This document shows positions 1-64,000 of a DNA stretch of 64,000 bases, one piece after another. The notes beneath the pieces are model-generated. The model had not been told where the DNA came from. It searched no databases and saw only the letters and a list, made by a program, of their open reading frames with translations. The translations under genes and the position numbers were made by a program. The number at the start of each line of letters is the position of its first letter. Within the stretch, counting starts at the first letter, position 1. This stretch comes from an uncultured Chloroflexia bacterium (GTDB lineage: Bacteria > Chloroflexota > Limnocylindria > QHBO01), in NCBI GenBank assembly GCA_963753125.1, contig CAVWAU010000002.1, positions 7,199-71,198 on the forward strand. Direction: 5' to 3'.

Positions 1-847
1 CGCGCAGCTGCTGCTCGCGGCGGCCACGGTAGTTCTCGACGTCGATGGCGATGCGATGGTGCTGTCCCTCGCGGCGGCCGACGATCAGGTTGACGATGTG
101 CTGCAGGCTGGCCAGCTTCTCTCCTCGGCGGCCGATCAGCGCGCCGAGGTCATCGCCCTTCACGTTGAGGCGGGACGTGTCGCCGCCGCTGGCGATCTCG
201 ACCGTGCCGCTCAGCTCCATCAGTCCGAGCATCTCGGTGAGGACCGTCTTGGCGGTCTCCAGGGTCGAGCGCTCCGCCTCGGTCAGCTCCTCCACGGGCT
301 TGCCCGAGACGAACGGGGCCGGCTCCCGGCCGGGCCGGTCGGCGCGCGGCTCGCGGGGCGGCCGGTCCGGGCGTGGCTCGCGGACGGCGTGCTCGCGGTC
401 TCGCTCGCGGCCGTTGCGGCCGCCGCCACGCCCGCGGCTGCCGCGCGTCCGGCGAGCGGCGTCGGCGCGCTCGAGCTCGGCGACCTGCTCCTCGGCGGTG
501 GCGGCAGCCGCCTCGAGGTCGACGGGCGCGGATTCCTCCGCCGGGGTCCTGTGGCTCCGGAGCGGCCTGGGCCTCCGGCTCGTGCGAGGGCGCCTCCTGC
601 GCCTCGGCGCGGCGCCGCCTCGGCTCGTGCGCGGTCGGCAGCGTCTCGACGCGGACCGACTCGGCCGCGGCGACGGCCGACTTCGGGGCGGCCAGGATGC
701 GCGCCTCCTCGGCGCCCACGCCGAGCACGCCCCGGCTTCCCTGCGCCAGGATCTCGATGTCGAGCTCGCTCAGGTCCGCGCTGAACTCGCCATGGCGCTG
801 CGGATCGCTTCTTCAACGTTCTTGCCGGTGAACTCTCGAAAAGTCAT
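1..847 (-). CDS. jag: RNA-binding protein Jag/KhpB (EloR); 3' end beyond window start; frameshifted
   Basis: MTFREFTGKNVEEAI...ELDIEILAQGSRGVLGVGAEEARI (Jag_N) and KH motif LIGRRGEKLASLQHIVN read across frames; ATG overlaps the yidC stop (ATGA); canonical position after yidC. Confidence 0.9.
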
Positions 848-1993
848 CGTCTACGACCTCGTCGCTTGGCGCTCCCCTTCGGTCGGCTTCCGGGCCGCGG
901 ATTGCCGCGAGCCGGGTTCGGCGAGGGTGCGCGTGTGGTGGCGGGAGGGGCCTCTTCGGTCGACGCGGCGTCGGTATCGGTCCGCTTCGGGCGCGACGCA
1001 GGCGTGATGCCGGCCTCCGGCGAGGGCGCCCAGCCGGGCTGCCAGCCGAAGAGCGGGAAGAGGTTGCCCCATCCCATGATCAGGTACTGCTGGACCACGA
1101 GGTACGCGGTGTACACGATCCAGTACAGGATCAGGCCGCTCGGGAAGATACCGCCCCAGATGATGGTGAGCAGCGGGAAGGTGTAGGTCATCGTGCTCGT
1201 CATCGATGAGGTCGGGTCGTCCGCGTTTGGCCGCGGGCTCGTCATCTTGACCTGCACGAACTGCAGGACGGCGGCGATGATGGCCAGCGAACGAGAGCGC
1301 GAACCCGATCCGGGAAGCGTGATCGCGAAGACATGGTCGACCTGCGCAAGGTCGAGGCCGACCGAGCCACGCGACGGTGGTGTCGACGTGGCGCGGTGAG
1401 CTTGATCGGGTCGATGAGCTGGCAGTTCAGCGGAAGGAACTGCGGCAGCTGAGCGTACTCCGGAAGGTTGCAGGGTCCCTCGAACGCGACCTGGTACGTG
1501 TTCAACTGGCCCGCGACGGCGTCGATGACGCCCGGCCTGCTGCAGCGAGTCGAAGGCCGCCTGCTGGTCCTGTCGGGACGGTGAAGCCCTGGATGACGCC
1601 GGACGCCCGGATGAGCGCCTGGTAGAGGGCGAACAGGATCGGCAGCTGGAGGATGACCGGAAGGCAGCCCCCGAACTGGTTGACGCCGTGCTCCTTGTAG
1701 AGCGCCATCGTCTCTTCCGCGATCTTCTGGCGGTTGCCCTTGTGCTTGCGCTGCAGCTCGCGAACGAGCGGCTGCATCCGCTGCATCTCCTTCTGCGAGC
1801 GGATCTGGCGCACGAAGAGCGGCGCGAGGATGGTGCGGATGACGATCGTGAACACGATGATCGCCAGCGCGAAATCGACGAACGGAAGCTCGTACAGGAA
1901 GATCAGCAGGTTGAAGAGCGGCAGGAAGAAGATGTCCCAGGGCGGCGTGAAGTGCTCGATCCCCAGGAATCCCGCGCCGATGATCGGGGTCAA
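844..1993 (-). CDS. yidC: Membrane protein insertase YidC/Oxa1 (frameshifted)
   Basis: AIIVFTIVIRTILAPL...MQRMQP...GGCLPVILQLPILFALY; C-terminal FPSGLILYW...QQYLI. Confidence 0.93.
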
Positions 1994-2008
1994 ATCGCTC
2001 TCTCTCGT

Positions 2009-2215
2009 CTAGCTGACCGGGTCATAGCCACCTGGGTGGAAGGGGTTGCATCGCCCGATGCGCTTGGCGCCCATCCAGCTACCGCGCAGCAGCCCGTAGC
2101 GGTCGATGGCCTGGTAGGTGTAGTGCGAGCAGGTCGGCGAATAGCGACAGCTCGGCGGCATCCACCCGCTCAGCCGCTGGTAGGCGATGATCAGTCCGAG
2201 CCCGATTCTCTTCAT
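2009..2215 (-). CDS. yidD: Membrane protein insertion efficiency factor YidD
   Basis: [27 protein letters not shown]....[16 protein letters not shown]. Confidence 0.95.
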
Positions 2216-2548
2216 GTCCCGATGTCCGATCGCGCCAGCAGCGCGTCGATTGCCTCTCCCAGGTCTGCCTGGCTCGGCGTCGCCTGCGGCCGGCCGGGCG
2301 ATCAGCAGGAGGTCCCACCCGGGACCGATCCGTCCGATCCGCTCGCGGAGCAGGCTTCGCAGTCGACGACGTACTCGATTTCGCTGAACGGCGCCGCCGA
2401 GCGTCCGGGGTGTCGACAGACCGATGCGCGTCTCGGCCCCGTCGGTCCTCATCCAGCGGAGGACCAGCGTCGGGGTCGAGCGCGCCGTTCCGTGACGGCC
2501 GATAGCCTCGAAGTCCGCGCGGCGCCGAAGCATCGGCAGCACTGGCAC
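2212..2548 (-). CDS. rnpA: Ribonuclease P protein component (frameshift near 3' end; start approximate)
   Basis: [10 protein letters not shown]...RIGLS...[17 protein letters not shown] motif; lies between rpmH and yidD. Confidence 0.9.
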
Positions 2549-2571
2549 GGTCCGGTCCGGCTGATCGGCGG

Positions 2572-2709
2572 TCAGACGGTCAGTCGCTTGCGCCCCTTGG
2601 CTCGACGACGAGCGAGCACGCGGCGTCCGCCCTTCGTAGCCATCCGGGCCATGAAGCCATGCTCGCGCTTGCGTGCACGCTTCTTGGGCTGATACGTCCT
2701 CTTCGACAT
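2572..2709 (-). CDS. rpmH: 50S ribosomal protein L34 (45 aa; absent from the ORF track)
   Basis: Manual translation [45 protein letters not shown]. Confidence 0.97.
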
Positions 2710-2826
2710 GGGTGCGTGCCGTTTCCTCGTTCAACGTTCACGGTTGCGGGCCAGCAAACACACGAACGGCTGGCGTCCCGCCAGCCTGCGCACGAAGGGG
2801 GTTGGCCCGTCTCGTTCTGGTTCGCG

Positions 2827-2856
2827 ATTCTACCGGCGGGCCGGGTGGACGGTCAA
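2827..2856 (-). promoter_or_regulatory. Putative sigma70-type promoter of the rpmH operon
   Basis: TTGACC-N18-TAGAAT on the minus strand. Confidence 0.55.
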
Positions 2857-2881
2857 ACAAGGCGACAATGGTCCTGATCCA

Positions 2882-2911
2882 TTGCCCCGCCGATTCGGCC
2901 GCTGCTATAGT
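2882..2911 (+). promoter_or_regulatory. Putative dnaA promoter
   Basis: TTGCCC-N18-TATAGT with extended TGn. Confidence 0.5.
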
Positions 2912-3023
2912 GGCGCGACCCCCGGCCCGGACCGCCCGCATGTCAATGTCCGATCTCGGCCCGGAGGCGGACTCATCAGCCCACGCGGCGACCCCGCAGA
3001 TTGGTTCGGAGCACGTCAGTTTG

Positions 3024-4368
3024 ATGGATGCGAAGCAGGTGTGGCGCGCCGCCCTCGGTGAGCTGCAGGTCTCTCTCTCCCCGGCCAACTTCGAGACCTG
3101 GCTGAAGGACACCGAGCTCGTCGAGATCGACGACAACCGCTATCGGATCTCCGCTCCGAACGGCTTCGCCCGAGACTGGCTGGATAATCGCTACCGGCCG
3201 CTCGATCAGCCAGACCCTCGCCCGAGTCGTTGGCGGTTCGGTCCAGCTCGAGTTCATCGTGGCCGATGCGTCGGGTCCGCTCCCCACGCAGGTCGACGAG
3301 GAGGCCCGAGTCCAGATGCCGCCGCTCAGCGCGGGCGGCAACGCACTCAACCTGAACAGCCGCTACACGTTCAACAACTTCATCGTCGGAAGCGCCAACC
3401 GCCTGGCACATGCGGCCGCCCTGAGCGTCGCCGAGCGGCCCGGGCACGCGTACAACCCGCTCTTCCTGTACGGCGGCGTCGGCCTCGGCAAGACCCACCT
3501 GATGCACGCCATCGGCAACGCGGTCTCCGGCAAGTTCCCGCGCAAGCGGATCCTCTACGCGACGAGCGAGAAGTTCACGAACGACTTCATCAACTCGATC
3601 CGCGAGCAGAAGATGGAGGACTTCCGCAACCGGTATCGGCGCATCGACGTGCTGCTGATCGACGACATCCAGTTCATCGCCGAGCGCGAGCGGACGCAGG
3701 AGGAGTTCTTCCACACCTTCAACGCCATCCACGAGGCCGGCAAGCAGGTCGTCCTGTCCAGCGACCGGCCGCCGAAGGCGATCACCACCCTGGAGGAGCG
3801 CCTCCGCAGCCGGTTCGAGTGGGGCCTGATCGCCGACCTGACCCCACCCGACCTCGAGACCCGGATCGCGATCCTGCGCTCGAAGGCGGAGGACCAGCTG
3901 CACCTGATCCCGTCCGAGGTGATCGACTTCATCGCGCGCAAGGTGGTGAGCAACGTCCGCGAGCTCGAGGGCGCCCTGAACCGCGTGGTCGCCTACGCGA
4001 GCATGAGCGGCATGCCGGTCAACATCGAGCTCGCCAGCGCGGTGCTCAGCAACGTCATGTACAACCCGCGCAAGCGGTCGATCACCCCGCAGCGCATCGT
4101 TCGCGCGGTGGCCGACTACTACGGCGTCAACCTCGACCAGCTTCGCAGCAGCAAGCGCGATCGGGCCATCGTCGTGCCTCGCCAGATCGCGATGTTCCTG
4201 ATCCGCGAGGAGACCGATATCAGCCTCCTGCGCATCGGCGCCGAGCTGGGCGGGCGTGACCACTCGACGGTCCTGCACGCCTACGACAAGATCGCCCGCG
4301 AGCTCCAGGAGAATGACGAGATGCGGCGCGAGATCAGCGCCGTGCGGGAGATGATCTACTCCGAGTGA
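3024..4368 (+). CDS. dnaA: Chromosomal replication initiator DnaA (frameshift near 3200)
   Basis: [27 protein letters not shown]; [17 protein letters not shown] Walker A; LLIDDIQF; [11 protein letters not shown] domain IV. Confidence 0.98.
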
Positions 4369-4760
4369 GGATCCGGTGCACGGCGTTATGGGCGATTTCC
4401 GGCGCGCGCGAGCACCGAAATTGCTCCCGTTCGTGGATAACTGGCCCAATCTGGTGGATATCTCGGGGTCGATGTGGACAAACGGCACCCTCGTTACGAC
4501 CGCCGGGTACCCTGCATCCACAGCATGTGCAGGGTCATCCGCCGGTCGTGCGCGGTCGGCGTCGGGATATCGACCGGCCGCGCCGCATTTATCCGCACCG
4601 GACGTCACGCTCACCGGAGAGGGCCGAACGGGCCGTTCTCCACACCATCCACACGCCTACGGGAGACGGCGACGGATAGGTATTCTTCTCTTGAACCGAT
4701 AGAGCGAACACAAGCAACCGTGGATATCAGCGGATCCTCGGTCCCACAGATGAGGTCGGA
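4369..4760. other. Probable oriC (dnaA-dnaN intergenic region)
   Basis: DnaA-box-like 9-mers: CGTGGATAA 4432, GGTGGATAT 4453, TGTGGACAA 4473, GCATCCACA 4514, TTATCCGCA 4589, TTCTCCACA 4636, CCATCCACA 4645, CGTGGATAT 4719; short AT-richer patch at about 4676-4700. Confidence 0.8.
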
Positions 4761-5892
4761 ATGAACATCTCGGTGATGCAGGAGAACCTGGCGCGGGGCC
4801 TCGGTACGGTGAGCCGCGCCGTGAGCAGTCGCGCGACGCTTCCTGTCCTGGCCAACGTGCTGCTCAAGACCGAGAACTCCGGGCTCAAGCTCACCGCCAC
4901 CAACCTCGAGATCGGCATCAACTGCTGGGTTCCCGGCAAGGTGACCGAGGAGGGCGAGATCACCGTCCCCGCCAAGCTCCTCACCGATCTCGTTGCCTCG
5001 CTGCCGAACCAGCGGATCGACCTCGTGCTGTCGCCGAAGGATCGAACCCTGAAGCTCACCTGCGGGAACAACCGCTCCAGCATCAAGGGCATCGAGGCCG
5101 ACGAGTTCCCGGTCGTGGCGGCCATCGGCGACACGCCGGCGACCAGCGTCGACGCGCGGGTGCTGCGCGAGGCGCTCGGCGAGGTCGTGTTCGCCGCCGC
5201 ATCCGACGAGAGCCGCCCGATCCTGACCGGCGTGCTCACCAAGCTGATCGGCGACAGGATGACCCTGGCCGCCGCGGACAACTACCGGATCGCGGTGCGC
5301 ACGCTCACCCTCGACAAGCCGGTGACCCCGGAGATCACGATCGTGGTGCCGGGCCGCTCGTACGCGGAGCTGATGCGGATCCTGCCCGACACCGAGACGC
5401 CGATCGAGATCACGATCACGCCGAACAAGAGCCAGGTGCTCTTCCACGTGGAGGGCATCGACCTCGTCAGCCGGCTGATCGAGGGCCAGTTCCCGAACTA
5501 CGAGCCGGTCATCCCGGCCTCGCACAGCTCACGAGCCGTGATCGACCGCGAGGCCTTCCTGGCGGGCACGCGGCGAGCGAGCATCTTCGCTCGAGACAGC
5601 GCCAACATCGTCAAGATCGAGATCGGCGGCGACGATGCCAACGGCTCGGGGGTCGCCATCACCGCTCACGCGGCCGACGTCGGCGACAACGCCGATACGG
5701 TCGACGCGGCCATCGAGGGCTCTCCGACGGCCATCGCCTTCAACGCGCGCTACCTCATCGACGTGCTCAGCAACCTGGGCGCCGACGAGGCCGCGCTCGA
5801 GCTCTCCGGGCCCGCTCGCCCCGGGCGTCATCCGGGGCATCGGCAAGGACGACTACGTTCACGTCATCATGCCGGTCCGGACCGCCTCGTAG
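4761..5892 (+). CDS. dnaN: DNA polymerase III beta clamp (frameshift near 5815)
   Basis: LKLTATNLEIGI; ESRPILTGV; SRLIEGQFPNYE; IAFNARYL; C-terminal YVHVIMPVR. Confidence 0.97.
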
Positions 5893-5939
5893 GCCGTTCG
5901 ATGGCCCTGCGCGCCGCGCCGCGCGCCGCCGCCGCCACC

Positions 5940-7111
5940 ATGGAGCTGACGCGGCTGGCACTCGAGGACTTTCGGAGCTACGCCGTCGCGGAGCTCACGC
6001 CGGATCCGGGCCTGACCGTGGTCGCCGGCCCGAACGGCACAGGGCAAGACGAACCTGCTCGAGGCCATCCACGCCACGATCGTCGGGCGCTCGCACCGCG
6101 CGGTCGTCGACGCGGAGCTGGTGCGCCACGGCGCGCCGTTCGCCCGCGTGCGCCTGGAGCTGGGCGGAGGGACCGCTGCCGGTGGCTCGACCATCGAGCT
6201 CGTGGTGCCGGGAGCCGAGCCGACGCCGGGCATCCGCAAGCGACTCACGGTCAATGGCGTGCCGCGCCGGGGCACGACCCTGTCGGAGGTGGCGCGCGTG
6301 GTGCTCTTCCGTCCGGAGGAGATGCTGCTGCTCGTCGGCTCGCCGTCGGAGCGACGCAGGTTCCTGGACGGCATCGTCGCGCAGCGAGACCGGCGTGCCG
6401 CGCGGGATCTCGTCGACGTCGCTCGCGTCGTCACCCAGCGCAACGCACTGTTGCGGGCCATCCGCGCCGAAGAGGCATCGATCGACACGCTCGACTTCTG
6501 GGACGACCAGCTCGCCCAGCTCGGCGCGCGGATCATGCGGGCGCGCCTCGAGGCACTGGGCGAGCTGGTCGAGCGCATCGGTCCGCTCCACGACGCGGTC
6601 GCATCCGAGGCCGAGGGCGCGAGCTCGGTCGGCCTGACCTATCTCGACGGGCTCAAGGACGGCATGGCCGGAGCGCTCGGATCCGCGAAGCCGGATGCCG
6701 AGCGCCGATGAGCTCACGGCCGCGTACCGGCGCCGGATTGCCGACGTCCGCCAGAAGGAGGCGTGGAACGGCGTCAGCCTGGTCGGACCGCAGCGCGACG
6801 ACCTGCGCGCCGAGCTTGGCGGGCGTGACGTGGCGAGCCACGCCAGCCGTGGCCAGCAGCGGACGATCATCCTGGCCATGAAGCTCGCCGAGACCGACCT
6901 TCTCGGAGCGGACGGCCCGCGGCCGATCGTGCTCCTGGACGACGTCTTCAGCGAGCTCGACCCCGAGCGAGCCGATCGCCTGTCGGATCTCCTCGCCAGG
7001 CGGGGCCAGGTGATCGTGACGACCGCCGATCCCGCGACGCTGGAGGGCGCGCGACGCCGCGAGGCGTCCGTCTGGCGCATCGACCTCGGCCGGGTGGTGC
7101 GGGAGACATGA
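5940..7111 (+). CDS. recF: DNA replication/repair protein RecF (frameshifted)
   Basis: DFRSY; GPNG.GKTNLLEAI; GSPSERRRFLD; GPQRDDL; ASRGQQRT; LLDDVFSELD. Confidence 0.95.
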
Positions 7112-7458
7112 GCGGGCGCGAAGAGGCCGGCGCGGCCGTCCAGCGAGCCCTGGCGGCGTGCATGGGCCCGGGCGCCGCCGAGCAGCTCGCGCTGGCGCAG
7201 GTTCGTCTCGCATGGGCCGAAGTGGTGACCGAGGCCCGCCTCGAGCGCGGCCCGCTCACGAGCCGGGTGCGGCGAGTGACCGGGGGGACGGCACATGTCG
7301 AGGCCTCGGACCCGATGCTCGCGCAGGAGCTGAACCTGCGCGGCGACGCGCTGACATGGGCCGTCAACGAGCGGATGCGCGGCCGGCCGGGGGCGACCAT
7401 TGTGCTGATCGGAATGGCCGTATCGGTTGGTCGGGCGGGAGGGGACCGGTCCTTATAA
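7108..7458 (+). CDS. DUF721/DciA-family protein
   Basis: Small protein directly after recF; W.EVV...V.A..P..AQEL.L pattern. Confidence 0.65.
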   Translation: MSGREEAGAAVQRALAACMGPGAAEQLALAQVRLAWAEVVTEARLERGPLTSRVRRVTGGTAHVEASDPMLAQELNLRGDALTWAVNERMRGRPGATIVLIGMAVSVGRAGGDRSL

Positions 7459-7494
7459 TCGGCCCAGCATCCACCCACCAGCACCCGGGCCGCC

Positions 7495-9721
7495 ATGAGC
7501 AACCGCTTCGCAACCAGGATCGGACTGCCGTCCGCCGAGGAGCGGCCGCCGGACGCATTTGACCTCGTTGCCTTCCACGAGCCTGCCGTGGGTGCGTCCG
7601 CCCGTACGAAGGGGAGCCTCTACCTGCTCGCCCAGCTCACGGGTGGGAGCGCGTCGTTGGCCAAGGCGACGCGCGTCGCCCTCGACGCCATCCAGCGTGA
7701 CTACTACTACGATCTCTCGGCCGGCGTCCTGGTGTCGCTGGGCCGTGCGCTCGACCGGCGCCAACCGACGTCTCTACCACGGCCGCAAGCGGCTCGGGAT
7801 CCCGCGCCGCTCCGGCGTCAGCATCGTCGCGGTCGTCATCCGGGCCCGGGAGGCGCACGTCGCCAAGCTCGGTCCGGCGAGCGCCGTCATCGTGCGCGAC
7901 GGCCGAATGTACGAGGTCCCACCCCCACCGGCCGTGACCGAGGAGGACCCACGGATCCGCCGGCGACGAGTGGCGGCGACCCTCGGCGAGGCCCTCGAGG
8001 TTGAGCCGTACACGTGGCAGGGTGCCCTGGCGACCGACGACCGCATCGCATTGATCAGCCGGCACTTCGCGCACACCGTCGGCGTCGACGAGCTCAAGGC
8101 GGCCCTGGCCACGATGCGGCCCGGCCAGGCGGTCGAGCACCTTCAACAGGTCTTCACCATCCGTGGAGGCACCGGATCCGACGGGATTCTGGCGGTGGAG
8201 GTGACCGACCTCGCCTCGACCGCCACGACCCACCATCTCGAGCCGGTGCGCCCGGCGGAGCCATTCGCCGGACTGCCCGACCAGAGCCCCGTCCCGCTGG
8301 CCGACGCCATCGGACGCGGGCTTCATCGCGCCGGAGACGCCGCCGAAGGCGCCAAGTCGGCGTTCGGTCGCGGCGTGCTCACCCTGATCACCTGGATCCT
8401 GGCCTTCGTGCCCCGACGGAGTCCGGAGTATCCCCGCAGCATCCCCCGCACGGCAGAGCGGGAGCAGGGCCGGCGCCGCCGCCTCGGGCTGGCCGGCATG
8501 GTCGTGGTGGCCGGCATGCTCGCCGTCGGTTCCACCGTGGCCGGGCTCCCCACCGCGCGCCCGACGGACGCCATCCCGCGCGCCAGCGTCGCCCGCGAGT
8601 CGATTGCCGAGGCGGTGGAGCTGGTGCGTGCCGTGGAGGATCGCGTCGACGGCGCGGACCTCGTGGACCGGGATCCGGAGCGCGCGGTCGAGCTGCTGGC
8701 CGACGCGCACGCGGCGGTGGCGCGAGCCTCGAGCGTTGGCGTCGCCGATGAGCAGCTCGCGCCGCTGCAGCGCCGGATCGATCGTCGGCTCGACGCGCTC
8801 TACCAGGTGGCGCGCATCGAGGCGCCCGCGACGGTGGTCGACCTGGCCGCCAGCTTCGACGACCTCGACCCGGCCGACATGGTTGCCGCCAGCGACGGGT
8901 CGCTGTGGATCCTGGATGCGGGCCGTGGCCGCATCATGCGCGCGGATCCGGCCGACGGCAGCGCGACGGTGGTCTCTCGCGCCGGCGAGGCGCTCGAGTC
9001 CGGGCAGACGCCGGGCGACCCATGGCTGATCACGACGGCCGCGACCGACGTGGTTGTCATCGACCGCCAGCGCACCGCGTGGCGCATCGACCTGACCGAG
9101 CGCGTCCCGCGCCAGATGCCGCTCGCGGGGGCCGCCGACCTCAGCTCGGACACGACCCTGATCGGTGCGCTCCAGCATCGGCCGCCGCTCGAGATCTTCA
9201 ACCTCTACGCGGTCGACGGCGCAACGGGAGAGATCCGGCGCTGGAGTCCGCCGGCGGTGATCCCGGTGACCTACCCCAACCCGGCCGAGCCGTTCCTGAC
9301 CGAGGCCCCTGACCTCGACCCGCGCGAGGCCCGTGACCTGCGGGTCGACGTGAACGCCTGGCTCCTCCACGCCGACACCGTGACCCGGGTCGACTTCGGA
9401 TCGCCGCGGGACCAGGCCGACTACTCGCTCGACCGTCCACCGGACGGTGACGTGCGCCCGGACCTCGACTACCGCCTCCTCGACGGCGCGACCGTCGGCG
9501 ACCGCGACTTCCTCTATGTCTACGACGCGGCCAACGATCGGATCATCTCCTTCCAGCGCGCCGACGGCGCCTTCGTTCGCCAGTGGATGGCGCCCGACCA
9601 GGGGACGGCGGCCGGCGCGCTGTCCGACGTGCGCGGCCTCACAGTCACCTCGGTCAGCGACGGTCCGCCGGTCGCGTTCCTCCTCACGGCCGACGGCGTC
9701 CTCCGGCTCGTCCTCGAGTAG
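7495..9721 (+). CDS. Membrane-anchored protein: PP2C-like N-terminal domain, TM helix, extracellular beta-propeller-like domain (frameshift near 7755)
   Basis: N-terminal GSLYLL..ALDAIQRDYY..SLGRAL..ANRRLY; TM LGLAGMVVVAGMLAVGSTV; NHL-like repeats SLWILDAGRGRI and FLYVYDAANDRI. Confidence 0.6.
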
Positions 9722-9740
9722 CCGGCGCTAGAATCGGTCC

Positions 9741-10295
9741 ATGGCGGAGCCTCCATTCGGCCGGGTCCGGCTGATCGAGATGGTGGTCGAGAGCGTGCGC
9801 GTGCACATGCTCTCGAGCCAGCACGTGGTGATCCTCAAGCAGTCCGAACGTGACCGCTACCTGCCGATCTGGATCGGCCCGTCGGAGGCCAACGCGATCG
9901 CCATGCGGCTCCAGGGCCTGTCCGCGGAGCGCCCGCTGACCCACGACCTCCTGGTCAGCGTGCTGACGGCGCTCGGTGCCAGCATCAGCCGCGTCGTGGT
10001 CACCCACGTCATCGACGGGACCTTCCACGCGCGCCTCTACCTGGAGAACTCGAGCGGCGACGAGAGCGAGGTGGACTCCCGCACGTCGGACGCGATCGCG
10101 GTGGCGGTGCGGACCGGATCACCGATCTACGTCGACGAGCGGGTCCTCGACGAGGCTGGCGTGGAGCCCGACGCGAGCGAGGAGGGCGAGGAAGGGGAGG
10201 ACGAGGAGCGGCTGGCCGTGTTCCGCGAGTTCGTCAACTCCCTCGACGTCGACCTCGAGTCCGGCGAGAAGGGGCCATCCACCGAGGAGAGCTAG
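9741..10295 (+). CDS. Bifunctional nuclease family (DUF151) protein
   Basis: RYLPIWIGPSEANAIA, RPLTHDLL, GTFHARL, VDSRTSDAIAVA. Confidence 0.92.
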   Translation: MAEPPFGRVRLIEMVVESVRVHMLSSQHVVILKQSERDRYLPIWIGPSEANAIAMRLQGLSAERPLTHDLLVSVLTALGASISRVVVTHVIDGTFHARLYLENSSGDESEVDSRTSDAIAVAVRTGSPIYVDERVLDEAGVEPDASEEGEEGEDEERLAVFREFVNSLDVDLESGEKGPSTEES

Positions 10296-11061
10296 CGCGA
10301 GCCGATCCGTCGGAGCGCACGGGCCCCAGCACTTCCCGGCGACGGGTCCACAGCGCCAACCTGAGCCGGCCGATGTCGCGGAACGTGCGCAGGATCTTGC
10401 GGAAGCTGGCTCCCGTGTTCGTGCCGGCGGCCCGCGGGTAGTGGTTGACTCCGACCTGGGCCATCCGAACGCCTCGCGCACTGAGCTTGATGAGCAGCTC
10501 GGCCGAGAGGAACGGCGAGTCGGTCTCGAGCGGCAGGCCGTCGAAGACCTCGCGCCGGAAGACCTTCATCGCGCAATCGATGTCGCGGACGCGCAGCCCG
10601 AAGAGCACCGAGACGATGGCGTTGTAGGTCTTGGCGATGAAGATCCGATGCGGTGGGTCGCGACGCTTGATGCGGTAGCCGATCACCGCGTCGACCGGCT
10701 TCTTCGACGGATCGGAGAGACGCTCGAGCAGGCGTGACATCTCGCGCAGGTCGAACTGCAGGTCGCCGTCGCTGAAGGAGATCAGCTCCCCCGACGCATT
10801 CGCGAACCCGGCCCGCAGGGCGCCGCCGTAGCCGCGGTTCTGCTGGTGGTGGACGCGCACGCGGGGGTCGGCCGCCGCCAGCGCATCGGCAAGCTCGGGC
10901 GTTCGGTCGGTCGACCCGTCGTCGACGGCCAGGACCTCGATCGAGCCGTCCACCAGCGGGCCGATCTCCTCGAGCGCGCGCCGCACCGTCTCGGCCAGGT
11001 TCTCCTCCTCGTTGTAGGCGGGAAAGAAGAAGGTCAGCCGTGGGCGGCCTTGGTCGGTCAT
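10292..11061 (-). CDS. GT2 glycosyltransferase, polyprenol-phosphate sugar synthase (DPM1/Ppm1-like); 3' end approximate
   Basis: FFPAYNEEE, VDDGSTD, NRGYGGAL, FSDGDLQ, RDIDCAMK. Confidence 0.85.
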
Positions 11062-12719
11062 GTCGCAGGACCCTCGACGAGAAGCAGGCGGGTAAATCCG
11101 GGCAGCGTGGGCACCGTGCTCATCTCCCAGGCTTCGGTGACGTTCCTGCGCTCCCATTCCGGAAGCACCACGTAGACGGGGCGCTTGCCGAAATTCGCGC
11201 GGATCGCGTTGTTCATCGTACGGTACCCGTCGTCCAGGACGTCGCGCTCGTCGATGATGGTCAGGTCGGGTCGCTCCCCGAGGACCCAGCGGTGGTGCCA
11301 GAGCGGCGTGCTGTAGCTCCACCAGCTGACGATGACCGCGTTCGGCGGCAGCAGCGCATGGACCGATGCGACCCAGTCATCGGCGTCGCGGTTCTGGCTC
11401 TCGTCATGCGCCTCGTAGCCCGTCACCAGCGAGGCCGCCGGCAGCAGGGCCCCGAGCCCGAGCACCACCGCGCCCGCGAGCGCAGCCAGCGTCCGACGCG
11501 CCCCAAGTGAGGAGACCAGCCGTCGCCCGACATTCGCCATCGCGCGCCCGCACGCCTCCGCGATGGCGGCCAGCGCGACTCCGACCAGCGGGGCAGCCAC
11601 GGCCACGGTCGGCATGTAGTAGCGGTCGATGTCGCCATCGCGGAAGTTCATCGAGTACGCGACGTTGCAGATCACGAACAGGAGAAGCACCGCGAACGTT
11701 CCCAGCGAGCGTGCGGCGACCACCCCGGCACCGATGGCGACCAGCAGCCAACCCGGCCCGACGAATTGGGCGGCCAGGACGCGCTCGGCGTCGGCCCACT
11801 TCGCCGGCCAGCTCGGCGAGGGGTTCCCGGAAGTCGCGGAAGAGGTAGCCGAATTGCTCCGCCAGCACGAGGTAGCGGAAGCGATCCCAGGTGTCCGGGC
11901 GGGCGTAGAAGAGCGGCGGCTCCGGATCGGTGATGGCGCGCACCCAGATGTAGGCGAAGGAGCCGAGGCCGAGCGCGACCGACCGCGGCGCACAGCGCGA
12001 TCAGCCGCCGTCTCCGCAGGAATCGTCGGTCGACCACGAAGAGCCAGGCCACGATCCCGAAGGCGAAGAGGCCGATGATGGGATGCACGCCCAGGCCCAG
12101 GCCGAACGCCAGCGCGGCCCCGACCAGCCAGCCGCCGGCCCTGGGCGAGCCGGCTCGCTCGGCCGCGCGCCAGGTGAGGAGCAGCCACAGGACCACGGTG
12201 ACCGACAGGATGCTGACGGCGTGCACGTCGGCGCGCGTCGCGTTCTCCCACGGCTCGGAGGCGAAGGCGAAGGCGGCGCCGGCGATGCCGGCCGAGGTCG
12301 CGCGCAGTGCCCGATGCCGCTCGCCGATGAGCTGTCCGCTGATCAGGACCACGAACCCTGAAGCGAGCGCGACGCAGATGCCCTGAGAGCACGTTCATGC
12401 GCCACGCCACCTCCCCGATCGGCAGCTGGCTCCACAGCCAGCCGAGCATCGTGTAGGTCGGGAAGCCGGTCGGATGAAAGATCGAGAGGGTGGGTGGCAC
12501 CGTCTGCGCCTCACCGGTGTCCCAGAACCCGGTCGACGGCAGCATGGTGCGCAGGTAGATCCCGATGGCGAGGAGCACCACGGCCGCGGCCGCGAAGGCG
12601 ACCGCGTTGTCGGTGTAGGGGATCCAGAGCCGCCCCCGCTGCGGATGCGCGGGTGCAACCTGGCCCTCTCCGGCGCCGTCCGGACCTCGATGTATACTCA
12701 CCGCCACCTTGGCGTGCAT
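11058..12719 (-). CDS. DUF2723/TMEM260-like GT-C membrane glycosyltransferase (frameshifted)
   Basis: FWDTGEAQ...LSIFHPTGFPTYTMLG..WRMNVLS; W..ATRADVH; DIDRYYMP. Confidence 0.8.
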   Translation of the reverse strand: MHAKVAVSIHRGPDGAGEGQVAPAHPQRGRLWIPYTDNAVAFAAAAVVLLAIGIYLRTMLPSTGFWDTGEAQTVPPTLSIFHPTGFPTYTMLGWLWSQLPIGEVAWRMNVLSGHLRRARFRVRGPDQRTAHRRAASGTARDLGRHRRRRLRLRLRAVGERDARRRARRQHPVGHRGPVAAPHLARGRASRLAQGRRLAGRGRAGVRPGPGRASHHRPLRLRDRGLALRGRPTIPAETAADRAVRRGRSRSASAPSPTSGCAPSPIRSRRSSTPARTPGIASATSCWRSNSATSSATSGNPSPSWPAKWADAERVLAAQFVGPGWLLVAIGAGVVAARSLGTFAVLLLFVICNVAYSMNFRDGDIDRYYMPTVAVAAPLVGVALAAIAEACGRAMANVGRRLVSSLGARRTLAALAGAVVLGLGALLPAASLVTGYEAHDESQNRDADDWVASVHALLPPNAVIVSWWSYSTPLWHHRWVLGERPDLTIIDERDVLDDGYRTMNNAIRANFGKRPVYVVLPEWERRNVTEAWEMSTVPTLPGFTRLLLVEGPAT

Positions 12720-12755
12720 GACGACACAGCGCACTCTTCGAGGGCGCCGCACCTG

Positions 12756-15700
12756 ATGGCCCGTGGCCCCGTCGGCCGACGGGGCGCGGGGGTACTCGAC
12801 CCGATTCGGCGGCTCGACGCCGGCACGATCCTCACGACGCTCCTCGTCCTCGGCCTTGTCCTGCGCGCGTTCATTGCCGGCCGTCTACCTGCCGCGCAGC
12901 GGCCTCTCGAACGACATCGGCGCCTTCGCAGCCTGGGGCATGCGGCTAGCAAGCATAGGACCAGGCGCGTTCTATGAGGCGGGCTACTTCAGCGACTACC
13001 CGCCGGGCTACATGTACGTGCTGTGGGTGCTCGGCACGATCGGCAAGGCGCTGACGCCGATCGTCGGCCAGGACGCGACCGTCGGCCTGGTCAAGATCCC
13101 GGGCATCCTCGCGGACGTCGGCGTCGCGTGGCTGCTCTTCGTGATCTGCCGGCGGTGGGGTGGCGAGCTGATCGAGCGCTCGCGCATCGGCGTCAGCCCG
13201 GAGGGCCTCGGCCTGCTGGCGGCCGGCGTGTACCTGTTCAACCCCGGCACCGTCTTCGTCTCCTCCGTCTGGGGTCAGATCGACTCGGTCGGCACCCTCG
13301 TCCTGCTGGCGACCATCTATGCGCTGGCGCGCGGCTGGATCGAGGTGGCGGCCCTGGGCGCCGTCGTCGCCCTGCTCGTCAAGTTCCAGTTCGCCTTCCT
13401 CGTCCCGATCGTTGCCATCGTCGGCCTGCGGCGCCACCTCTTCGGCCGCTCCAGCGACCCCGAGCTCGACGGTCATCGCGACCCCCTTCGCGTCCTCACC
13501 GCGCTGGCCGTGGGGATCGGCGCGCTGACCCTGCTGATGCTGCCGTTCGGCATGGTCGTCTATGCCCCGCTCGCCGGCGGCGACCCGCATGGGGTGCTCG
13601 GGATCCTGCCGGCCGCGGACCCGAACACGGAGCCTGGTCGGCAAGCTCTTCGAGGCCGCCAACACCTACCAGGGCCTCACCATCAATGCGTTCAACCTGT
13701 GGCGGAATCCGTGGAGCGGGCTGGGCGACACCTTCCAGCGCGGCGACGACGCCGGCATGGCGCTGATCATCGGATCGTTCGCGCTCAGCTGGCAGCAGGT
13801 CGGGGCGCTGCTCTTCGCCGCCGTGGCGTTGCTGGCCATGGTGCTGGTCGCGCGCCGGGACGACCTGCGCGGGATCCTGCTTGCGTCGCTGCTGCTGGCC
13901 GTGGCCTTCTTCGTCCTGCCGACTCGCGTCCACGAGCGCTACCTGTTCCCGGCGCTGGCGCTCGCGGCGCCGCTCCTCCTCTCGGGCCGCGTGTGGCCCT
14001 GGATCTACGGCGCCCTGAGCCTTTCCGTGTTCGCCAACGTCTACTGGGTCTACAGCGAGGATTGGTCGTGGACCGGGAGGGTCATCAACCCCGGTGCCTT
14101 CGGACAGCCCATGCCCCAGGATCCGTTCCTGACGGCAACGCTCCTTACTGACACCGGGGATCTGGCTGCTCTCGTTGCTGATCGTGGGCGTCCTCGGCGT
14201 GGTCGCCTGGCGCGCCGTCCGGTACGCGATGGAGCCCGACGTCGCGGTGGCCGCCGAAGCTCCCGTGCCTCGCTCCTCGCCGGCGCCACGCGCCGCCGAT
14301 TGGGCAGCCGACGGCTGGGAGCGAACGGAGCCCCAGCCGACCGGCGCATCGCCGATCTCCTGGCTCCGCCGGAACCCGGCGGACGCCTATCTGCGCGAGC
14401 CGACGCGGCGGTTGAATCGCCGAGACGCGCTCCTGGTGCTGGGACTGTTCATCTTCGCGCTCGTCTTCCGGCTCTGGCGGCTCGACGTCCCGCGCGGCGA
14501 CCACTTCGACGAGGTCTATCACGCGCGCTCCGCCACCGAGTGGCTCAGCAACTGGCAGAACGGCTGGGACCGGGACGTGTACGAGTGGACGCACCCGATG
14601 CTGGCCAAGTACCTGATCGCGGGTGGCATCGTGCTCGCCGACCCGAACAAGGTCGTCGGCAGCAGCGATCTCGACGGGCCGTCGCCATCGATCGCCGTCG
14701 CGCCGCAGCGATCGTCGCTGGGACACGACAGATCCGTCGTCTTCACGGCCGCCGGCGGTGGCGCCACCATCGTCGCTTCCGACGCCGAGAGCGGCGATGA
14801 GCTCGCGCGGTGGAACGCCGGAGGGCCGGTCGCCGGCCTCGCCTACGACCCGGAGGCGCCGCGCCTGCTGGTGGGACGCGCCGACCTCGGGACGGTCGAG
14901 ACGTACGAGCTTGCCGGCCTGCTCGCCTCACCCGACGGCCGCGCGCCGCCCGCCGGTCCTCCGATCCAGACCGACCTGACCAGCGTCAGCCAGATCGAGC
15001 TGCCGCGGGACGAGGGCGTCATCCTGCTCCGCGGGCCGGATGGCATCGCCGTCGTCGACGGACTGACCGATGAGGTGCTGGCGTCGGGCGACGGCGCCTA
15101 TGGCGGCGTCGCCTGGGTGAGCGGCACCGACGAGGATCCGGACTTCGTGGCCGCGACCGATCCGGCGCGCAACGCGGTCGTCTTCCTGGACAGCCTCCAC
15201 GCTCGAGCCGGCGCTGAACGCCGAGGGCGACGAGCTGGGCGTCATCGCGATCGACGAGCCGCTGATCGGCCCGCTCGTCGCTCGTGGCAGCGGGGACGAC
15301 CAGCAGGTGCTGGCCCTGACCGGTGGTCGTCGCGGCGAATGACGAGCACCCGGCGACGCCGGGCGGGCTGGCATCCATCGACGGCGACACTCAGGTCCTC
15401 ACCGACGTCGTGCCGCTGCCGGGCGCCCCGTCGCTGATCGGCTACCAGGCGATCGCCAACGTCGTCTACGTGGCCGGCGTCTCGGCGGCGGGCGAGCCGG
15501 TCGTCTGGCCGATCGAGCCGCACATCGACGGCCGGAACGACACGAGCGCCGGCCTCGCCGCCTTCGACCAGACGACGCTCCCGGCGCCGGCGCTGGCGAT
15601 GGCGTTCGACATCAGCGCCGATAGCCAGGCGGACGACCACGGGCGCCTCATCGTGAGCACCGGGGACGGCGCGCTGGTCCGCCTCGACGCCGGCAGCAAC

Positions 15701-17309
15701 GCGTTCGCCTGGCGGCTGGCCGGCGTCGGTGTTCGGCGCGCTCCTGGTGGTTCTCGTCTACCTGCTTGCGGCGACCATGTTCGGTCGCCCGCGAATCGGC
15801 CTCCTGGCCGCCGGCTTCGTGGCGATCGACGGCATGAGCTACGTCATGAGCAGGATCGCCATGAACGACATCTTCGTCGCGGTCTTCATCGTGGCCGCGT
15901 ACCTCGTCTTCTGGCAGATCTGGTCTGGCCGATGGGCGCGCAGCGCCTGGTGGGCACTGCCGCTGGTCGGCGTCCTGCTCGGCCTCGCGGCCGCCACCAA
16001 GTGGGTCGGCTTCTACGCGCTGGCCGGCATCTGGGTCCTCGTCCTGGCACGCTCGAGCCTGGGCCGCCTGGCGCTCGTGGCGCTGGTCGCGTTCGCCACC
16101 GTGGTCGGAGGCGTCGGCGCGCCGTGGCCGTTCCTGGCGACGATGCTGCTGGCGCTGGCGATCGCGCTGACGATCGTCCACGCGCGGCCGATCCGGCTCG
16201 ATCTCGACAGCGCCAGGCTGGCGCTACCGGCCACCGGCGTCGTCATCGGCGGGGTGGGGCTCGCCTTCGCCATCGCCTACGGCCAGGTGGACGGTGGCAC
16301 GCCGGCCAATGCGGTCGAGGTCCTGTTCGGCCTGCTCGCCCGCGGCGCCCAGGTCGGCTGGGCGGCCTGGCTGATGCTGGGGGTCGCCGCGATCCTCATC
16401 GTGTGGCGTGCGTGGACCTCGCTGCGCGATCCGCGCTCCGACGCGCGATGGCAGCAACCGGGTGAGATGGGTGGCTTCGCCTGGGCGTGGATCGGTGCCT
16501 GCCTGCTCGTCATCCCGCTCGCGGTCTATGCCCTGAGCTACCTGCCCTACCTGCAGCTCGGCCATGCCTTCGCCGGCCCCGACGCCGGACCGGGCTATGG
16601 CTGGTCGCTCGAGGAGCTGCACGGGCAGATGTTCGGCTACCACTTCGGCCTGACCGCCGGCCACGCCAGCGCATCGCCGTGGTGGAGCTGGCCACTGGAC
16701 CTCAAGCCGACCTGGTTCTTCAACGGCACGTACGACGCCGAGCGGATCGCGGTCATCTACAACGGTGGCAACCCGATCCTCTTCTGGGCGGGCGTGCCGG
16801 CCGTGGTCGCATGCGCCGTGCTGGCCTGGAAGCGGCGCTCCCCGGCCCTGGTGCTGATCGTCGCCGCCTTCGCGTTCCAGCTGGCGCCGTGGACCCGGAT
16901 CGAGCGCGCCACGTTCGCCTACCACTACCTGACCGCCGTCGTGTTCGCGATGATCGCGGTCGCCTACGTCGTGGACGAGCTCCTCCGCCGGCCCGCCTGG
17001 CGCGAGCTGGCGATCGGCTACCTGGCCCTCGTCGTGGTGGCCGGGTTGCTGGTCTTCCCGTTGGGTTCGGCGCTGCCGATGCCGGACTGGTACATCAACG
17101 CGGCGCGCGCGCTGCCGCCCTGGAACTACGGCTTCCAGTTCCCCGATCCACCGCAGGGGCAGCGCGGCGACCTCGTCAGCGCCTCGGGCCTCAAGCTCGT
17201 CGCCGGGGCCCTGGCGGCCGTGGCGGCCGTCGCCTGGTCGCTCATGGGCCGCACCTGGGGACAGCCGCTGATGGCGCTCCTGAGGCAGCGGCGCCCGGCG
17301 AGAGAGTGA
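12756..17309 (+). CDS. Probable single ~1500-aa fusion: GT87/ALG-like GT-C domain plus PMT (GT39) protein O-mannosyltransferase with a large soluble insert (several frameshifts)
   Basis: SDYPPGYMY, YLFNP, WGQIDS, HERY (GT-C 1); FDEVYH..YEWTHPMLAK, SRIAMNDIF, ATKW, YHFGL..H..ASPWWSWP (PMT); reading continues across frame changes. Confidence 0.7.
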
Positions 17310-17323
17310 GCCGTCGCGTCAGC

Positions 17324-18310
17324 TCACGCGCACCCTTCGTCGGGGTTCAGGGTGAAGCTCGCCGCGTTGCCGTTGACGTCGAGGCGGAGCTGAGGCTCGC
17401 CGTCGCCGCTCGACCAGGTGTCCCCGTCATGGCTCAGCCCGCTCTCGTCGAGGTTATGGCTGAACGTGACGTTCTCCTCATCGATGGTGATGGCGATGGC
17501 GAGCTGGTCCGGCGCGCACAGCTCGAGCGAGCCGGCGTTCATCTCGACCGATCCATCGAGTCGGGTTCCTTCGTTGGCATCGATCGAGACGGAGCCGGCG
17601 TTGGCGTCGACGCTGAGCTCGCGGACCTCGGCACCCGGCAGCGCGAGGTTGACCTCGCCGGCGTTGGCGTCGATCGCGAGGGTCGAGATGTCGGCATCGT
17701 CGAGGTCCAGCCGAGCCGACGCCGCATTGGAGTCGATGGTGATGCCGAGCGTCGGATCGGTGGGCAGCACCACGTCCCATGCCTGGCGGCTGTCGGTCAG
17801 GCCGATGAACCCGCCGCCCTCGGCACTGACACGGAACGAGTCGGCATCGGACGTCACCTGGGGCTCCTCATCCGCTCCGTGCCGTGCGAGGACGCCCCAG
17901 GCCGTGCCGGCCTGCGTCGTGACCCGGAGCTCGCCGCAGCTGATGTCGAGCTCGACCTCTCCGTCGGTCGCGAAGCTGCCCTCGGCATTGACCGATTCGG
18001 TCGGCTCACCCCCGCAGCCCAGGCTCAGCCCGTCGGGCACGCCGGCCACCAGGGTCCCGACCAGGCCGCCCGCCACCACGCCGGCCAGCAGCGTCGCGAC
18101 CATGCCGAACGGCGTTCGCGACGCGATGACGGCAAGGCCGATGACGACCAGCAGCAGCGGCCATAGGCGCCACGCCTGGCGAGCCGCATCGGCTGGAATG
18201 AGCCCCGCCTGGATCGCCAGCGCCACCGTGCCGGCCGTGATGAGGGCGACGCCCCAGAAGACGAGGCCGCGGTTGATCTGCACTGCTGGGCGCTCCTGCT
18301 CGGGAATCAC
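17324..18310 (-). CDS. LiaF/DUF5668-type membrane protein with C-terminal toast-rack beta-repeat domain
   Basis: GLVFWGVALI..G..; LWPLLLVVIG; repeated (I/V)DANAG.V.(L/I) units. Confidence 0.7.
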   Translation of the reverse strand: MIPEQERPAVQINRGLVFWGVALITAGTVALAIQAGLIPADAARQAWRLWPLLLVVIGLAVIASRTPFGMVATLLAGVVAGGLVGTLVAGVPDGLSLGCGGEPTESVNAEGSFATDGEVELDISCGELRVTTQAGTAWGVLARHGADEEPQVTSDADSFRVSAEGGGFIGLTDSRQAWDVVLPTDPTLGITIDSNAASARLDLDDADISTLAIDANAGEVNLALPGAEVRELSVDANAGSVSIDANEGTRLDGSVEMNAGSLELCAPDQLAIAITIDEENVTFSHNLDESGLSHDGDTWSSGDGEPQLRLDVNGNAASFTLNPDEGCA

Positions 18311-18366
18311 ACGATAGCGTCTGACCCCGAGCCACGAAACCTCATCGATGGGCTAGCCCTGGGTCG

Positions 18367-19404
18367 TCATGACGCCACAGGAATCGGTGCCGTCGCCGGA
18401 ATCGCCGGCGCCGCGGCACCCGGCCGAGCGGCCGTCTCCGGCGCTCGCAGGCTGATGACGGTCTTCCCGCGAGCATGCCCATCACCGACGTGGCCGATCG
18501 CCGATGCGGTCTCGCTCAGCGGATAGGTGCGATCGATGACCGGCGTGACGCTGCCGGCCTCGATGAGCTGCTTGAGCTCGAGCAGGTCCTCCCGCTTCGT
18601 CGACTGGATGAACGTCCGCAGGGTCTGGCTCACGAAGCGGAACATCACCATCCCGGCGATCAGGCGGCCGCCACTGGCGAACCAGCGCTTGTCGAACCTT
18701 CCGCCGTTCGGCACGAGGATGCCGGTCGGGGCCAGCACGCGCCGGAGGTCGGAGAGCGAATGGTTCGACACGTTGTCGAGGATCAGGTCGTAGCGCCGAT
18801 CGCCTCGGGTGAAGTCTTCGGCCGTGTAGTCGATGACGTGGTCCGCGCCGATCGAGCGGAGCATGTCGACGTTGCGGGTGCTGGCGACGGCGGTGACCTC
18901 GGCGCCCAGCGCCTTCGCGATCTGGACCGCGAAGGTGCCGATGCCCCCGGAGGCTCCGTTGATCAGCACCTTCTGCCCGGCCTCGACGCCGCGCAGCGCC
19001 TGGAGCGCGACCTGTCCGGCCATTGGCACGGCCGCCGCTCCTTCGAAGCTGAGGTTGGCCGGCTTCGGCGCCAGCGTCTCCTCGGAGGCGACCGCGTACT
19101 CGGCATAGGAGCCGTCGGCCGACCCGAAGACCTCGTCTCCCGGCTTGAACCGTGTCACGCCGCTCCCGACGGCCTCGACCGTCCCCGATACGTCGGTCCC
19201 ACGGACGCCGGCCTTCGGCCTGCGGAGCCCGTAGACGGGGCGGGCGATGTACGGCAGCCCGCTCATGATCGCCCAGTCGGCCGGATTGACGCCGGCCGCC
19301 TGCACCCGGATCAGCACCTGGTCGTCGCCGATCTCGGGCATGTCGATGTCCCGTGCCTCCAGGACTGTGGCCGAGCCGTACGTGTCTTGCGTGATCGCCT
19401 TCAT
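18367..19404 (-). CDS. NAD(P)-dependent MDR-family oxidoreductase (quinone reductase/ADH-like)
   Basis: AAGVNPADW, GTDVSG.VEAVG, VLINGASGGIGTFAVQIAK, GHARGKTV. Confidence 0.92.
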   Translation of the reverse strand: MKAITQDTYGSATVLEARDIDMPEIGDDQVLIRVQAAGVNPADWAIMSGLPYIARPVYGLRRPKAGVRGTDVSGTVEAVGSGVTRFKPGDEVFGSADGSYAEYAVASEETLAPKPANLSFEGAAAVPMAGQVALQALRGVEAGQKVLINGASGGIGTFAVQIAKALGAEVTAVASTRNVDMLRSIGADHVIDYTAEDFTRGDRRYDLILDNVSNHSLSDLRRVLAPTGILVPNGGRFDKRWFASGGRLIAGMVMFRFVSQTLRTFIQSTKREDLLELKQLIEAGSVTPVIDRTYPLSETASAIGHVGDGHARGKTVISLRAPETAARPGAAAPAIPATAPIPVAS

Positions 19405-19428
19405 CGGTTGTGCCTCCGCTGTGGTGTG

Positions 19429-19497
19429 TACTTTGTAAGCGTATGCTGTACACTACGATGTACACAACGAGCCGTCAAGCCCGAAGTTTACGGTGTA
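19429..19497. promoter_or_regulatory. Probable TetR operators and promoter
   Basis: TAC-N3-GTA palindromes at 19429, 19454 and 19489 (variant at 19442); minus-strand TTGACG-N17-TAGTGT at 19478-19450. Confidence 0.65.
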
Positions 19498-19521
19498 CGC
19501 TAACGATCACATGAGGAGCCG

Positions 19522-20190
19522 ATGAGCACCGAGGCCAAGCCAGCCGCCGAGCGCCGAGTCCCCTTGAGCAGGGACAGGGTTCTGCGCGCGGCGCTCGGGA
19601 TCGCCGACGAGGGCGGGCTCGAGACACTCACCATGCGCACGCTCGGCCAGGAGCTCGGGGTGGGGCCGATGGCGCTCTATCGCCACGCGAGGAACAAGGA
19701 AGACATCGTGGATGGCATCGTCGACCTCGTGTTCGGCGAAATCGAGGTGCCCGACCCGGGCGTCGATTGGAGGACCGCGATGCGCGAGCGCGCGATCTCG
19801 GTCCGCGAAGTGCTGTCCCGGCACCGCTGGGCCGTCGCCCTGATGGAGTCGCGGACGAACCCCGGTCCAGCCAACCTGCGGCACCACGATGCGGTCATCG
19901 GCAACCTTCGCGCCTCTGGCTTCGACATGGCGATGGCCGCCCACGCCTACTCGCTGCTCGACAGCTACATCTACGGCTTCGCCCAGACCCAGATGGACCT
20001 GCCGTTCGAATCGACGGCAGACATCGCGGAGATGGCGCAGACCATGCTCGAGCCATTCCCGGTCAACGCGTACCCCAACCTGGCCGCCTTCATCACCGAG
20101 CACGCCATGAAGCCCGGCTATGACTTCGCCAACGAGTTCGAGTACGGCCTGGATCTGATCCTCGATGGCCTCGCGCAAGCAAGAGGCTAG
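19522..20190 (+). CDS. TetR-family regulator (TetR_C type)
   Basis: LSRDRVLRAAL.IADEGGLETLTMR.LG.ELGV.PMALYRH; FEYGLDLILDGL. Confidence 0.95.
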   Translation: MSTEAKPAAERRVPLSRDRVLRAALGIADEGGLETLTMRTLGQELGVGPMALYRHARNKEDIVDGIVDLVFGEIEVPDPGVDWRTAMRERAISVREVLSRHRWAVALMESRTNPGPANLRHHDAVIGNLRASGFDMAMAAHAYSLLDSYIYGFAQTQMDLPFESTADIAEMAQTMLEPFPVNAYPNLAAFITEHAMKPGYDFANEFEYGLDLILDGLAQARG

Positions 20191-20198
20191 GCGAGCAG

Positions 20199-20762
20199 TC
20201 AGGGGCGGTCGTCCCCGGGCCAGATGAGCCTGCCGCTCTTCGAGAGGTTCGGGTCCGTGCAGCCGGCGAGGTTGAAACAGCAAGGCCGCCTCTTCCCGCT
20301 CTCCATCTTTGAGATGCTCACCTCGACCCGTCGTCGGCGCGTCTCGGCGTTGTTCGTGGCGTTCACCCAACGCACCCATTCCCAACGTGCCATCGGGGTG
20401 ATATCGCTCCACAGGTCCCGGATCGTCTGCGGGGCCGATGCCAGGGCTGTCGCCAGATCCTGAGGCACGACCGGCTCCGGCCAGTCCTTGGTGACCGCTA
20501 TTTCGAGCGTCGCATTGTCACCCGCGCCGATGCCAGCTTCCTCCTGCAGTGCGGAGGCGACCCGCATCCAGTGGCCAGCATTGCCGTCCGGTTCGAGAAC
20601 CGTCCGGAATTCGACGCCATCGATCGTTCCGTGGACGGCGACCTGCCCACGCGAGGGCAAGGTTCCGCTCGCCGCCTCAGGCAATCGCAGCACGGTCGTT
20701 GTCTCGATGGCGGACAGCGTGGCCTCGAACCGAATGGTGGCTTCGCCTGTTCGCTGCTTCAT
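20199..20762 (-). CDS. DUF1905 / YdeI-OmpD-associated family protein
   Basis: LPSRGQVAV.GTI; VPQDLA.AL; ITPMARWEWVRWV; RRPCCFN. Confidence 0.8.
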   Translation of the reverse strand: MKQRTGEATIRFEATLSAIETTTVLRLPEAASGTLPSRGQVAVHGTIDGVEFRTVLEPDGNAGHWMRVASALQEEAGIGAGDNATLEIAVTKDWPEPVVPQDLATALASAPQTIRDLWSDITPMARWEWVRWVNATNNAETRRRRVEVSISKMESGKRRPCCFNLAGCTDPNLSKSGRLIWPGDDRP

Positions 20763-20947
20763 CCCGCTCTCGCCTTCCCATTCCGGGCGTCCCACTCCGA
20801 TGATGCCGCCACCATTATCATGCGGGTTACCCACGCATGAGCCACTGAGGGATTGCGGTGTGGGCCGGCTGAAGCACCTATCGTGGTCCACCAAGGCTGC
20901 CCGTGAGACGGCAACTGCCCCCGCTCTGTCTACTCCCCGACAAAAGG

Positions 20948-20977
20948 TTGACACCGAGCAAGCCGCGGTCGTAGACT
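20948..20977 (+). promoter_or_regulatory. sigma70-type promoter of the ABC/GNAT operon leader
   Basis: TTGACA-N18-TAGACT. Confidence 0.65.
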
Positions 20978-21058
20978 CCGGCGGCACCCGGACCGCAGAA
21001 GACGCTGCCCCGCGTGCCCGGCCACCAATCACCCGTAACGAGGAGCGAACTGACGGAA

Positions 21059-21148
21059 ATGCATCGCAGCATGTTCGCCATCCACGCGCCGCGACTCGCG
21101 CCTACCGGCAATGGAGTCGACGGGAGATCTGTGCCCTGGACGAGGTAG
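21059..21148 (+). CDS. Putative 29-aa leader peptide (uORF)
   Basis: MHRSMFAIHAPRLAPTGNGVDGRSVPWTR*; GAGGAG upstream; lies between the promoter and a terminator. Confidence 0.4.
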   Translation: MHRSMFAIHAPRLAPTGNGVDGRSVPWTR

Positions 21149-21185
21149 AGCAACGGCGGTAAGACCGCCGACGCAGACACCACGA

Positions 21186-21216
21186 GCCGTGGGCCGGATC
21201 AGGTTCACGGTTTTTT
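21186..21216 (+). terminator. Intrinsic terminator within the leader
   Basis: GCCGTGGGCC-ggatca-GGTTCACGGT stem followed by a T run (T6 at 21211-21216). Confidence 0.7.
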
Positions 21217-21237
21217 GATGCCCCAGCGGGGCAGCAC

Positions 21238-21282
21238 GAGAGCCGCGGACCGGGAGCAACGGGCCGCGGCTCTCCTCTATTT
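21238..21282 (+). terminator. Second strong leader hairpin (terminator-like)
   Basis: Perfect 11-bp stem GAGAGCCGCGG/CCGCGGCTCTC, then CTCTATTT. Confidence 0.5.
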
Positions 21283-21315
21283 CGGGCCCCAGGGACGAAC
21301 GGAACGGACACGACA

Positions 21316-22220
<905 letters not shown>

Positions 22221-22235
22221 CAGTGAAGAGAGGAG

Positions 22236-22442
22236 GTGATTCCCGTGCAGAGCAACCTGGACATTCGTGTCGTGCTCAGCCTGATCGAGGAGCGTGAGGC
22301 GCGGCTGCGCCGCACGAACCTCCTCGTGAGCGAGCCAAACACCGACCGCCGCCCGGTGCGGCGGTGGATCGGTCGCCAGCTGGTGCGATTCGGCACCCGG
22401 CTGGCCGCCGATTCGACGATGCGGCCGGTCCGAGCCCGCTGA
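22236..22442 (+). CDS. Small basic hypothetical protein
   Basis: AGGAGG RBS; about 65 aa; lies between ATPase and permease. Confidence 0.55.
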   Translation: MIPVQSNLDIRVVLSLIEEREARLRRTNLLVSEPNTDRRPVRRWIGRQLVRFGTRLAADSTMRPVRAR

Positions 22443-22492
22443 GGGCCCGGCCGGTCCATCGGCCCAACGTGGAGTGAGAGAGAGTTCATCCG

Positions 22493-23294
22493 ATGTCGAT
22501 TGCAACGCGTGAGCTGCGGGCGAGCTTCGCCTTCGTCGAGCGCAACTTCAACCTGACCAAGCGCTACTGGGGCTGGGAGGTCGCCTGGCTCGTCTATTCG
22601 CTGGCGGCTGCCCTGTCGGTCGCCTTCATCGGCGTTGCCCAGGACGATCCCGGGCTGCTGCAGGTGCTGGTGATCGGCGCCATCTTCTGGAACTTCCTGT
22701 CCATCGTCTTCGGCTTCATCGGCGAGACGGTGACCTGGGAGCGCTGGGAGGGGACGCTCGAGTACACGTTCATGGCGCCGGTGCGGCGCTACACGCAGCT
22801 GGTCGGCTCGACCCTGTTCGCGGTCGCCTACGCGCTGATCCAGATGGTGATCATCCTGGTGGTGATGATCCTCTTCTTCGATCTCGAGTTCAGCGGCGGC
22901 AACTTCGTGACGGCCGGGGCGTTCCTGCTGCTCGGCTCGGTCAGCTTCGTCGGCGTCGGCATGATGGCGGCCATCCTGCCGCTCCTCTACGTGGAGCGCG
23001 GCGACCAGATGGTCTTCGTCATCCAGTCGATCATCCTGCTGTTCAGCGGCGTGTACTACTCGGTCGAGGAGCTTCCCGAATGGATGCAGTTCGTCGCGCA
23101 GTTCAGCCCCGGCACGTATGTCCTCGACGGGATCCGCGAGGGCCTGATCAAGGGAACGTCGGTCGTTGACCTGTGGCCACGACATCTGGCCGCTCGTGAT
23201 CATGGGCGTCGTCCTGATCCCGCTCGGCGTCTACGTCTTCGGCATCGCGGAGCGCTACGCGAAGCGCACCGGCAAGCTCAAGCGAGTCGGCTGA
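22493..23294 (+). CDS. ABC-2 type permease (frameshift near 3' end)
   Basis: WERWEGTLEYTFMAP; LFSGVYY..EELP.W...A.FSP.TY; multiple TM helices. Confidence 0.88.
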
Positions 23295-23317
23295 TGCCAG
23301 CCGACGGAGGGACTCAC

Positions 23318-24343
23318 ATGAAGACCGATACGGCCGCTCCGGCGGCCGAGATCCCCGGCCTCGTCCTGCGCTCGTACGCCGGCGAGGCCGACCTGCCTGA
23401 GATGGTCCGCATCCAGAACGACGAGTGGGAGGCCGACGGCCTCGGCTACCGCGAGACGGTTGGCGAACAGGCCGCCTACTTCGCGCACACCTCCGAGCAG
23501 TTCGACCCGACCCGTGACCTCAGCATCGCCGAGGTCGATGGCCGGATGGTCGGCTTCGCCCGGCGCGACTGGGTCGACGCCAACGATGGCGTTCGCGAAT
23601 ACCGCTCTCGCTGTGCCGTGGATCCGGCCTGGCGGCGGCGCGGGATCGGCACGGCGATGCTTGCGGACTGTGAACGCCAGCAGACTGCGCTGGCGAGCAC
23701 CCACGACACGAGCCGGCCGCGCGTCCTGGGCACCTTCACCGAGGGCCGCAACGACGGGCGCCAACGCGATTGCTCGTCGCGCGGGCTACGAACCGGTCCG
23801 CTGGTTCTTCGACATGACGCGCACCAGCCTCCAGGACAACCTGCCGGCCGATCCCGCCGATGCCCGATGGGATCGAGGTCCGACCCGTCCAGGCGGAGCA
23901 GCTGATGCAGATCTGGCACGCCGACCACGAGGCGTTCCGCGACCACTGGGGCGGTGGCGACGAGTCGGACGAGGCCTTCCGCCGGTACCAGGACGCGCCC
24001 GACTTCGATACGTCGCTCTGGGTCGTCGCCTGGGATGGCGACGAGGTCGCGGCGGCCGTGGTCAACACGATCTACGCGCACGAGAACGAGGCGACCGGCA
24101 GCCGAGCGCGGCTGGCTCGACAGCGTGTTCACGCGCCGCGCGTGGCGCAAGCGGGGCGTTGCATCGGCGCTCATCGCCCGCAGCCTGCACCTGCTGGCGG
24201 AGCGCGGCATGGACACGGCCATGCTCGGCGTCGATGCCGACAACCCCTCGGGCGCCCTGCGCCTCTACGAGTCGTTCGGCTTCGTGGTGACCGATCGCGG
24301 CCAGGCATGGCGCAAGCCGATGGAGGAGGGTCCCTTCACGTGA
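23318..24343 (+). CDS. Tandem-domain GNAT acetyltransferase (frameshifted)
   Basis: VDPAWRRRGIG; EAFRDHWG; WRKRGVA.AL; LGVDADNPSGA..LYESFGF. Confidence 0.85.
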
Positions 24344-25338
24344 CCGACCTCGCTCTCGCCGGGGCGCCGTCGGTCCCCGGCCTCAGCTTCCGGCAGTTTC
24401 GCGGCGAGGAGGACTTCCCCGCCATGCTCCGCGTCTACACGGCGGCGCATGAGGCGGACGGCATCGAGGAGGTGACGTCGCTCGACCAGCTGCGCCTGAA
24501 CTATTCGACGCTCGTCAACTGCGATCCTGCCCGCGACATGATCCTGGCGGAAGTCGAGGGCGAGCTGGTTGCCTACGCGCGGGTCTTCTGGAACGACCTC
24601 GTCGAGGGCGGCCGCTCCTACGAGAACTTCGGATTCGTCCACCCGGACTGGCGTCGGCGGGGAATCGGCGGCGCGATGCACCGGCACAACGAGCAGCGCC
24701 TGCGCGAGATCGCGGAGGAGCACGTCGACGTCGCGCCCAAGTGGTTCGGCTCCGAGGGCGTGGACGCCGACCCGGGCAACACCGCGCTCCTCCGCGGAGA
24801 CGGCTACACCCCGGCTCGCTACTTCTACGAGATGGTGGCGCCGACGCTCGACGGCCTCGTTGCGCCGCCGATGCCCGACGGGATCGAGCTGCGCCCCGTG
24901 ACGCGCGACCAGTACCGCACCATCTGGCTCGCTTCCGCGGAGGCGTTCCGCGATCACTGGGGCGAGGCCGAGTGGACCGAGGAGGACTGGACTCGCTTCG
25001 ACGCCGACCCCGACAACGCCGATCCGCGCTTCTGGCGCATCGGCTGGGATGGCGAGGAGGTGGCCGGCGAGGTCACGACCACGGTGCCTGCCGAGGAGAA
25101 CGAGCGGCACGGTCGGGCGCGCGTCTACGTCGCCAGCGTCTCCGTCCGGCGGCCGTGGCGCCGACGCGGCCTGGCTCGCGCGCTGCTCGCCAGGTCGCTC
25201 GTCGCGGCTCGCGAGGCGGGGTTCACGTCGGCCAGCCTTGGCGTCGACACGGATAGTCCGACCGGCGCGACCGCACTCTACGAGTCGCTCGGGTTCCTGC
25301 CCGACAAGACGTTTACCAGCTGGCGCAAGCCGATGTAG
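24340..25338 (+). CDS. Tandem-domain GNAT acetyltransferase, paralogue of the upstream gene
   Basis: VHPDWRRRGIG; EAFRDHWG; WRRRGLARAL; LGVDTDSPTGA..LYESLGF. Confidence 0.88.
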   Translation: MTDLALAGAPSVPGLSFRQFRGEEDFPAMLRVYTAAHEADGIEEVTSLDQLRLNYSTLVNCDPARDMILAEVEGELVAYARVFWNDLVEGGRSYENFGFVHPDWRRRGIGGAMHRHNEQRLREIAEEHVDVAPKWFGSEGVDADPGNTALLRGDGYTPARYFYEMVAPTLDGLVAPPMPDGIELRPVTRDQYRTIWLASAEAFRDHWGEAEWTEEDWTRFDADPDNADPRFWRIGWDGEEVAGEVTTTVPAEENERHGRARVYVASVSVRRPWRRRGLARALLARSLVAAREAGFTSASLGVDTDSPTGATALYESLGFLPDKTFTSWRKPM

Positions 25339-25382
25339 CGGTTCTGCGATACTGCGGCGGACGTTGCCGGACGAGAGGATGG

Positions 25383-26165
25383 GTGGTGCAGGCACAGCTC
25401 CTGGACGCGGTGCCGATCGGGGTGATCTTCGTCGCGCTCGTAGCGATCACGACGCTCGCCTACCAGGGCGGCTACCGGATCGGTCTGTGGCATCAGGCAC
25501 GAACGCCCGACGAGAAGGAGGGTCCGACAGGGGCCCTGGTCGCATCGCTCCTCGCCACCCTGGCGTTCCTGGTCGCGGTCACGATGAGCATGGCATCGGA
25601 CCGCTTCGACACGCGCCGCGGCCTGGTTCTCGAAGAGGCCAACGCGATCGGGACCACCTACCTGCGTGCCGGATTCCTGCCGGCACCCAACGACGAGGCC
25701 GTGAGGACGTTGCTCCGGGAGTACGTCCCGCTCCGAATCGCGCGGGCCGATCTGGCGGACCTGGCCCGGTCGATCGAGCGGTCGGAGGAGATCCAGGACG
25801 CCGTCTGGGCGATCACCGAGGAGCTGGCCGCGACGGAGGGTGGCTCGGAGACGTTCAGCCTCTATGTCAGCTCGCTCAACGAGATGATCGACCTCCACAC
25901 CAAACGGGTCGTGGCTGGTGTGTATGCCCGCGTGCCGGAGTCAGTCGTCTACTTCCTCATCATCGGCAGCACCCTGGCGCTCGTGATGACCGGCTACGGC
26001 GCGGGACTGACCGGCCGCCGCAGCCTGTTCAGCGCGTTGGCGTTCGTGATCGTCTTCAGCGGCGTCATCACCCTGATCATCGATCTCGACCAATCCCGGA
26101 GCGGCTTCCTCCAGGTGAGCCAACAGGCGCTCATTGATCTGCAGGAGTCCCTCGGCCCGCCCTGA
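25383..26165 (+). CDS. DUF4239 (bestrophin-like) membrane protein
   Basis: AFLVA.T..MA.DRFDTRR..V.EEANAIGT.YLR; LIIDLD..R.G. Confidence 0.8.
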   Translation: MVQAQLLDAVPIGVIFVALVAITTLAYQGGYRIGLWHQARTPDEKEGPTGALVASLLATLAFLVAVTMSMASDRFDTRRGLVLEEANAIGTTYLRAGFLPAPNDEAVRTLLREYVPLRIARADLADLARSIERSEEIQDAVWAITEELAATEGGSETFSLYVSSLNEMIDLHTKRVVAGVYARVPESVVYFLIIGSTLALVMTGYGAGLTGRRSLFSALAFVIVFSGVITLIIDLDQSRSGFLQVSQQALIDLQESLGPP

Positions 26166-26172
26166 GATTCCC

Positions 26173-27369
26173 TCAGCGCCCGCCGGCCAGCACCGACTCC
26201 AGCGTCTGGTAATAGAAGTCCACGATCCGCTCCGTCACCCGATCCCAGGTGAACTCGGGAGCGCGCGCGCGTCCCGCCTCGCCCATGTCGTGGCGGAGGT
26301 CGGGGTCGCGGGCGAGCGCGTAGAGGGCGGCAGCCAGCGCCCGTGGGTTGCGCGGCTCGACGAGCAATCCCTGAACGTTGCGCTCGATCACGCGCTTGAA
26401 GCCGTGGATGTCGGACGCGACGATCGGCACCCCGGCAGCCATCGCCTCGAGGAGCACGATGCCAAACGACTCCTGCCCGGTGTTCGGGGCACAGTAGATG
26501 TCGGCCGATGCGAAATAGCGGACCTTCTCGTCGTCGTTGACCCGGCCAAGGAACTCGACGTCCCGGATGCCTCGCAGGCCGACGAAACGCTTGTACTCGC
26601 GCAGCTTCGGTCCCGCACCGACCACCAGAAGCCGCGCGTCGACCTTGCGCTTGCGAAGGCGGTGATAGGCCTGAAGGAGGTGGGTGAGCCCCTTGCGCTC
26701 CTCGAGCCGTCCGACGAACAGGATGTTGAGCGTCCCGTCGCGCAGCTCCTCGAACGGCTCGGCGTGGACGAATCGGTCGAGGTCGACGCCGTTCGGGATG
26801 ATCTCGTACTCCCCGGGGAAGTACCTGCTGATGAAGTGGCGCGCCGCCCCGGAGACGGCGATTCGCCCGTGAAGCCGCTGGGCCAGGTGGCCGGCGAATC
26901 GCTTGCCGATCCAGTAGGAGGGTGAGAAGCCGCCGAAGGCGTGGAACGTGGCGACGTTGACCGTCTTCGACTGGTCGAGAACGGTCGGCGACAGGAACGG
27001 CACGAACGGCTCATGGAAGTGGAGGATGTCGAACGCATGCTCCTCGAGCACCTCGCGCGCCTGGCGCTTGAATCGCAGCCCGAGCGTGACGCGACCGATG
27101 CTGCCGTTCGCCGGTGCCGCCCACCCCGTGCCGAGGCGGATGACGTTCCCCTCGCTCTCCCGCTCCCGGCCGTACTTCGACGTGATGATCCACACGTCGT
27201 GGCCCATCCGCGTCATCGCTTCGTAGGTGTACCGCACGTGCTCGTTCACGCCGCCCGGATGCGGGTACCCGTACGGGCTCACGATCCCCACCTTCAGGGG
27301 ATTTCGATGGGGCCCGCCCGACTGCACCGATGGCGCCGTCGTCGACGGCGCCGACTGCACCGATGTCAC
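26173..27369 (-). CDS. pimA: Phosphatidyl-myo-inositol alpha-mannosyltransferase PimA-like (GT4)
   Basis: GIVSPY..PGGV..HV; NGSIGR; LHFHEP; ATFH; IPNGVD; RKG; CAPNTGQESFGIVLLEAMAAG; operon context. Confidence 0.8.
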   Translation of the reverse strand: MTSVQSAPSTTAPSVQSGGPHRNPLKVGIVSPYGYPHPGGVNEHVRYTYEAMTRMGHDVWIITSKYGRERESEGNVIRLGTGWAAPANGSIGRVTLGLRFKRQAREVLEEHAFDILHFHEPFVPFLSPTVLDQSKTVNVATFHAFGGFSPSYWIGKRFAGHLAQRLHGRIAVSGAARHFISRYFPGEYEIIPNGVDLDRFVHAEPFEELRDGTLNILFVGRLEERKGLTHLLQAYHRLRKRKVDARLLVVGAGPKLREYKRFVGLRGIRDVEFLGRVNDDEKVRYFASADIYCAPNTGQESFGIVLLEAMAAGVPIVASDIHGFKRVIERNVQGLLVEPRNPRALAAALYALARDPDLRHDMGEAGRARAPEFTWDRVTERIVDFYYQTLESVLAGGR

Positions 27370-28109
27370 CGCCACTCTCCCGTTGGCCGAAGAGTATGCC
27401 GGAGGTGCCTGACCTTGGCACGCAGCTGTCGCCGGTACACCGCGAGGTTCTGGCGGTTCGACCAGAACGCACCATCCGGCCGCGTGGTGCGCTCTTCCAC
27501 GGCCCTCCGGTAGTCGCCGGCAGTCGAGCCGGGGAACCAGGTCCACGCGGTGCCGATTCCCTCCAGCACGTGCGCATCCGAGTTTCCGACGGCAGCCAGG
27601 CGGAGGACGTTCCGGTTGATCCGTTGGCGGGCCGCTCGGCGCGCCCGACCCGCAGCCGATGGGTTCATCAGCTCGATCGCGTCGAGCCGGTGACGGCGAT
27701 CCTCGGTGCCGTGCGCCGCGAGCAGCGATCGCGTGCCCAGCGACGGCGTGAGCGGCGCCATCGGGTGCGCCGCGATCGCGATCCCGCCCTGGTCGTGAAT
27801 GCGCTCGAGCGTCTCCGCCAGGGGCCGCAACGCGGGGATCCGCTCGGTGATGAAGAGCGCCAGCACGTGGCCGCGCCGGGTGGTGATCTCTTCGCCGACC
27901 ACGAGCTCGAAGCTGTAGCGTCCGGCCGCATGCATCTCGCGGGCGCGCAGCGCACCGTCGATCCGCTCGTGATCGGTGATGGCGATGACGTCGAGGTCGG
28001 TCTCCGCTTCGACGTGATCGAGCAGCGCCCGCACCGACACCGTCCCGTCCGAGTACAGGGTGTGGAGGTGCATGTCGGCCTTGCCGAGCTCGCCGCCGCC
28101 GCGCGTCAT
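27366..28109 (-). CDS. PHP-family metallophosphoesterase
   Basis: DMHLHT..SDG, ITDH, GEE, GH, AHP, GNSDAH (full PHP ligand set). Confidence 0.9.
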   Translation of the reverse strand: MTRGGGELGKADMHLHTLYSDGTVSVRALLDHVEAETDLDVIAITDHERIDGALRAREMHAAGRYSFELVVGEEITTRRGHVLALFITERIPALRPLAETLERIHDQGGIAIAAHPMAPLTPSLGTRSLLAAHGTEDRRHRLDAIELMNPSAAGRARRAARQRINRNVLRLAAVGNSDAHVLEGIGTAWTWFPGSTAGDYRRAVEERTTRPDGAFWSNRQNLAVYRRQLRAKVRHLRHTLRPTGEWR

Positions 28110-28991
28110 GGCGTCGACTCGCCGCGCAGGTCGGGCCAGAAGGGCTGGAAGGCGCCCCACCACTGCTCGGGCGCCTCACCGATGTCGCGCTCGAAGCGGG
28201 CCGCGATGCGCGTCGCGAGGGCGATCGCATCGGCGCGGCGGTCTCCGCTCGAAGGCGCCTCGAGGACCTCGCCATCCGCCCGGAAACGGTCGGGACCGAT
28301 CCGCAGGCAGCGACCGACGACGAGCGCGGCCCCGATGCGCGACCGCCAGCGCCGCCGGCCCCAGCGGCACCGTGGTCGGATGTCCGAACATCGTCACCGG
28401 GTGGCCGTCGCCGGCGAGGTCACGGTCGCCGATGATGCCGAGCGTCCCGCCGGCGCGGAGCCGCTGGCTGAGCTGCCGCCGTGCTCGACTGAGCGGCAAC
28501 AGCTCGATGCCGCCGCCGCCGCGCCGCGCGGCGAGGAACTCGAACAGGGCCGGCGGCTCGATCTCCTCCATCGGGACCAGCGGCCGGATGCCGTGGGCGA
28601 TGAGGAACGTGCCGAACGGCTCGAAGTTGCCGAGGTGCGAGCCGATGAAGATGCTTGGCCCGCCACCGAGGGCAGCGGCGAATGCCTCCCACTGCGGCAC
28701 GTCCATGATCTCCTCGATCCGATCGACCGGATAATGGGGAGCGCGCAGCAGCTCCACGTAATAGCGCGCGTGATTCCGGAACGCGGAGCGCACGAGATCG
28801 CGGAACGGCCGGCCGTGCACCGGGCGCCCGGTCGCGGCGCAGACCCTCGCCAGGTTGGCGGCAACCAGCCGGCGCCGGTCCGGCGCCAGGCGGTACCAGG
28901 CGTCCCCCGCCAGATCCGCGAGGGCGTAGGCGGCCCGCGACGGGAGGGCGGCAACGACCCGATCGGCGATCTCGAGGCCCAGACGCAGCAT
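28106..28991 (-). CDS. PatA-like lysophospholipid/PIM acyltransferase 1 (frameshift near 28340)
   Basis: HLGNFE (HX4E), GDRDL, V.MFG....P.GPA.LA, QWW.AFQPFWPD. Confidence 0.8.
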
Positions 28992-29965
28992 CACGCGCCG
29001 ATCTTCGTCCAGTCCTCGCCGCGGCGGGCGGCGGCGAGGGCGGCGCGTGCCTGCGCACGGTCCGCATCGGTCTGTGGCCAGACGGGACGGAACATGTACC
29101 ACTGCCCGGGGTCATCGGCGATCACCCCGCCGAGCGCATCGGCCACCTCCTGCGTGGCTCGGTAGATCTCCGCCGGCTCGGTGCTCGTGCAGGTCACGAA
29201 TGGCAGTCCGCGAGCCTCGAAGCGATCGTCGCGCTCGCGACGGCACCAGACCGGCAGGAGCGGCGCCCCCGTCTTGGCGGACAGCGTGGCTGGCCCGATC
29301 GGAAACGTGGTCGCCTCGCCGCACAGCTCGACCGGAACGTCACCGCGGCGGTAGCCGCCGTCACAGAAGAGCACGACGTTCCCGTTGTCGCGCAGCACCC
29401 GGAAGAGCCCGCGCAGGTTGCGCCAGCCGATGACGAGGATGTCCTGCTTTGCCCGAGCGGCCGACAGGTGATCGAAGAGGCGCCCGTAGGTCGTGTCGTC
29501 GGCGACGACGTGCATCGCGGTACCGCGCAGCTTCAGCCCAGGCCCGATCATGTCCATCCCGCCGACGTGGATGGTGCAGACCAGGACCCCCTTTCCCTGC
29601 GCGCGCGCCGCGTCGAGGACCTCGATGTTCTCGATGTGGACGAGGTCGGCCGCCGCGGCGGGCGACAGCTCGCCGATGCGCATCATGTCGACGAGGTACT
29701 TGGCGTAGTTGCGGAAGGCGCGGCGGGCGGCGGACCTCACGCGGCGATGATCGGGGTCGAGGCCCATCGGGTGCGCCAGGTTCTCGTGGATGACCTGTCG
29801 CTTCGGGCCGGCAAGGTCGTAGGCGAGGTTACCGACAGCGGCTGCCACGGGCATGACGGCCCGCCGCGGCACCGCGTTGATCACTCGCTCGGCCGCCAGG
29901 TAGAGCCAATAGGTCAGCAGCTCCCGCTTGCGCTCGGTCGGCGCACCATCCCGAAGGACAAACAT
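28991..29965 (-). CDS. PatA-like lysophospholipid/PIM acyltransferase 2
   Basis: AFRNYAKY; HVGGMD (HX4D); FPIGPATLS; PGQWYMFRPVWP. Confidence 0.82.
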   Translation of the reverse strand: MFVLRDGAPTERKRELLTYWLYLAAERVINAVPRRAVMPVAAAVGNLAYDLAGPKRQVIHENLAHPMGLDPDHRRVRSAARRAFRNYAKYLVDMMRIGELSPAAAADLVHIENIEVLDAARAQGKGVLVCTIHVGGMDMIGPGLKLRGTAMHVVADDTTYGRLFDHLSAARAKQDILVIGWRNLRGLFRVLRDNGNVVLFCDGGYRRGDVPVELCGEATTFPIGPATLSAKTGAPLLPVWCRRERDDRFEARGLPFVTCTSTEPAEIYRATQEVADALGGVIADDPGQWYMFRPVWPQTDADRAQARAALAAARRGEDWTKIGA

Positions 29966-29999
29966 CTCCGCGGAAGTATCCGCGATCCGGTGTGCCTGC

Positions 30000-31226
30000 C
30001 TACGCTACCTCGGCGGCCGCGGCCCGGGCCTTGACCTTGCGGTTCGGCGGCGCGACCTTGCGGGCCTTGCGCGGCGCGAGCTTCTCGGTGCCGTCCAGCG
30101 TCTCGTTGTCGTCACCGCGGATGAAGTCCTCGACCCGATTGTGCGCGATGTCGTCGTGGATCTGGATCGGCGGCGACTTCATGAAGTACGAGCTCGGTGC
30201 CACGAGCGTGCCGGCCAGGCCGCGGTCAAGGCCGAGCTTCGCGCAACGGATGGCATCGGTGATGACGCCCGCCGAGTTCGGCGAGTCCCAGACCTCGAGC
30301 TTGAGCTCCAGGTTGAGCGGGACGTCGCCGTACGTGGTGCCTTCCATCCGGATATGGCACCACTTGCGGTCCTTGAGCCACGGCACGTAGTCGGATGGTC
30401 CGACGTGGATGTCGTCGTCGGCGATCTCGTAGTCGATCATCGAGGTCACGGCGTTCGTCTTGCTGATCTTCTTGGACTCGAGGCGCTCGCGCTCGAGCAT
30501 GTTCAGGAAGTCGGTGTTGCCCCCGAAGTTGAGCTGGTAGGTCCGGTCGATCTTGACGCCGCGGTCCATGAAGAGACGGGTCAGCACGCGATGCGTGATC
30601 GTGGCCCCCAGCTGGCTCTTGATGTCGTCGCCGATGATCGGCAGCCCGGCCTTCGCGAAGCGCCGCTGCCAGTAGGGCTCGCGGCCGATGAAGACCGGGA
30701 TCGCGTTGACGAAGGCGACTCCGGCATGGATCGCCTGCTCCGCGTACCACTTGGTGGCCTGCTCGGAGCCGACCGGCAGGTAGCTGACCATGACGTCGAC
30801 CTCGCGATCCTTCAGGATCTTGACGATGTCGGCGGTTGGCCCGGGCGCCTTCGTGATGATCTCGGAGAGGTACTTGCCGAGGCCGTCGTGAGTCATGCCT
30901 CGCTCCACCGGCACGTTGAGCTCGGGCACCGGGGCGAAGGTGAACGTGTTGTTCGGCTCGGTGAAGATCGCCTCGGAGAGGTCCTTCCCGACCTTGTTGC
31001 GGTCGACGTCGAAGGCGGCCACGAACTCGATGTCGCGGACGTGGTAGCCGCCCAGGTTGACGTGCATCAGGCCCGGAATGAAGTCACCGTCCCTGGCATC
31101 GGCGTAGTGGTAGCGACCCTGGACGAGGCTGCTCGCGCAGTTCCCGACGCCCACGATGGCGACACGGACCTTGCCGTCGCTGGACCGATGGCCGTTGGTG
31201 GCGGCCTTTCCGTTCTTCGAAGCCAC
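30000..31226 (-). CDS. ino1: myo-Inositol-1-phosphate synthase
   Basis: [12 protein letters not shown]; SYLPVGS; [15 protein letters not shown]; [14 protein letters not shown]; WDSPNSAG. Confidence 0.97.
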
Positions 31227-31232
31227 GATGCG

Positions 31233-31907
31233 TCAGTTCTCCTCGCTGCGGGTTGTCGCCGCCTGGCTGAGACGCCAGACGTGCCAGATACGCTGGATGA
31301 CGGTCACCACGGTGAGTGCGGCGACCAGGACGATGGTGCCGATCAGGATCGGCGTGTACCCCAACCCGGCAAGAGCGATGCCGGCGATGATGAGGACGAG
31401 CCGCTCGGTGCGCGGTGCGAGCCCGACGCTGGCCGAGAGGCCGATGCCCTCGGCCCGGGCGCGGGCGTAGCTCACCAGAAACGAGCCGGTCAGGGCAACG
31501 AAGACGGCGAGCACCGGAAGGGTCGGCGCATCGAGCGTGCCCAGGAACCAGGTGGCAACGCCGGCATACAGGATCGCCTCGCTCGCTCGATCGAGCGTCG
31601 AGTCGAGGAAGCCGCCGAACGCCGTACCGCCACCCTGGGCTCGAGCCAGCCCGCCGTCCACGGCGTCGAGCATCGAGCCAGCCGCCAGGACTGCAGCTCC
31701 GAGGAGGAGCCAGCCGCTGGCGACCAGGGCCGATGCGGCGATGGTGATGAACAGGCCGATCACCGTGATGGTGTTCGGCGTCAGGTGAAGGGCCATCGCC
31801 AGGCGAACGACCGGGGCGAGGATGCCGCGCGCCGCTTGCTTGACGGCCTCCGGAACGACCGAGTCGCCGCGGCGGACGTCGTGGGCGTCTTCCCGGCTAG
31901 TTGACAT
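31233..31907 (-). CDS. pgsA: CDP-alcohol phosphatidyltransferase, PI(P) synthase
   Basis: LTPNTIT; DAVDGGLAR...FGGFLDSTLDR motif; VSYARARAE; RTER. Confidence 0.85.
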   Translation of the reverse strand: MSTSREDAHDVRRGDSVVPEAVKQAARGILAPVVRLAMALHLTPNTITVIGLFITIAASALVASGWLLLGAAVLAAGSMLDAVDGGLARAQGGGTAFGGFLDSTLDRASEAILYAGVATWFLGTLDAPTLPVLAVFVALTGSFLVSYARARAEGIGLSASVGLAPRTERLVLIIAGIALAGLGYTPILIGTIVLVAALTVVTVIQRIWHVWRLSQAATTRSEEN

Positions 31908-32259
31908 CGGGCACCGTTCCTGGCGCGTCCGGGGCAGTTGCCACGCCGGCGGTGCCGCCGACGAGGCGTGCCTCGGCATCGTGGAGCTCCTCGAACGCGG
32001 CTGTCCGCAACCGGCAGATCACCTCGCGGCCATTGCGCTGCGTGTCGATGATGCCGGCCAGGCGCAGGATGCGCAGGTGCCAGCTGATGAGCGGCTGTGA
32101 GAGGCCGACCCTCGACGACAGCTCACGAACCGGCAGCGGTCCGATCTCGGCGATGAGGCCGATGATGCGGAGCCGCGTCTCGTCGCCAAGGGCGCGATAG
32201 AGGGTGCGGAGCCGCCCGAGGTCGTGCTCGGCGGGCGTCGCTGGCGTGGGTAGCTTCAC
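31897..32259 (-). CDS. ArsR/SmtB-family transcriptional regulator
   Basis: RALGDETRLRII; LSQPLISWHLRILR.AG. Confidence 0.9.
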   Translation of the reverse strand: MKLPTPATPAEHDLGRLRTLYRALGDETRLRIIGLIAEIGPLPVRELSSRVGLSQPLISWHLRILRLAGIIDTQRNGREVICRLRTAAFEELHDAEARLVGGTAGVATAPDAPGTVPDVN

Positions 32260-32272
32260 AAGCGCTTCTTTA

Positions 32273-32331
32273 TCAAATGCGGATTTATATAAGTGAACGC
32301 TTATGGTATCGGCGCTCCCTGGATCCGTCAA
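32273..32331 (-). promoter_or_regulatory. Promoter and tandem operator of the arsR-PI/PIM operon
   Basis: TTGACG-N17-TACCAT (32331-32303); adjacent palindromes ATAAG-N6-CTTAT (32289-32304) and TCAAA-N6-TTTAT (32273-32288). Confidence 0.6.
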
Positions 32332-32388
32332 CCCCTCGTGCTAGCATCGGCGCGCCCGACCCGTCCCGAGGCTGGCAACAGGAGGTGC

Positions 32389-33184
32389 GTCGCTGACGAG
32401 CTCGACCCCCGACGCGCTGTGGAGCGCGCCGCTCCTGCGGGTCCTGCGTCCGGCCGCCGTGACCTGCACGGGCCTCAAGCGAGGCCGTGAGCTGGATCAC
32501 TGCTCGCTCTCCGTCCCGCACGGCGCGCGACTCCTGCTCGTCTCCGACCCGGATGCCACCGCCTCGACGCTGCTGCGCGTCCTCGCCGGGCTGTCGCGCG
32601 TCGAACGGGGGGACATCCAGATCGCCGGCTCCAGCAACCCCACGACAGCCGGCTGGGGACGCCGGCTTGCGTACCTCGGACCCGATCCGGGGATGCACAC
32701 CTGGATGACGCCGGTGGAGGCGCTCCAGCTCGCGGCTCAGCTGCTGGATCTCGCGCCCGCCGAGGCAGCGCGGCGGATCGAGCGAGCCATCGCCTGGGCC
32801 CGGATTCCGTCCGAGGCCGCCTCGCGGCCCATGCGGCGCGGGGGCGAGCCCCTGCAGCAGCGAACCGGCCTCGCGGCCGCACTGATCGGGGATCCCGAGG
32901 TCCTGCTGCTCGACGAGCCGTTGCGCGCGCTCGACGAGCGTGAGCGAAAGCGGCTCCTGAAGCTCCCGGGGCGGCGACGGACGGTCATGCTCGCGAGCCG
33001 GTATCCGGCCAGCGAGGTCGGGCTCATGGCGCACGTCGCGTACCTGCGCGCGGGCCGGGTCGAGCTGATCGCGCCGGTCGGCGCGCTCGAGAAGGCGGAG
33101 CTACCGCTGTCACATCGCGGGATCGCGGCGCTGGCCGAGATGCGGGCGGCGGGCATGGTCGCGCGCGGCGCGGCGTCCGCGTGA
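32389..33184 (+). CDS. ABC ATPase-like protein with degenerate Walker A (start approximate)
   Basis: Walker B VLLLDEP intact; P-loop reads VSDPDATAST; signature and H-loop also altered. Confidence 0.7.
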
Positions 33185-33867
33185 GCCAGACGGGGGTCGT
33201 GACCCGGCTCGCGCTGCGCGAGCTGTGGATCAGCTTCCGGCTCCTCGCCCTGCTGGCCGTCTACGTCGGCGCCGGCGCGTTCGTGGCGCTGCTCCCGGCT
33301 CCGATGCCGACGGTCCTCGTCCGACTGGCGATCGGCGTTGCCGCGGCGATGGTCGTCGGGGCGGCGATCGCGGGCTGGTCCCTCAGCCGCGAGCGCGCGC
33401 TCGGCCGGGCCGGCTGGCTCGCGACGCGGTCCATCCCCCGCGGGACGATCCTGGTCGGCTGGTTCACCGCGCTGGCACTGGTTTCGATGTTTGGCATCAT
33501 CGCCGTCGGTGTCCTGGGTTGGCTCGCCGCTTCGGCGCCGGGAGGGACGCTGGATCCGTTGGCCTTCGGGCTGACGTTCGCGGCGATCGCCTGCGGCGCG
33601 ATCGGCATGCTGGCGCTGGGCCTGCTGGCCGGGTCGCTTCTCCGCCCGTCACTCGCCGCGATCGTGGCGGCGGTCGCCGGACTGGCCCTGGGCGGCGCGG
33701 CGTGGCTTGGACTGCCACGCGTTGAGATCCCGGTCGAGGCGCTCGCGCAGCTGTCGCAGCTGTCCAGCCCCATCTCGGTGGCGATCCAGGGCGCCGGGGT
33801 GGGGCTGGCCGCCGCCGGCGTCCTGCTGTTCCTCGCCCGGGTGGCGTTCAACCGCGTCGACCTGTGA
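33181..33867 (+). CDS. ABC-2-like membrane protein
   Basis: About 6 TM helices; SRERALGRAGWLATRSIPR; C-terminal FNRVDL; GTGA-coupled. Confidence 0.7.
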   Translation: MSQTGVVTRLALRELWISFRLLALLAVYVGAGAFVALLPAPMPTVLVRLAIGVAAAMVVGAAIAGWSLSRERALGRAGWLATRSIPRGTILVGWFTALALVSMFGIIAVGVLGWLAASAPGGTLDPLAFGLTFAAIACGAIGMLALGLLAGSLLRPSLAAIVAAVAGLALGGAAWLGLPRVEIPVEALAQLSQLSSPISVAIQGAGVGLAAAGVLLFLARVAFNRVDL

Positions 33868-35474
33868 CCGACCAGCAGCAGCGGATCCATCCCGTGGCGG
33901 CCTGGGCCGCGCTCGCGTTCGCCAGCCTCGGCGTGTTCCTCGGTGGTGCCGAGCTGATGGTGGTGGCGATCGCCCTGCCCTCGATCGTGGCGGACTTCGG
34001 CGGTTGGGCCGACCTGGCGCGGGTGAGCTGGATCGTGAACGCCTACCTGCTGGCGTACGTCGTCGCCATGCCCCTCGCCGGGCGCGGGGCCGACCTGTGG
34101 GGCGCCCGCCGCCTCTACGTGCTGGCGCTGCTGCTCTTCGTCATCGGCAGCGCCGGGGCGGGTCTCTCACGCTTCGCAGGCCCGGAGGACGGGCTGACCT
34201 GGCTCATCATCGCCCGGGTGGTGCAGGGATTCGGCGGCGGAGCGCTGGTGCCGCTCTCGATGGCCCTGGCAAGCCACCTGTTCAGCGGCCGCGCGCGGTC
34301 GGTGGCGCTCGGCCTGGAAGGTGCGGCCACCTACATCGGCATGGCGATCGGTCCGGCGTACGGGGCGTGGGTCCTCCTCAACTTCAGCCTCCCGATTCCC
34401 GGCCTGGACATGGCCAGCTGGCAGTGGATCTTCCTGCTCAACGTGCCGATCGGGATCGTCACGATGCTGCTGATCTACGTGGTGGCCGGCGGCATCGAGA
34501 CGCCGCGCGTTCCTGGCCGTTTGGACCTGGTTGGAGCGCTGCTGCTGTCCGTTGCGCTGGTGTCCGGCATCGGATCGGTGACGGTCTCGGGCGCGAGCGG
34601 CTGGACGGATCCGCTCGTCATCGGCGGCCTGGCTCTGGCAGCCGCCTCGTCCGCCGCCTTCGTGTGGTACGAGCTCCGATCGCGGTCGCCGCTCGTCGAC
34701 CTGCGCCTGTTCGCCGACCGCGCCTTCAGTGCGGCGAACGCGATGAGCCTGCTGACGGGCTACACCCTGGCGACGGCAATCATCGGTGGACCGGTCTTCG
34801 TCAACCGCGTCCTGTTCGGCACCGCCGCGCAGTCGTCGACGGTGCTGACTGCCCTGACACTGGCGATCGCGGCCGGCGCGCTGGTCGGCGGCCTCGCCAG
34901 CGGGTTCATCGGCGAGCGGATCGTGGCGGTGGCCGGCGTCATCCTCACGGCCGTCGGACTCTGGCTGGCGCTCGGATGGGGCGTCGAGACCGAGATCGAT
35001 CGGCTCGTCCGCGACCTCGCGATCTTCGGGTTCGGTTTCGGGCTGACGGTCTCGCCGCGCGCGACGGCGGCGGTCGAGGCGGCCGGCGCGGGCGCCTACG
35101 GGGTGGCGAGCGCGATGCTCCAGATCACGCGCACGGTGGGCATGAGCATCGGGCTCGCGCTGCTGACCTCCATCGGCCAGAACCGGATCGACGAGCTCTC
35201 GGCGCTGATCGCCGATCCATCGCGACGCGACGCGCTCGTCGTCTCGCTGGGCCGGCCGGAGTTCGTCGGCGTCGACCCACAGGCGTCGCTCGCTCTCGTG
35301 GAGGTGCTCGAGAGGTGGTCGCAGGGCGAGTCGGCGGAGGTGCTTCAGCTGGTGATGAGCATCGCGCTGGGCGTGGCGCTCGTCACGTTGGTGCCGGCCT
35401 GGTTCGTCCGGGGCCGGCGGACAGGCGGCCAGCGGGCCCGATGGCTCATGAGCGGTCGGGGTCGGCCACGATGA
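33864..35474 (+). CDS. 14-TMS MFS (DHA2) transporter, P55/Rv1410c-like
   Basis: WIVNAYLLAYVVAMPLAGR.AD; ARVVQG.GGG; WQWIFLLNVPIG; PLVDLRLF. Confidence 0.88.
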   Translation: MTDQQQRIHPVAAWAALAFASLGVFLGGAELMVVAIALPSIVADFGGWADLARVSWIVNAYLLAYVVAMPLAGRGADLWGARRLYVLALLLFVIGSAGAGLSRFAGPEDGLTWLIIARVVQGFGGGALVPLSMALASHLFSGRARSVALGLEGAATYIGMAIGPAYGAWVLLNFSLPIPGLDMASWQWIFLLNVPIGIVTMLLIYVVAGGIETPRVPGRLDLVGALLLSVALVSGIGSVTVSGASGWTDPLVIGGLALAAASSAAFVWYELRSRSPLVDLRLFADRAFSAANAMSLLTGYTLATAIIGGPVFVNRVLFGTAAQSSTVLTALTLAIAAGALVGGLASGFIGERIVAVAGVILTAVGLWLALGWGVETEIDRLVRDLAIFGFGFGLTVSPRATAAVEAAGAGAYGVASAMLQITRTVGMSIGLALLTSIGQNRIDELSALIADPSRRDALVVSLGRPEFVGVDPQASLALVEVLERWSQGESAEVLQLVMSIALGVALVTLVPAWFVRGRRTGGQRARWLMSGRGRPR

Positions 35475-36175
35475 CGAGCTCGCCCCAGTTGCGGTTGTAG
35501 CCCTGCGACGTCTGGAGCGTCAGCCGCTCGTAGTCGGTCGAGGTGGTCCAGAACCCTGCCTCGTCGCACGTCGTCGTGGATCTGGAGCGCCAGCGGCGGG
35601 ATCCGGGCGGGTTCAGGGCCGGATCGGCGTTGGGGTCCGGGCAGGCGACGTTGGGGCGCACCTCGGTCACGACGTAGCGCAGCACCGAGCCGTCCGACAT
35701 GCGCACCAGGACCTCGGCGCCGAGCTGCACGTTCCAGAGCGGCTTGAAGAGGCGAGTTCAGCGCGTGGGCGAAGATGTACGAGTTCGTGTTGCGCCCCGG
35801 CTGGTGGGCTGCCTGGCAGGATGTACGCGGCATCGTCCGGCGGGAAGCGGTCGGTCTCGTCGCTGGTCGATTGCTTGACCGCGCACGTTGATGCCGACCG
35901 ACGGGACGCTCGAGCTGGACCGCCACCACGTCCGAGGGCAGGGGTGACGGCGTCGGCTGCGCGGTGGGCTCCACGCTCGCGCTCGGCGTGGCCGAGACGG
36001 ACGGCTCGGGCGTCGGTGTCGGCGTCGCCTCCGCGATGGGCGTGGGCGTCGTGCTCGGGAAGGGCGGCAGGCTCGCGGTCGGCTCTGCGTCGAGATCGAG
36101 CGTGCCGATGATAATGAGGGCGACCCCCGCCACCCCCAGGATGATCGGGAGCGCCCACGAGGAGAGACGCTGCAC
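35446..36175 (-). CDS. Sortase-fold protein with Cys-to-Ser at the catalytic position (frameshifted)
   Basis: N-terminal TM, Pro/Thr linker, PG.N.NSYIFAHA, F..LWN.Q.G, YVV, ERLTLQTS. Confidence 0.65.
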
Positions 36176-36200
36176 GTGGCCGAGTCTAGCCAACGCACCG

Positions 36201-36994
36201 ATGCGCCGCTGTCGCGAGCGCATCGAGCTGGCGCGCGACGCGCTGGCCGATGCGCCCGCCGGCCTGCTGACCGACTTCGACGGCACGATCTCACCGATCG
36301 TCACCGATCCGGCGCTGGCGCGCCTGGTGGCCGGCGCCGATGGCGCGCTCGCCGCGCTGGCCGAGCGACTGGCGGTCGTCGCCGTCATCACCGGCCGCGC
36401 GCCGATCGACGCGCGGCGGCTGGCCGGCGTGCCGGGGATCCTGATCGCCGGCAACCACGGCATGGAGTGGCTGGAGCCGGGCGAGTCGGAGCCGACGCCG
36501 CTCCCGGCGCGTCGCGGCGTCGTCCGACCGGCTCGACGAGGTGCTGGCCCGCCTCCCGGAGATGCCCGGGCGTGGTGCCCGAGCACAAGGGCGTCTCCGC
36601 ATCGGTCCACTACCGCAGCGCGCCGGATCCGGAGGCGGCGCGGTCGGCCATCGTGCGCGCGCTCGGCGACGTCGACGACCAGGGGCTTCGGATCAACCAC
36701 GGCCGGATGATCGTGGAGGTGCGGCCGGTCGGCCTCGGCGACAAGGGGAGCGCGGCGCGCGCGATCGTCGAGCGCTTCGGCGCTGCGCGGCGTCGTGGTG
36801 CTCGGCGACGACGTCACCGACCTCGACATGTTCCGCGCCGTCGACGAGCTGCGGGGCGCGGGCCGCCTGCGCGGCGCGATCATCGGCGTGGGCGGCGCGG
36901 CGGGGGAGGTGCTGCCGGCGCTGGTCGGGCCTGCGACGTGGTCCTCGCCGATCCGGCCGAGGTGGCCGTGCTGCTCACGGAGCTCAGCCGCTGA
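36201..36994 (+). CDS. otsB: Trehalose-6-phosphate phosphatase (frameshifted)
   Basis: DFDGTISPIV, ITGR, GNHGME, EHKG..SVHYR, DKG, GDDVTDLDMF. Confidence 0.9.
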
Positions 36995-38490
36995 GCGCTG
37001 CCAGGTCCTCGAGCTGGGGGCGCAGCCACCAGCTGATGTCCTCGCGCTCGACCCCGCGGCGCAGCCGCGCGAGGCGGCGGCGGCGCTCCTCGATCGGCAT
37101 GCAGCGCCCTCGGCAGCGCGTCGGCGGTGCCGACCACGTCGGCCGGCGCGACGGCCAGGGCGCCATCGGCCATCTGGTCGAACGCGCCGGCGGTCTCGGA
37201 CAGGACCAGCACCGCGTCGCGCTGCGGAGACGACGACCGCCTCCTTGGCGACCAGGTTCATGCCGTCGACCAGCGGGTTGACGAGCACGACGTCGGCGAT
37301 CGAGAGGCCCGGCCAGGGCCTGCGCGTAGTCGTTCTCGTAGAAGAGCTGGACCGGGCGCCAGCCCGCCCTCCCGAAGCGGGCGTTGATGCGGTCGACCGC
37401 GCTCTGCACCTTGCGGCCGTAGTCGCCGTACTCGCGCAGGCCCGGTGCGCGACGGGACGAGGAAGGCGAGGAAGCTGATCCGGCCGCGCAGCCGCGGGTG
37501 GCGCTGCAGCAGCGCCTCGTAGGCGAGGAAGCCGCGCAGGATGTTCTTCGACGGCTCCAGCCGGTCGACCCGCACGATGACCTTCTCGCGGGCGCCGCCC
37601 AGCAGCTGGTCGGCTCGGCGCCGCGCGGCCCTCGAGCCGGCGATGCGCGCGCGTGGCGTCGACGTCGATGCTGATCGGGTAGTGCCGCACGTGGGTCGTC
37701 CGGCGGCCGCGCCGCGCCGTCCGCTCGCCGTAGTCGACCTTCGCGTCGGGCACGAACGACTCGACCATGCGCAGGAAGTTGTGCGCATAGCGCTCCGTCT
37801 GGAAGCCGACCACGTCGTTGGCCAGCAGCCCGGTGGCGATGCCGACCCGGATCGCGGGCGCGATGGTCTGCCAGATGCACGACGGCGGCCACGGGATGTG
37901 GGTGAAGTGGCTGAGGACCGCCCGCGGGCGGGCGCGACGGATGCGCAGGGCGGCCGAGTAGAGGTGGTAGTCGTGGAGCATGACGCGCGGCTCGCGATCG
38001 CCCCGCGCCTGGGCCAGCACGGCCGCGCGAAGGCCTCGTTGACGGCCACGTAGCCGCGCTCCCAGGCGCGCATCGTGGCCGCGTCGATCACCGGGCGCTC
38101 GGGCAGGTTCCACATCTGGTGCTGGAGGAACCACAGGAGCGGGTTGGCGATCACGTTGTAGGCCGCCTCGTAGACCGGGCGCTCGACCGATGCGAAGCGC
38201 AGGCGGATCGCGTCGTCGCCGCCCGCGACCTGGCGCAGCAGCCTGGGATCGGCGGCCGCGCGGCGGTCGCCCTCGCTCATCGCGGCCGCCACCCAGGTCA
38301 CCGGCACGTGGCGGCCGACCTGGCCGAGCGCGGTGACGAGCCCGCCCGAGCCGCGCCGCGGGCGGAGCGAGCCATCGGCGGCCGAGACGAACGTGACCGG
38401 GCCGCGGTTGGTGGCGATGATCAGGCGGCGGTCGCCGAGGAGCGCGGCCGCGGCCGCCCCGAGGGCGGTGTCGGCTTCGGCGGCGCTCAT
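36984..38490 (-). CDS. otsA: Trehalose-6-phosphate synthase (frameshifted)
   Basis: NRGP, GGLVTAL, HDYHL, HIPWP, YPISID, RVDRLEPSKN, DGMNLVAKE. Confidence 0.92.
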
Positions 38491-38494
38491 GGGC

Positions 38495-39958
38495 TCAGAA
38501 GAGGCTCGCCGCAGACACCTCGAGCAGGCCGAGGATGGCGCCCGGGAAGAGCCCGAGGATCACGACGCCAGCCACCGAGAGCGCGAGGGCCAGCGAGCCG
38601 AACGGATGGGTGTCGATGGGCGCGGGATCGGGCTCGGGGTCGCGCATGTACATGTAGACGATGACGCGCAGGTAGTAGAAGGCGGCCATCGCCGCGTTGA
38701 GCGCGATGATCACCGCCAGCCAGGCCAGGTCGGCGTCGACCGTGGCCAGCAGCACGTACAGCTTGGCGAAGAAGCCGACCGTCGGCGGGATGCCGGTCAG
38801 GCTGAGCATCAGGATGGCCATGGCGGCGGCACGGCCGGGGCGCGCGAGGCGAGGCCGGCGAACGAGTTCAGCCCGCCGAAGCGGCGCGTGTCGCGCTGGA
38901 GCATGCCGACCACCGCGAAGGCCGCGATGTTCATGACCGCGTAGCCGAGGACGTAGAAGAGCACCGACTCGATGCCCTGCGCCGCGGCCTCGGGAGTCGG
39001 TCGCGTTCGCGAACGCGGCCAGCCCGGCCATGATGTAGCCGGTGTGGGCGATGCTCGAGTAGGCGAGCATCCGCTTCACGTTGGTCTGGGTCAGGGCGAC
39101 CACGTTGCCGACCGTCATGGTCAGCACGGTCAGGACCAGGAAGATGCCGAGCCAATCGGCGCGCAGCGGCTCGAGCGCCTCGGCGAAGACGCGGATCAGC
39201 AGCGCGAAGGCGCCGAGCTTGGGGCCGACCGACAGGAAGCCGGTGATCGGCGTCGGCGCGCCCTGGTAGGCGTCCGGCGTCCAGTAGTGGAACGGCACCG
39301 CCGCGATCTTGAACGCGGCGCCGACGGTCAGGAAGCCGATCGCCACCAGCAGCGCGCCGCTCATCCGGCCCTCGACCGACGCGGCGATCTCGGCGATGTT
39401 GGTCGTGCCGGTCAGCCCGTAGATCCAGCTGATGCCGAACAGCAGGATGGCGCGGACGCGAAGCTGCCGAGCAGGAAGTACTTCAGGCCGCCCTCGTTGC
39501 TGTACCGATCGGTCTTGTGCAGGCCGGTCAGCAGGTACGCGGGCATCACCATCAGCTCGAGGCCGAGGAACAGGGTGATCAGGTCGCTGCTCGAGGCCAG
39601 CACGCACATGCCCAGCAGCGCGCTGACCAGGATCATGTTGAACTCGCCCAGCGGGATGCGGCGCGCGAGCAGGTACGACGGCGCGAACAGCGCCGAGAAG
39701 ATGCCGATCACGATCGTGGCGCCCTTGAAGAAGACGGACAGGTCGTCGACCACGTAGAAGCCGGCGTAGACCGTCTCGTTGATGCCCCAGACCAGCACGC
39801 AGGCGGCACCGGCCAGGATCAGCCCGGCCACGGTCAGCGGCGTGAGCAGCCACTTGTTGTCGCGCGACAGGAACAGGTCGACGGTGATGATCGACCAGCA
39901 CCAGCGCGACGAGCATCAGCTCCGGCAGGAGCGTGACGAGGTCGTCGACGTAGTTCAT
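38495..39958 (-). CDS. nuoN: NADH-quinone oxidoreductase subunit N (frameshifted)
   Basis: SNEGGLKYF, FKIAAVPFHYWTPDAYQGAPTP, KRMLAYSSIAHTGY. Confidence 0.95.
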   Translation of the reverse strand: MNYVDDLVTLLPELMLVALVLVDHHRRPVPVARQQVAAHAADRGRADPGRCRLRAGLGHQRDGLRRLLRGRRPVRLLQGRHDRDRHLLGAVRAVVPARAPHPAGRVQHDPGQRAAGHVRAGLEQRPDHPVPRPRADGDARVPADRPAQDRSVQQRGRPEVLPARQLRVRAILLFGISWIYGLTGTTNIAEIAASVEGRMSGALLVAIGFLTVGAAFKIAAVPFHYWTPDAYQGAPTPITGFLSVGPKLGAFALLIRVFAEALEPLRADWLGIFLVLTVLTMTVGNVVALTQTNVKRMLAYSSIAHTGYIMAGLAAFANATDSRGRGAGHRVGALLRPRLRGHEHRGLRGGRHAPARHAPLRRAELVRRPRLARPGRAAAMAILMLSLTGIPPTVGFFAKLYVLLATVDADLAWLAVIIALNAAMAAFYYLRVIVYMYMRDPEPDPAPIDTHPFGSLALALSVAGVVILGLFPGAILGLLEVSAASLF

Positions 39959-39968
39959 CGGTCCACCC

Positions 39969-41478
39969 TCACCACAGCGGCCCGAAGCCGGTCAGGCCGG
40001 CGCCGTTGACGGCCTCGATGATCCGGTCGACCGGCGCGGCGATCACCTCCAGCACCGGTCCGGGGTACACGCCGAGCGCCACCACCAGCACGATGAGCGG
40101 CGCCAGCGCCAGCCACTCGTTGCGGTTCATGTCGCGCAGGCGCGGCCCAGGAGCGGCGCATCCAGTCGGACGGCACCGTGAAGAAGACGCGCTGGAACAT
40201 CCACAGCATGTAGACCGCGCTGATGATGACGACGAGCATGGCCGCCGCCGCCACCCAGCCGTTGGAGCTGGAAGGCGCCGAGCACGACCAGGAACTCGCC
40301 GATGAAGCCGGAGAGGCCCGGCAGGCCGATGCTGGCGAAGGTGAACAGCCCGAAGATGGCCGCGTAGCGCGGCACGCGGGCGTTGAGGCCGCCCATGTGC
40401 GCGATCAGCCGGTCGTGGGTCTGCTCGTAGATGACGCCGACCAGCAGGAACAGCGCGCCGGTGGTGATGCCGTGGCTGACCATCTGGAAGATCGGCGCCC
40501 TGCAGGCCCTGCTCGTTGAACACGAACGCGCCGAGCATGACGAAGCCCATGTGGCTGACGCTCGAGTAGGCGATCAGCTTCTTGAGGTCGGGCTGCACCA
40601 TGCTGACCAGCGCCGCCGTACAGGATGGCGACGATCGCCAGGCCGATGATCGATCGGCGCGAAGCTGACGGCCGCATCGGGCAGCAGCGGCAGGCTGTAG
40701 CGCAGGAAGCCGTAGCCGCCGAGCTTCAGCATGACGCCGGCCAGGATGATGGAGCCGGCGGTGGGCGCCTCGACGTGCGCGTCGGGCAGCCAGGTGTGGA
40801 ACGGCCACATCGGCACCTTGATGGCGAAGGCCAGGAAGAAGGCGATGAAGGCGAGCGCCTGGAGCGTGTCGGCGTAGGCGAAGCCGCGCAGGGCCTCGTA
40901 GCTGAACGTGAACGGGTTGCCGGCCGCCGCGTGCGCGATGGCCACCGCCAGGATGGCGACCAGCATGAGCAGCGAGCCGACCAGCGTGTAGAGCACGAAC
41001 TTGACGGTGGCGTAGATCGCGGCGCGGGCCGCCCCAGACGCCGATGATCACGTACATCGGGAAGAGGCTGATCTCCCAGAAGACGTAGAACAGGAACAGG
41101 TCGAGGGCGACGAACACGCCGAGCATGCCGGTCATGAGCACCAGCATCGCGATGTAGTACTCCTTGACCCGCTTCTGGATCGGCTCCCAGGAGTAGAAGA
41201 TGCTGACCACGCTCAGGATCGTGGTCAGCAGCACGAGCACCACCGACAGCCCGTCGACGCCGAGCGTGTAGCGCATCCCGAAGGCCTCGATCCACGGCAC
41301 GTCCTCGCGGAACTGGAACTCGCTGCCGGCCGGGTCGTAGCCGAGCAGGGTCAGGAGAAGCCGAAGCTGGCCAGCGCGGCGAGCAGCGCGATCCAGCGGA
41401 TGGCCCGATGGCGATGCCGGGCACGAACAGCAGCAGCAGCACGCCGAGCAGCGGGGTGAAGACGATGAGGCTGAGCAT
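39969..41478 (-). CDS. nuoM: NADH-quinone oxidoreductase subunit M (frameshifted)
   Basis: [50 protein letters not shown]. Confidence 0.95.
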
Positions 41479-41518
41479 GGCTGCCCAGGCTCGCGTGCGA
41501 ATATACGCTCGTCCACCA

Positions 41519-43729
41519 TCACCGCACCACCGTCGCGTAGGCGATCAGCACGAGCGCCAGCCCGCCGGCGATGCCGAGGCCGTAGTTCTGGACCCGGCCG
41601 GTCTGGACCTTGCGCAGGCCGCCGCCGATCGTGCGCGCCAGCCAGCCGGCGCCGTTCACCGCGCCGTCGATGACCCTGGCGTCGAACCACCACAGCGCGT
41701 TGCTCAGCAGCACGCCGCCGCGCGCGAAGACGAGCTGGTAGATGTCGTCGACGTAGTACTTGTTCACGCTGGCGCGATACATGCCCGGGCCCAGGCCGAA
41801 CGGGATGCGCTCCACGAATCGCGCGGCCGCTCAGGCCGCTCCACGTAGAAGCGATAGCGCCAGCCAGACCCCGCGCGGCCACCACCGCGCCGACCATCAG
41901 CAGCAGGCCGCCGAGCCCGAACAGCTCGAAGCCGTGGTGCTCGCCCGCGGCGATCGACCCGGGCAGGACGCCGGCGTGCGCCTCCTCGGCGCCGTGGAAG
42001 ACCTCCTCCAGCCAGCCGTGGATCACGCCGCCCTCCGGCGGGATGCCGAGGAGCAGGCCGGCGAGGACGGTCGGCACCGCCAGGATGACGAGCGGCGCGA
42101 CCATGGTCGGCGCGCTCTCGTGGACGTGGTCCCACACCGCCTTCGGCCCGCGCCACTCGCCCCAGAAGGTCATGAAGATCATGCGGAACGTGTAGAAGGC
42201 GGTCATGAAGGCCACGATCACGCCGACCAGGTAGAAGACGAGGTAGCCGCGGTTGAACGCCTCGGCCAGGATCTCGTCCTTGCTGAAGAAGCCGGCGAAG
42301 ATCGGGATGCCGGCCAGCGCCAGCGAGCCGATCACCATGGTGATGTAGGTCCAGCGCATCCTCGCGCGCAGGTTGCCCATGAAGCGCATGTCCTGCTCGC
42401 CGCCGGCGCCGTGGATGACCGAGCCCGGAGCCCATGAACAGCAGGCCCTTGAAGAAGCCGTGGCTCACGAGGTGGAAGATGGCGGCCACCCACGCGCCGA
42501 TGCCGAGCGCGAAGAACATGTACGCCAGCTGGCTGACGGTCGAGTAGGCGAGCACCTTCTTGATGTCGTTCTGGGTCAGCGCGATGGCCGCGGCGAGGAT
42601 GGCGGTGAAGACGCCGATGCTGGCCACCACCAACATGGCGGTCGGGGCCTCGGCGAAGATCGGGTTGGCGCGGGCGACCAGGTAGACGCCGGCGTTGACC
42701 ATGGTCGCGGCGTGGATCAGCGCGCTGACCGGGGTCGGGCCCTCCATCGCGTCGGGCAGCCAGACGTGGAGCGGGAACTGCGCGCTCTTGCCGACGGCGC
42801 CGGCGAACAGCAGCAGGGCGATGATGGTGATCGGTGCCCTCGTCGAGCGTCCCGATCCGCTCGAAGACCTCGTGGAAGCTCAGCGTCCCGAGGTTGACCC
42901 AGATCATCATGATCCCGAGGCCGAACCCGAAGTCGCCGACGCGGTTGACGACGAACGCCTTCTTGGCGGCCCCGGCGGCCGAGGGCTTCTTGTACCAGAA
43001 GCCGATGAGCGCGTAGCTGCACAGGCCGACCGCCTCCCAGCCGACGTACAGCATCACGAAGTTGTCGCCCAGGATCAGCAGCAGCATGCTGAACATGAAC
43101 AGGTTCAGGTAGGCGAAGAAGCGCCAGAACCCGCGGTCGCCGTCCATGTAGCCGATCGAGTAGACGTGGACCAGGAAGCCGACGGTGCTGACCACCAGCA
43201 GGAGCATCGCGGTCAGCGCGTCGACGAGGAAGCTGATCTCGATCTGGAAGTCGCCCGACGCGATCCACTCGTAGATGCGTGACCTCGTACTCGTTGCCGC
43301 CGAAGATGACGTTGGCGAACACGATCATGCTCAGGACCCAGCATCGATGCCCACCAGGCCGGTCGGCACGATCCACGACCGGTAGCGCGGCCGCTCCGCC
43401 CCCGGCGTCACGTGCCCGGCCTGGCCGAGCCCGTCGTTGAACTCGGGCGGGATCACGCCATCGGCGCCGTCGGCGTTGGCGAGGTCGTCGGCGTGGCCGG
43501 CGTGCGGGCTGGTTGCGGCCTGCTCCTCCTCGGTGGGGATGGTGCGGAGCTCCGAGTCGTCGACGTCGTGGTGCGCGTCGTCGTCCGTGTCGTCGTGCGT
43601 CGTCGTGCTCGTCGTGCGTCGTCGCCGTGGCCGTGGAGCGGGCACGCGGTCGAGCCGCGGGCCGGCGAGGACGGCGAACAGGAACCCGGCCAGGGGCAGC
43701 GCCGGAATGAGGACGATCAGCAGCTCCAT
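41519..43729 (-). CDS. nuoL: NADH-quinone oxidoreductase subunit L (frameshifted; His/Asp-rich insertion)
   Basis: [45 protein letters not shown]. Confidence 0.95.
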
Positions 43730-43739
43730 CGGTCCTCGC

Positions 43740-44045
43740 CTACTCCTTCAGGTCGGCGTACTGGTCGACCTCGGCCGTCTGACGGGTGCGGATGATGGCG
43801 ATGACGAGGGCCAGGCCCACGGTCACCTCGGCGGCGGCGACGGCCATGATCATCAGCGCGAAGACGGCGCCGGTGTTCGCCTCGGGCGGCAGGTAGGCGT
43901 TGAAGGCGACCAGGCTCAGGTTCACCGCGTTGAACATGAGCTCGATGCTGATGAGCATCAGGATCGCGTTGCGCCGGGCCATGAAGCCGAAGGCGCCGAT
44001 GCCGAAGAGCATGGCGGAGACGAGCAGGTAGCCCTCGAGGCCCAT
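43740..44045 (-). CDS. nuoK: NADH-quinone oxidoreductase subunit K
   Basis: RRNAILMLISIELMFNAVN; AVAAAEVTVGLA. Confidence 0.96.
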   Translation of the reverse strand: MGLEGYLLVSAMLFGIGAFGFMARRNAILMLISIELMFNAVNLSLVAFNAYLPPEANTGAVFALMIMAVAAAEVTVGLALVIAIIRTRQTAEVDQYADLKE

Positions 44046-44048
44046 CGG

Positions 44049-44558
44049 TCAGTTCGCCCGCTCGTCCTCTTCCGGCCGGCGGGCCAGGAAGATGGCGCCG
44101 ATGATGGCGACCAGGATCAGCAGGCTGATGATCTCGAACGGCAGCGCGTAGTCGGTGAAGAGCGCGGTCGCGATGGCATCGACCGCCGCGGCGACGGCCT
44201 CGGCGGCGACGCCCCAGTCGGTCTGGACGACGGCCCAGCCGACCAGGCCGACGATGGCCAGCGCGACGACGGCGGCGATCGGCAGCTGCCGATGGAACGG
44301 CGCCGGCAGGTTCGCGTCGCCGGCCTGGGTGAGCATGATCGCGAACAGGATCAGGACGCTGATGGCGCCGAGGTAGATGAGGACCTGGGCGGCGGCGACG
44401 ATCGGCGCCCCGAGCAGCGCGTACATGCCGGCCAGCGAGCCGAAGCAGATCATCATCGCCACGGCCGAGTGGATGATGTTGCGCAGCGTGACGACCGCGA
44501 TCCCGGCCCCTACCACGCCGACGGCGAGCAGGAAGAAGAGGACGCTGGAGATGTCCAG
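44049..44558 (-). CDS. nuoJ: NADH-quinone oxidoreductase subunit J (apparent CTG start)
   Basis: QVLIYLGAISVLILFAIML; YALPFEIISLLILVAIIGA. Confidence 0.93.
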   Translation of the reverse strand: MDISSVLFFLLAVGVVGAGIAVVTLRNIIHSAVAMMICFGSLAGMYALLGAPIVAAAQVLIYLGAISVLILFAIMLTQAGDANLPAPFHRQLPIAAVVALAIVGLVGWAVVQTDWGVAAEAVAAAVDAIATALFTDYALPFEIISLLILVAIIGAIFLARRPEEDERAN

Positions 44559-44730
44559 GGTCGGTGCTCCCGTTCGATGAGGTTCGAGCGCTCGATGGCC
44601 CGCTCGGGGCCGCGACTCGATTCTAGCGTCACACGGAACCCATTGCGCGCTCGCGCGATCAGCCCGTACGTTCGCCGCATCGCCGCGGCCCCGGCGGTGG
44701 AGTGAGGCATTAATGGAGGTCGAGATCACG

Positions 44731-45099
44731 ATGACGAGACGGACCATCTCGGTGCTCGCTGCGCCTGGCGCTGACGCTGGCCGCGTGCGGCGGCGGTGGG
44801 GGCGGAGGCGGCGGCGACGGGGGCCGAGGATCTCCGACGACGGCCACCGTCGAGTCCGGCGCCGAGCGCGTCGCCCAGCCGCTCGCCCGGGTCGCTATCG
44901 CCTCACCATCACCGAGGACTGCGACGACTACACCGTCACGATCACCCAGGAGGGCGGTGACTTCACCTACGAGATCTCGAACTCGCCGATCCGGATCGTG
45001 TTCGTGAACGACGTGCCGGGCGGCAACTTCCTCATCGAGCAGACGAACCCCGACTGCACCGACTGGACCCTCGACCTCGCCCGCGTGAGCGGCGGCTGA
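44731..45099 (+). CDS. Small lipoprotein, antisense to the nuo operon (frameshifted)
   Basis: GGAGG RBS; lipobox LALTLAAC (Cys codon 44786) followed by a Gly-rich linker; beta-rich domain with two Cys. Confidence 0.6.
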   Translation: MTRRTISVLAAPGADAGRVRRRWGRRRRRRGPRISDDGHRRVRRRARRPAARPGRYRLTITEDCDDYTVTITQEGGDFTYEISNSPIRIVFVNDVPGGNFLIEQTNPDCTDWTLDLARVSGG

Positions 45100-45420
45100 C
45101 GCGCGTTCGGCTTCGCGAACCGTCCAAATTCACACCAGGTGACCGTTACGCGCGTTCGGCCGTCGCGAACCGTCCGAATTCACACCAGGTGACCGCCAGA
45201 GCCCGCATCTGACCGTTCGCGGCCCGTTCGGCTGCGTAACGCTCACTCCACGTGAATTCGGACCGTTCGAGCCGAGCGCGCGAACTGCCAAATGCTCACC
45301 AGGTGAGCGTCACGCCGCGACCGTCGCGTCCGCCAGTGATACTGGTGAGCGCCACACGGCGAATCTGACCGTTCGCGGCCGCGTCGGGCCGCTAGCGCTC
45401 GACGTGAGCATCTGACAACT
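45099..45420. repeat. REP/BIME-like cluster of ~48-bp units in direct and inverted orientation
   Basis: Near-identical copies at 45099-45145 and 45148-45195; inverted copy about 45234-45269; degenerate direct copy about 45277-45315; exact ATCTGACCGTTCGCGGCC at 45207 and 45363. Confidence 0.8.
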
Positions 45421-45464
45421 CACGGCCGGCGTGGCACCAAGTCGCCGCCGCCGGCGGCATCGGT

Positions 45465-47858
45465 CTAGCGGGTGGGTCGCTCCCGGTCGGACATCTCGAG
45501 GATGTCGAGCATCGGCAGGTCGCGCTGGTACTCGCTGAACTCGAACTCGGGGCCGCAGCGCAGGGCGTCGTACGGGCAGGCATCGGCGCAGATGCCGCAG
45601 AAGATGCAGCGGACTGACGTCGAGCTGGTAGGTCTCGAGGATGCGCGGCCGCGGCATGAGCGCGCCGACCGGGCAGGTCTCGGCGCATCGGCCGCAGGAG
45701 ACGCACGGCGTCTCGTTGAGGCTGACGTAGTCGGCGGTGGTGACGAGCGAGTCGAAGCCCTTGCCGATGAAGTCGTAGCAGCCGGCGCCGACGATCTCCT
45801 TGCAGACCTGGGCGCATCGGCCGCAGTCGATGCAGCGGCGAGTAGTCGCGCAGGATGAACGAGTGGGTCTCGTCGCGGCCGTAGCCGTGGTTGACGCCGA
45901 CGTACGGGTTGTCCTGGATCGAGCGCTCGTCGATCGCCATGTTGAGCGTCGTCTCGTACTCGATCGCCGCCTCGCGCAGGTCGCAGTGGCCGATCGCCTC
46001 GCACGTGCACTGGAGGCAGCGGCCGGCCTCGGCCATGGCCTGGTCGCCGGTGTAGCCGAACTCGTACTCGTCGAAGTTCGTGCGCCGCGCCTCCGGGCCC
46101 TGCTTGCCCATGATCGCCTTCGGCTCCTTCACGTCGTCGGTGAAGGGCACGATGGTCAGGAAGTTCGGCTGCGGCTCGGTGACGATGCGCCGCACCTGCG
46201 GGTCGTCGAGGTCGTGGCCGCGCAGCCAGTAGTCCATCGCGTAGCGACGCGCGCCGCGCCTCGCCGATGGCCTCGACCACGGTCGCGGCGCCGGTCCGCA
46301 CGTCGCCCGAGGCGAAGATCTTCGGGACGTCGGTGCGGAAGATGTGCTCCTCGGCCTCGAGCGTGCCGCGGCGGCTGACCTCGAGCCCGGCGCGGATCTC
46401 CTCCGGCTCGGAGTCGACCCACGACAGCTCCGGGCCCTGGCCGATGGCGCCGAGCACGGTGTCGCACTCGACGATGAACTCGGTGCCGGGCATCGGCTCC
46501 GGGCGGCGGCGGCCCTGCTCGTCCGGCTCGCCGAGCTTCATGCGCTGGAACTCGACGCCGGTGACCTTGTTGTTGTCATCGGTCACGATCCGGGTCGGCG
46601 CGGCCTGGAAGATGACGCGCGCGCCCTCCTCGATCGCCTCGTGCACCTCGTCGGCGGCCGGCATGTCCTTGAGGTCGCGGCGGTAGACGAGCGTCACCTC
46701 GGCAGCGCCCTGGCGCACGCTGGTCCGGGTGCAGTCGATGGCGGTGAATCCGCCGCCGATGACGACCACCCGGGCGCCCTTCAGGCGCGGGACCGGGATG
46801 CCGCGCGTCGAGTTGTAGAGGTTCTCGAGCGCGTTGACGGTGCCATCGGCGTCCTCGCCCTCGATGCCGAGCTCGTTCGGCTTGTAGCAGCCGATGCCGA
46901 CGTAGATGGCGTCGTAGTCGTCGATGATGTCGCCGATGTGGAAGTCGCGCCCGAGGCGCATGTTCGGCTTGAAGGTCGCGCCGAGCTCCCAGACGTGGTT
47001 GAGCTCGCGGTCCATCCAGCCCTTCGGCAGGCGGTACTGCGGGATGCCGTAGCGCAGCATGCCGCCCTGCTCCGGATCGGCCTCGAAGACGTCGCAGTGG
47101 TGTCCGCGCAGCTGGAGGTAGTAGGCGGCGGTCATGCCGGCCGGGCCCGGAGCCGATGATCGCCACGCGGCGTCCGGTGTCGGGCTCCTTCGGCCACGGG
47201 ATCGGCGCCGGGGCGTCGACCTCCAGCACCCGGTCGGCGCAGTAGCGATGCGAGTCGCGGATGGCGATGGCGGTGTCGACCTCCTCGCGCCGGCAGTGCG
47301 TCTCGCACGGCGCCGGGCAGACGCGGCCGAGGATGGCCGGGAACGGCAGCGAGCGCTTCAGGATGCGCGTCGCCTCCTCCCAGTTGCCGAGCGTGTTCTG
47401 CTTCAGGTAGCCCGGGATGTCGACGCGGGTCGGGCACTTGAACTGGCAGGGCGGCAGGCAGTACGCGTCGTGGTCGCTGAAGATGAGCTCGAGCACCATG
47501 CGGCGGTTCTCGATGACGCGATCGGAGTGGGTGGTGATGACCATCCCCTCGGCGATGTGCGGTCCCGCAGCTGATCGGCGTGTCGTCCGGCCCTCGACCT
47601 CGACCGCGCAGATGCGGCAGGCGCCGTACGGGGCCAGCTTCGGCTCGTAGCACAGCGTCGGGACCTCGATGCCGAGCACGCGGCAGGCCTGGAGGATCGT
47701 CTGCCCCTCCTCGACCTGGAGCTGCTGGCCGTTGATGGTGACGCCGATCTCGCGGGTGCCGGGCACCATCGGCCAGATCGGCGTGTAGTCGTCGACCCGC
47801 CCATTGCCGGGCGCCGTTGCCGTTGCCGGCCGTTGCCGTTCGTCGTTCCGAAGCCCAT
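45465..47858 (-). CDS. Fusion flavoprotein: NuoG-like N-terminal Fe-S domains + GltD/SfrB-type FAD/NADPH domain + 2x[4Fe-4S] + C-terminal half of NuoI (frameshifted)
   Basis: PTLC..GACRIC [2Fe-2S]; PPCQFKCP..GRVCPAPCE..C; IIGSGP.G; IGGGFTAID..YRR; CIDCGRC..C and CVSCGRC...CP; ETYQLD..RCIFCGICADACPYDAL..GPEFEFS. Confidence 0.85.
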
Positions 47859-47870
47859 CGGCTCCGTATC

Positions 47871-49256
47871 CTAGCTGAGGCTGAGTGGCCGGCCGCCGGA
47901 TCGACTCCGGGCAAGCGGCTGGAGGAGGGGTGGCCACGCCGTCGGTGCGGCAGGCGCCGGCCAGGCACACGCCGCGCTCGGCGTGCGCCCGGTACTCGTC
48001 ATCGAAGCGGTCGAGCGTCGTCAGGATCGGGCCCGAGGCGAGCCGCTCCAGCTTGCAGAGGGCGGTGTCGCTCACCTTGCGCGACAGCTCGCGCAGGAGC
48101 TCGAAGTCGTTCGGTCGCGGCGTGGCGGCCAGGATCCGGTCGAGCGCCTCGACGAGCCGCTTGCGTGCCGATGCGGCACGGGACCGCCTTGCCGCACGCC
48201 TCGCGCGCGCTGAAGTCGATGAAGAAGCGCGCGCGTGGCGACCATGCAGGTGCGCTGAATCGGTGACGAGCACCGAGCCGGAGCCGATGATCGCGCCGGC
48301 CGCCTCCATCGCGTCGTAGTCGTACGCCAGGTCCAGCGATCCGGCGTCGATCGCGCCGCCGCCCGGGCCGCCGACGAAGAGCGCCTTGGTCGTGCCGGTG
48401 CCGCCGCCGGCCATGCCGAGCAGGTCGAGCAGCGAGCGTGCCGAACGGGACCTCGAGCAGGCCCGGCTCGCCGACGCGGCCCATGACCGTGACGAGCTTC
48501 GTGCCGCGGTTGCCCTCGCTGCCGACCGACGCGAAGGCGTCCGGCGAGTGGGCCATGATCCACGCCACGTGCGCCAGCGTCTCGGCGTTCTGGACCACCG
48601 TCGGCGCGCCCCACAGGCCCCTTGTCGGCCGGGTACGGCGGACGGATCAGCGGCATGCCGCGATCGCCGGAGAGCGCGCTGATGAGCGCGGTCTCTTCGC
48701 CGGCGACGTAGGCGCCGGAGCCCTCCCAGACGCTCAGCTGCACGCTCGTATCGGTCCCGAGGACGAGGTAGCCGGCCGAGGTGCGCCTCGGTCGCCTCGC
48801 GGATCGCGGTCTGGAGCCGCTCGATGGCCGCCGTCCAGTCGCGACGCACCGCGATGATCGCCTCGCTGGCGCCGACCGCGTAGGCGGCGATGAGCATGCC
48901 CTCGACCACGAGGTGCGGGTTGCCCTCGGCCAGCGCGCGATCGCCGAGCGCGCTCGGGTCGGCGCGCCATCAGGTTGGCGACCACGATCTTGCGGTCGGC
49001 CTCCGTTCCGCGGGCCACGCGCCACTTGTCGGCGGTCGGGAAGCCGGAGCCGCCACGACCACGGAGGCCGGCGGCCTCGATCTCGCCGATCATCCCCTCC
49101 GGCGACAGCTTCGTGATGGCGCGCTCGAGGCCGGCGTAGCCGCCGTGGTCGCGGTAGCTGGCCAGGCTCGATCGGGTCGACCCGGCCGATGTCGGTCAGG
49201 ATGCGGTGCTCGCCGCCGGCGAGGATGCGGATCTGCGGCGACAGGGCGCTCGCCAT
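47871..49256 (-). CDS. nuoF: NuoF/HydB-like flavoprotein with divergent motifs (frameshifted)
   Basis: GLRGRGGSGFPT..KW; GAYVAGEETAL; VQNAETLA; GGPGGG; EACGKAVPCRIG; C-terminal H....C..G.C. Confidence 0.85.
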
Positions 49257-49257
49257 G

Positions 49258-50091
49258 TCAGCCAGCGCTCCCGGCGGTGGCGGCCGCGCGCCGCTCGCCG
49301 ACGATGTGGAGGGCCTTGTCCTCGGTCAGCGGGCCGTAGACCAGGGTGTCGATCCGGATCGCCGGGCTGATCGCGCCGGCGCCGACGTCCGTGCGCGTCT
49401 CGAGGCTGAAGCGGCCGTCGGCCGTCGTCTCGCCGGCCCGGATGCCGAGCTCTCGCTCGAGCGCGCGCGAGCAGGCGGTCGCCGCCGGCGAACCGGCACG
49501 AGGCGCAGTCGCAGACGGTGACGACGTGGCCCTCGGCGGGGAGCAGCCGGAAGCCGCCAAGGCCGGCGGCGCCGAAGACCTGCGCCCAATGGATGGTCAT
49601 CCGGTCGCTGACCCGACGCAGCGCGCGTTCGGGCAGGTAGCCGTAGCGTCGCCTCGATGGGACGGAAGATGGCGACGAGCGCCTCCGGGCGCCCCGCCGA
49701 AGCCGTCGATGACCTCGTCGACGAAGGCGTGTCGATCTCCTCGTCCCAGCGCGCCGGGTTGCGCATCGGCCTGGCCGGCACGCCCGCGCGACGGTAGGCG
49801 TTCGCGTCCTGGCGCTCGTCGTAGATCTCCGGCATGCCGTAGCGGATGCGGTTGCCCTCGCGAGTCGAAGCCGCTCATGTCGATCGCCTCGACCGGGCAG
49901 ACCTGCGCGCACTGGAAGCACACCTCGCACTTGTGCTCGCCGAACGGGTCGTAGATCAGGTCGAGGCGGCCGCGCCATCGGTCGGGGATGTCGGGGCGCT
50001 GCTCGGGGTACTGGCGGGTCACCTTCGGCGAGAAGAAGTTGCGGAAGGTCGTCGCCATGCCCTTGGCAATGCCGGAGCCGGGAATCGCCAT
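49258..50091 (-). CDS. Probable fusion of NuoI N-terminal half and degenerate NuoE (frameshifted)
   Basis: TRQYPE..P.RWRG...GEHKCEVCFQCAQVCPVEAI (one motif only); then YGYLPE, VCDCASC, GETTADGRFSLE. Confidence 0.75.
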
Positions 50092-50105
50092 CAGTGCGCC
50101 TCGCA

Positions 50106-51119
50106 TCACAGGTCGAGCACCACGACCGCGATGGCGGTGACGAACAGGTTGACCAGCGCGAGCGGCAGCAGAACCTTCCAGGCGACGCCCATCAGCTGGT
50201 CGACGCGCACGCGCGGCAGCGTCGCCCGCAGCCAGACGGCGACGAACACGAAGAGGTAGGTCTTCAGGAAGAACCAGAAGGCTCCGTAGAGCGTGCCGCC
50301 GAAGCCGTCCAGCTGGGCGGGGAACGGCCACGGCGCCAGCCAGCCGCCGAAGAAGAGGCTGATCAGGATGCCGCTCATGATGAAGAGCGCCACGTACTCG
50401 GCGAAGAAGAAGAAGCCGAAGCGCATGCCCGAGTACTCGGTGAACGGTCCGGCAACCAGCTCCGAGTCGGCCTCGACCATGTCGAACGGCGTGCGGTTCA
50501 CCTCGGCCAGCGAGGCGACGTAGAAGATGGCGACGCCGACCGGCTGCGCAGACGAAGAGCCACCCGTTCTCGCGCTGCCACTGCGATCACCTCGCTGAAG
50601 TTGAGCGTGCCGGCCAGCACGACGGCGCCGACGATCGAGAGGGTCAGCGGGATCTCGTAGCTCACCATCTGGGCGGCGCTGCGCAGCCCGCCCAGCAGCG
50701 AGTACTTGTTGTAGCTCGCCCAGCCGGCGACCAGCAGGCCGACCACCGAGAGCCCGAGCACCGCGAAGAAGTAGACGATGCCGATGTTCATGTTGCTGGC
50801 GATGGCGCCCGGCGCGAACGGGATGACCAGCATGCTCATGGCGGCCGCCATGTAGACCATCCAGGGCGCCAGGGTGAAGGTCCCCCGATCGGCCTGATCC
50901 GGGACGGTGTCCTCCTTGGCGAGCACCTTGAAGCCGTGGATCGTGCTCTGGAACATGCCGCTCGGCCCGATCCGGTTCGGGCCGAGGCGCAGGTTCATGC
51001 CCGCGATCACCTTCAGCTCCATCTGGATGATGACGAACGCGGTCGGCACGGTCAGCAGCAGCAGGAGCGTCGTGGCCAGCACGAAGCGCCCGATGCCGAG
51101 GAGCAGCTCCCAAGTCCAT
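50106..51119 (-). CDS. nuoH: NADH-quinone oxidoreductase subunit H (frameshifted)
   Basis: RLGPNRIGP; NKYSLLGGLRSAAQMVSYE; NRTPFDMVEADSELVAG..TEYSG. Confidence 0.95.
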   Translation of the reverse strand: MDLGAAPRHRALRAGHDAPAAADRADRVRHHPDGAEGDRGHEPAPRPEPDRAERHVPEHDPRLQGARQGGHRPGSGRSGDLHPGALDGLHGGRHEHAGHPVRAGRHRQQHEHRHRLLLRGARALGGRPAGRRLGELQQVLAAGRAAQRRPDGELRDPADPLDRRRRRAGRHAQLQRGDRSGSARTGGSSSAQPVGVAIFYVASLAEVNRTPFDMVEADSELVAGPFTEYSGMRFGFFFFAEYVALFIMSGILISLFFGGWLAPWPFPAQLDGFGGTLYGAFWFFLKTYLFVFVAVWLRATLPRVRVDQLMGVAWKVLLPLALVNLFVTAIAVVVLDL

Positions 51120-51122
51120 CGG

Positions 51123-52407
51123 CTACTTGTCCACGCCACCCATGACCGGGTCGAAGCTCGCCATGACCGCCATCGTATCGGCCACGAGGCGGCCCGGCAT
51201 CAGCTTCGGGAGCGCCTGCAGGCTGATGAAGCTCGGGTCGCGCATCCGGAACCGATACGGGTTCGGGTCCGCCGTCGCTGATGGCGTACACGCTGTAGAG
51301 GCCGCGCGGCGACTCGACCGCGCCGTACGCGCGGCCCGGCTTCGGCCGGATGATGCCCGGCACCTGCGCCTGGACCGCCCCGTGCGGCATCTTGTCGATG
51401 ATCTGGTCGATCAGGTGGATGCTCTGCTTGATCTCGGCGATGCGCTGGAGGTAGCGCGAGTACGAGTCGCCGCCCTGCTGGGTGATGATGTCGAACTCGA
51501 GCTCGTTGTAGATCGAGTACGGGTGCGCCTTGCGCACGTCGAACGGCACGCCCGACGCCCGCAGGTTCGGTCCCGTCACGCCGAGGCTGATGGCCTCCTG
51601 GCCGGTCAGGGTGCCCATGTTGATGGTCCGAGAGCGGAAGATCTCGTTGTCGGTGATCATCGCCTCGTTCATCTCGATGTTCTTGAGCACCTTGCCGCGC
51701 CAGGTGCCGAGCCGGCTCAGGAACTCGTCGTTCGTGTCGAAGTTCACGCCGCCGACGCGGAAGAAGTTGAAGAGCATCCGCTGCCCGCTGATCGCGCTCA
51801 GCAGGTCGACGATCTCGTCCCGGTTGATGAACGCGTACAGGATCGGCGTCAGGCCGCCCATGTCGAGCGCCAGGAACCCCATCATCAGGCCGTGGCTGAA
51901 GACGCGGTTCAGCTCGACCACCAGCGCACGGATGTACTCGGCGCGCTTCGGCGCCTTGATCCCGTACAGCTTCTCGAACGCGATCGCCGGCGCGTGCTCG
52001 TTGTGCATCGTCGAGATGTAGTCCATCGGGTCGACGTAGGTGAGCACCGTGGTGTAGGTGGCGTTCTCGCAGAGCTTCTCGATGCCGCGGTGCAGGTAGC
52101 CGAGCACCGGGTCGATGTCGATGATGACCTCGCCGCGGACCTTCACCACCAGCCGCATCACGCCGTGCGTCGAGGGATGCTGCGGGCCCATGTTGATGAG
52201 CATCTCGCCCTCTTCGAGGGTGTAGATGTCCCGCTCGCGATCGGTCACCGGCGGTCGGTCCGGGATCCCGACCTGGTCGAAGCCGGCGTACTCGCCGCGC
52301 TCCGTTCGGACCGGCACCAGGCCGGCCACGGCGCGCAGCCGCGCCTCCTCGGCCCGGTCGAGCTCGATCGGATCGGGGATCCGGGTCTCCGGGTCGATCG
52401 TCGTCAT
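51123..52407 (-). CDS. nuoD: NADH-quinone oxidoreductase subunit D (frameshift near 3' end)
   Basis: NMGPQHPSTHGV; GYLHRGIEK; ESPRG; DP.MGGVDK*. Confidence 0.96.
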
Positions 52408-53011
52408 CCGGTCGGCTCGCGTCGCCCCGTCCTCGTCGGCGCCGTCGCTCGATCGCGCGGGACGTCCAGCGCGTCGCGGAAGCGCGAGAGGTCCCACGTC
52501 TCGGGGCGCTCGAGCGGATTGACTCCGGCGGCCGGCGAGTCGGCCGCGTCGTCCGGCAGGATGAAGTCCTTCCGCTGCGGGAACGAGCGGTAGTCGGGGC
52601 TCATGTAGATCCGGCGCAGGTCGCGGTTGCCGTCGAACACGATGCCCATCATGTCGTACATCTCGCGCTCGTGGAACATCGCTCCCTCCCAGAGGTCGGT
52701 GATGCTCGCGATGCGCGGCCTGGCGCGGTCCACGTGCGCGCGGATGCGGAGCCAGCCGGGATGCTTCCAGCTGAACAGGTGATAGACGACCTCGAAGCGC
52801 TCGCCGACGCCGTAGTCGACGGCGGCGGCATCGGCGAGCATGAAGAACTCGAACGCCTCGTCGTCGCGCAGGGTGCGCAGCACGTCGTGGGCGCGGGCGG
52901 CGTCGACCTGGACCTCGACGGTGTCCTCGTCGGTCCACAGGTCACGGAGGTCGGGGCCGAAGCGCTCGCCAGCAGGCGGACGAGCGCACCGGCGGCGACG
53001 GGTGCGGTCAG
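52404..53011 (-). CDS. nuoC: NADH-quinone oxidoreductase subunit C (start uncertain, possibly CTG)
   Basis: [12 protein letters not shown]; [17 protein letters not shown]; P.RKDF. Confidence 0.92.
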
Positions 53012-53662
53012 CGCACGTCTCCTTCCCAGCGCGTGCGCTGGGGACCCCGGTCGACGTAGGTCTGCCACTGGCCGCGGCGCTGCTTGACCAGCTCGTGGAG
53101 CTTCATCATCCCGTAGATGAGCCCCTCGGGGCGCGGCGGGCAGCCGGGCACGTAGACGTCGACCGGCATGACGCGATCCACGCCCTGGACCACGCTGTAG
53201 GAGCGCTTGAAACGGCCGCCGGACGTGGTGCAGGTGCCCATGGCGACGCACCACTTCGGCTCCGGCATCTGCTCCCAGAGACGGACGAGCGGTCCGGCCA
53301 TCTTGGTGGTCAGCGTCCCCGCCACGATCAGCACGTCCGCCTGGCGCGGGCTGGCGCGGAACGGGAACATGCCGAATCGGTCGATGTCGTTGACGCTGGT
53401 GGCGGTGCTCATCATCTCGATGGCGCAGCAGCTCAGGCCCGAGAGCAGCGGCCACAGCGAGTTGGCCCGAATCAGGTCGAGCAGGTAATCGGCCTTGGTC
53501 GGGATCACCTCGAGCAGGCCGTGGAAGCCGCCCTGCGGATGCTCCTCCATGCCGAACGGCTGCAGCAGCGCGTCGTTGCCCGCCTGGTCGGGAATGATGA
53601 TCGGGCCGTCGCCCGTCGCCGGCGTCGGTCTCGAGGGAGGTGGTCGGTCGATCTACTGCCAT
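53008..53662 (-). CDS. nuoB: NADH-quinone oxidoreductase subunit B
   Basis: [10 protein letters not shown]; RASPRQAD; MPEPKW; [14 protein letters not shown]. Confidence 0.96.
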
Positions 53663-54018
53663 TTCAGGTCACCCTTCTTCCAGGCGTACAGCTCGCCGAA
53701 CATCAGGATCGCAAGGAAGATGCCGATCAGGATGATCCCCTGCCACTCGAGGGTCCGCACCGTGACCGCCCACAGGTAGACGAAGATGATCTCGACGTCG
53801 AAGGCCACGAAGAGCAGGGCGTAGAGGTAGAAGGCCAGACCGAATCGGCTCCACGTGTCGCCGATGGTGTCGACGCCGGACTCGTACGGCAGGCCCTTCT
53901 GGGGCCGTCGCCGCCGATGCGTGATCAGCCAGCTGAACAGGATCGTGCCGAAGACGAAGGTCGTCGCGGCGAACGCGAATCCGATGACGTAGAGCAGTCC
54001 GGTGTGATCCATCTCCAC
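53653..54018 (-). CDS. nuoA: NADH-quinone oxidoreductase subunit A
   Basis: PYESG; FYLYALLFVAFDVE; YAWKKG.L.W. Confidence 0.96.
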   Translation of the reverse strand: MEMDHTGLLYVIGFAFAATTFVFGTILFSWLITHRRRRPQKGLPYESGVDTIGDTWSRFGLAFYLYALLFVAFDVEIIFVYLWAVTVRTLEWQGIILIGIFLAILMFGELYAWKKGDLKWQ

Positions 54019-54164
54019 TCCGGTTGCACGCTGGTGCTGGTGTGTCGAGCGGCGCGCTCGACGCGTGAATCGTCGATCAGAGGAGCGCTCGGGCGAGTGG
54101 CTCGCACGCTCGATTCACAGTCTAGCAGGGGTGCTGAGCGCGCAGGCAGTCGGCGGCGGGCGAC

Positions 54165-55302
54165 CTACCGGCCCTGCCAGGCGGCGGCGATGATCAGACG
54201 GAGCCCATCGCTGACCAGCGCGTGGCCACCGAACAGGAACGGAACCGATGCGCCGCTCGCCGCCTCGGTCAGCTCCCGGAGCCACGGGGTCGCGACCCGG
54301 CCGTGGTCGCCGAAGTCGGACGCGAAGCGCTCCTCGTCGGGAGGCCAGGCCGACGCGTCGGACGAGCCGGCCACCGATGCCATGAGCACCCGCGTGTCGA
54401 GGACGACGGCGTCGCCCAGCCGCGCGAGCTCCGCGATCAGATCGGCCGGCGAGGAGCGCGCCATGAGGGCGGCCAGGATGGATCGCGGATGGCTGTCCGG
54501 GTCGCGGGCGGAGCGCATGCCGCGCTCCTCGACCAGGCAGCGGACGCGGCACGCGGTCTCGGTCTCGAGCTCCTGCCAGGTGCTCGGCGGCACCCGTCCG
54601 GCGACCACCAGCTCCGCGCTCCGATCGCGGATCACCTCGCCGATCCGCTCGAGGTGCGGAACCTCGAGCGATCGGTCGCCCGGGAGCCGCGCCATCTCCA
54701 GGAAGCCGCGCAGCGAGCCGTCGAGCGGCCGCGTGCCCGGGAGCCGCGTCGCCAGACGCAGCAGCGCCAGGTCGAGCGTGGTGTCGACGTCGAACCGCGT
54801 CCACGGCGAGCCGCCGAGGTCGCGCCACGCGAAGCCCGCCTCGTTCGAGATGTCGCGCCGCCGCATTGTCCGTCTCGCACCCCGCGAGGGCGTCCAGCGC
54901 GCGCTCGAGGTCGCCGGCCACGACGAACGCATCGGCGCTGAAGCGGTTGTTGGCGACGACCTCGCCGGCGACCGGCGAGAGCAGGTCGTCGAGCGCGTCA
55001 TCGGCCAGGAGGCAGAGCGCCCCGCCTCCGGCGTAGCCGATCGCGTCGAGCGGGCCCTCGGCCGACGCGAGCGCGCTCCGCGCGGCGTCCACGAACCAGC
55101 GGCCCCAGTGGAACGCCTCGCCCGGACGGGGCTCGGCTCGAGCGGAAGCGGAGCGACCGCCGCGCCGAGACGGCCGAGGCGATGCGAGAGGTCGGCCGCC
55201 AGGAGTCGCTGTCCCTCGGCCGCGATGGCGGCGTGGGTCGCCGAACGGCTGCCCCTCGGCCGGCGTCGTGACGAGGACGAGGGGCGCGGGTCGCTCAGGC
55301 AT
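54165..55302 (-). CDS. Hypothetical protein with CofC/nucleotidyltransferase-like motif (frameshifted)
   Basis: FHWG, YAGGGA, NNRFSAD, FDVDTTLDL; family assignment tentative. Confidence 0.5.
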
Positions 55303-55913
55303 CGGTCACGGCGCCGTCGGTCTCCCGCAGCCGGTGGAGCTGCTCCAGGTGCATGAGGTCGTGGACGCCGACGAAGAGCAGCCACTCGCCGCATCGAAGG
55401 TGGCCGATGAGCGGATGCTTCATCAGGCATCGGTTCAGCTCGCTGCCCTCGATGCGCTCCGCCGCGAGGCGGATGCCGGCGCGCGACTTGTCGAGCAGCG
55501 TCAGCAGCTGCTCGACGCTGGCATCGGCCGGCCCGGGGACCGACGGCACGACGACCGGCGGCTGCTCCTCCGGCCACTGCCCGGCGGCGTCGAGCGACGC
55601 CCACGTGGCCAGGAAGCGGCGCGCGGCCGTGGTGTGCGCGAACGCCTGGGCGACGTTCCAGTCCTCCTCGCCGCCCGGCGCGCGGAGCAGCCGTTCGGGC
55701 AGCGCGCGGAGCACCCGTCGAGCTCGTCGCCGACCGCCTCCTGCTGGGCGAGGATGCGCGGCACACTGCCCTCCTGGACGCGGGCGCGGACCTCGCGCCG
55801 CAACGCCTTGAGCCCGGCAGGGTCCAGTCGAAGACGCGCCAGAAGGCGACGACGTCGGGCGCCTCGGCTTCGAGGCGCATCAGCCACGACGGCCGGTCGT
55901 CGGTGGAAGTCAC
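55295..55913 (-). CDS. DinB-family protein (frameshifted)
   Basis: WNVAQAFAH; HPLIG.L...EWL.F..VHD.MHLEQL. Confidence 0.8.
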
Positions 55914-55929
55914 TGCTCGTCCGCCAACG

Positions 55930-56362
55930 CCGCGACGAGGTGCGCCGAAGGACGGGTAGCGGTACGCGCCCGGGTACCACGTCGCGAAGTCCCACGCCTC
56001 CCACTCGCCTCCCGTGTCTAGTCCGGCGCGGGTTGATCAGCAGCACCCGCATGTCGGCCGTCGTCGAGACAACGATCGTGTCGCCAAGCTGCTCGGCCGG
56101 CATCGTCGCCGGATCACTCGGGTCGTCCGGAAGCGGTTCGGTAGGCGTCGATGGGCTCGGAACGGAGCGGTACCCCTCCATCCAACCCGCGAGCCACTCC
56201 GCTTCGCGGCGTGCGAATCGGTCGATCTCGCCCACTGGAAGCAGGCGTCAGCTGGTGATTGCCGGGCAGGCCTGCCGCGGCGAGAAGGCGAGCGCGGTAG
56301 GACGCCGGCAGCCGCAGACCGAGCCGGTCCTCGGTCGCCTGAATCTCGTCCTCGGTTCCCAC
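55930..56362 (-). pseudogene. SMI1/KNR4-family fragment
   Basis: TEDEIQATEDRLGLRLPASYR..L N-terminal motif; disrupted frames; boundaries approximate. Confidence 0.45.
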
Positions 56363-56374
56363 GCGGCCTGCGGG

Positions 56375-56704
56375 TCAGAGCCGCTCGAAGCGCTCGACCG
56401 GCTGGACGAAGACGGTGGCGCCGCCGACCTCCACCTCGACCGGGTAGGGCATGTAGAACTCGCCGGGCTCCATGATCGGCGGCATCGGGTTCACGAACTG
56501 CTTCCGGCTGTGGCAGTTGGCGCTGATGATGGCCAGCACGTCATCGACCTGGTCGTCCTCGACGCCGACCAGGATGGTGGCGTTGCCCTGCTTGAGGAAC
56601 CCGCCGGAGGAGTTGAAGCGCGTCGCGCGGTACTCCTTCTCGAGGAGCGCGTCGACGAGGGTCGCGGCGTCCTCGTTGTGCACGATGGCGGTGACGAGCT
56701 TCAT
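56375..56704 (-). CDS. darA: Cyclic-di-AMP receptor, PII-like (DarA/PstA)
   Basis: MKLV.AIV..ED; SSGGFLKQGNATILVG; EVEVGGATVFV. Confidence 0.92.
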   Translation of the reverse strand: MKLVTAIVHNEDAATLVDALLEKEYRATRFNSSGGFLKQGNATILVGVEDDQVDDVLAIISANCHSRKQFVNPMPPIMEPGEFYMPYPVEVEVGGATVFVQPVERFERL

Positions 56705-56822
56705 CGGTGGGCGGCTCCTTCGTTTCAGCGCGGGCACGGCGGCCGAGGGCCGGGTCGTTCGATTATGGCGCAGCCGGGAATGCAGCGAGGCGGCTGTACA
56801 CTTCGACGGCACTTCCGCGCAC

Positions 56823-58084
56823 GTGGAGCCACGCCATCACGGCCCCCGAGCCTCCCAGCGTCGCCCGTGGCTTTCTGTTCGCCGACCTGCGCAACTACTC
56901 GGCGTGGGTCGAGTCCCACGGAGACCATGCCGCGGCGATCCTGCTGCGCGCGTACCGCGACCTGGTGCGGCAGGCAGTCGCCGAGTTCGACGGCGCCGAG
57001 ATCAAGACCGAGGGCGACAGCTTCTACGTCGTCTTCGGCTCTCCGAGCGCGGCGCTCAACTGCGGCCTCCGCATCCTGGAGCTGGCCGCCGAGAGCCAGG
57101 CGGCCGCCGGCGCGGCGATCCCGGTCGGGATCGGCGTGCATGCCGGCGAGACCGTGGCCATGGACGATGGCTACGTCGGGTCGGTCGTCAACGTCGCGGC
57201 CCGCGTCTGTGCCCAGGCGGCCGCCGGCGAGCTGCTCGTCACCGATGCCGTCCGGTCGCTGACCCGGACCTATCTCGACGTCACGTTCCTACCTCGCGGT
57301 CGCAAGCGGCTGAAGGGCATCTCGGAGCCGGTCAGCCTGTACCGCGTCGTGCCCCGGCGACGCCGATGCTCGGGAACCGCGGTGGCGGTCTGTTGTGGCC
57401 CGCTGGCCGATCGCCGCCGCGGCGCCGGCGATCCTCGTCGTGGTCGTGGCATCTGCACTCATCGGCGGGGTGCTCATTCGCGGAGCCATCGGCGCGCCGG
57501 GATCCGGCTCGCCGGAGTCGGCCAGCCCGACCCCCCTGGATTCCCAGTCGGCGTCCTCCAGCGCATCGGCAGGTCCGGCAGAAGCATTCCCCGCGGCCGC
57601 GGAGACGGCGCTGCTTCAGTTGCTTCCCACCCAGGACCGGGAGAAGTGCCGGCGGGCAGATGCCGAGGATCGGCCGGTCGGCATTCTTGATCCCAGGTGG
57701 GCAACGACCCCCCAGAACGCGCGCTGGTGTCGGTCAAGGCGGGAATCGAGTGCAACCTTGGCGGAATCACCGCCCCGGACCAGCTCTGGATCTGGGACTG
57801 TCAACAACACCGGCCACGACAACGCTGACTCCGCTCTTGCGACGCATGGCGGGCTCGCCGGCGCGGCGCCCGGTACGTGCCGCGCAGGGCGCCCGGCGCT
57901 CGAGACGTGGTCCTTCGGTGGTACCAGCGGCAGGCTCGTCTGCTACGAATCGACCACCGGAGACGCCGTGCTGCTATGGACCATCGACGACACCCGGCTG
58001 TTCGGGAGGGCCCTGCGCGATGACCAGGACATGGACGCACTGCTCGATTGGTGGGAGAGGGTCGGTCGCTTCGCCGCTCCCTGA
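56823..58084 (+). CDS. Class III adenylate cyclase with TM helix and extracellular C-terminal domain (frameshifted; start approximate)
   Basis: FLFADL; IKTEGD; IGVHAGE; G..VNVAAR; LKG..EPV; TM ILVVVVASALIGGVLI. Confidence 0.8.
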
Positions 58085-58090
58085 CCGGCT

Positions 58091-58741
58091 TCAGAGCTTG
58101 AAGCGGCGCTCCACGACCTCGCGGATGGCCGCGTCGGCGTCCTCGACCGAGCCCGAGCCGTCGACGCTCACGAATCGATCGGGCTCGTCGGCGGCGAGCT
58201 GACGGTACGCGTCGCGCACCTGCTCGAAGAAGGCGACCTCCTCGGTGTTCTCGAATCGGTTCCACTCCGCCCGTCGGCGCGTCCGCTCGAGCCCGATCTC
58301 GACCGGCACGTCGATGAGGAGCGTCAGGTCGGGCCGCAGGCCGCCGGTCGCAAACGCCTGGAGCCGGCGCATCTCCGCCATGTCGTTGCCGTAGCCGGCG
58401 CCCTGGTAGGCCAGCGACGAGTCCGAGTAACGCGCGCAGACCACCCAGTCGCCGCGCTCGAGCGCCGGACCGATGACGCGGGCGACGTGCTGGGCACGTC
58501 CGGCGGCGTACAGGAGCGCATCGGCTCGAGGGTCCAGGTCATCGCTCATGCCGCGCATGTGGAGCACGATGCGCCGGACCTCCTCGCCGAGCGGTGTCCC
58601 ACCCGGCTCCTGGGTCAGGATCGTCGAGACCCCCCGGCTCCGGAGCCACTCGGCGAGATGGCGGGCCGCGGTTGTCTTGCCGCTTCCCTCCGGGCCCTCG
58701 AGCGTGATGAATCGACCGCGCGCCGGCGGCGGCTCGGTCAC
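58091..58741 (-). CDS. tmk: Thymidylate kinase
   Basis: FITLEGPEGSGKTT; EPGGT; RAQHV; SSLAYQG; PDLTLLID. Confidence 0.96.
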   Translation of the reverse strand: MTEPPPARGRFITLEGPEGSGKTTAARHLAEWLRSRGVSTILTQEPGGTPLGEEVRRIVLHMRGMSDDLDPRADALLYAAGRAQHVARVIGPALERGDWVVCARYSDSSLAYQGAGYGNDMAEMRRLQAFATGGLRPDLTLLIDVPVEIGLERTRRRAEWNRFENTEEVAFFEQVRDAYRQLAADEPDRFVSVDGSGSVEDADAAIREVVERRFKL

Positions 58742-58830
58742 GCGGGCGGCAGGATGCTGGGGACGATGAGCGCCAGCGCGAGGAGCGCCAGGATCACCAG
58801 CGCCGCGATGCGGCCGACGCGCCCACTCAT
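58738..58830 (-). CDS. 30-aa single-TM small protein
   Basis: [30 protein letters not shown]; ATGA overlap with the upstream gene and GTGA overlap with tmk. Confidence 0.6.
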
Positions 58831-60659
58831 CGCCAGCTCTTCCCTTCCTCGGGGATGAGCTCGACCCGCCGGTTCGGCTCGGAGCCACGCGAGCGCGACA
58901 TCAGGGCGTTCTTCTCTGCCAGCTGGTGCTGGAGCCGCCGCACGTACGCGTTCTGGGGAGCCAGCTCCACCGGCCGGCCCGACGCCTGCACCAGGCCGAT
59001 CGCCTCGGCCGTCTCGCGCAGCGCGGCCTCCTGCGGATCGGCCTCGAGGTCGAAGAGCGATGCCAGCATGCTCTCCATCTGGAGGATCGTGTTGGTCTTG
59101 AGCACGTAGATCGGCACGCCGTGCGATTCGGCGTCACGCAGCGCTGCCGGCTTGCGGCGGTAGTAGTTCCGCAGCGTGACGACGGCATCGGCCTCGTCGA
59201 GCTCGCGGGCAACCGTGACCGGTACGCCCAGCTCGCGCACCGCCTGCTCGAGCCGCTTGCGGCTCACGCCGAAGGCAAAGACGCTCATCGGCCGATGCGA
59301 GCGGGCTCGGTCGGAGGTCGGACGCTGGGCGCCGATCGGCCGGTCGACCGCTGCGCTGGCGTCCATCTCGGCCAGGGCCTGCTCGAGCTCGCGTCGAGCA
59401 TCGGTTGCGGGAACCGCCGCGACCGACGCGACGCCGGCGATCCGCTCGCCGGGAAGGGTCCGCTGGGCGCGGCCGCCCTCACCGCCGCCGGGCAGGGGTC
59501 GCAGGCCGCTGCGCTCGTACCGGCCCCCTCCGCCGCGGCCGCGCCCGAAGGCGCCGAAGCCGCCGGTCGGCTCGAGCGGAGCGAACGCCGGGTTGCCGGT
59601 GGCGGTCTCGCTGATGCGGTAGTCGTACTTCGTCATCGCCTTGAGCTCGCCGGCCTCGTCGCGGTAGCGCGCCTCCGGCGGGACCATGTGGCCGCGCAGG
59701 ATGGCGTCGACCGTCTCCGCCACGTTGCGGTGGACGATCACGTTGTCGCGCTCGACGATCTCGACCAGGATGTCGAAGGTCGGTGGCGCCTTGCGCTCGA
59801 GCACGGTCTTCTGCGTTCCGCGGCGGCGGGCCTCCTCGTCGCCCAGGGTGACCGGCTGGATGCCGCCGACCAGGTCGGAGAGGGTGGGGTTGAGCATCAG
59901 GTTGTCGAGCGTGTTGCCATGCGCCGTGCCGACCAGCTGGACGCCGCGCTCGGCGATCGTGCGGGCGGCGCCGGCCTCGAGCTCGGTGCCGATCTCGTCG
60001 ATGACGATCACCTCGGGCATGTGGTTCTCGACCGCCTCGATCATGACCGAGTGCTGGTCGGTCGGCGTCCGGACCTGCATCCGGCGCGCCTCGCCGATGC
60101 CGGGATGCGGGATGTCGCCGTCACCCGCGATCTCGTTGGAGGTGTCGACCACGATGACCCGCTTGCCGAGGTCGTCGGCCAGGACGCGGGCAACCTCGCG
60201 CAGCATGGTCGTCTTGCCGACGCCCGGCCGGCCGAGGATGAGGAGCGACTGCCCGGCCTCGGTGATGTCGCGGATGATGTCGATGGTGCCGAACACCGCG
60301 CGCCCGATGCGGCAGGTCAGGCCGACAACCTTGCCGGCGCGGTTGCGGATGGCGCTGATCCGGTGGAGCGTCCGCTCGATCCCGGCGCGGTTGTCGTCGC
60401 CGAAGACGCCGATGTGGTCGATGACGTGCGCGATATCGGCCTCGGTGATCTCCCGGTCGAGCAGGTCCTGCTCGCCGGTGGTGAAGCGCGCCTGCGGCCG
60501 GCGGCCGAGGTCCATCACGACCTCGAGCAGGTCGGTCCGGTTGGCGAGCCCTCGCAGCCGATCACAGATCTCGGGCGGGAGCGCCTCCATCAGCGCATCG
60601 AGGTCGTCGGTCGTCTCGCGGCGTGCCACGTCTCGTCTCGCCTCCCCTTCGCTCGTCAC
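58827..60659 (-). CDS. Ycf45/SpoIIIAA-like AAA+ ATPase with R3H domain
   Basis: GRPGVGKTT; [11 protein letters not shown]; IDEIG; [12 protein letters not shown]; [11 protein letters not shown]. Confidence 0.92.
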
Positions 60660-61705
60660 CGGATCGCCGGGACCATCACCGGCTCTCGGACCTGCGCTCG
60701 GACCTCGCGAACGAGGAGCGTGACCCGGCCGATCGGCTCGAAGCCGGAGTCCTGTGCAGCGCGCGTGCCCGCCGACTCATATGTTCGCACCGGAGCGAGG
60801 ATCCCTGCAGCGATCGCCTCGCCGCCGATGCGTGCGAGCACGGCGCGCAGGAATCGGACGCCGTCAACGCCGTCTCGGACCAGGAAGCGGAGGTAGTGCG
60901 GGCCCGAGCGACAGGCCCCGTGCTGCGCGAATCCGCCGGCCCGCTGCTCCACCGGCAGCAGCCACGTCTCGACCTGGCTGAAGTGGAGGATCGGGTTGAG
61001 CGCGGAGCGCGGCACGATCGCCTCGTTGGCGGCCGACTCCCAGTCGGCGGGTGCGTAGCCCTCGAGCCGGGCGATGGCGGGTGGCGTCGCGTGCGTCCAC
61101 AGGTCGAACAGGTGCCACGCGTCCGGCGCGCCGGCCGGCTTGAGCTCGACGTCGTCGGTCGGTCCGCCTTTGCGGCCGTCACGGCTCACCACGGATCGCA
61201 GCCAGGATCGCGGGCCGTGTGCGGGCTCTGGCGCGCGCCACCAGATCTCCTCCTGCGCGTACGCGATGAAGCCGGCCTGGCCGAAGAGCTCCAGGTTCTC
61301 GCGGACGTCGGCGCATGCCGCGTGGAAGCGCGCCACGTTGTGGCCGGCACCTTCGGCGACGATGGCGTCGAGCAGGTCGTAGCGGATCTCGGCCGCCATC
61401 GGGCCGTCAGCCGCGTCGAGCTCGGTGATGACCCAGTCGTCGCGATGCGGCTCCTCGATGGCTCGGCAGCTGCCGACCAGCTCGCCCTCCACCTCGGCGA
61501 CGAGGTGCACCGACGGCGCGCGCAGCGGCAGCCAGGAGGGCATGAGCGTCGAGAGGCTGATGCGTGGGGTCCCCGCACTCGGCGCGGGGACGCCGAGGCT
61601 TCGGCGATGGGCGTCGCTCTCCGCGTGGACGCGGCGGGACAGCTCGGTCAGGGCCTGGCGGTCGGTCAGGCGCGCCGCTCGAATCGTCCGCTCGACGCTG
61701 ATCAC
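60656..61705 (-). CDS. Hypothetical tandem GNAT-fold-like protein
   Basis: [11 protein letters not shown]; F..AGF; GFEP; GTGA-coupled to pdxT. Confidence 0.55.
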
Positions 61706-62314
61706 GCCGGCCTCGCCGCGCCCCGCTCGATCATGTCGACCAGCAGCCGGTGCAGTCGGCGATCCGGGGTGAGCTCCGGATGGAAGGCCGTGGCCAGCAC
61801 GCGACCCTGCCGCACCGCGACCGGCGCCCCGTCGGCGTCGCGGGCCAGCACCTCGGCCATCGAGCCGACGTCGGTGACGAGCGGGGCGCGGATGAAGACG
61901 CCGTGGAGCGGCTCGCTCGCCCAGGGCCGGGATGTCGAGATCGGCCTCGAAGGAATCGAGCTGCCGGCCGTAGCCGTTGCGGCGCACCTCGATGTCGAGG
62001 AGGGAGAAGACCGGCTCGTCGCCATCGGCGATGCGGTCGGCAAGCAGGATCATGCCGGCGCAGGTCCCGAGCAGCGGCGCCCCGGTGCGCGCCAGCGACA
62101 GGATCGGATCGCGGAGGCCGTAGACGTCGATCAGCTTGCGCATGGTCGTCGACTCGCCCCCCGGCAGGATCAGCGCGTCGAGGTCGACGAGATCGCGCGG
62201 CAGGCGGACCTCGACCGGCTCGGCGCCGACGTCGCGGATGGCGGCCAGGTGCTCGCGGACGTCACCCTGCAGCGCGAGCACGCCGACGCGCGCTCGCCGT
62301 GGCTCTCCGGTCAT
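61702..62314 (-). CDS. pdxT: Pyridoxal 5'-phosphate synthase glutaminase subunit (frameshifted)
   Basis: GVLALQGD; PGGESTT; GTCAGMI; RNGYGRQ; FIRAP; FHPE. Confidence 0.96.
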
Positions 62315-62323
62315 GCGGGCGGC

Positions 62324-63215
<892 letters not shown>

Positions 63216-63512
63216 TCGTTCTTCCTGCTGGCACCGATGCCGGCGCTTCGCGCCGCCGGTTCGACGCACATTTACTCGTGGCACGCTCGACGCCCATGGC
63301 GTCGGCGCCTCGTCAGCGAGCCGCTCGGGCGACTCTGCCCGACCGAGGGACTGGCGCAGGGCGCTGGGTGCTCCGAGCTGCGGTCCTCGCCGACGTGCGA
63401 ATCGCGCATCAGCAGGCCAAGGCAATCGCTCGCGACGCGGGCCTGCGCCAGCCGTGCCGTGAGCACGAATCGCGATGATTGGTATGATCGCGCTCAGGAA
63501 GGCCTGCGCACG

Positions 63513-64000
63513 ATGATCAATGCACCCGTACTGGTCCTGAACCAGAACTACGAGCCGCTCAACGTCTGCGACATCAGGCGCGCATTCCGGCTGCTCGGTG
63601 CGGAAAAGGCCGAGCTCCTGGCTCGCAACCACCAGGTCATCCACACCTGACGATCGCCATCCCCGCGCCATCGGTGATCCGGCTCCAGTACCACGTCAAG
63701 CGACCGCAGCCGCGGGTCAAGCTGAGCCGCCGCGAGGTCTTCAGCCGCGACCGGCACACGTGCCAGTACTGCGGCTCGGTGCGCCGCGACCTGACCATCG
63801 ACCACGTGATGCCCAAGCATCGCGGCGGCCGGCACGAGTGGGACAACCTCGTCGCCGCCTGCCGGTCATGCAACCATCGCAAGGGCGGCAAGACGCTGGC
63901 CGAGGCGCGCATGACGCTGCTCCGCGAGCCGCGCGCGCCGCGCGCCGACCTGCGCTACCTGTTCGGCACCTACCTCGCCGACGAGCGCAACGACGCCTGG
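63513..64000 (+). CDS. HNH endonuclease, McrA-like (frameshift; runs off window end)
   Basis: [11 protein letters not shown]; PSVIRL; RD..TCQYCG; TIDHV.P..RGG..W.NLV.AC..CN..KG. Confidence 0.9.

Follow-up and report, generated by a model that had tools for sequence, protein, structure and literature searches.

The flagged gene, called G-prime (G′) here, is probably the 'G' subunit of an unusual Candidatus Limnocylindria (Chloroflexota) complex I, whose Nfn/Stn-type input module is placed inside nuoI and, judging by its motifs, may be fed by NADPH as well as NADH. The gene lies in a window of 64,000 nucleotides, the whole stretch of DNA that was analysed, within an operon of the order nuoA-B-C-D-H-[I(N)::E′]-F′-[G′::I(C)]-J-K-L-M-N (Table 1). 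Complex I is among the most studied enzymes and, to our knowledge, bacteria with its 14-subunit form are taken to have, without exception, an NADH-oxidising N-module and a single-chain NuoI. Searching the literature, the supplements of Schut et al. 2022 aside, we found no description of a split NuoI or an NADPH complex I.

G′ combines a [2Fe-2S] domain, a GltD-like FAD/NADPH domain, a ferredoxin-type domain and the C-terminal half of NuoI. As reference we annotated an intact orthologue (L013 11791-14253) with Pfam and NCBIfam. Its residues 61-785 are covered by 9bov_A (E = 4e-168), 8oh5_C (StnC; E = 5e-150) and 9n5u_A (NfnA), with E values from 4e-168 to 1e-136; the solved relatives go by the names Stn and NfnABC. 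Alignments to PDB chains of 1172-1178 amino acids end near chain residue ~700, and intact G′ orthologues (795-820 amino acids) lack the FdhF-like domain, carrying the C-terminal half of NuoI in its stead. A protein-atlas search with G′ yielded clusters labelled no more specifically than 'FAD-dependent oxidoreductase', those at the top coming from Chloroflexota and without a structure.

An earlier note on this DNA had described N1b ligands, an N5 motif interrupted by a GltD-like domain with FAD and NADPH-type sites, and the absence of the molybdopterin-like NuoG domain, and each of these observations was borne out. All four N1b [2Fe-2S] cysteines were found in the gene (minus strand); they correspond to C69, C80, C83 and C97, which are invariant across 14 sequences. 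The NuoG model TIGR01973 scored 102.6 bits on the reference orthologue, below its cut-off of 470, and in G′ orthologues it matches only at model positions 1-95 and 97-203, which flank ~480 GltD-like residues. The sequence SDH..YC..PPC...CP stands before the flavoprotein domain and RCLQCTCEAIGHC after it. Within the GltD-like domain we found two [4Fe-4S] motifs, an FAD motif (IIGSGP.AG, near 47120-47172) and an NADPH-type motif (GGG..D..RTS.R.GA....YRR, at about 46677-46769; GGGFTAIDCTRTSVRQGAAEVTLVYRR in the window copy) whose pattern is identical to that of StnC. The Fe-S ligands and the FAD and NADPH-motif residues of G′ are all invariant in 14 sequences from at least eight families. Two further CxxCxxCxxxC(P) motifs represent the NuoG/HydA ferredoxin-like domain, and no Pfam family for a molybdopterin-type domain was detected in the reference orthologue.

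Table 1. Features of the nuo locus in window coordinates.
Feature	Position	Strand	Basis or remark
nuoA-nuoH block	50106-54018	-	
nuoA	53656-54018	-	tblastn with L013 proteins; Pfam of L013 orthologues
nuoB	53011-53652	-	tblastn with L013 proteins; Pfam of L013 orthologues
nuoC	about 52408-53010	-	tblastn with L013 proteins; Pfam of L013 orthologues
nuoD	51126-52407	-	tblastn with L013 proteins; Pfam; quinone-site motifs
nuoH	about 50106-51116	-	tblastn with L013 proteins; Pfam of L013 orthologues
NuoI N-half::NuoE-like fusion (E′)	49260-50097	-	TIGR01971; alignment model A1
NuoF-like flavoprotein F-prime (F′)	47870-49256	-	nearest NfnB/StnB; at least 6 frame switches in the window copy
G-prime (G′)	45465-47858	-	ATG 47858, stop 45465; StnC/NfnA-type, ends in NuoI C-half
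N-terminal [2Fe-2S] (N1b/HydA-type) domain of G′	47510-47748	-	Fer2_4 in orthologue
Start of N5-type motif (SDH..YC) into GltD-like domain	46248-47499	-	Fer4_20 and Pyr_redox_2 in orthologue
Linker, second part of N5-type motif (RCLQCTCEAIGHC) and two CxxCxxCxxxC(P) motifs	45655-46247	-	TIGR01973 positions 97-203
NuoI C-terminal half (YQLDVSRCIFCGICADACP...EFEFSEYQRD), end of G′	45465-45654	-	TIGR01971, NCBIfam, alignment to solved NuoI/NDUFS8
Variable spacer, G′ to nuoJ	44544-45464	.	length varies among relatives
nuoJ-nuoN block	38495-44543	-	
nuoJ	44049-44543	-	tblastn with L013 proteins; Pfam of L013 orthologues
nuoK	43740-44045	-	tblastn with L013 proteins; Pfam of L013 orthologues
nuoL	about 41519-43729	-	tblastn with L013 proteins; Pfam of L013 orthologues
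nuoM	about 40000-41510	-	tblastn with L013 proteins; Pfam of L013 orthologues
nuoN	38495-39958	-	tblastn with L013 proteins; Pfam of L013 orthologues

The spacer contains local direct repeats (45101-45430), which are not a dispersed element, there being no further copies in the genome, and a small plus-strand ORF (44713-45099) without a Pfam match. An Rfam scan of the whole window at the gathering threshold gave 0 matches.

NuoI in two pieces and the distribution of the operon

Two genes upstream of G′, a NuoE-like protein carries, fused to it, the N-terminal half of NuoI with the first CxxCxxCxxxCP motif. TIGR01971 positions 1-63 match this E′ gene at window 49870-50061 (alignment model A1, positions 1-82: window 49843-50091), while positions 80-112 match G′ at G000:C2:52717-52815, equal to window 45519-45617. 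The model scored above its cut-off in 0 of 5 genomes, with positions 1-74 and 71-112 lying on two genes ~4.2 kb apart. Aligned to solved NuoI, each half covers the part that the other lacks, the C-terminal half matching the second-motif region of NuoI/NDUFS8. A complex prediction for A1 residues 1-95, A2 residues 730-795 and two 4Fe-4S clusters, run without controls, scored 0.22 against a mark of 0.32, which speaks neither for nor against binding. The NuoI half at 45465-45654, the one on the NuoE-like gene and the frameshifts treated below were all absent from the earlier note.

With NuoI halves fused to both G′ and its NuoE-like neighbour, the proposal that the module is wired into the nuoA-N complex gains support. 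A separate canonical nuoEFG was looked for in four congeners that are 93-96% complete; none was found, so the wiring claim is not refuted on this count. Absence claims rest on these congeners because the window genome (G000) is 62% complete and a bin of two mixed species. The bin is composed of two related genomes, and a copy on contig C6, 93% identical in the GltD part, is not a paralogue, since synteny with C6, at 75-87% nucleotide identity, extends over the whole window. Each of the four congeners has one PF01512 and one PF00346 locus, their NuoG-model matches fall only within the G′ gene, and no intact NuoI, canonical NuoG, second NuoF or second NuoD was found in them. The operon is therefore their only complex I. 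An intact NuoI was also absent from a further Limnocylindria genome (G027).

G′ orthologues of at least 86% identity are present in 22 of 24 congeners, and the genomes of the remaining two are 63% and 68% complete; orthologues of 52-61% identity occur in 16 of 16 other members of the class. The full operon order was seen in 6 of the 8 relatives' loci examined. Of 301 genomes drawn from the phylum, 34 were Limnocylindria, and every one of these (34 of 34) has a fusion that spans NuoI-N and E′. These orthologue and fusion tallies include unpublished genomes (G006; G234, G078, G167, G295 and G201), on none of which any claim hangs singly. A related gene cluster is present in five further Chloroflexota families. 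In some families of the phylum the module lies away from the membrane-arm genes, yet even there nuoB adjoins it.

Predicted electron inlets and alternative readings

We next consider the other two cassette proteins. F′ scored 420 bits with NfnB, 407 bits with StnB and 284 bits with Nqo1 (PDB matches: 9bov_B, 1.5e-124; 8oh5_B, 1.4e-120; Nqo1, 1.9e-83) and is 79-87% identical within the genus. It aligns only to the core (96-524 of 584) of the BfuB-type subunit, and F′ itself ends ~20-30 residues past a CxxxxC pair. The FMN loop GLRGRGG.G and the GEE motif are kept in 14 of 14 sequences, the NADE-motif Asp is missing in all 14, and the middle N3 Cys is present in 8 and missing in 6, the window organism's family being among those without it. 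E′ scored best with HydC, NfnC and StnA, and its NuoE/HydC-like domain lacks the second Cys pair of the [2Fe-2S] site. NuoD, whose nearest relative is mycobacterial NuoD, retains MGPQHPSTHG and MDYLS, His and Tyr motifs that we take to be the quinone site.

We propose that an 11-subunit-type operon (A-B-C-D-H-I-J-K-L-M-N) probably gained a three-gene dehydrogenase cassette, kin to the soluble NfnABC/StnABC (Bfu-type) transhydrogenases, with its insertion point inside nuoI. On NuoB/NuoD, the two NuoI halves would together rebuild the 2x[4Fe-4S] fold with its clusters N6a and N6b, which would tether the module to the membrane arm. NADPH would reduce the FAD of the GltD-like domain; the electrons would then cross that domain's two [4Fe-4S] clusters, reach the N5-like cluster and continue via N6a, N6b and N2 to (mena)quinone, coupled to proton pumping. 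The NuoF-like subunit would be a possible second inlet, bringing electrons from NADH via N3, N1b and N4 to the same N5 junction.

From the identity of its motif with that of NADPH-using StnC/GltD relatives, we infer that the GltD-like domain uses NADPH; in NADPH-dependent GltD/NfnB-type flavoproteins, the arginines of YRR bind the 2′-phosphate. The claim that canonical NuoG had been replaced held, but the replacement extends further, as the whole E-F-G module is of Nfn/Stn (Bfu) type and sits inside nuoI. The description 'NADPH-fed' covers one of two possible inlets: since a NuoF-like flavoprotein is still there, NADH may remain a donor. Because that subunit is conserved, the cell could even rely mainly or solely on NADH as donor, leaving the GltD site to some other role; the competence of F′ is uncertain either way, given the lost NADE Asp and N3 Cys. 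The enzyme should not bifurcate, as the bifurcation-specific Bfu clusters are gone.

More tentatively, we suggest that Limnocylindria and, in dispersed form, several other Chloroflexota families may have acquired their input module independently of all other bacteria, by splicing a stripped Nfn/Stn into nuoI. The result would be a two-flavin pump whose NADPH (GltD-FAD) and NADH (F′-FMN) inlets meet at N5/N6a, the first complex I to respire NADPH directly or, reversed, to make NADPH from quinol and proton motive force (pmf); the cluster branch that leads nowhere in soluble Stn would serve as its main wire. If the reading is right, the enzyme through which a dominant class of soil bacteria respires has a second entry point of NADPH type, evolution has joined the N-module to the membrane arm on more than one occasion, and the split 2x[4Fe-4S] subunit is a docking device.

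It seems unlikely that the same enzyme works mainly in reverse, with quinol (from oxidation of H2, CO or organic compounds) and pmf driving reduction of NADP+ and/or NAD+ and the GltD module acting as an NADPH outlet for biosynthesis. The architecture is symmetrical as to direction, Stn/Nfn relatives are described as reversible in the available text of PMC10482914, and genes for oxidising H2 and CO aerobically are reported for Ellin6529 (= Limnocylindria) MAGs in the accessible part of PMC6776052. However, a sole complex I must also serve heterotrophic respiration, unless NDH-2 does so, and 3 of the 4 near-complete congeners carry PntB, which can use pmf to form NADPH. The same occurrence of PntB rejects the enzyme as a necessary replacement for PntAB transhydrogenase; the cell does not need it for NADH/NADPH exchange.

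We also doubt that the GltD-like domain binds NADH, or is a purely structural or electron-relay element, in an ordinary NADH:quinone oxidoreductase with an exotic N-module. Such an enzyme would fit the FMN loop and GEE motif kept throughout F′, and YRR alone is an unsafe guide to nucleotide preference. Against it, the FAD motif and the complete GGG..D..RTS.R.GA....YRR pattern are invariant in 14 sequences from distant families and match NADPH-using StnC, and all F′ sequences have lost the NADE Asp, 6 of the 14 an N3 ligand too. It is hardly credible that E′, F′ and G′ make up a soluble Nfn/Stn-like transhydrogenase of their own that just shares its locus with a complex I of the 11-subunit, ferredoxin type. 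The nearest solved relatives are soluble and the module stands apart from membrane-arm genes in some Chloroflexota families, but NuoI is indispensable and its two halves are covalently built into E′ and G′ in Limnocylindria genomes with no intact NuoI, nuoB adjoins the module even in detached clusters, and the module has no FdhF-like domain, none of the extra clusters of BfuB and no BfuC cluster ligands.

Frame switches in the window copy

The earlier note had taken G′ as one gene, and its ends were confirmed, but the window holds no single open frame for it. We found 7 frame switches, near 47820, 47587, 47562, 47145, 46248, 45841 and 45613. Read straight through, the frame of the ATG contains 2 internal stops, and the fourth [2Fe-2S] Cys is readable only in a 25-nt shifted-frame stretch (47562-47587). 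Aligning the nuo genes of the contig to a 98%-identical relative gave 144 gap openings in 21 kb, spread over all nuo genes; the indels are single-base, private to this assembly and lacking in relatives. Illumina-derived contigs from 4 public runs omit or insert letters at, or a few bases away from, 45613, 46248, 47562, 47587 and 47820, as seen in 12 of 36 rows, the places near 47145 and 45841 not being among these. With the indels skipped, G′ reads as 790 codons without an in-frame stop, with 94.4% amino-acid identity to an intact orthologue and a dN/dS of 0.12. The window's operon genes are under purifying selection (dN/dS 0.11-0.18 for six genes).

Because relatives and Illumina contigs lack the frame switches and dN/dS is 0.12, we read them as assembly errors in a gene that is really intact. 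Selenocysteine or other recoding does not explain the in-frame stops, as the breaks are frame switches at single-base indels missing in relatives. A pseudogene decaying through genuine frameshift mutations would suit the 7 switches in G′ and at least 6 in the NuoF-like gene, but is very improbable given an equal indel density in all nuo genes of the contig, a stop-free and selected coding sequence, short-read contigs (four runs) without indels at or near 5 of the 7 places, and the position of the operon as sole complex I of this organism type. Contigs from two metatranscriptome runs of one study span 30 of 30 bins of the stretch, a weak hint of transcript presence since DNA carry-over and relatives' sequence may contribute. 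Among public sequencing runs, none contains at least half of the stretch's words (best 0.29). In practical terms, the gene is real, the assembly is full of errors and the bin mixes two species.

Comparison with known systems

The electron-bifurcating 'Nfn-Bfu' transhydrogenases StnABC/NfnABC (Sporomusa ovata 8oh5; 9bov; 9n5u) are the best-scoring systems for all three cassette proteins, though the enzyme proposed here would not be of their soluble type. StnC/NfnA and G′ share, over ~720 residues, the same order of [2Fe-2S] domain, GltD insertion (FAD/NADPH and two [4Fe-4S]), N5-like motif and two ferredoxin-type motifs. Where StnC/NfnA continues into an FdhF-like C-terminal domain of the cofactor-less molybdopterin type (~470 amino acids), which according to the available text of PMC10482914 mediates the tetramer in Stn, G′ has the C-terminal half of NuoI. 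The B subunit of Stn/Nfn has N- and C-terminal cluster domains, and F′ lacks both; compared with the C subunit, E′ lacks two [2Fe-2S] ligands and has gained the N-terminal half of NuoI. The features that define a bifurcating BfuBC core, namely the extra clusters B2-B4/5 of BfuB and the [2Fe-2S] cluster of BfuC, were absent from F′ and E′. By the Bfu criteria in the accessible sections of Schut et al. (PMC9304861), the enzyme here should not bifurcate.

The locus has the membrane-arm and Q-module genes of a complex I, and NuoD carries quinone-site residues rather than NiFe ligands. As in the canonical 14-subunit complex I (T. thermophilus, E. coli, M. smegmatis), A, B, C, D, H, J, K, L, M and N lie in one operon, and the N-terminal cluster motifs of NuoG are common to both. 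In contrast, the molybdopterin-like NuoG domain is missing here, E-F-G follows nuoH within nuoI where the canonical genes stand between nuoD and nuoH, two polypeptides in place of one make up NuoI, the N1a ligands are lost and there is an additional, predicted FAD/NADPH site. In the available part of Spero et al. 2015 (PMC4453560), many Chloroflexi are scored as without complex I, having 13 of 14 subunits and no NuoG. The G′ module may be the missing NuoG piece of those Chloroflexi, at least in Limnocylindria.

'Nuo-Bfu', predicted by Schut et al. 2022 (PMC9304861), shares Bfu-type ABC genes in the middle of the nuo cluster, replacing NuoEFG, and is described in the accessible text as having a full bifurcating BfuBC core and as occurring in Deferribacteres, Proteobacteria, Planctomycetes and Nitrospirae; that portion of the paper mentions neither a GltD-type BfuA nor a split NuoI, both features of the system here. 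Mbx-like operons, as far as the available text of Degli Esposti 2015 (PMC4758237) describes them, have a GltD-related flavoprotein in place of NuoI, the shared trait being a GltD-type NAD(P)H site on a complex-I-like membrane module. Whereas that flavoprotein substitutes for NuoI in a non-quinone complex, here NuoI is kept in split form alongside a NuoD with a quinone site.

Domain architecture and a divided NuoI

The flagged gene encodes a StnC/NfnA-type protein with a GltD-like domain (G'), and its architecture was read from an intact orthologue (locus L013, in a many-contig bin) of 820 aa, or 795 aa from the MGFGTT start. Residues 61–785 of this protein align to solved chain 9bov_A (E = 4e-168), StnC (8oh5_C, 5e-150) and NfnA (9n5u_A, 1e-136), and matches to solved NuoG and HydA are limited to its first 100 residues. 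The NuoG model TIGR01973 finds G' only at model positions 1–95 and 97–203, which flank the GltD-like insertion, bearing out the placement of a GltD domain within the NuoG N5 region by the earlier note. While the solved Stn/Nfn chains (963–1178 aa) run on into an FdhF-like domain, G' terminates about 95 residues past the last aligned motif.

This tail (YQFDVSRCIFCGICADACP...EFEFSEYQRD) constitutes NuoI's C-terminal half: it matches positions 71–112 of 121 in the NCBIfam NuoI models and aligns to solved NuoI/NDUFS8 chains around their second motif. The other half opens a 276-aa protein encoded two genes upstream, which follows NuoI through its first CxxCxxCxxxCP motif (model positions 1–74 of 121; E. 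coli NuoI residues 23–84) and continues as a NuoE/HydC-like domain (E'; the fusion is denoted [IE]). None of five genomes searched from the genus yielded a NuoI model match above cut-off; their complementary halves are separated by about 4.2 kb. Across 14 G' sequences from at least eight families, the four [2Fe-2S] cysteines, H129/C133/C137/C141-P, C180/C184/C188, the FAD glycines, GGG..D..RTS.R.G...YRR, C613/C616/C618/C624 and three CxxCxxCxxxC(P) motifs, that of the NuoI C-half included, are invariant. A motif census of 91 loci, most of them from this Limnocylindria family and some on truncated contigs, found the NuoI C-half motif in 69.

Coordinates of the cassette, its domains and neighbouring features
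Feature	Sequence	Position	Strand	Detail
G' (flagged gene)	window	45465-47858	-	ATG at 47858; stop at 45465-45467
F' (NuoF-like)	window	47870-49256	-	
[IE]	window	49260-50097	-	
NuoI N-half match	window	49870-50061		
NuoI C-half match	window	45519-45617		
Spacer	window	44544-45464		between G' and nuoJ
Direct repeats	window	45101-45430		33 and 57 nt
Spacer ORF	window	44713-45099	+	128 aa
dnaA	window	3106-4365	+	Bac_DnaA, Bac_DnaA_C
O-mannosyltransferase-like	window	15657-17306	+	
Inositol synthase/acyltransferase pair	window	28994-31232	-	
G' orthologue, intact ORF	L013 (G012:C223)	11791-14253		
Fer2_4	L013 protein	60-136		Pfam
NuoG N5 motif family	L013 protein	143-159		Pfam; first 17 positions
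Fer4_20	L013 protein	159-237		Pfam
Pyr_redox_2	L013 protein	255-558		Pfam
Ferredoxin-type motifs	L013 protein	692-790		Pfam
Family f2 locus	L019 (G027:C8)	8862-10217	-	nuoB-nuoD-[IE]-F'-G', directly then PF02636

Reading frames and the source bin

The ends of the flagged gene stand as the earlier note gave them, but no single frame stays open between them: translation from the ATG meets two internal stops, and three-frame translation requires seven switches, near 47820, 47587, 47562, 47145, 46248, 45841 and 45613. The NuoF-like gene just upstream has at least six breaks, and nuoD, nuoH, nuoL, nuoM and nuoN are also broken by indels. Aligned by blastn to a relative (G021) that is 98% identical in the GltD part, window 35000-55913 gives a single alignment of 21,000 columns (92.8% identity) in which gaps open 144 times, mostly where the window has one extra base, or about one single-base indel per 150 nt. 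Among the matches listed (12 of 36), contigs of four public Illumina runs (two studies of DNA, one metatranscriptomic) omit or insert letters at 45613, 46244, 47559, 47587 and 47830, and do likewise at corresponding sites of the NuoF-like gene. With indel-affected codons skipped, G' compares with the intact orthologue over 790 codons without an in-frame stop, at 94.4% amino-acid identity and a dN/dS of 0.12 (0.11–0.18 in five neighbouring nuo genes). The gap pattern, the Illumina contigs and the constrained, stop-free codons together lead us to read the frameshifts as long-read assembly errors rather than decay.

The source bin (G000; 1.9 Mb, six contigs, 70% G+C), in which the window is C2:7199-71198, is a metagenome bin rated 62% complete, a low value probably due to the indels. 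Contig C6 carries the entire operon again, with far fewer frame breaks (one only, in F'). That copy was rejected as a paralogue, as synteny with C6:50621-111760 extends over the entire window (1-64000), at 75–87% nucleotide identity and in 12 alignments, each 400 nt or longer, that total 53,343 columns; two related species are thus mixed in the bin.

Operon order and distribution

The L013 locus reads nuoA, B, C, D, H, [IE], F', G', a spacer, then J, K, L and M; the window matches this order and adds nuoN. Among eight loci inspected in relatives, six, from three families of the class, share it, L being followed by M- and N-like genes. The remaining two, of family f2, run B-D-[IE]-F'-G' and then an NDUFAF7-type methyltransferase, PF02636 being, as we take it, the family of this complex I assembly factor. 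Whereas canonical operons hold E-F-G between nuoD and nuoH, the E'-F'-G' cassette sits after nuoH, inside nuoI, a position that points to its probable separate recruitment by an ancestor of the 11-subunit type.

The spacer is variable, ranging in relatives from below 100 nt to about 2.5 kb with unrelated small membrane or secreted ORFs. In the window its direct repeats are local, with no further copy in the genome, and its ORF has no Pfam match. Some 34 kb separate dnaA from the nuo operon, which suggests that the window may be near the replication origin. A protein O-mannosyltransferase-like gene and, apart from it, a myo-inositol-1-phosphate synthase gene adjoining a lipid-A-type acyltransferase gene bring to mind phosphatidylinositol-mannoside-type envelope chemistry.

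NuoD is closest to that of M. smegmatis and retains MGPQHPSTHG and MDYLS, which we take to be quinone-site marks. Four congeners (93–96% complete) each have one NuoF-type and one NuoD locus, both within this operon, and model searches found neither an intact NuoI nor a canonical NuoG in them; a separate canonical nuoEFG, named by the earlier note as a finding that would refute its reading, is absent from these genomes. Three of them also encode PntB.

A relative is encoded at 534 of 599 pattern matches, the close ones in Chloroflexota and mostly in 'Candidatus Limnocylindria'. Three contigs (L035, L050 and L063), two labelled Steroidobacteraceae and one Binatia, carry the fusion at 76–84% identity to the Limnocylindria query and are probably mis-binned contigs in public MAGs. 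Counting the unpublished G006, an orthologue at 86% identity or more is present in 22/24 congeners, the exceptions being genomes of 63% and 68% completeness, and one at 52–61% in all 16 other class members. Among 301 Chloroflexota genomes drawn evenly, a single-frame match across the NuoI N-half and E' was found in 34/34 Limnocylindria and in 31 genomes of five other families, none of these genomes being an unpublished one. Five such loci were inspected (L105, L106, L108 and L109 from G144, G194, G101 and G161; L107 from G218): four run nuoB-[IE]-F'-G' and one A-B-C-D-H-[IE]-F'-G', with a short E' and the NuoI C-half on G'. In all four of these genomes checked (G144, G161, G194 and G218), an intact NuoI adjoins NuoH elsewhere and a further NuoH is present, a pattern suggestive of two isoforms of complex I whose genes are dispersed. 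The one f2 genome checked has a single NuoH and only the split NuoI.

Origin of the cassette and candidate electron routes

F' scores 420 bits against NfnB and 407 against StnB, versus 284 against T. thermophilus Nqo1. It aligns with their core alone (residues 96–524 of 584), the additional cluster domains at both termini being absent; a CxxxxC pair is retained just ahead of its end. Across 14 sequences the FMN loop and GEE do not vary, the NADE motif always lacks its Asp, and eight retain the middle cysteine of N3 (CxxCxxC), which is Ala in this Limnocylindria family. The same family-dominated census found the N3 motif in 81 of 91 loci, 78 lacking the middle cysteine; the motif is intact in the L105–L109 clusters. 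E' best matches HydC, NfnC and StnA (5e-24 to 3e-21) versus 3e-14 for NuoE; its second [2Fe-2S] Cys pair is replaced (DVGAGT versus CLGAC), and its thioredoxin-like part is wholly missing in several families. By the criteria in the part of Schut et al. 2022 available (PMC9304861), a B subunit without the B2–B5 clusters does not bifurcate.

The branch of complex I equivalent to clusters C1 and C2 of Stn runs from N5 to NuoI. In Stn, according to the available part of PMC10482914, electrons pass from NADPH/FAD through C7, C6, C5, C4 and C3 to the B-subunit FMN, C1 and C2 forming a side branch that its authors call a 'non-functional remnant'. G' differs in having the NuoI C-half fused exactly at the end of that branch, so the shortest wire would run from NADPH to FAD, the two GltD clusters, the N5-like cluster, N6a/N6b of a reassembled NuoI, N2 and quinone. 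F' may pass NADH electrons via N3, N1b and N4 to the same N5-like junction. NADPH use by G' is plausible from its motifs. What the earlier note observed is correct except for the frameshifts, which it missed; its proposal of a GltD-type module wired into the nuoA-N complex holds in substance but was incomplete, having missed the NuoI divided between G' and E'.

Our search of full-text literature found neither a split NuoI nor an Nfn-type module within a nuo operon; relevant clusters may be listed in the supplementary tables to Schut et al. We regard the system as a new complex I variant, of which we found no description in print. Related work, in the parts of the sources available, describes a 'Nuo-Bfu' predicted in Deferribacteres, Proteobacteria, Planctomycetes and Nitrospirae (PMC9304861, on the Bfu family), the 13 of 14 complex I subunits, without NuoG, of many Chloroflexi (PMC4453560), and mbx-like operons in which a GltD-like protein replaces NuoI (PMC4758237).
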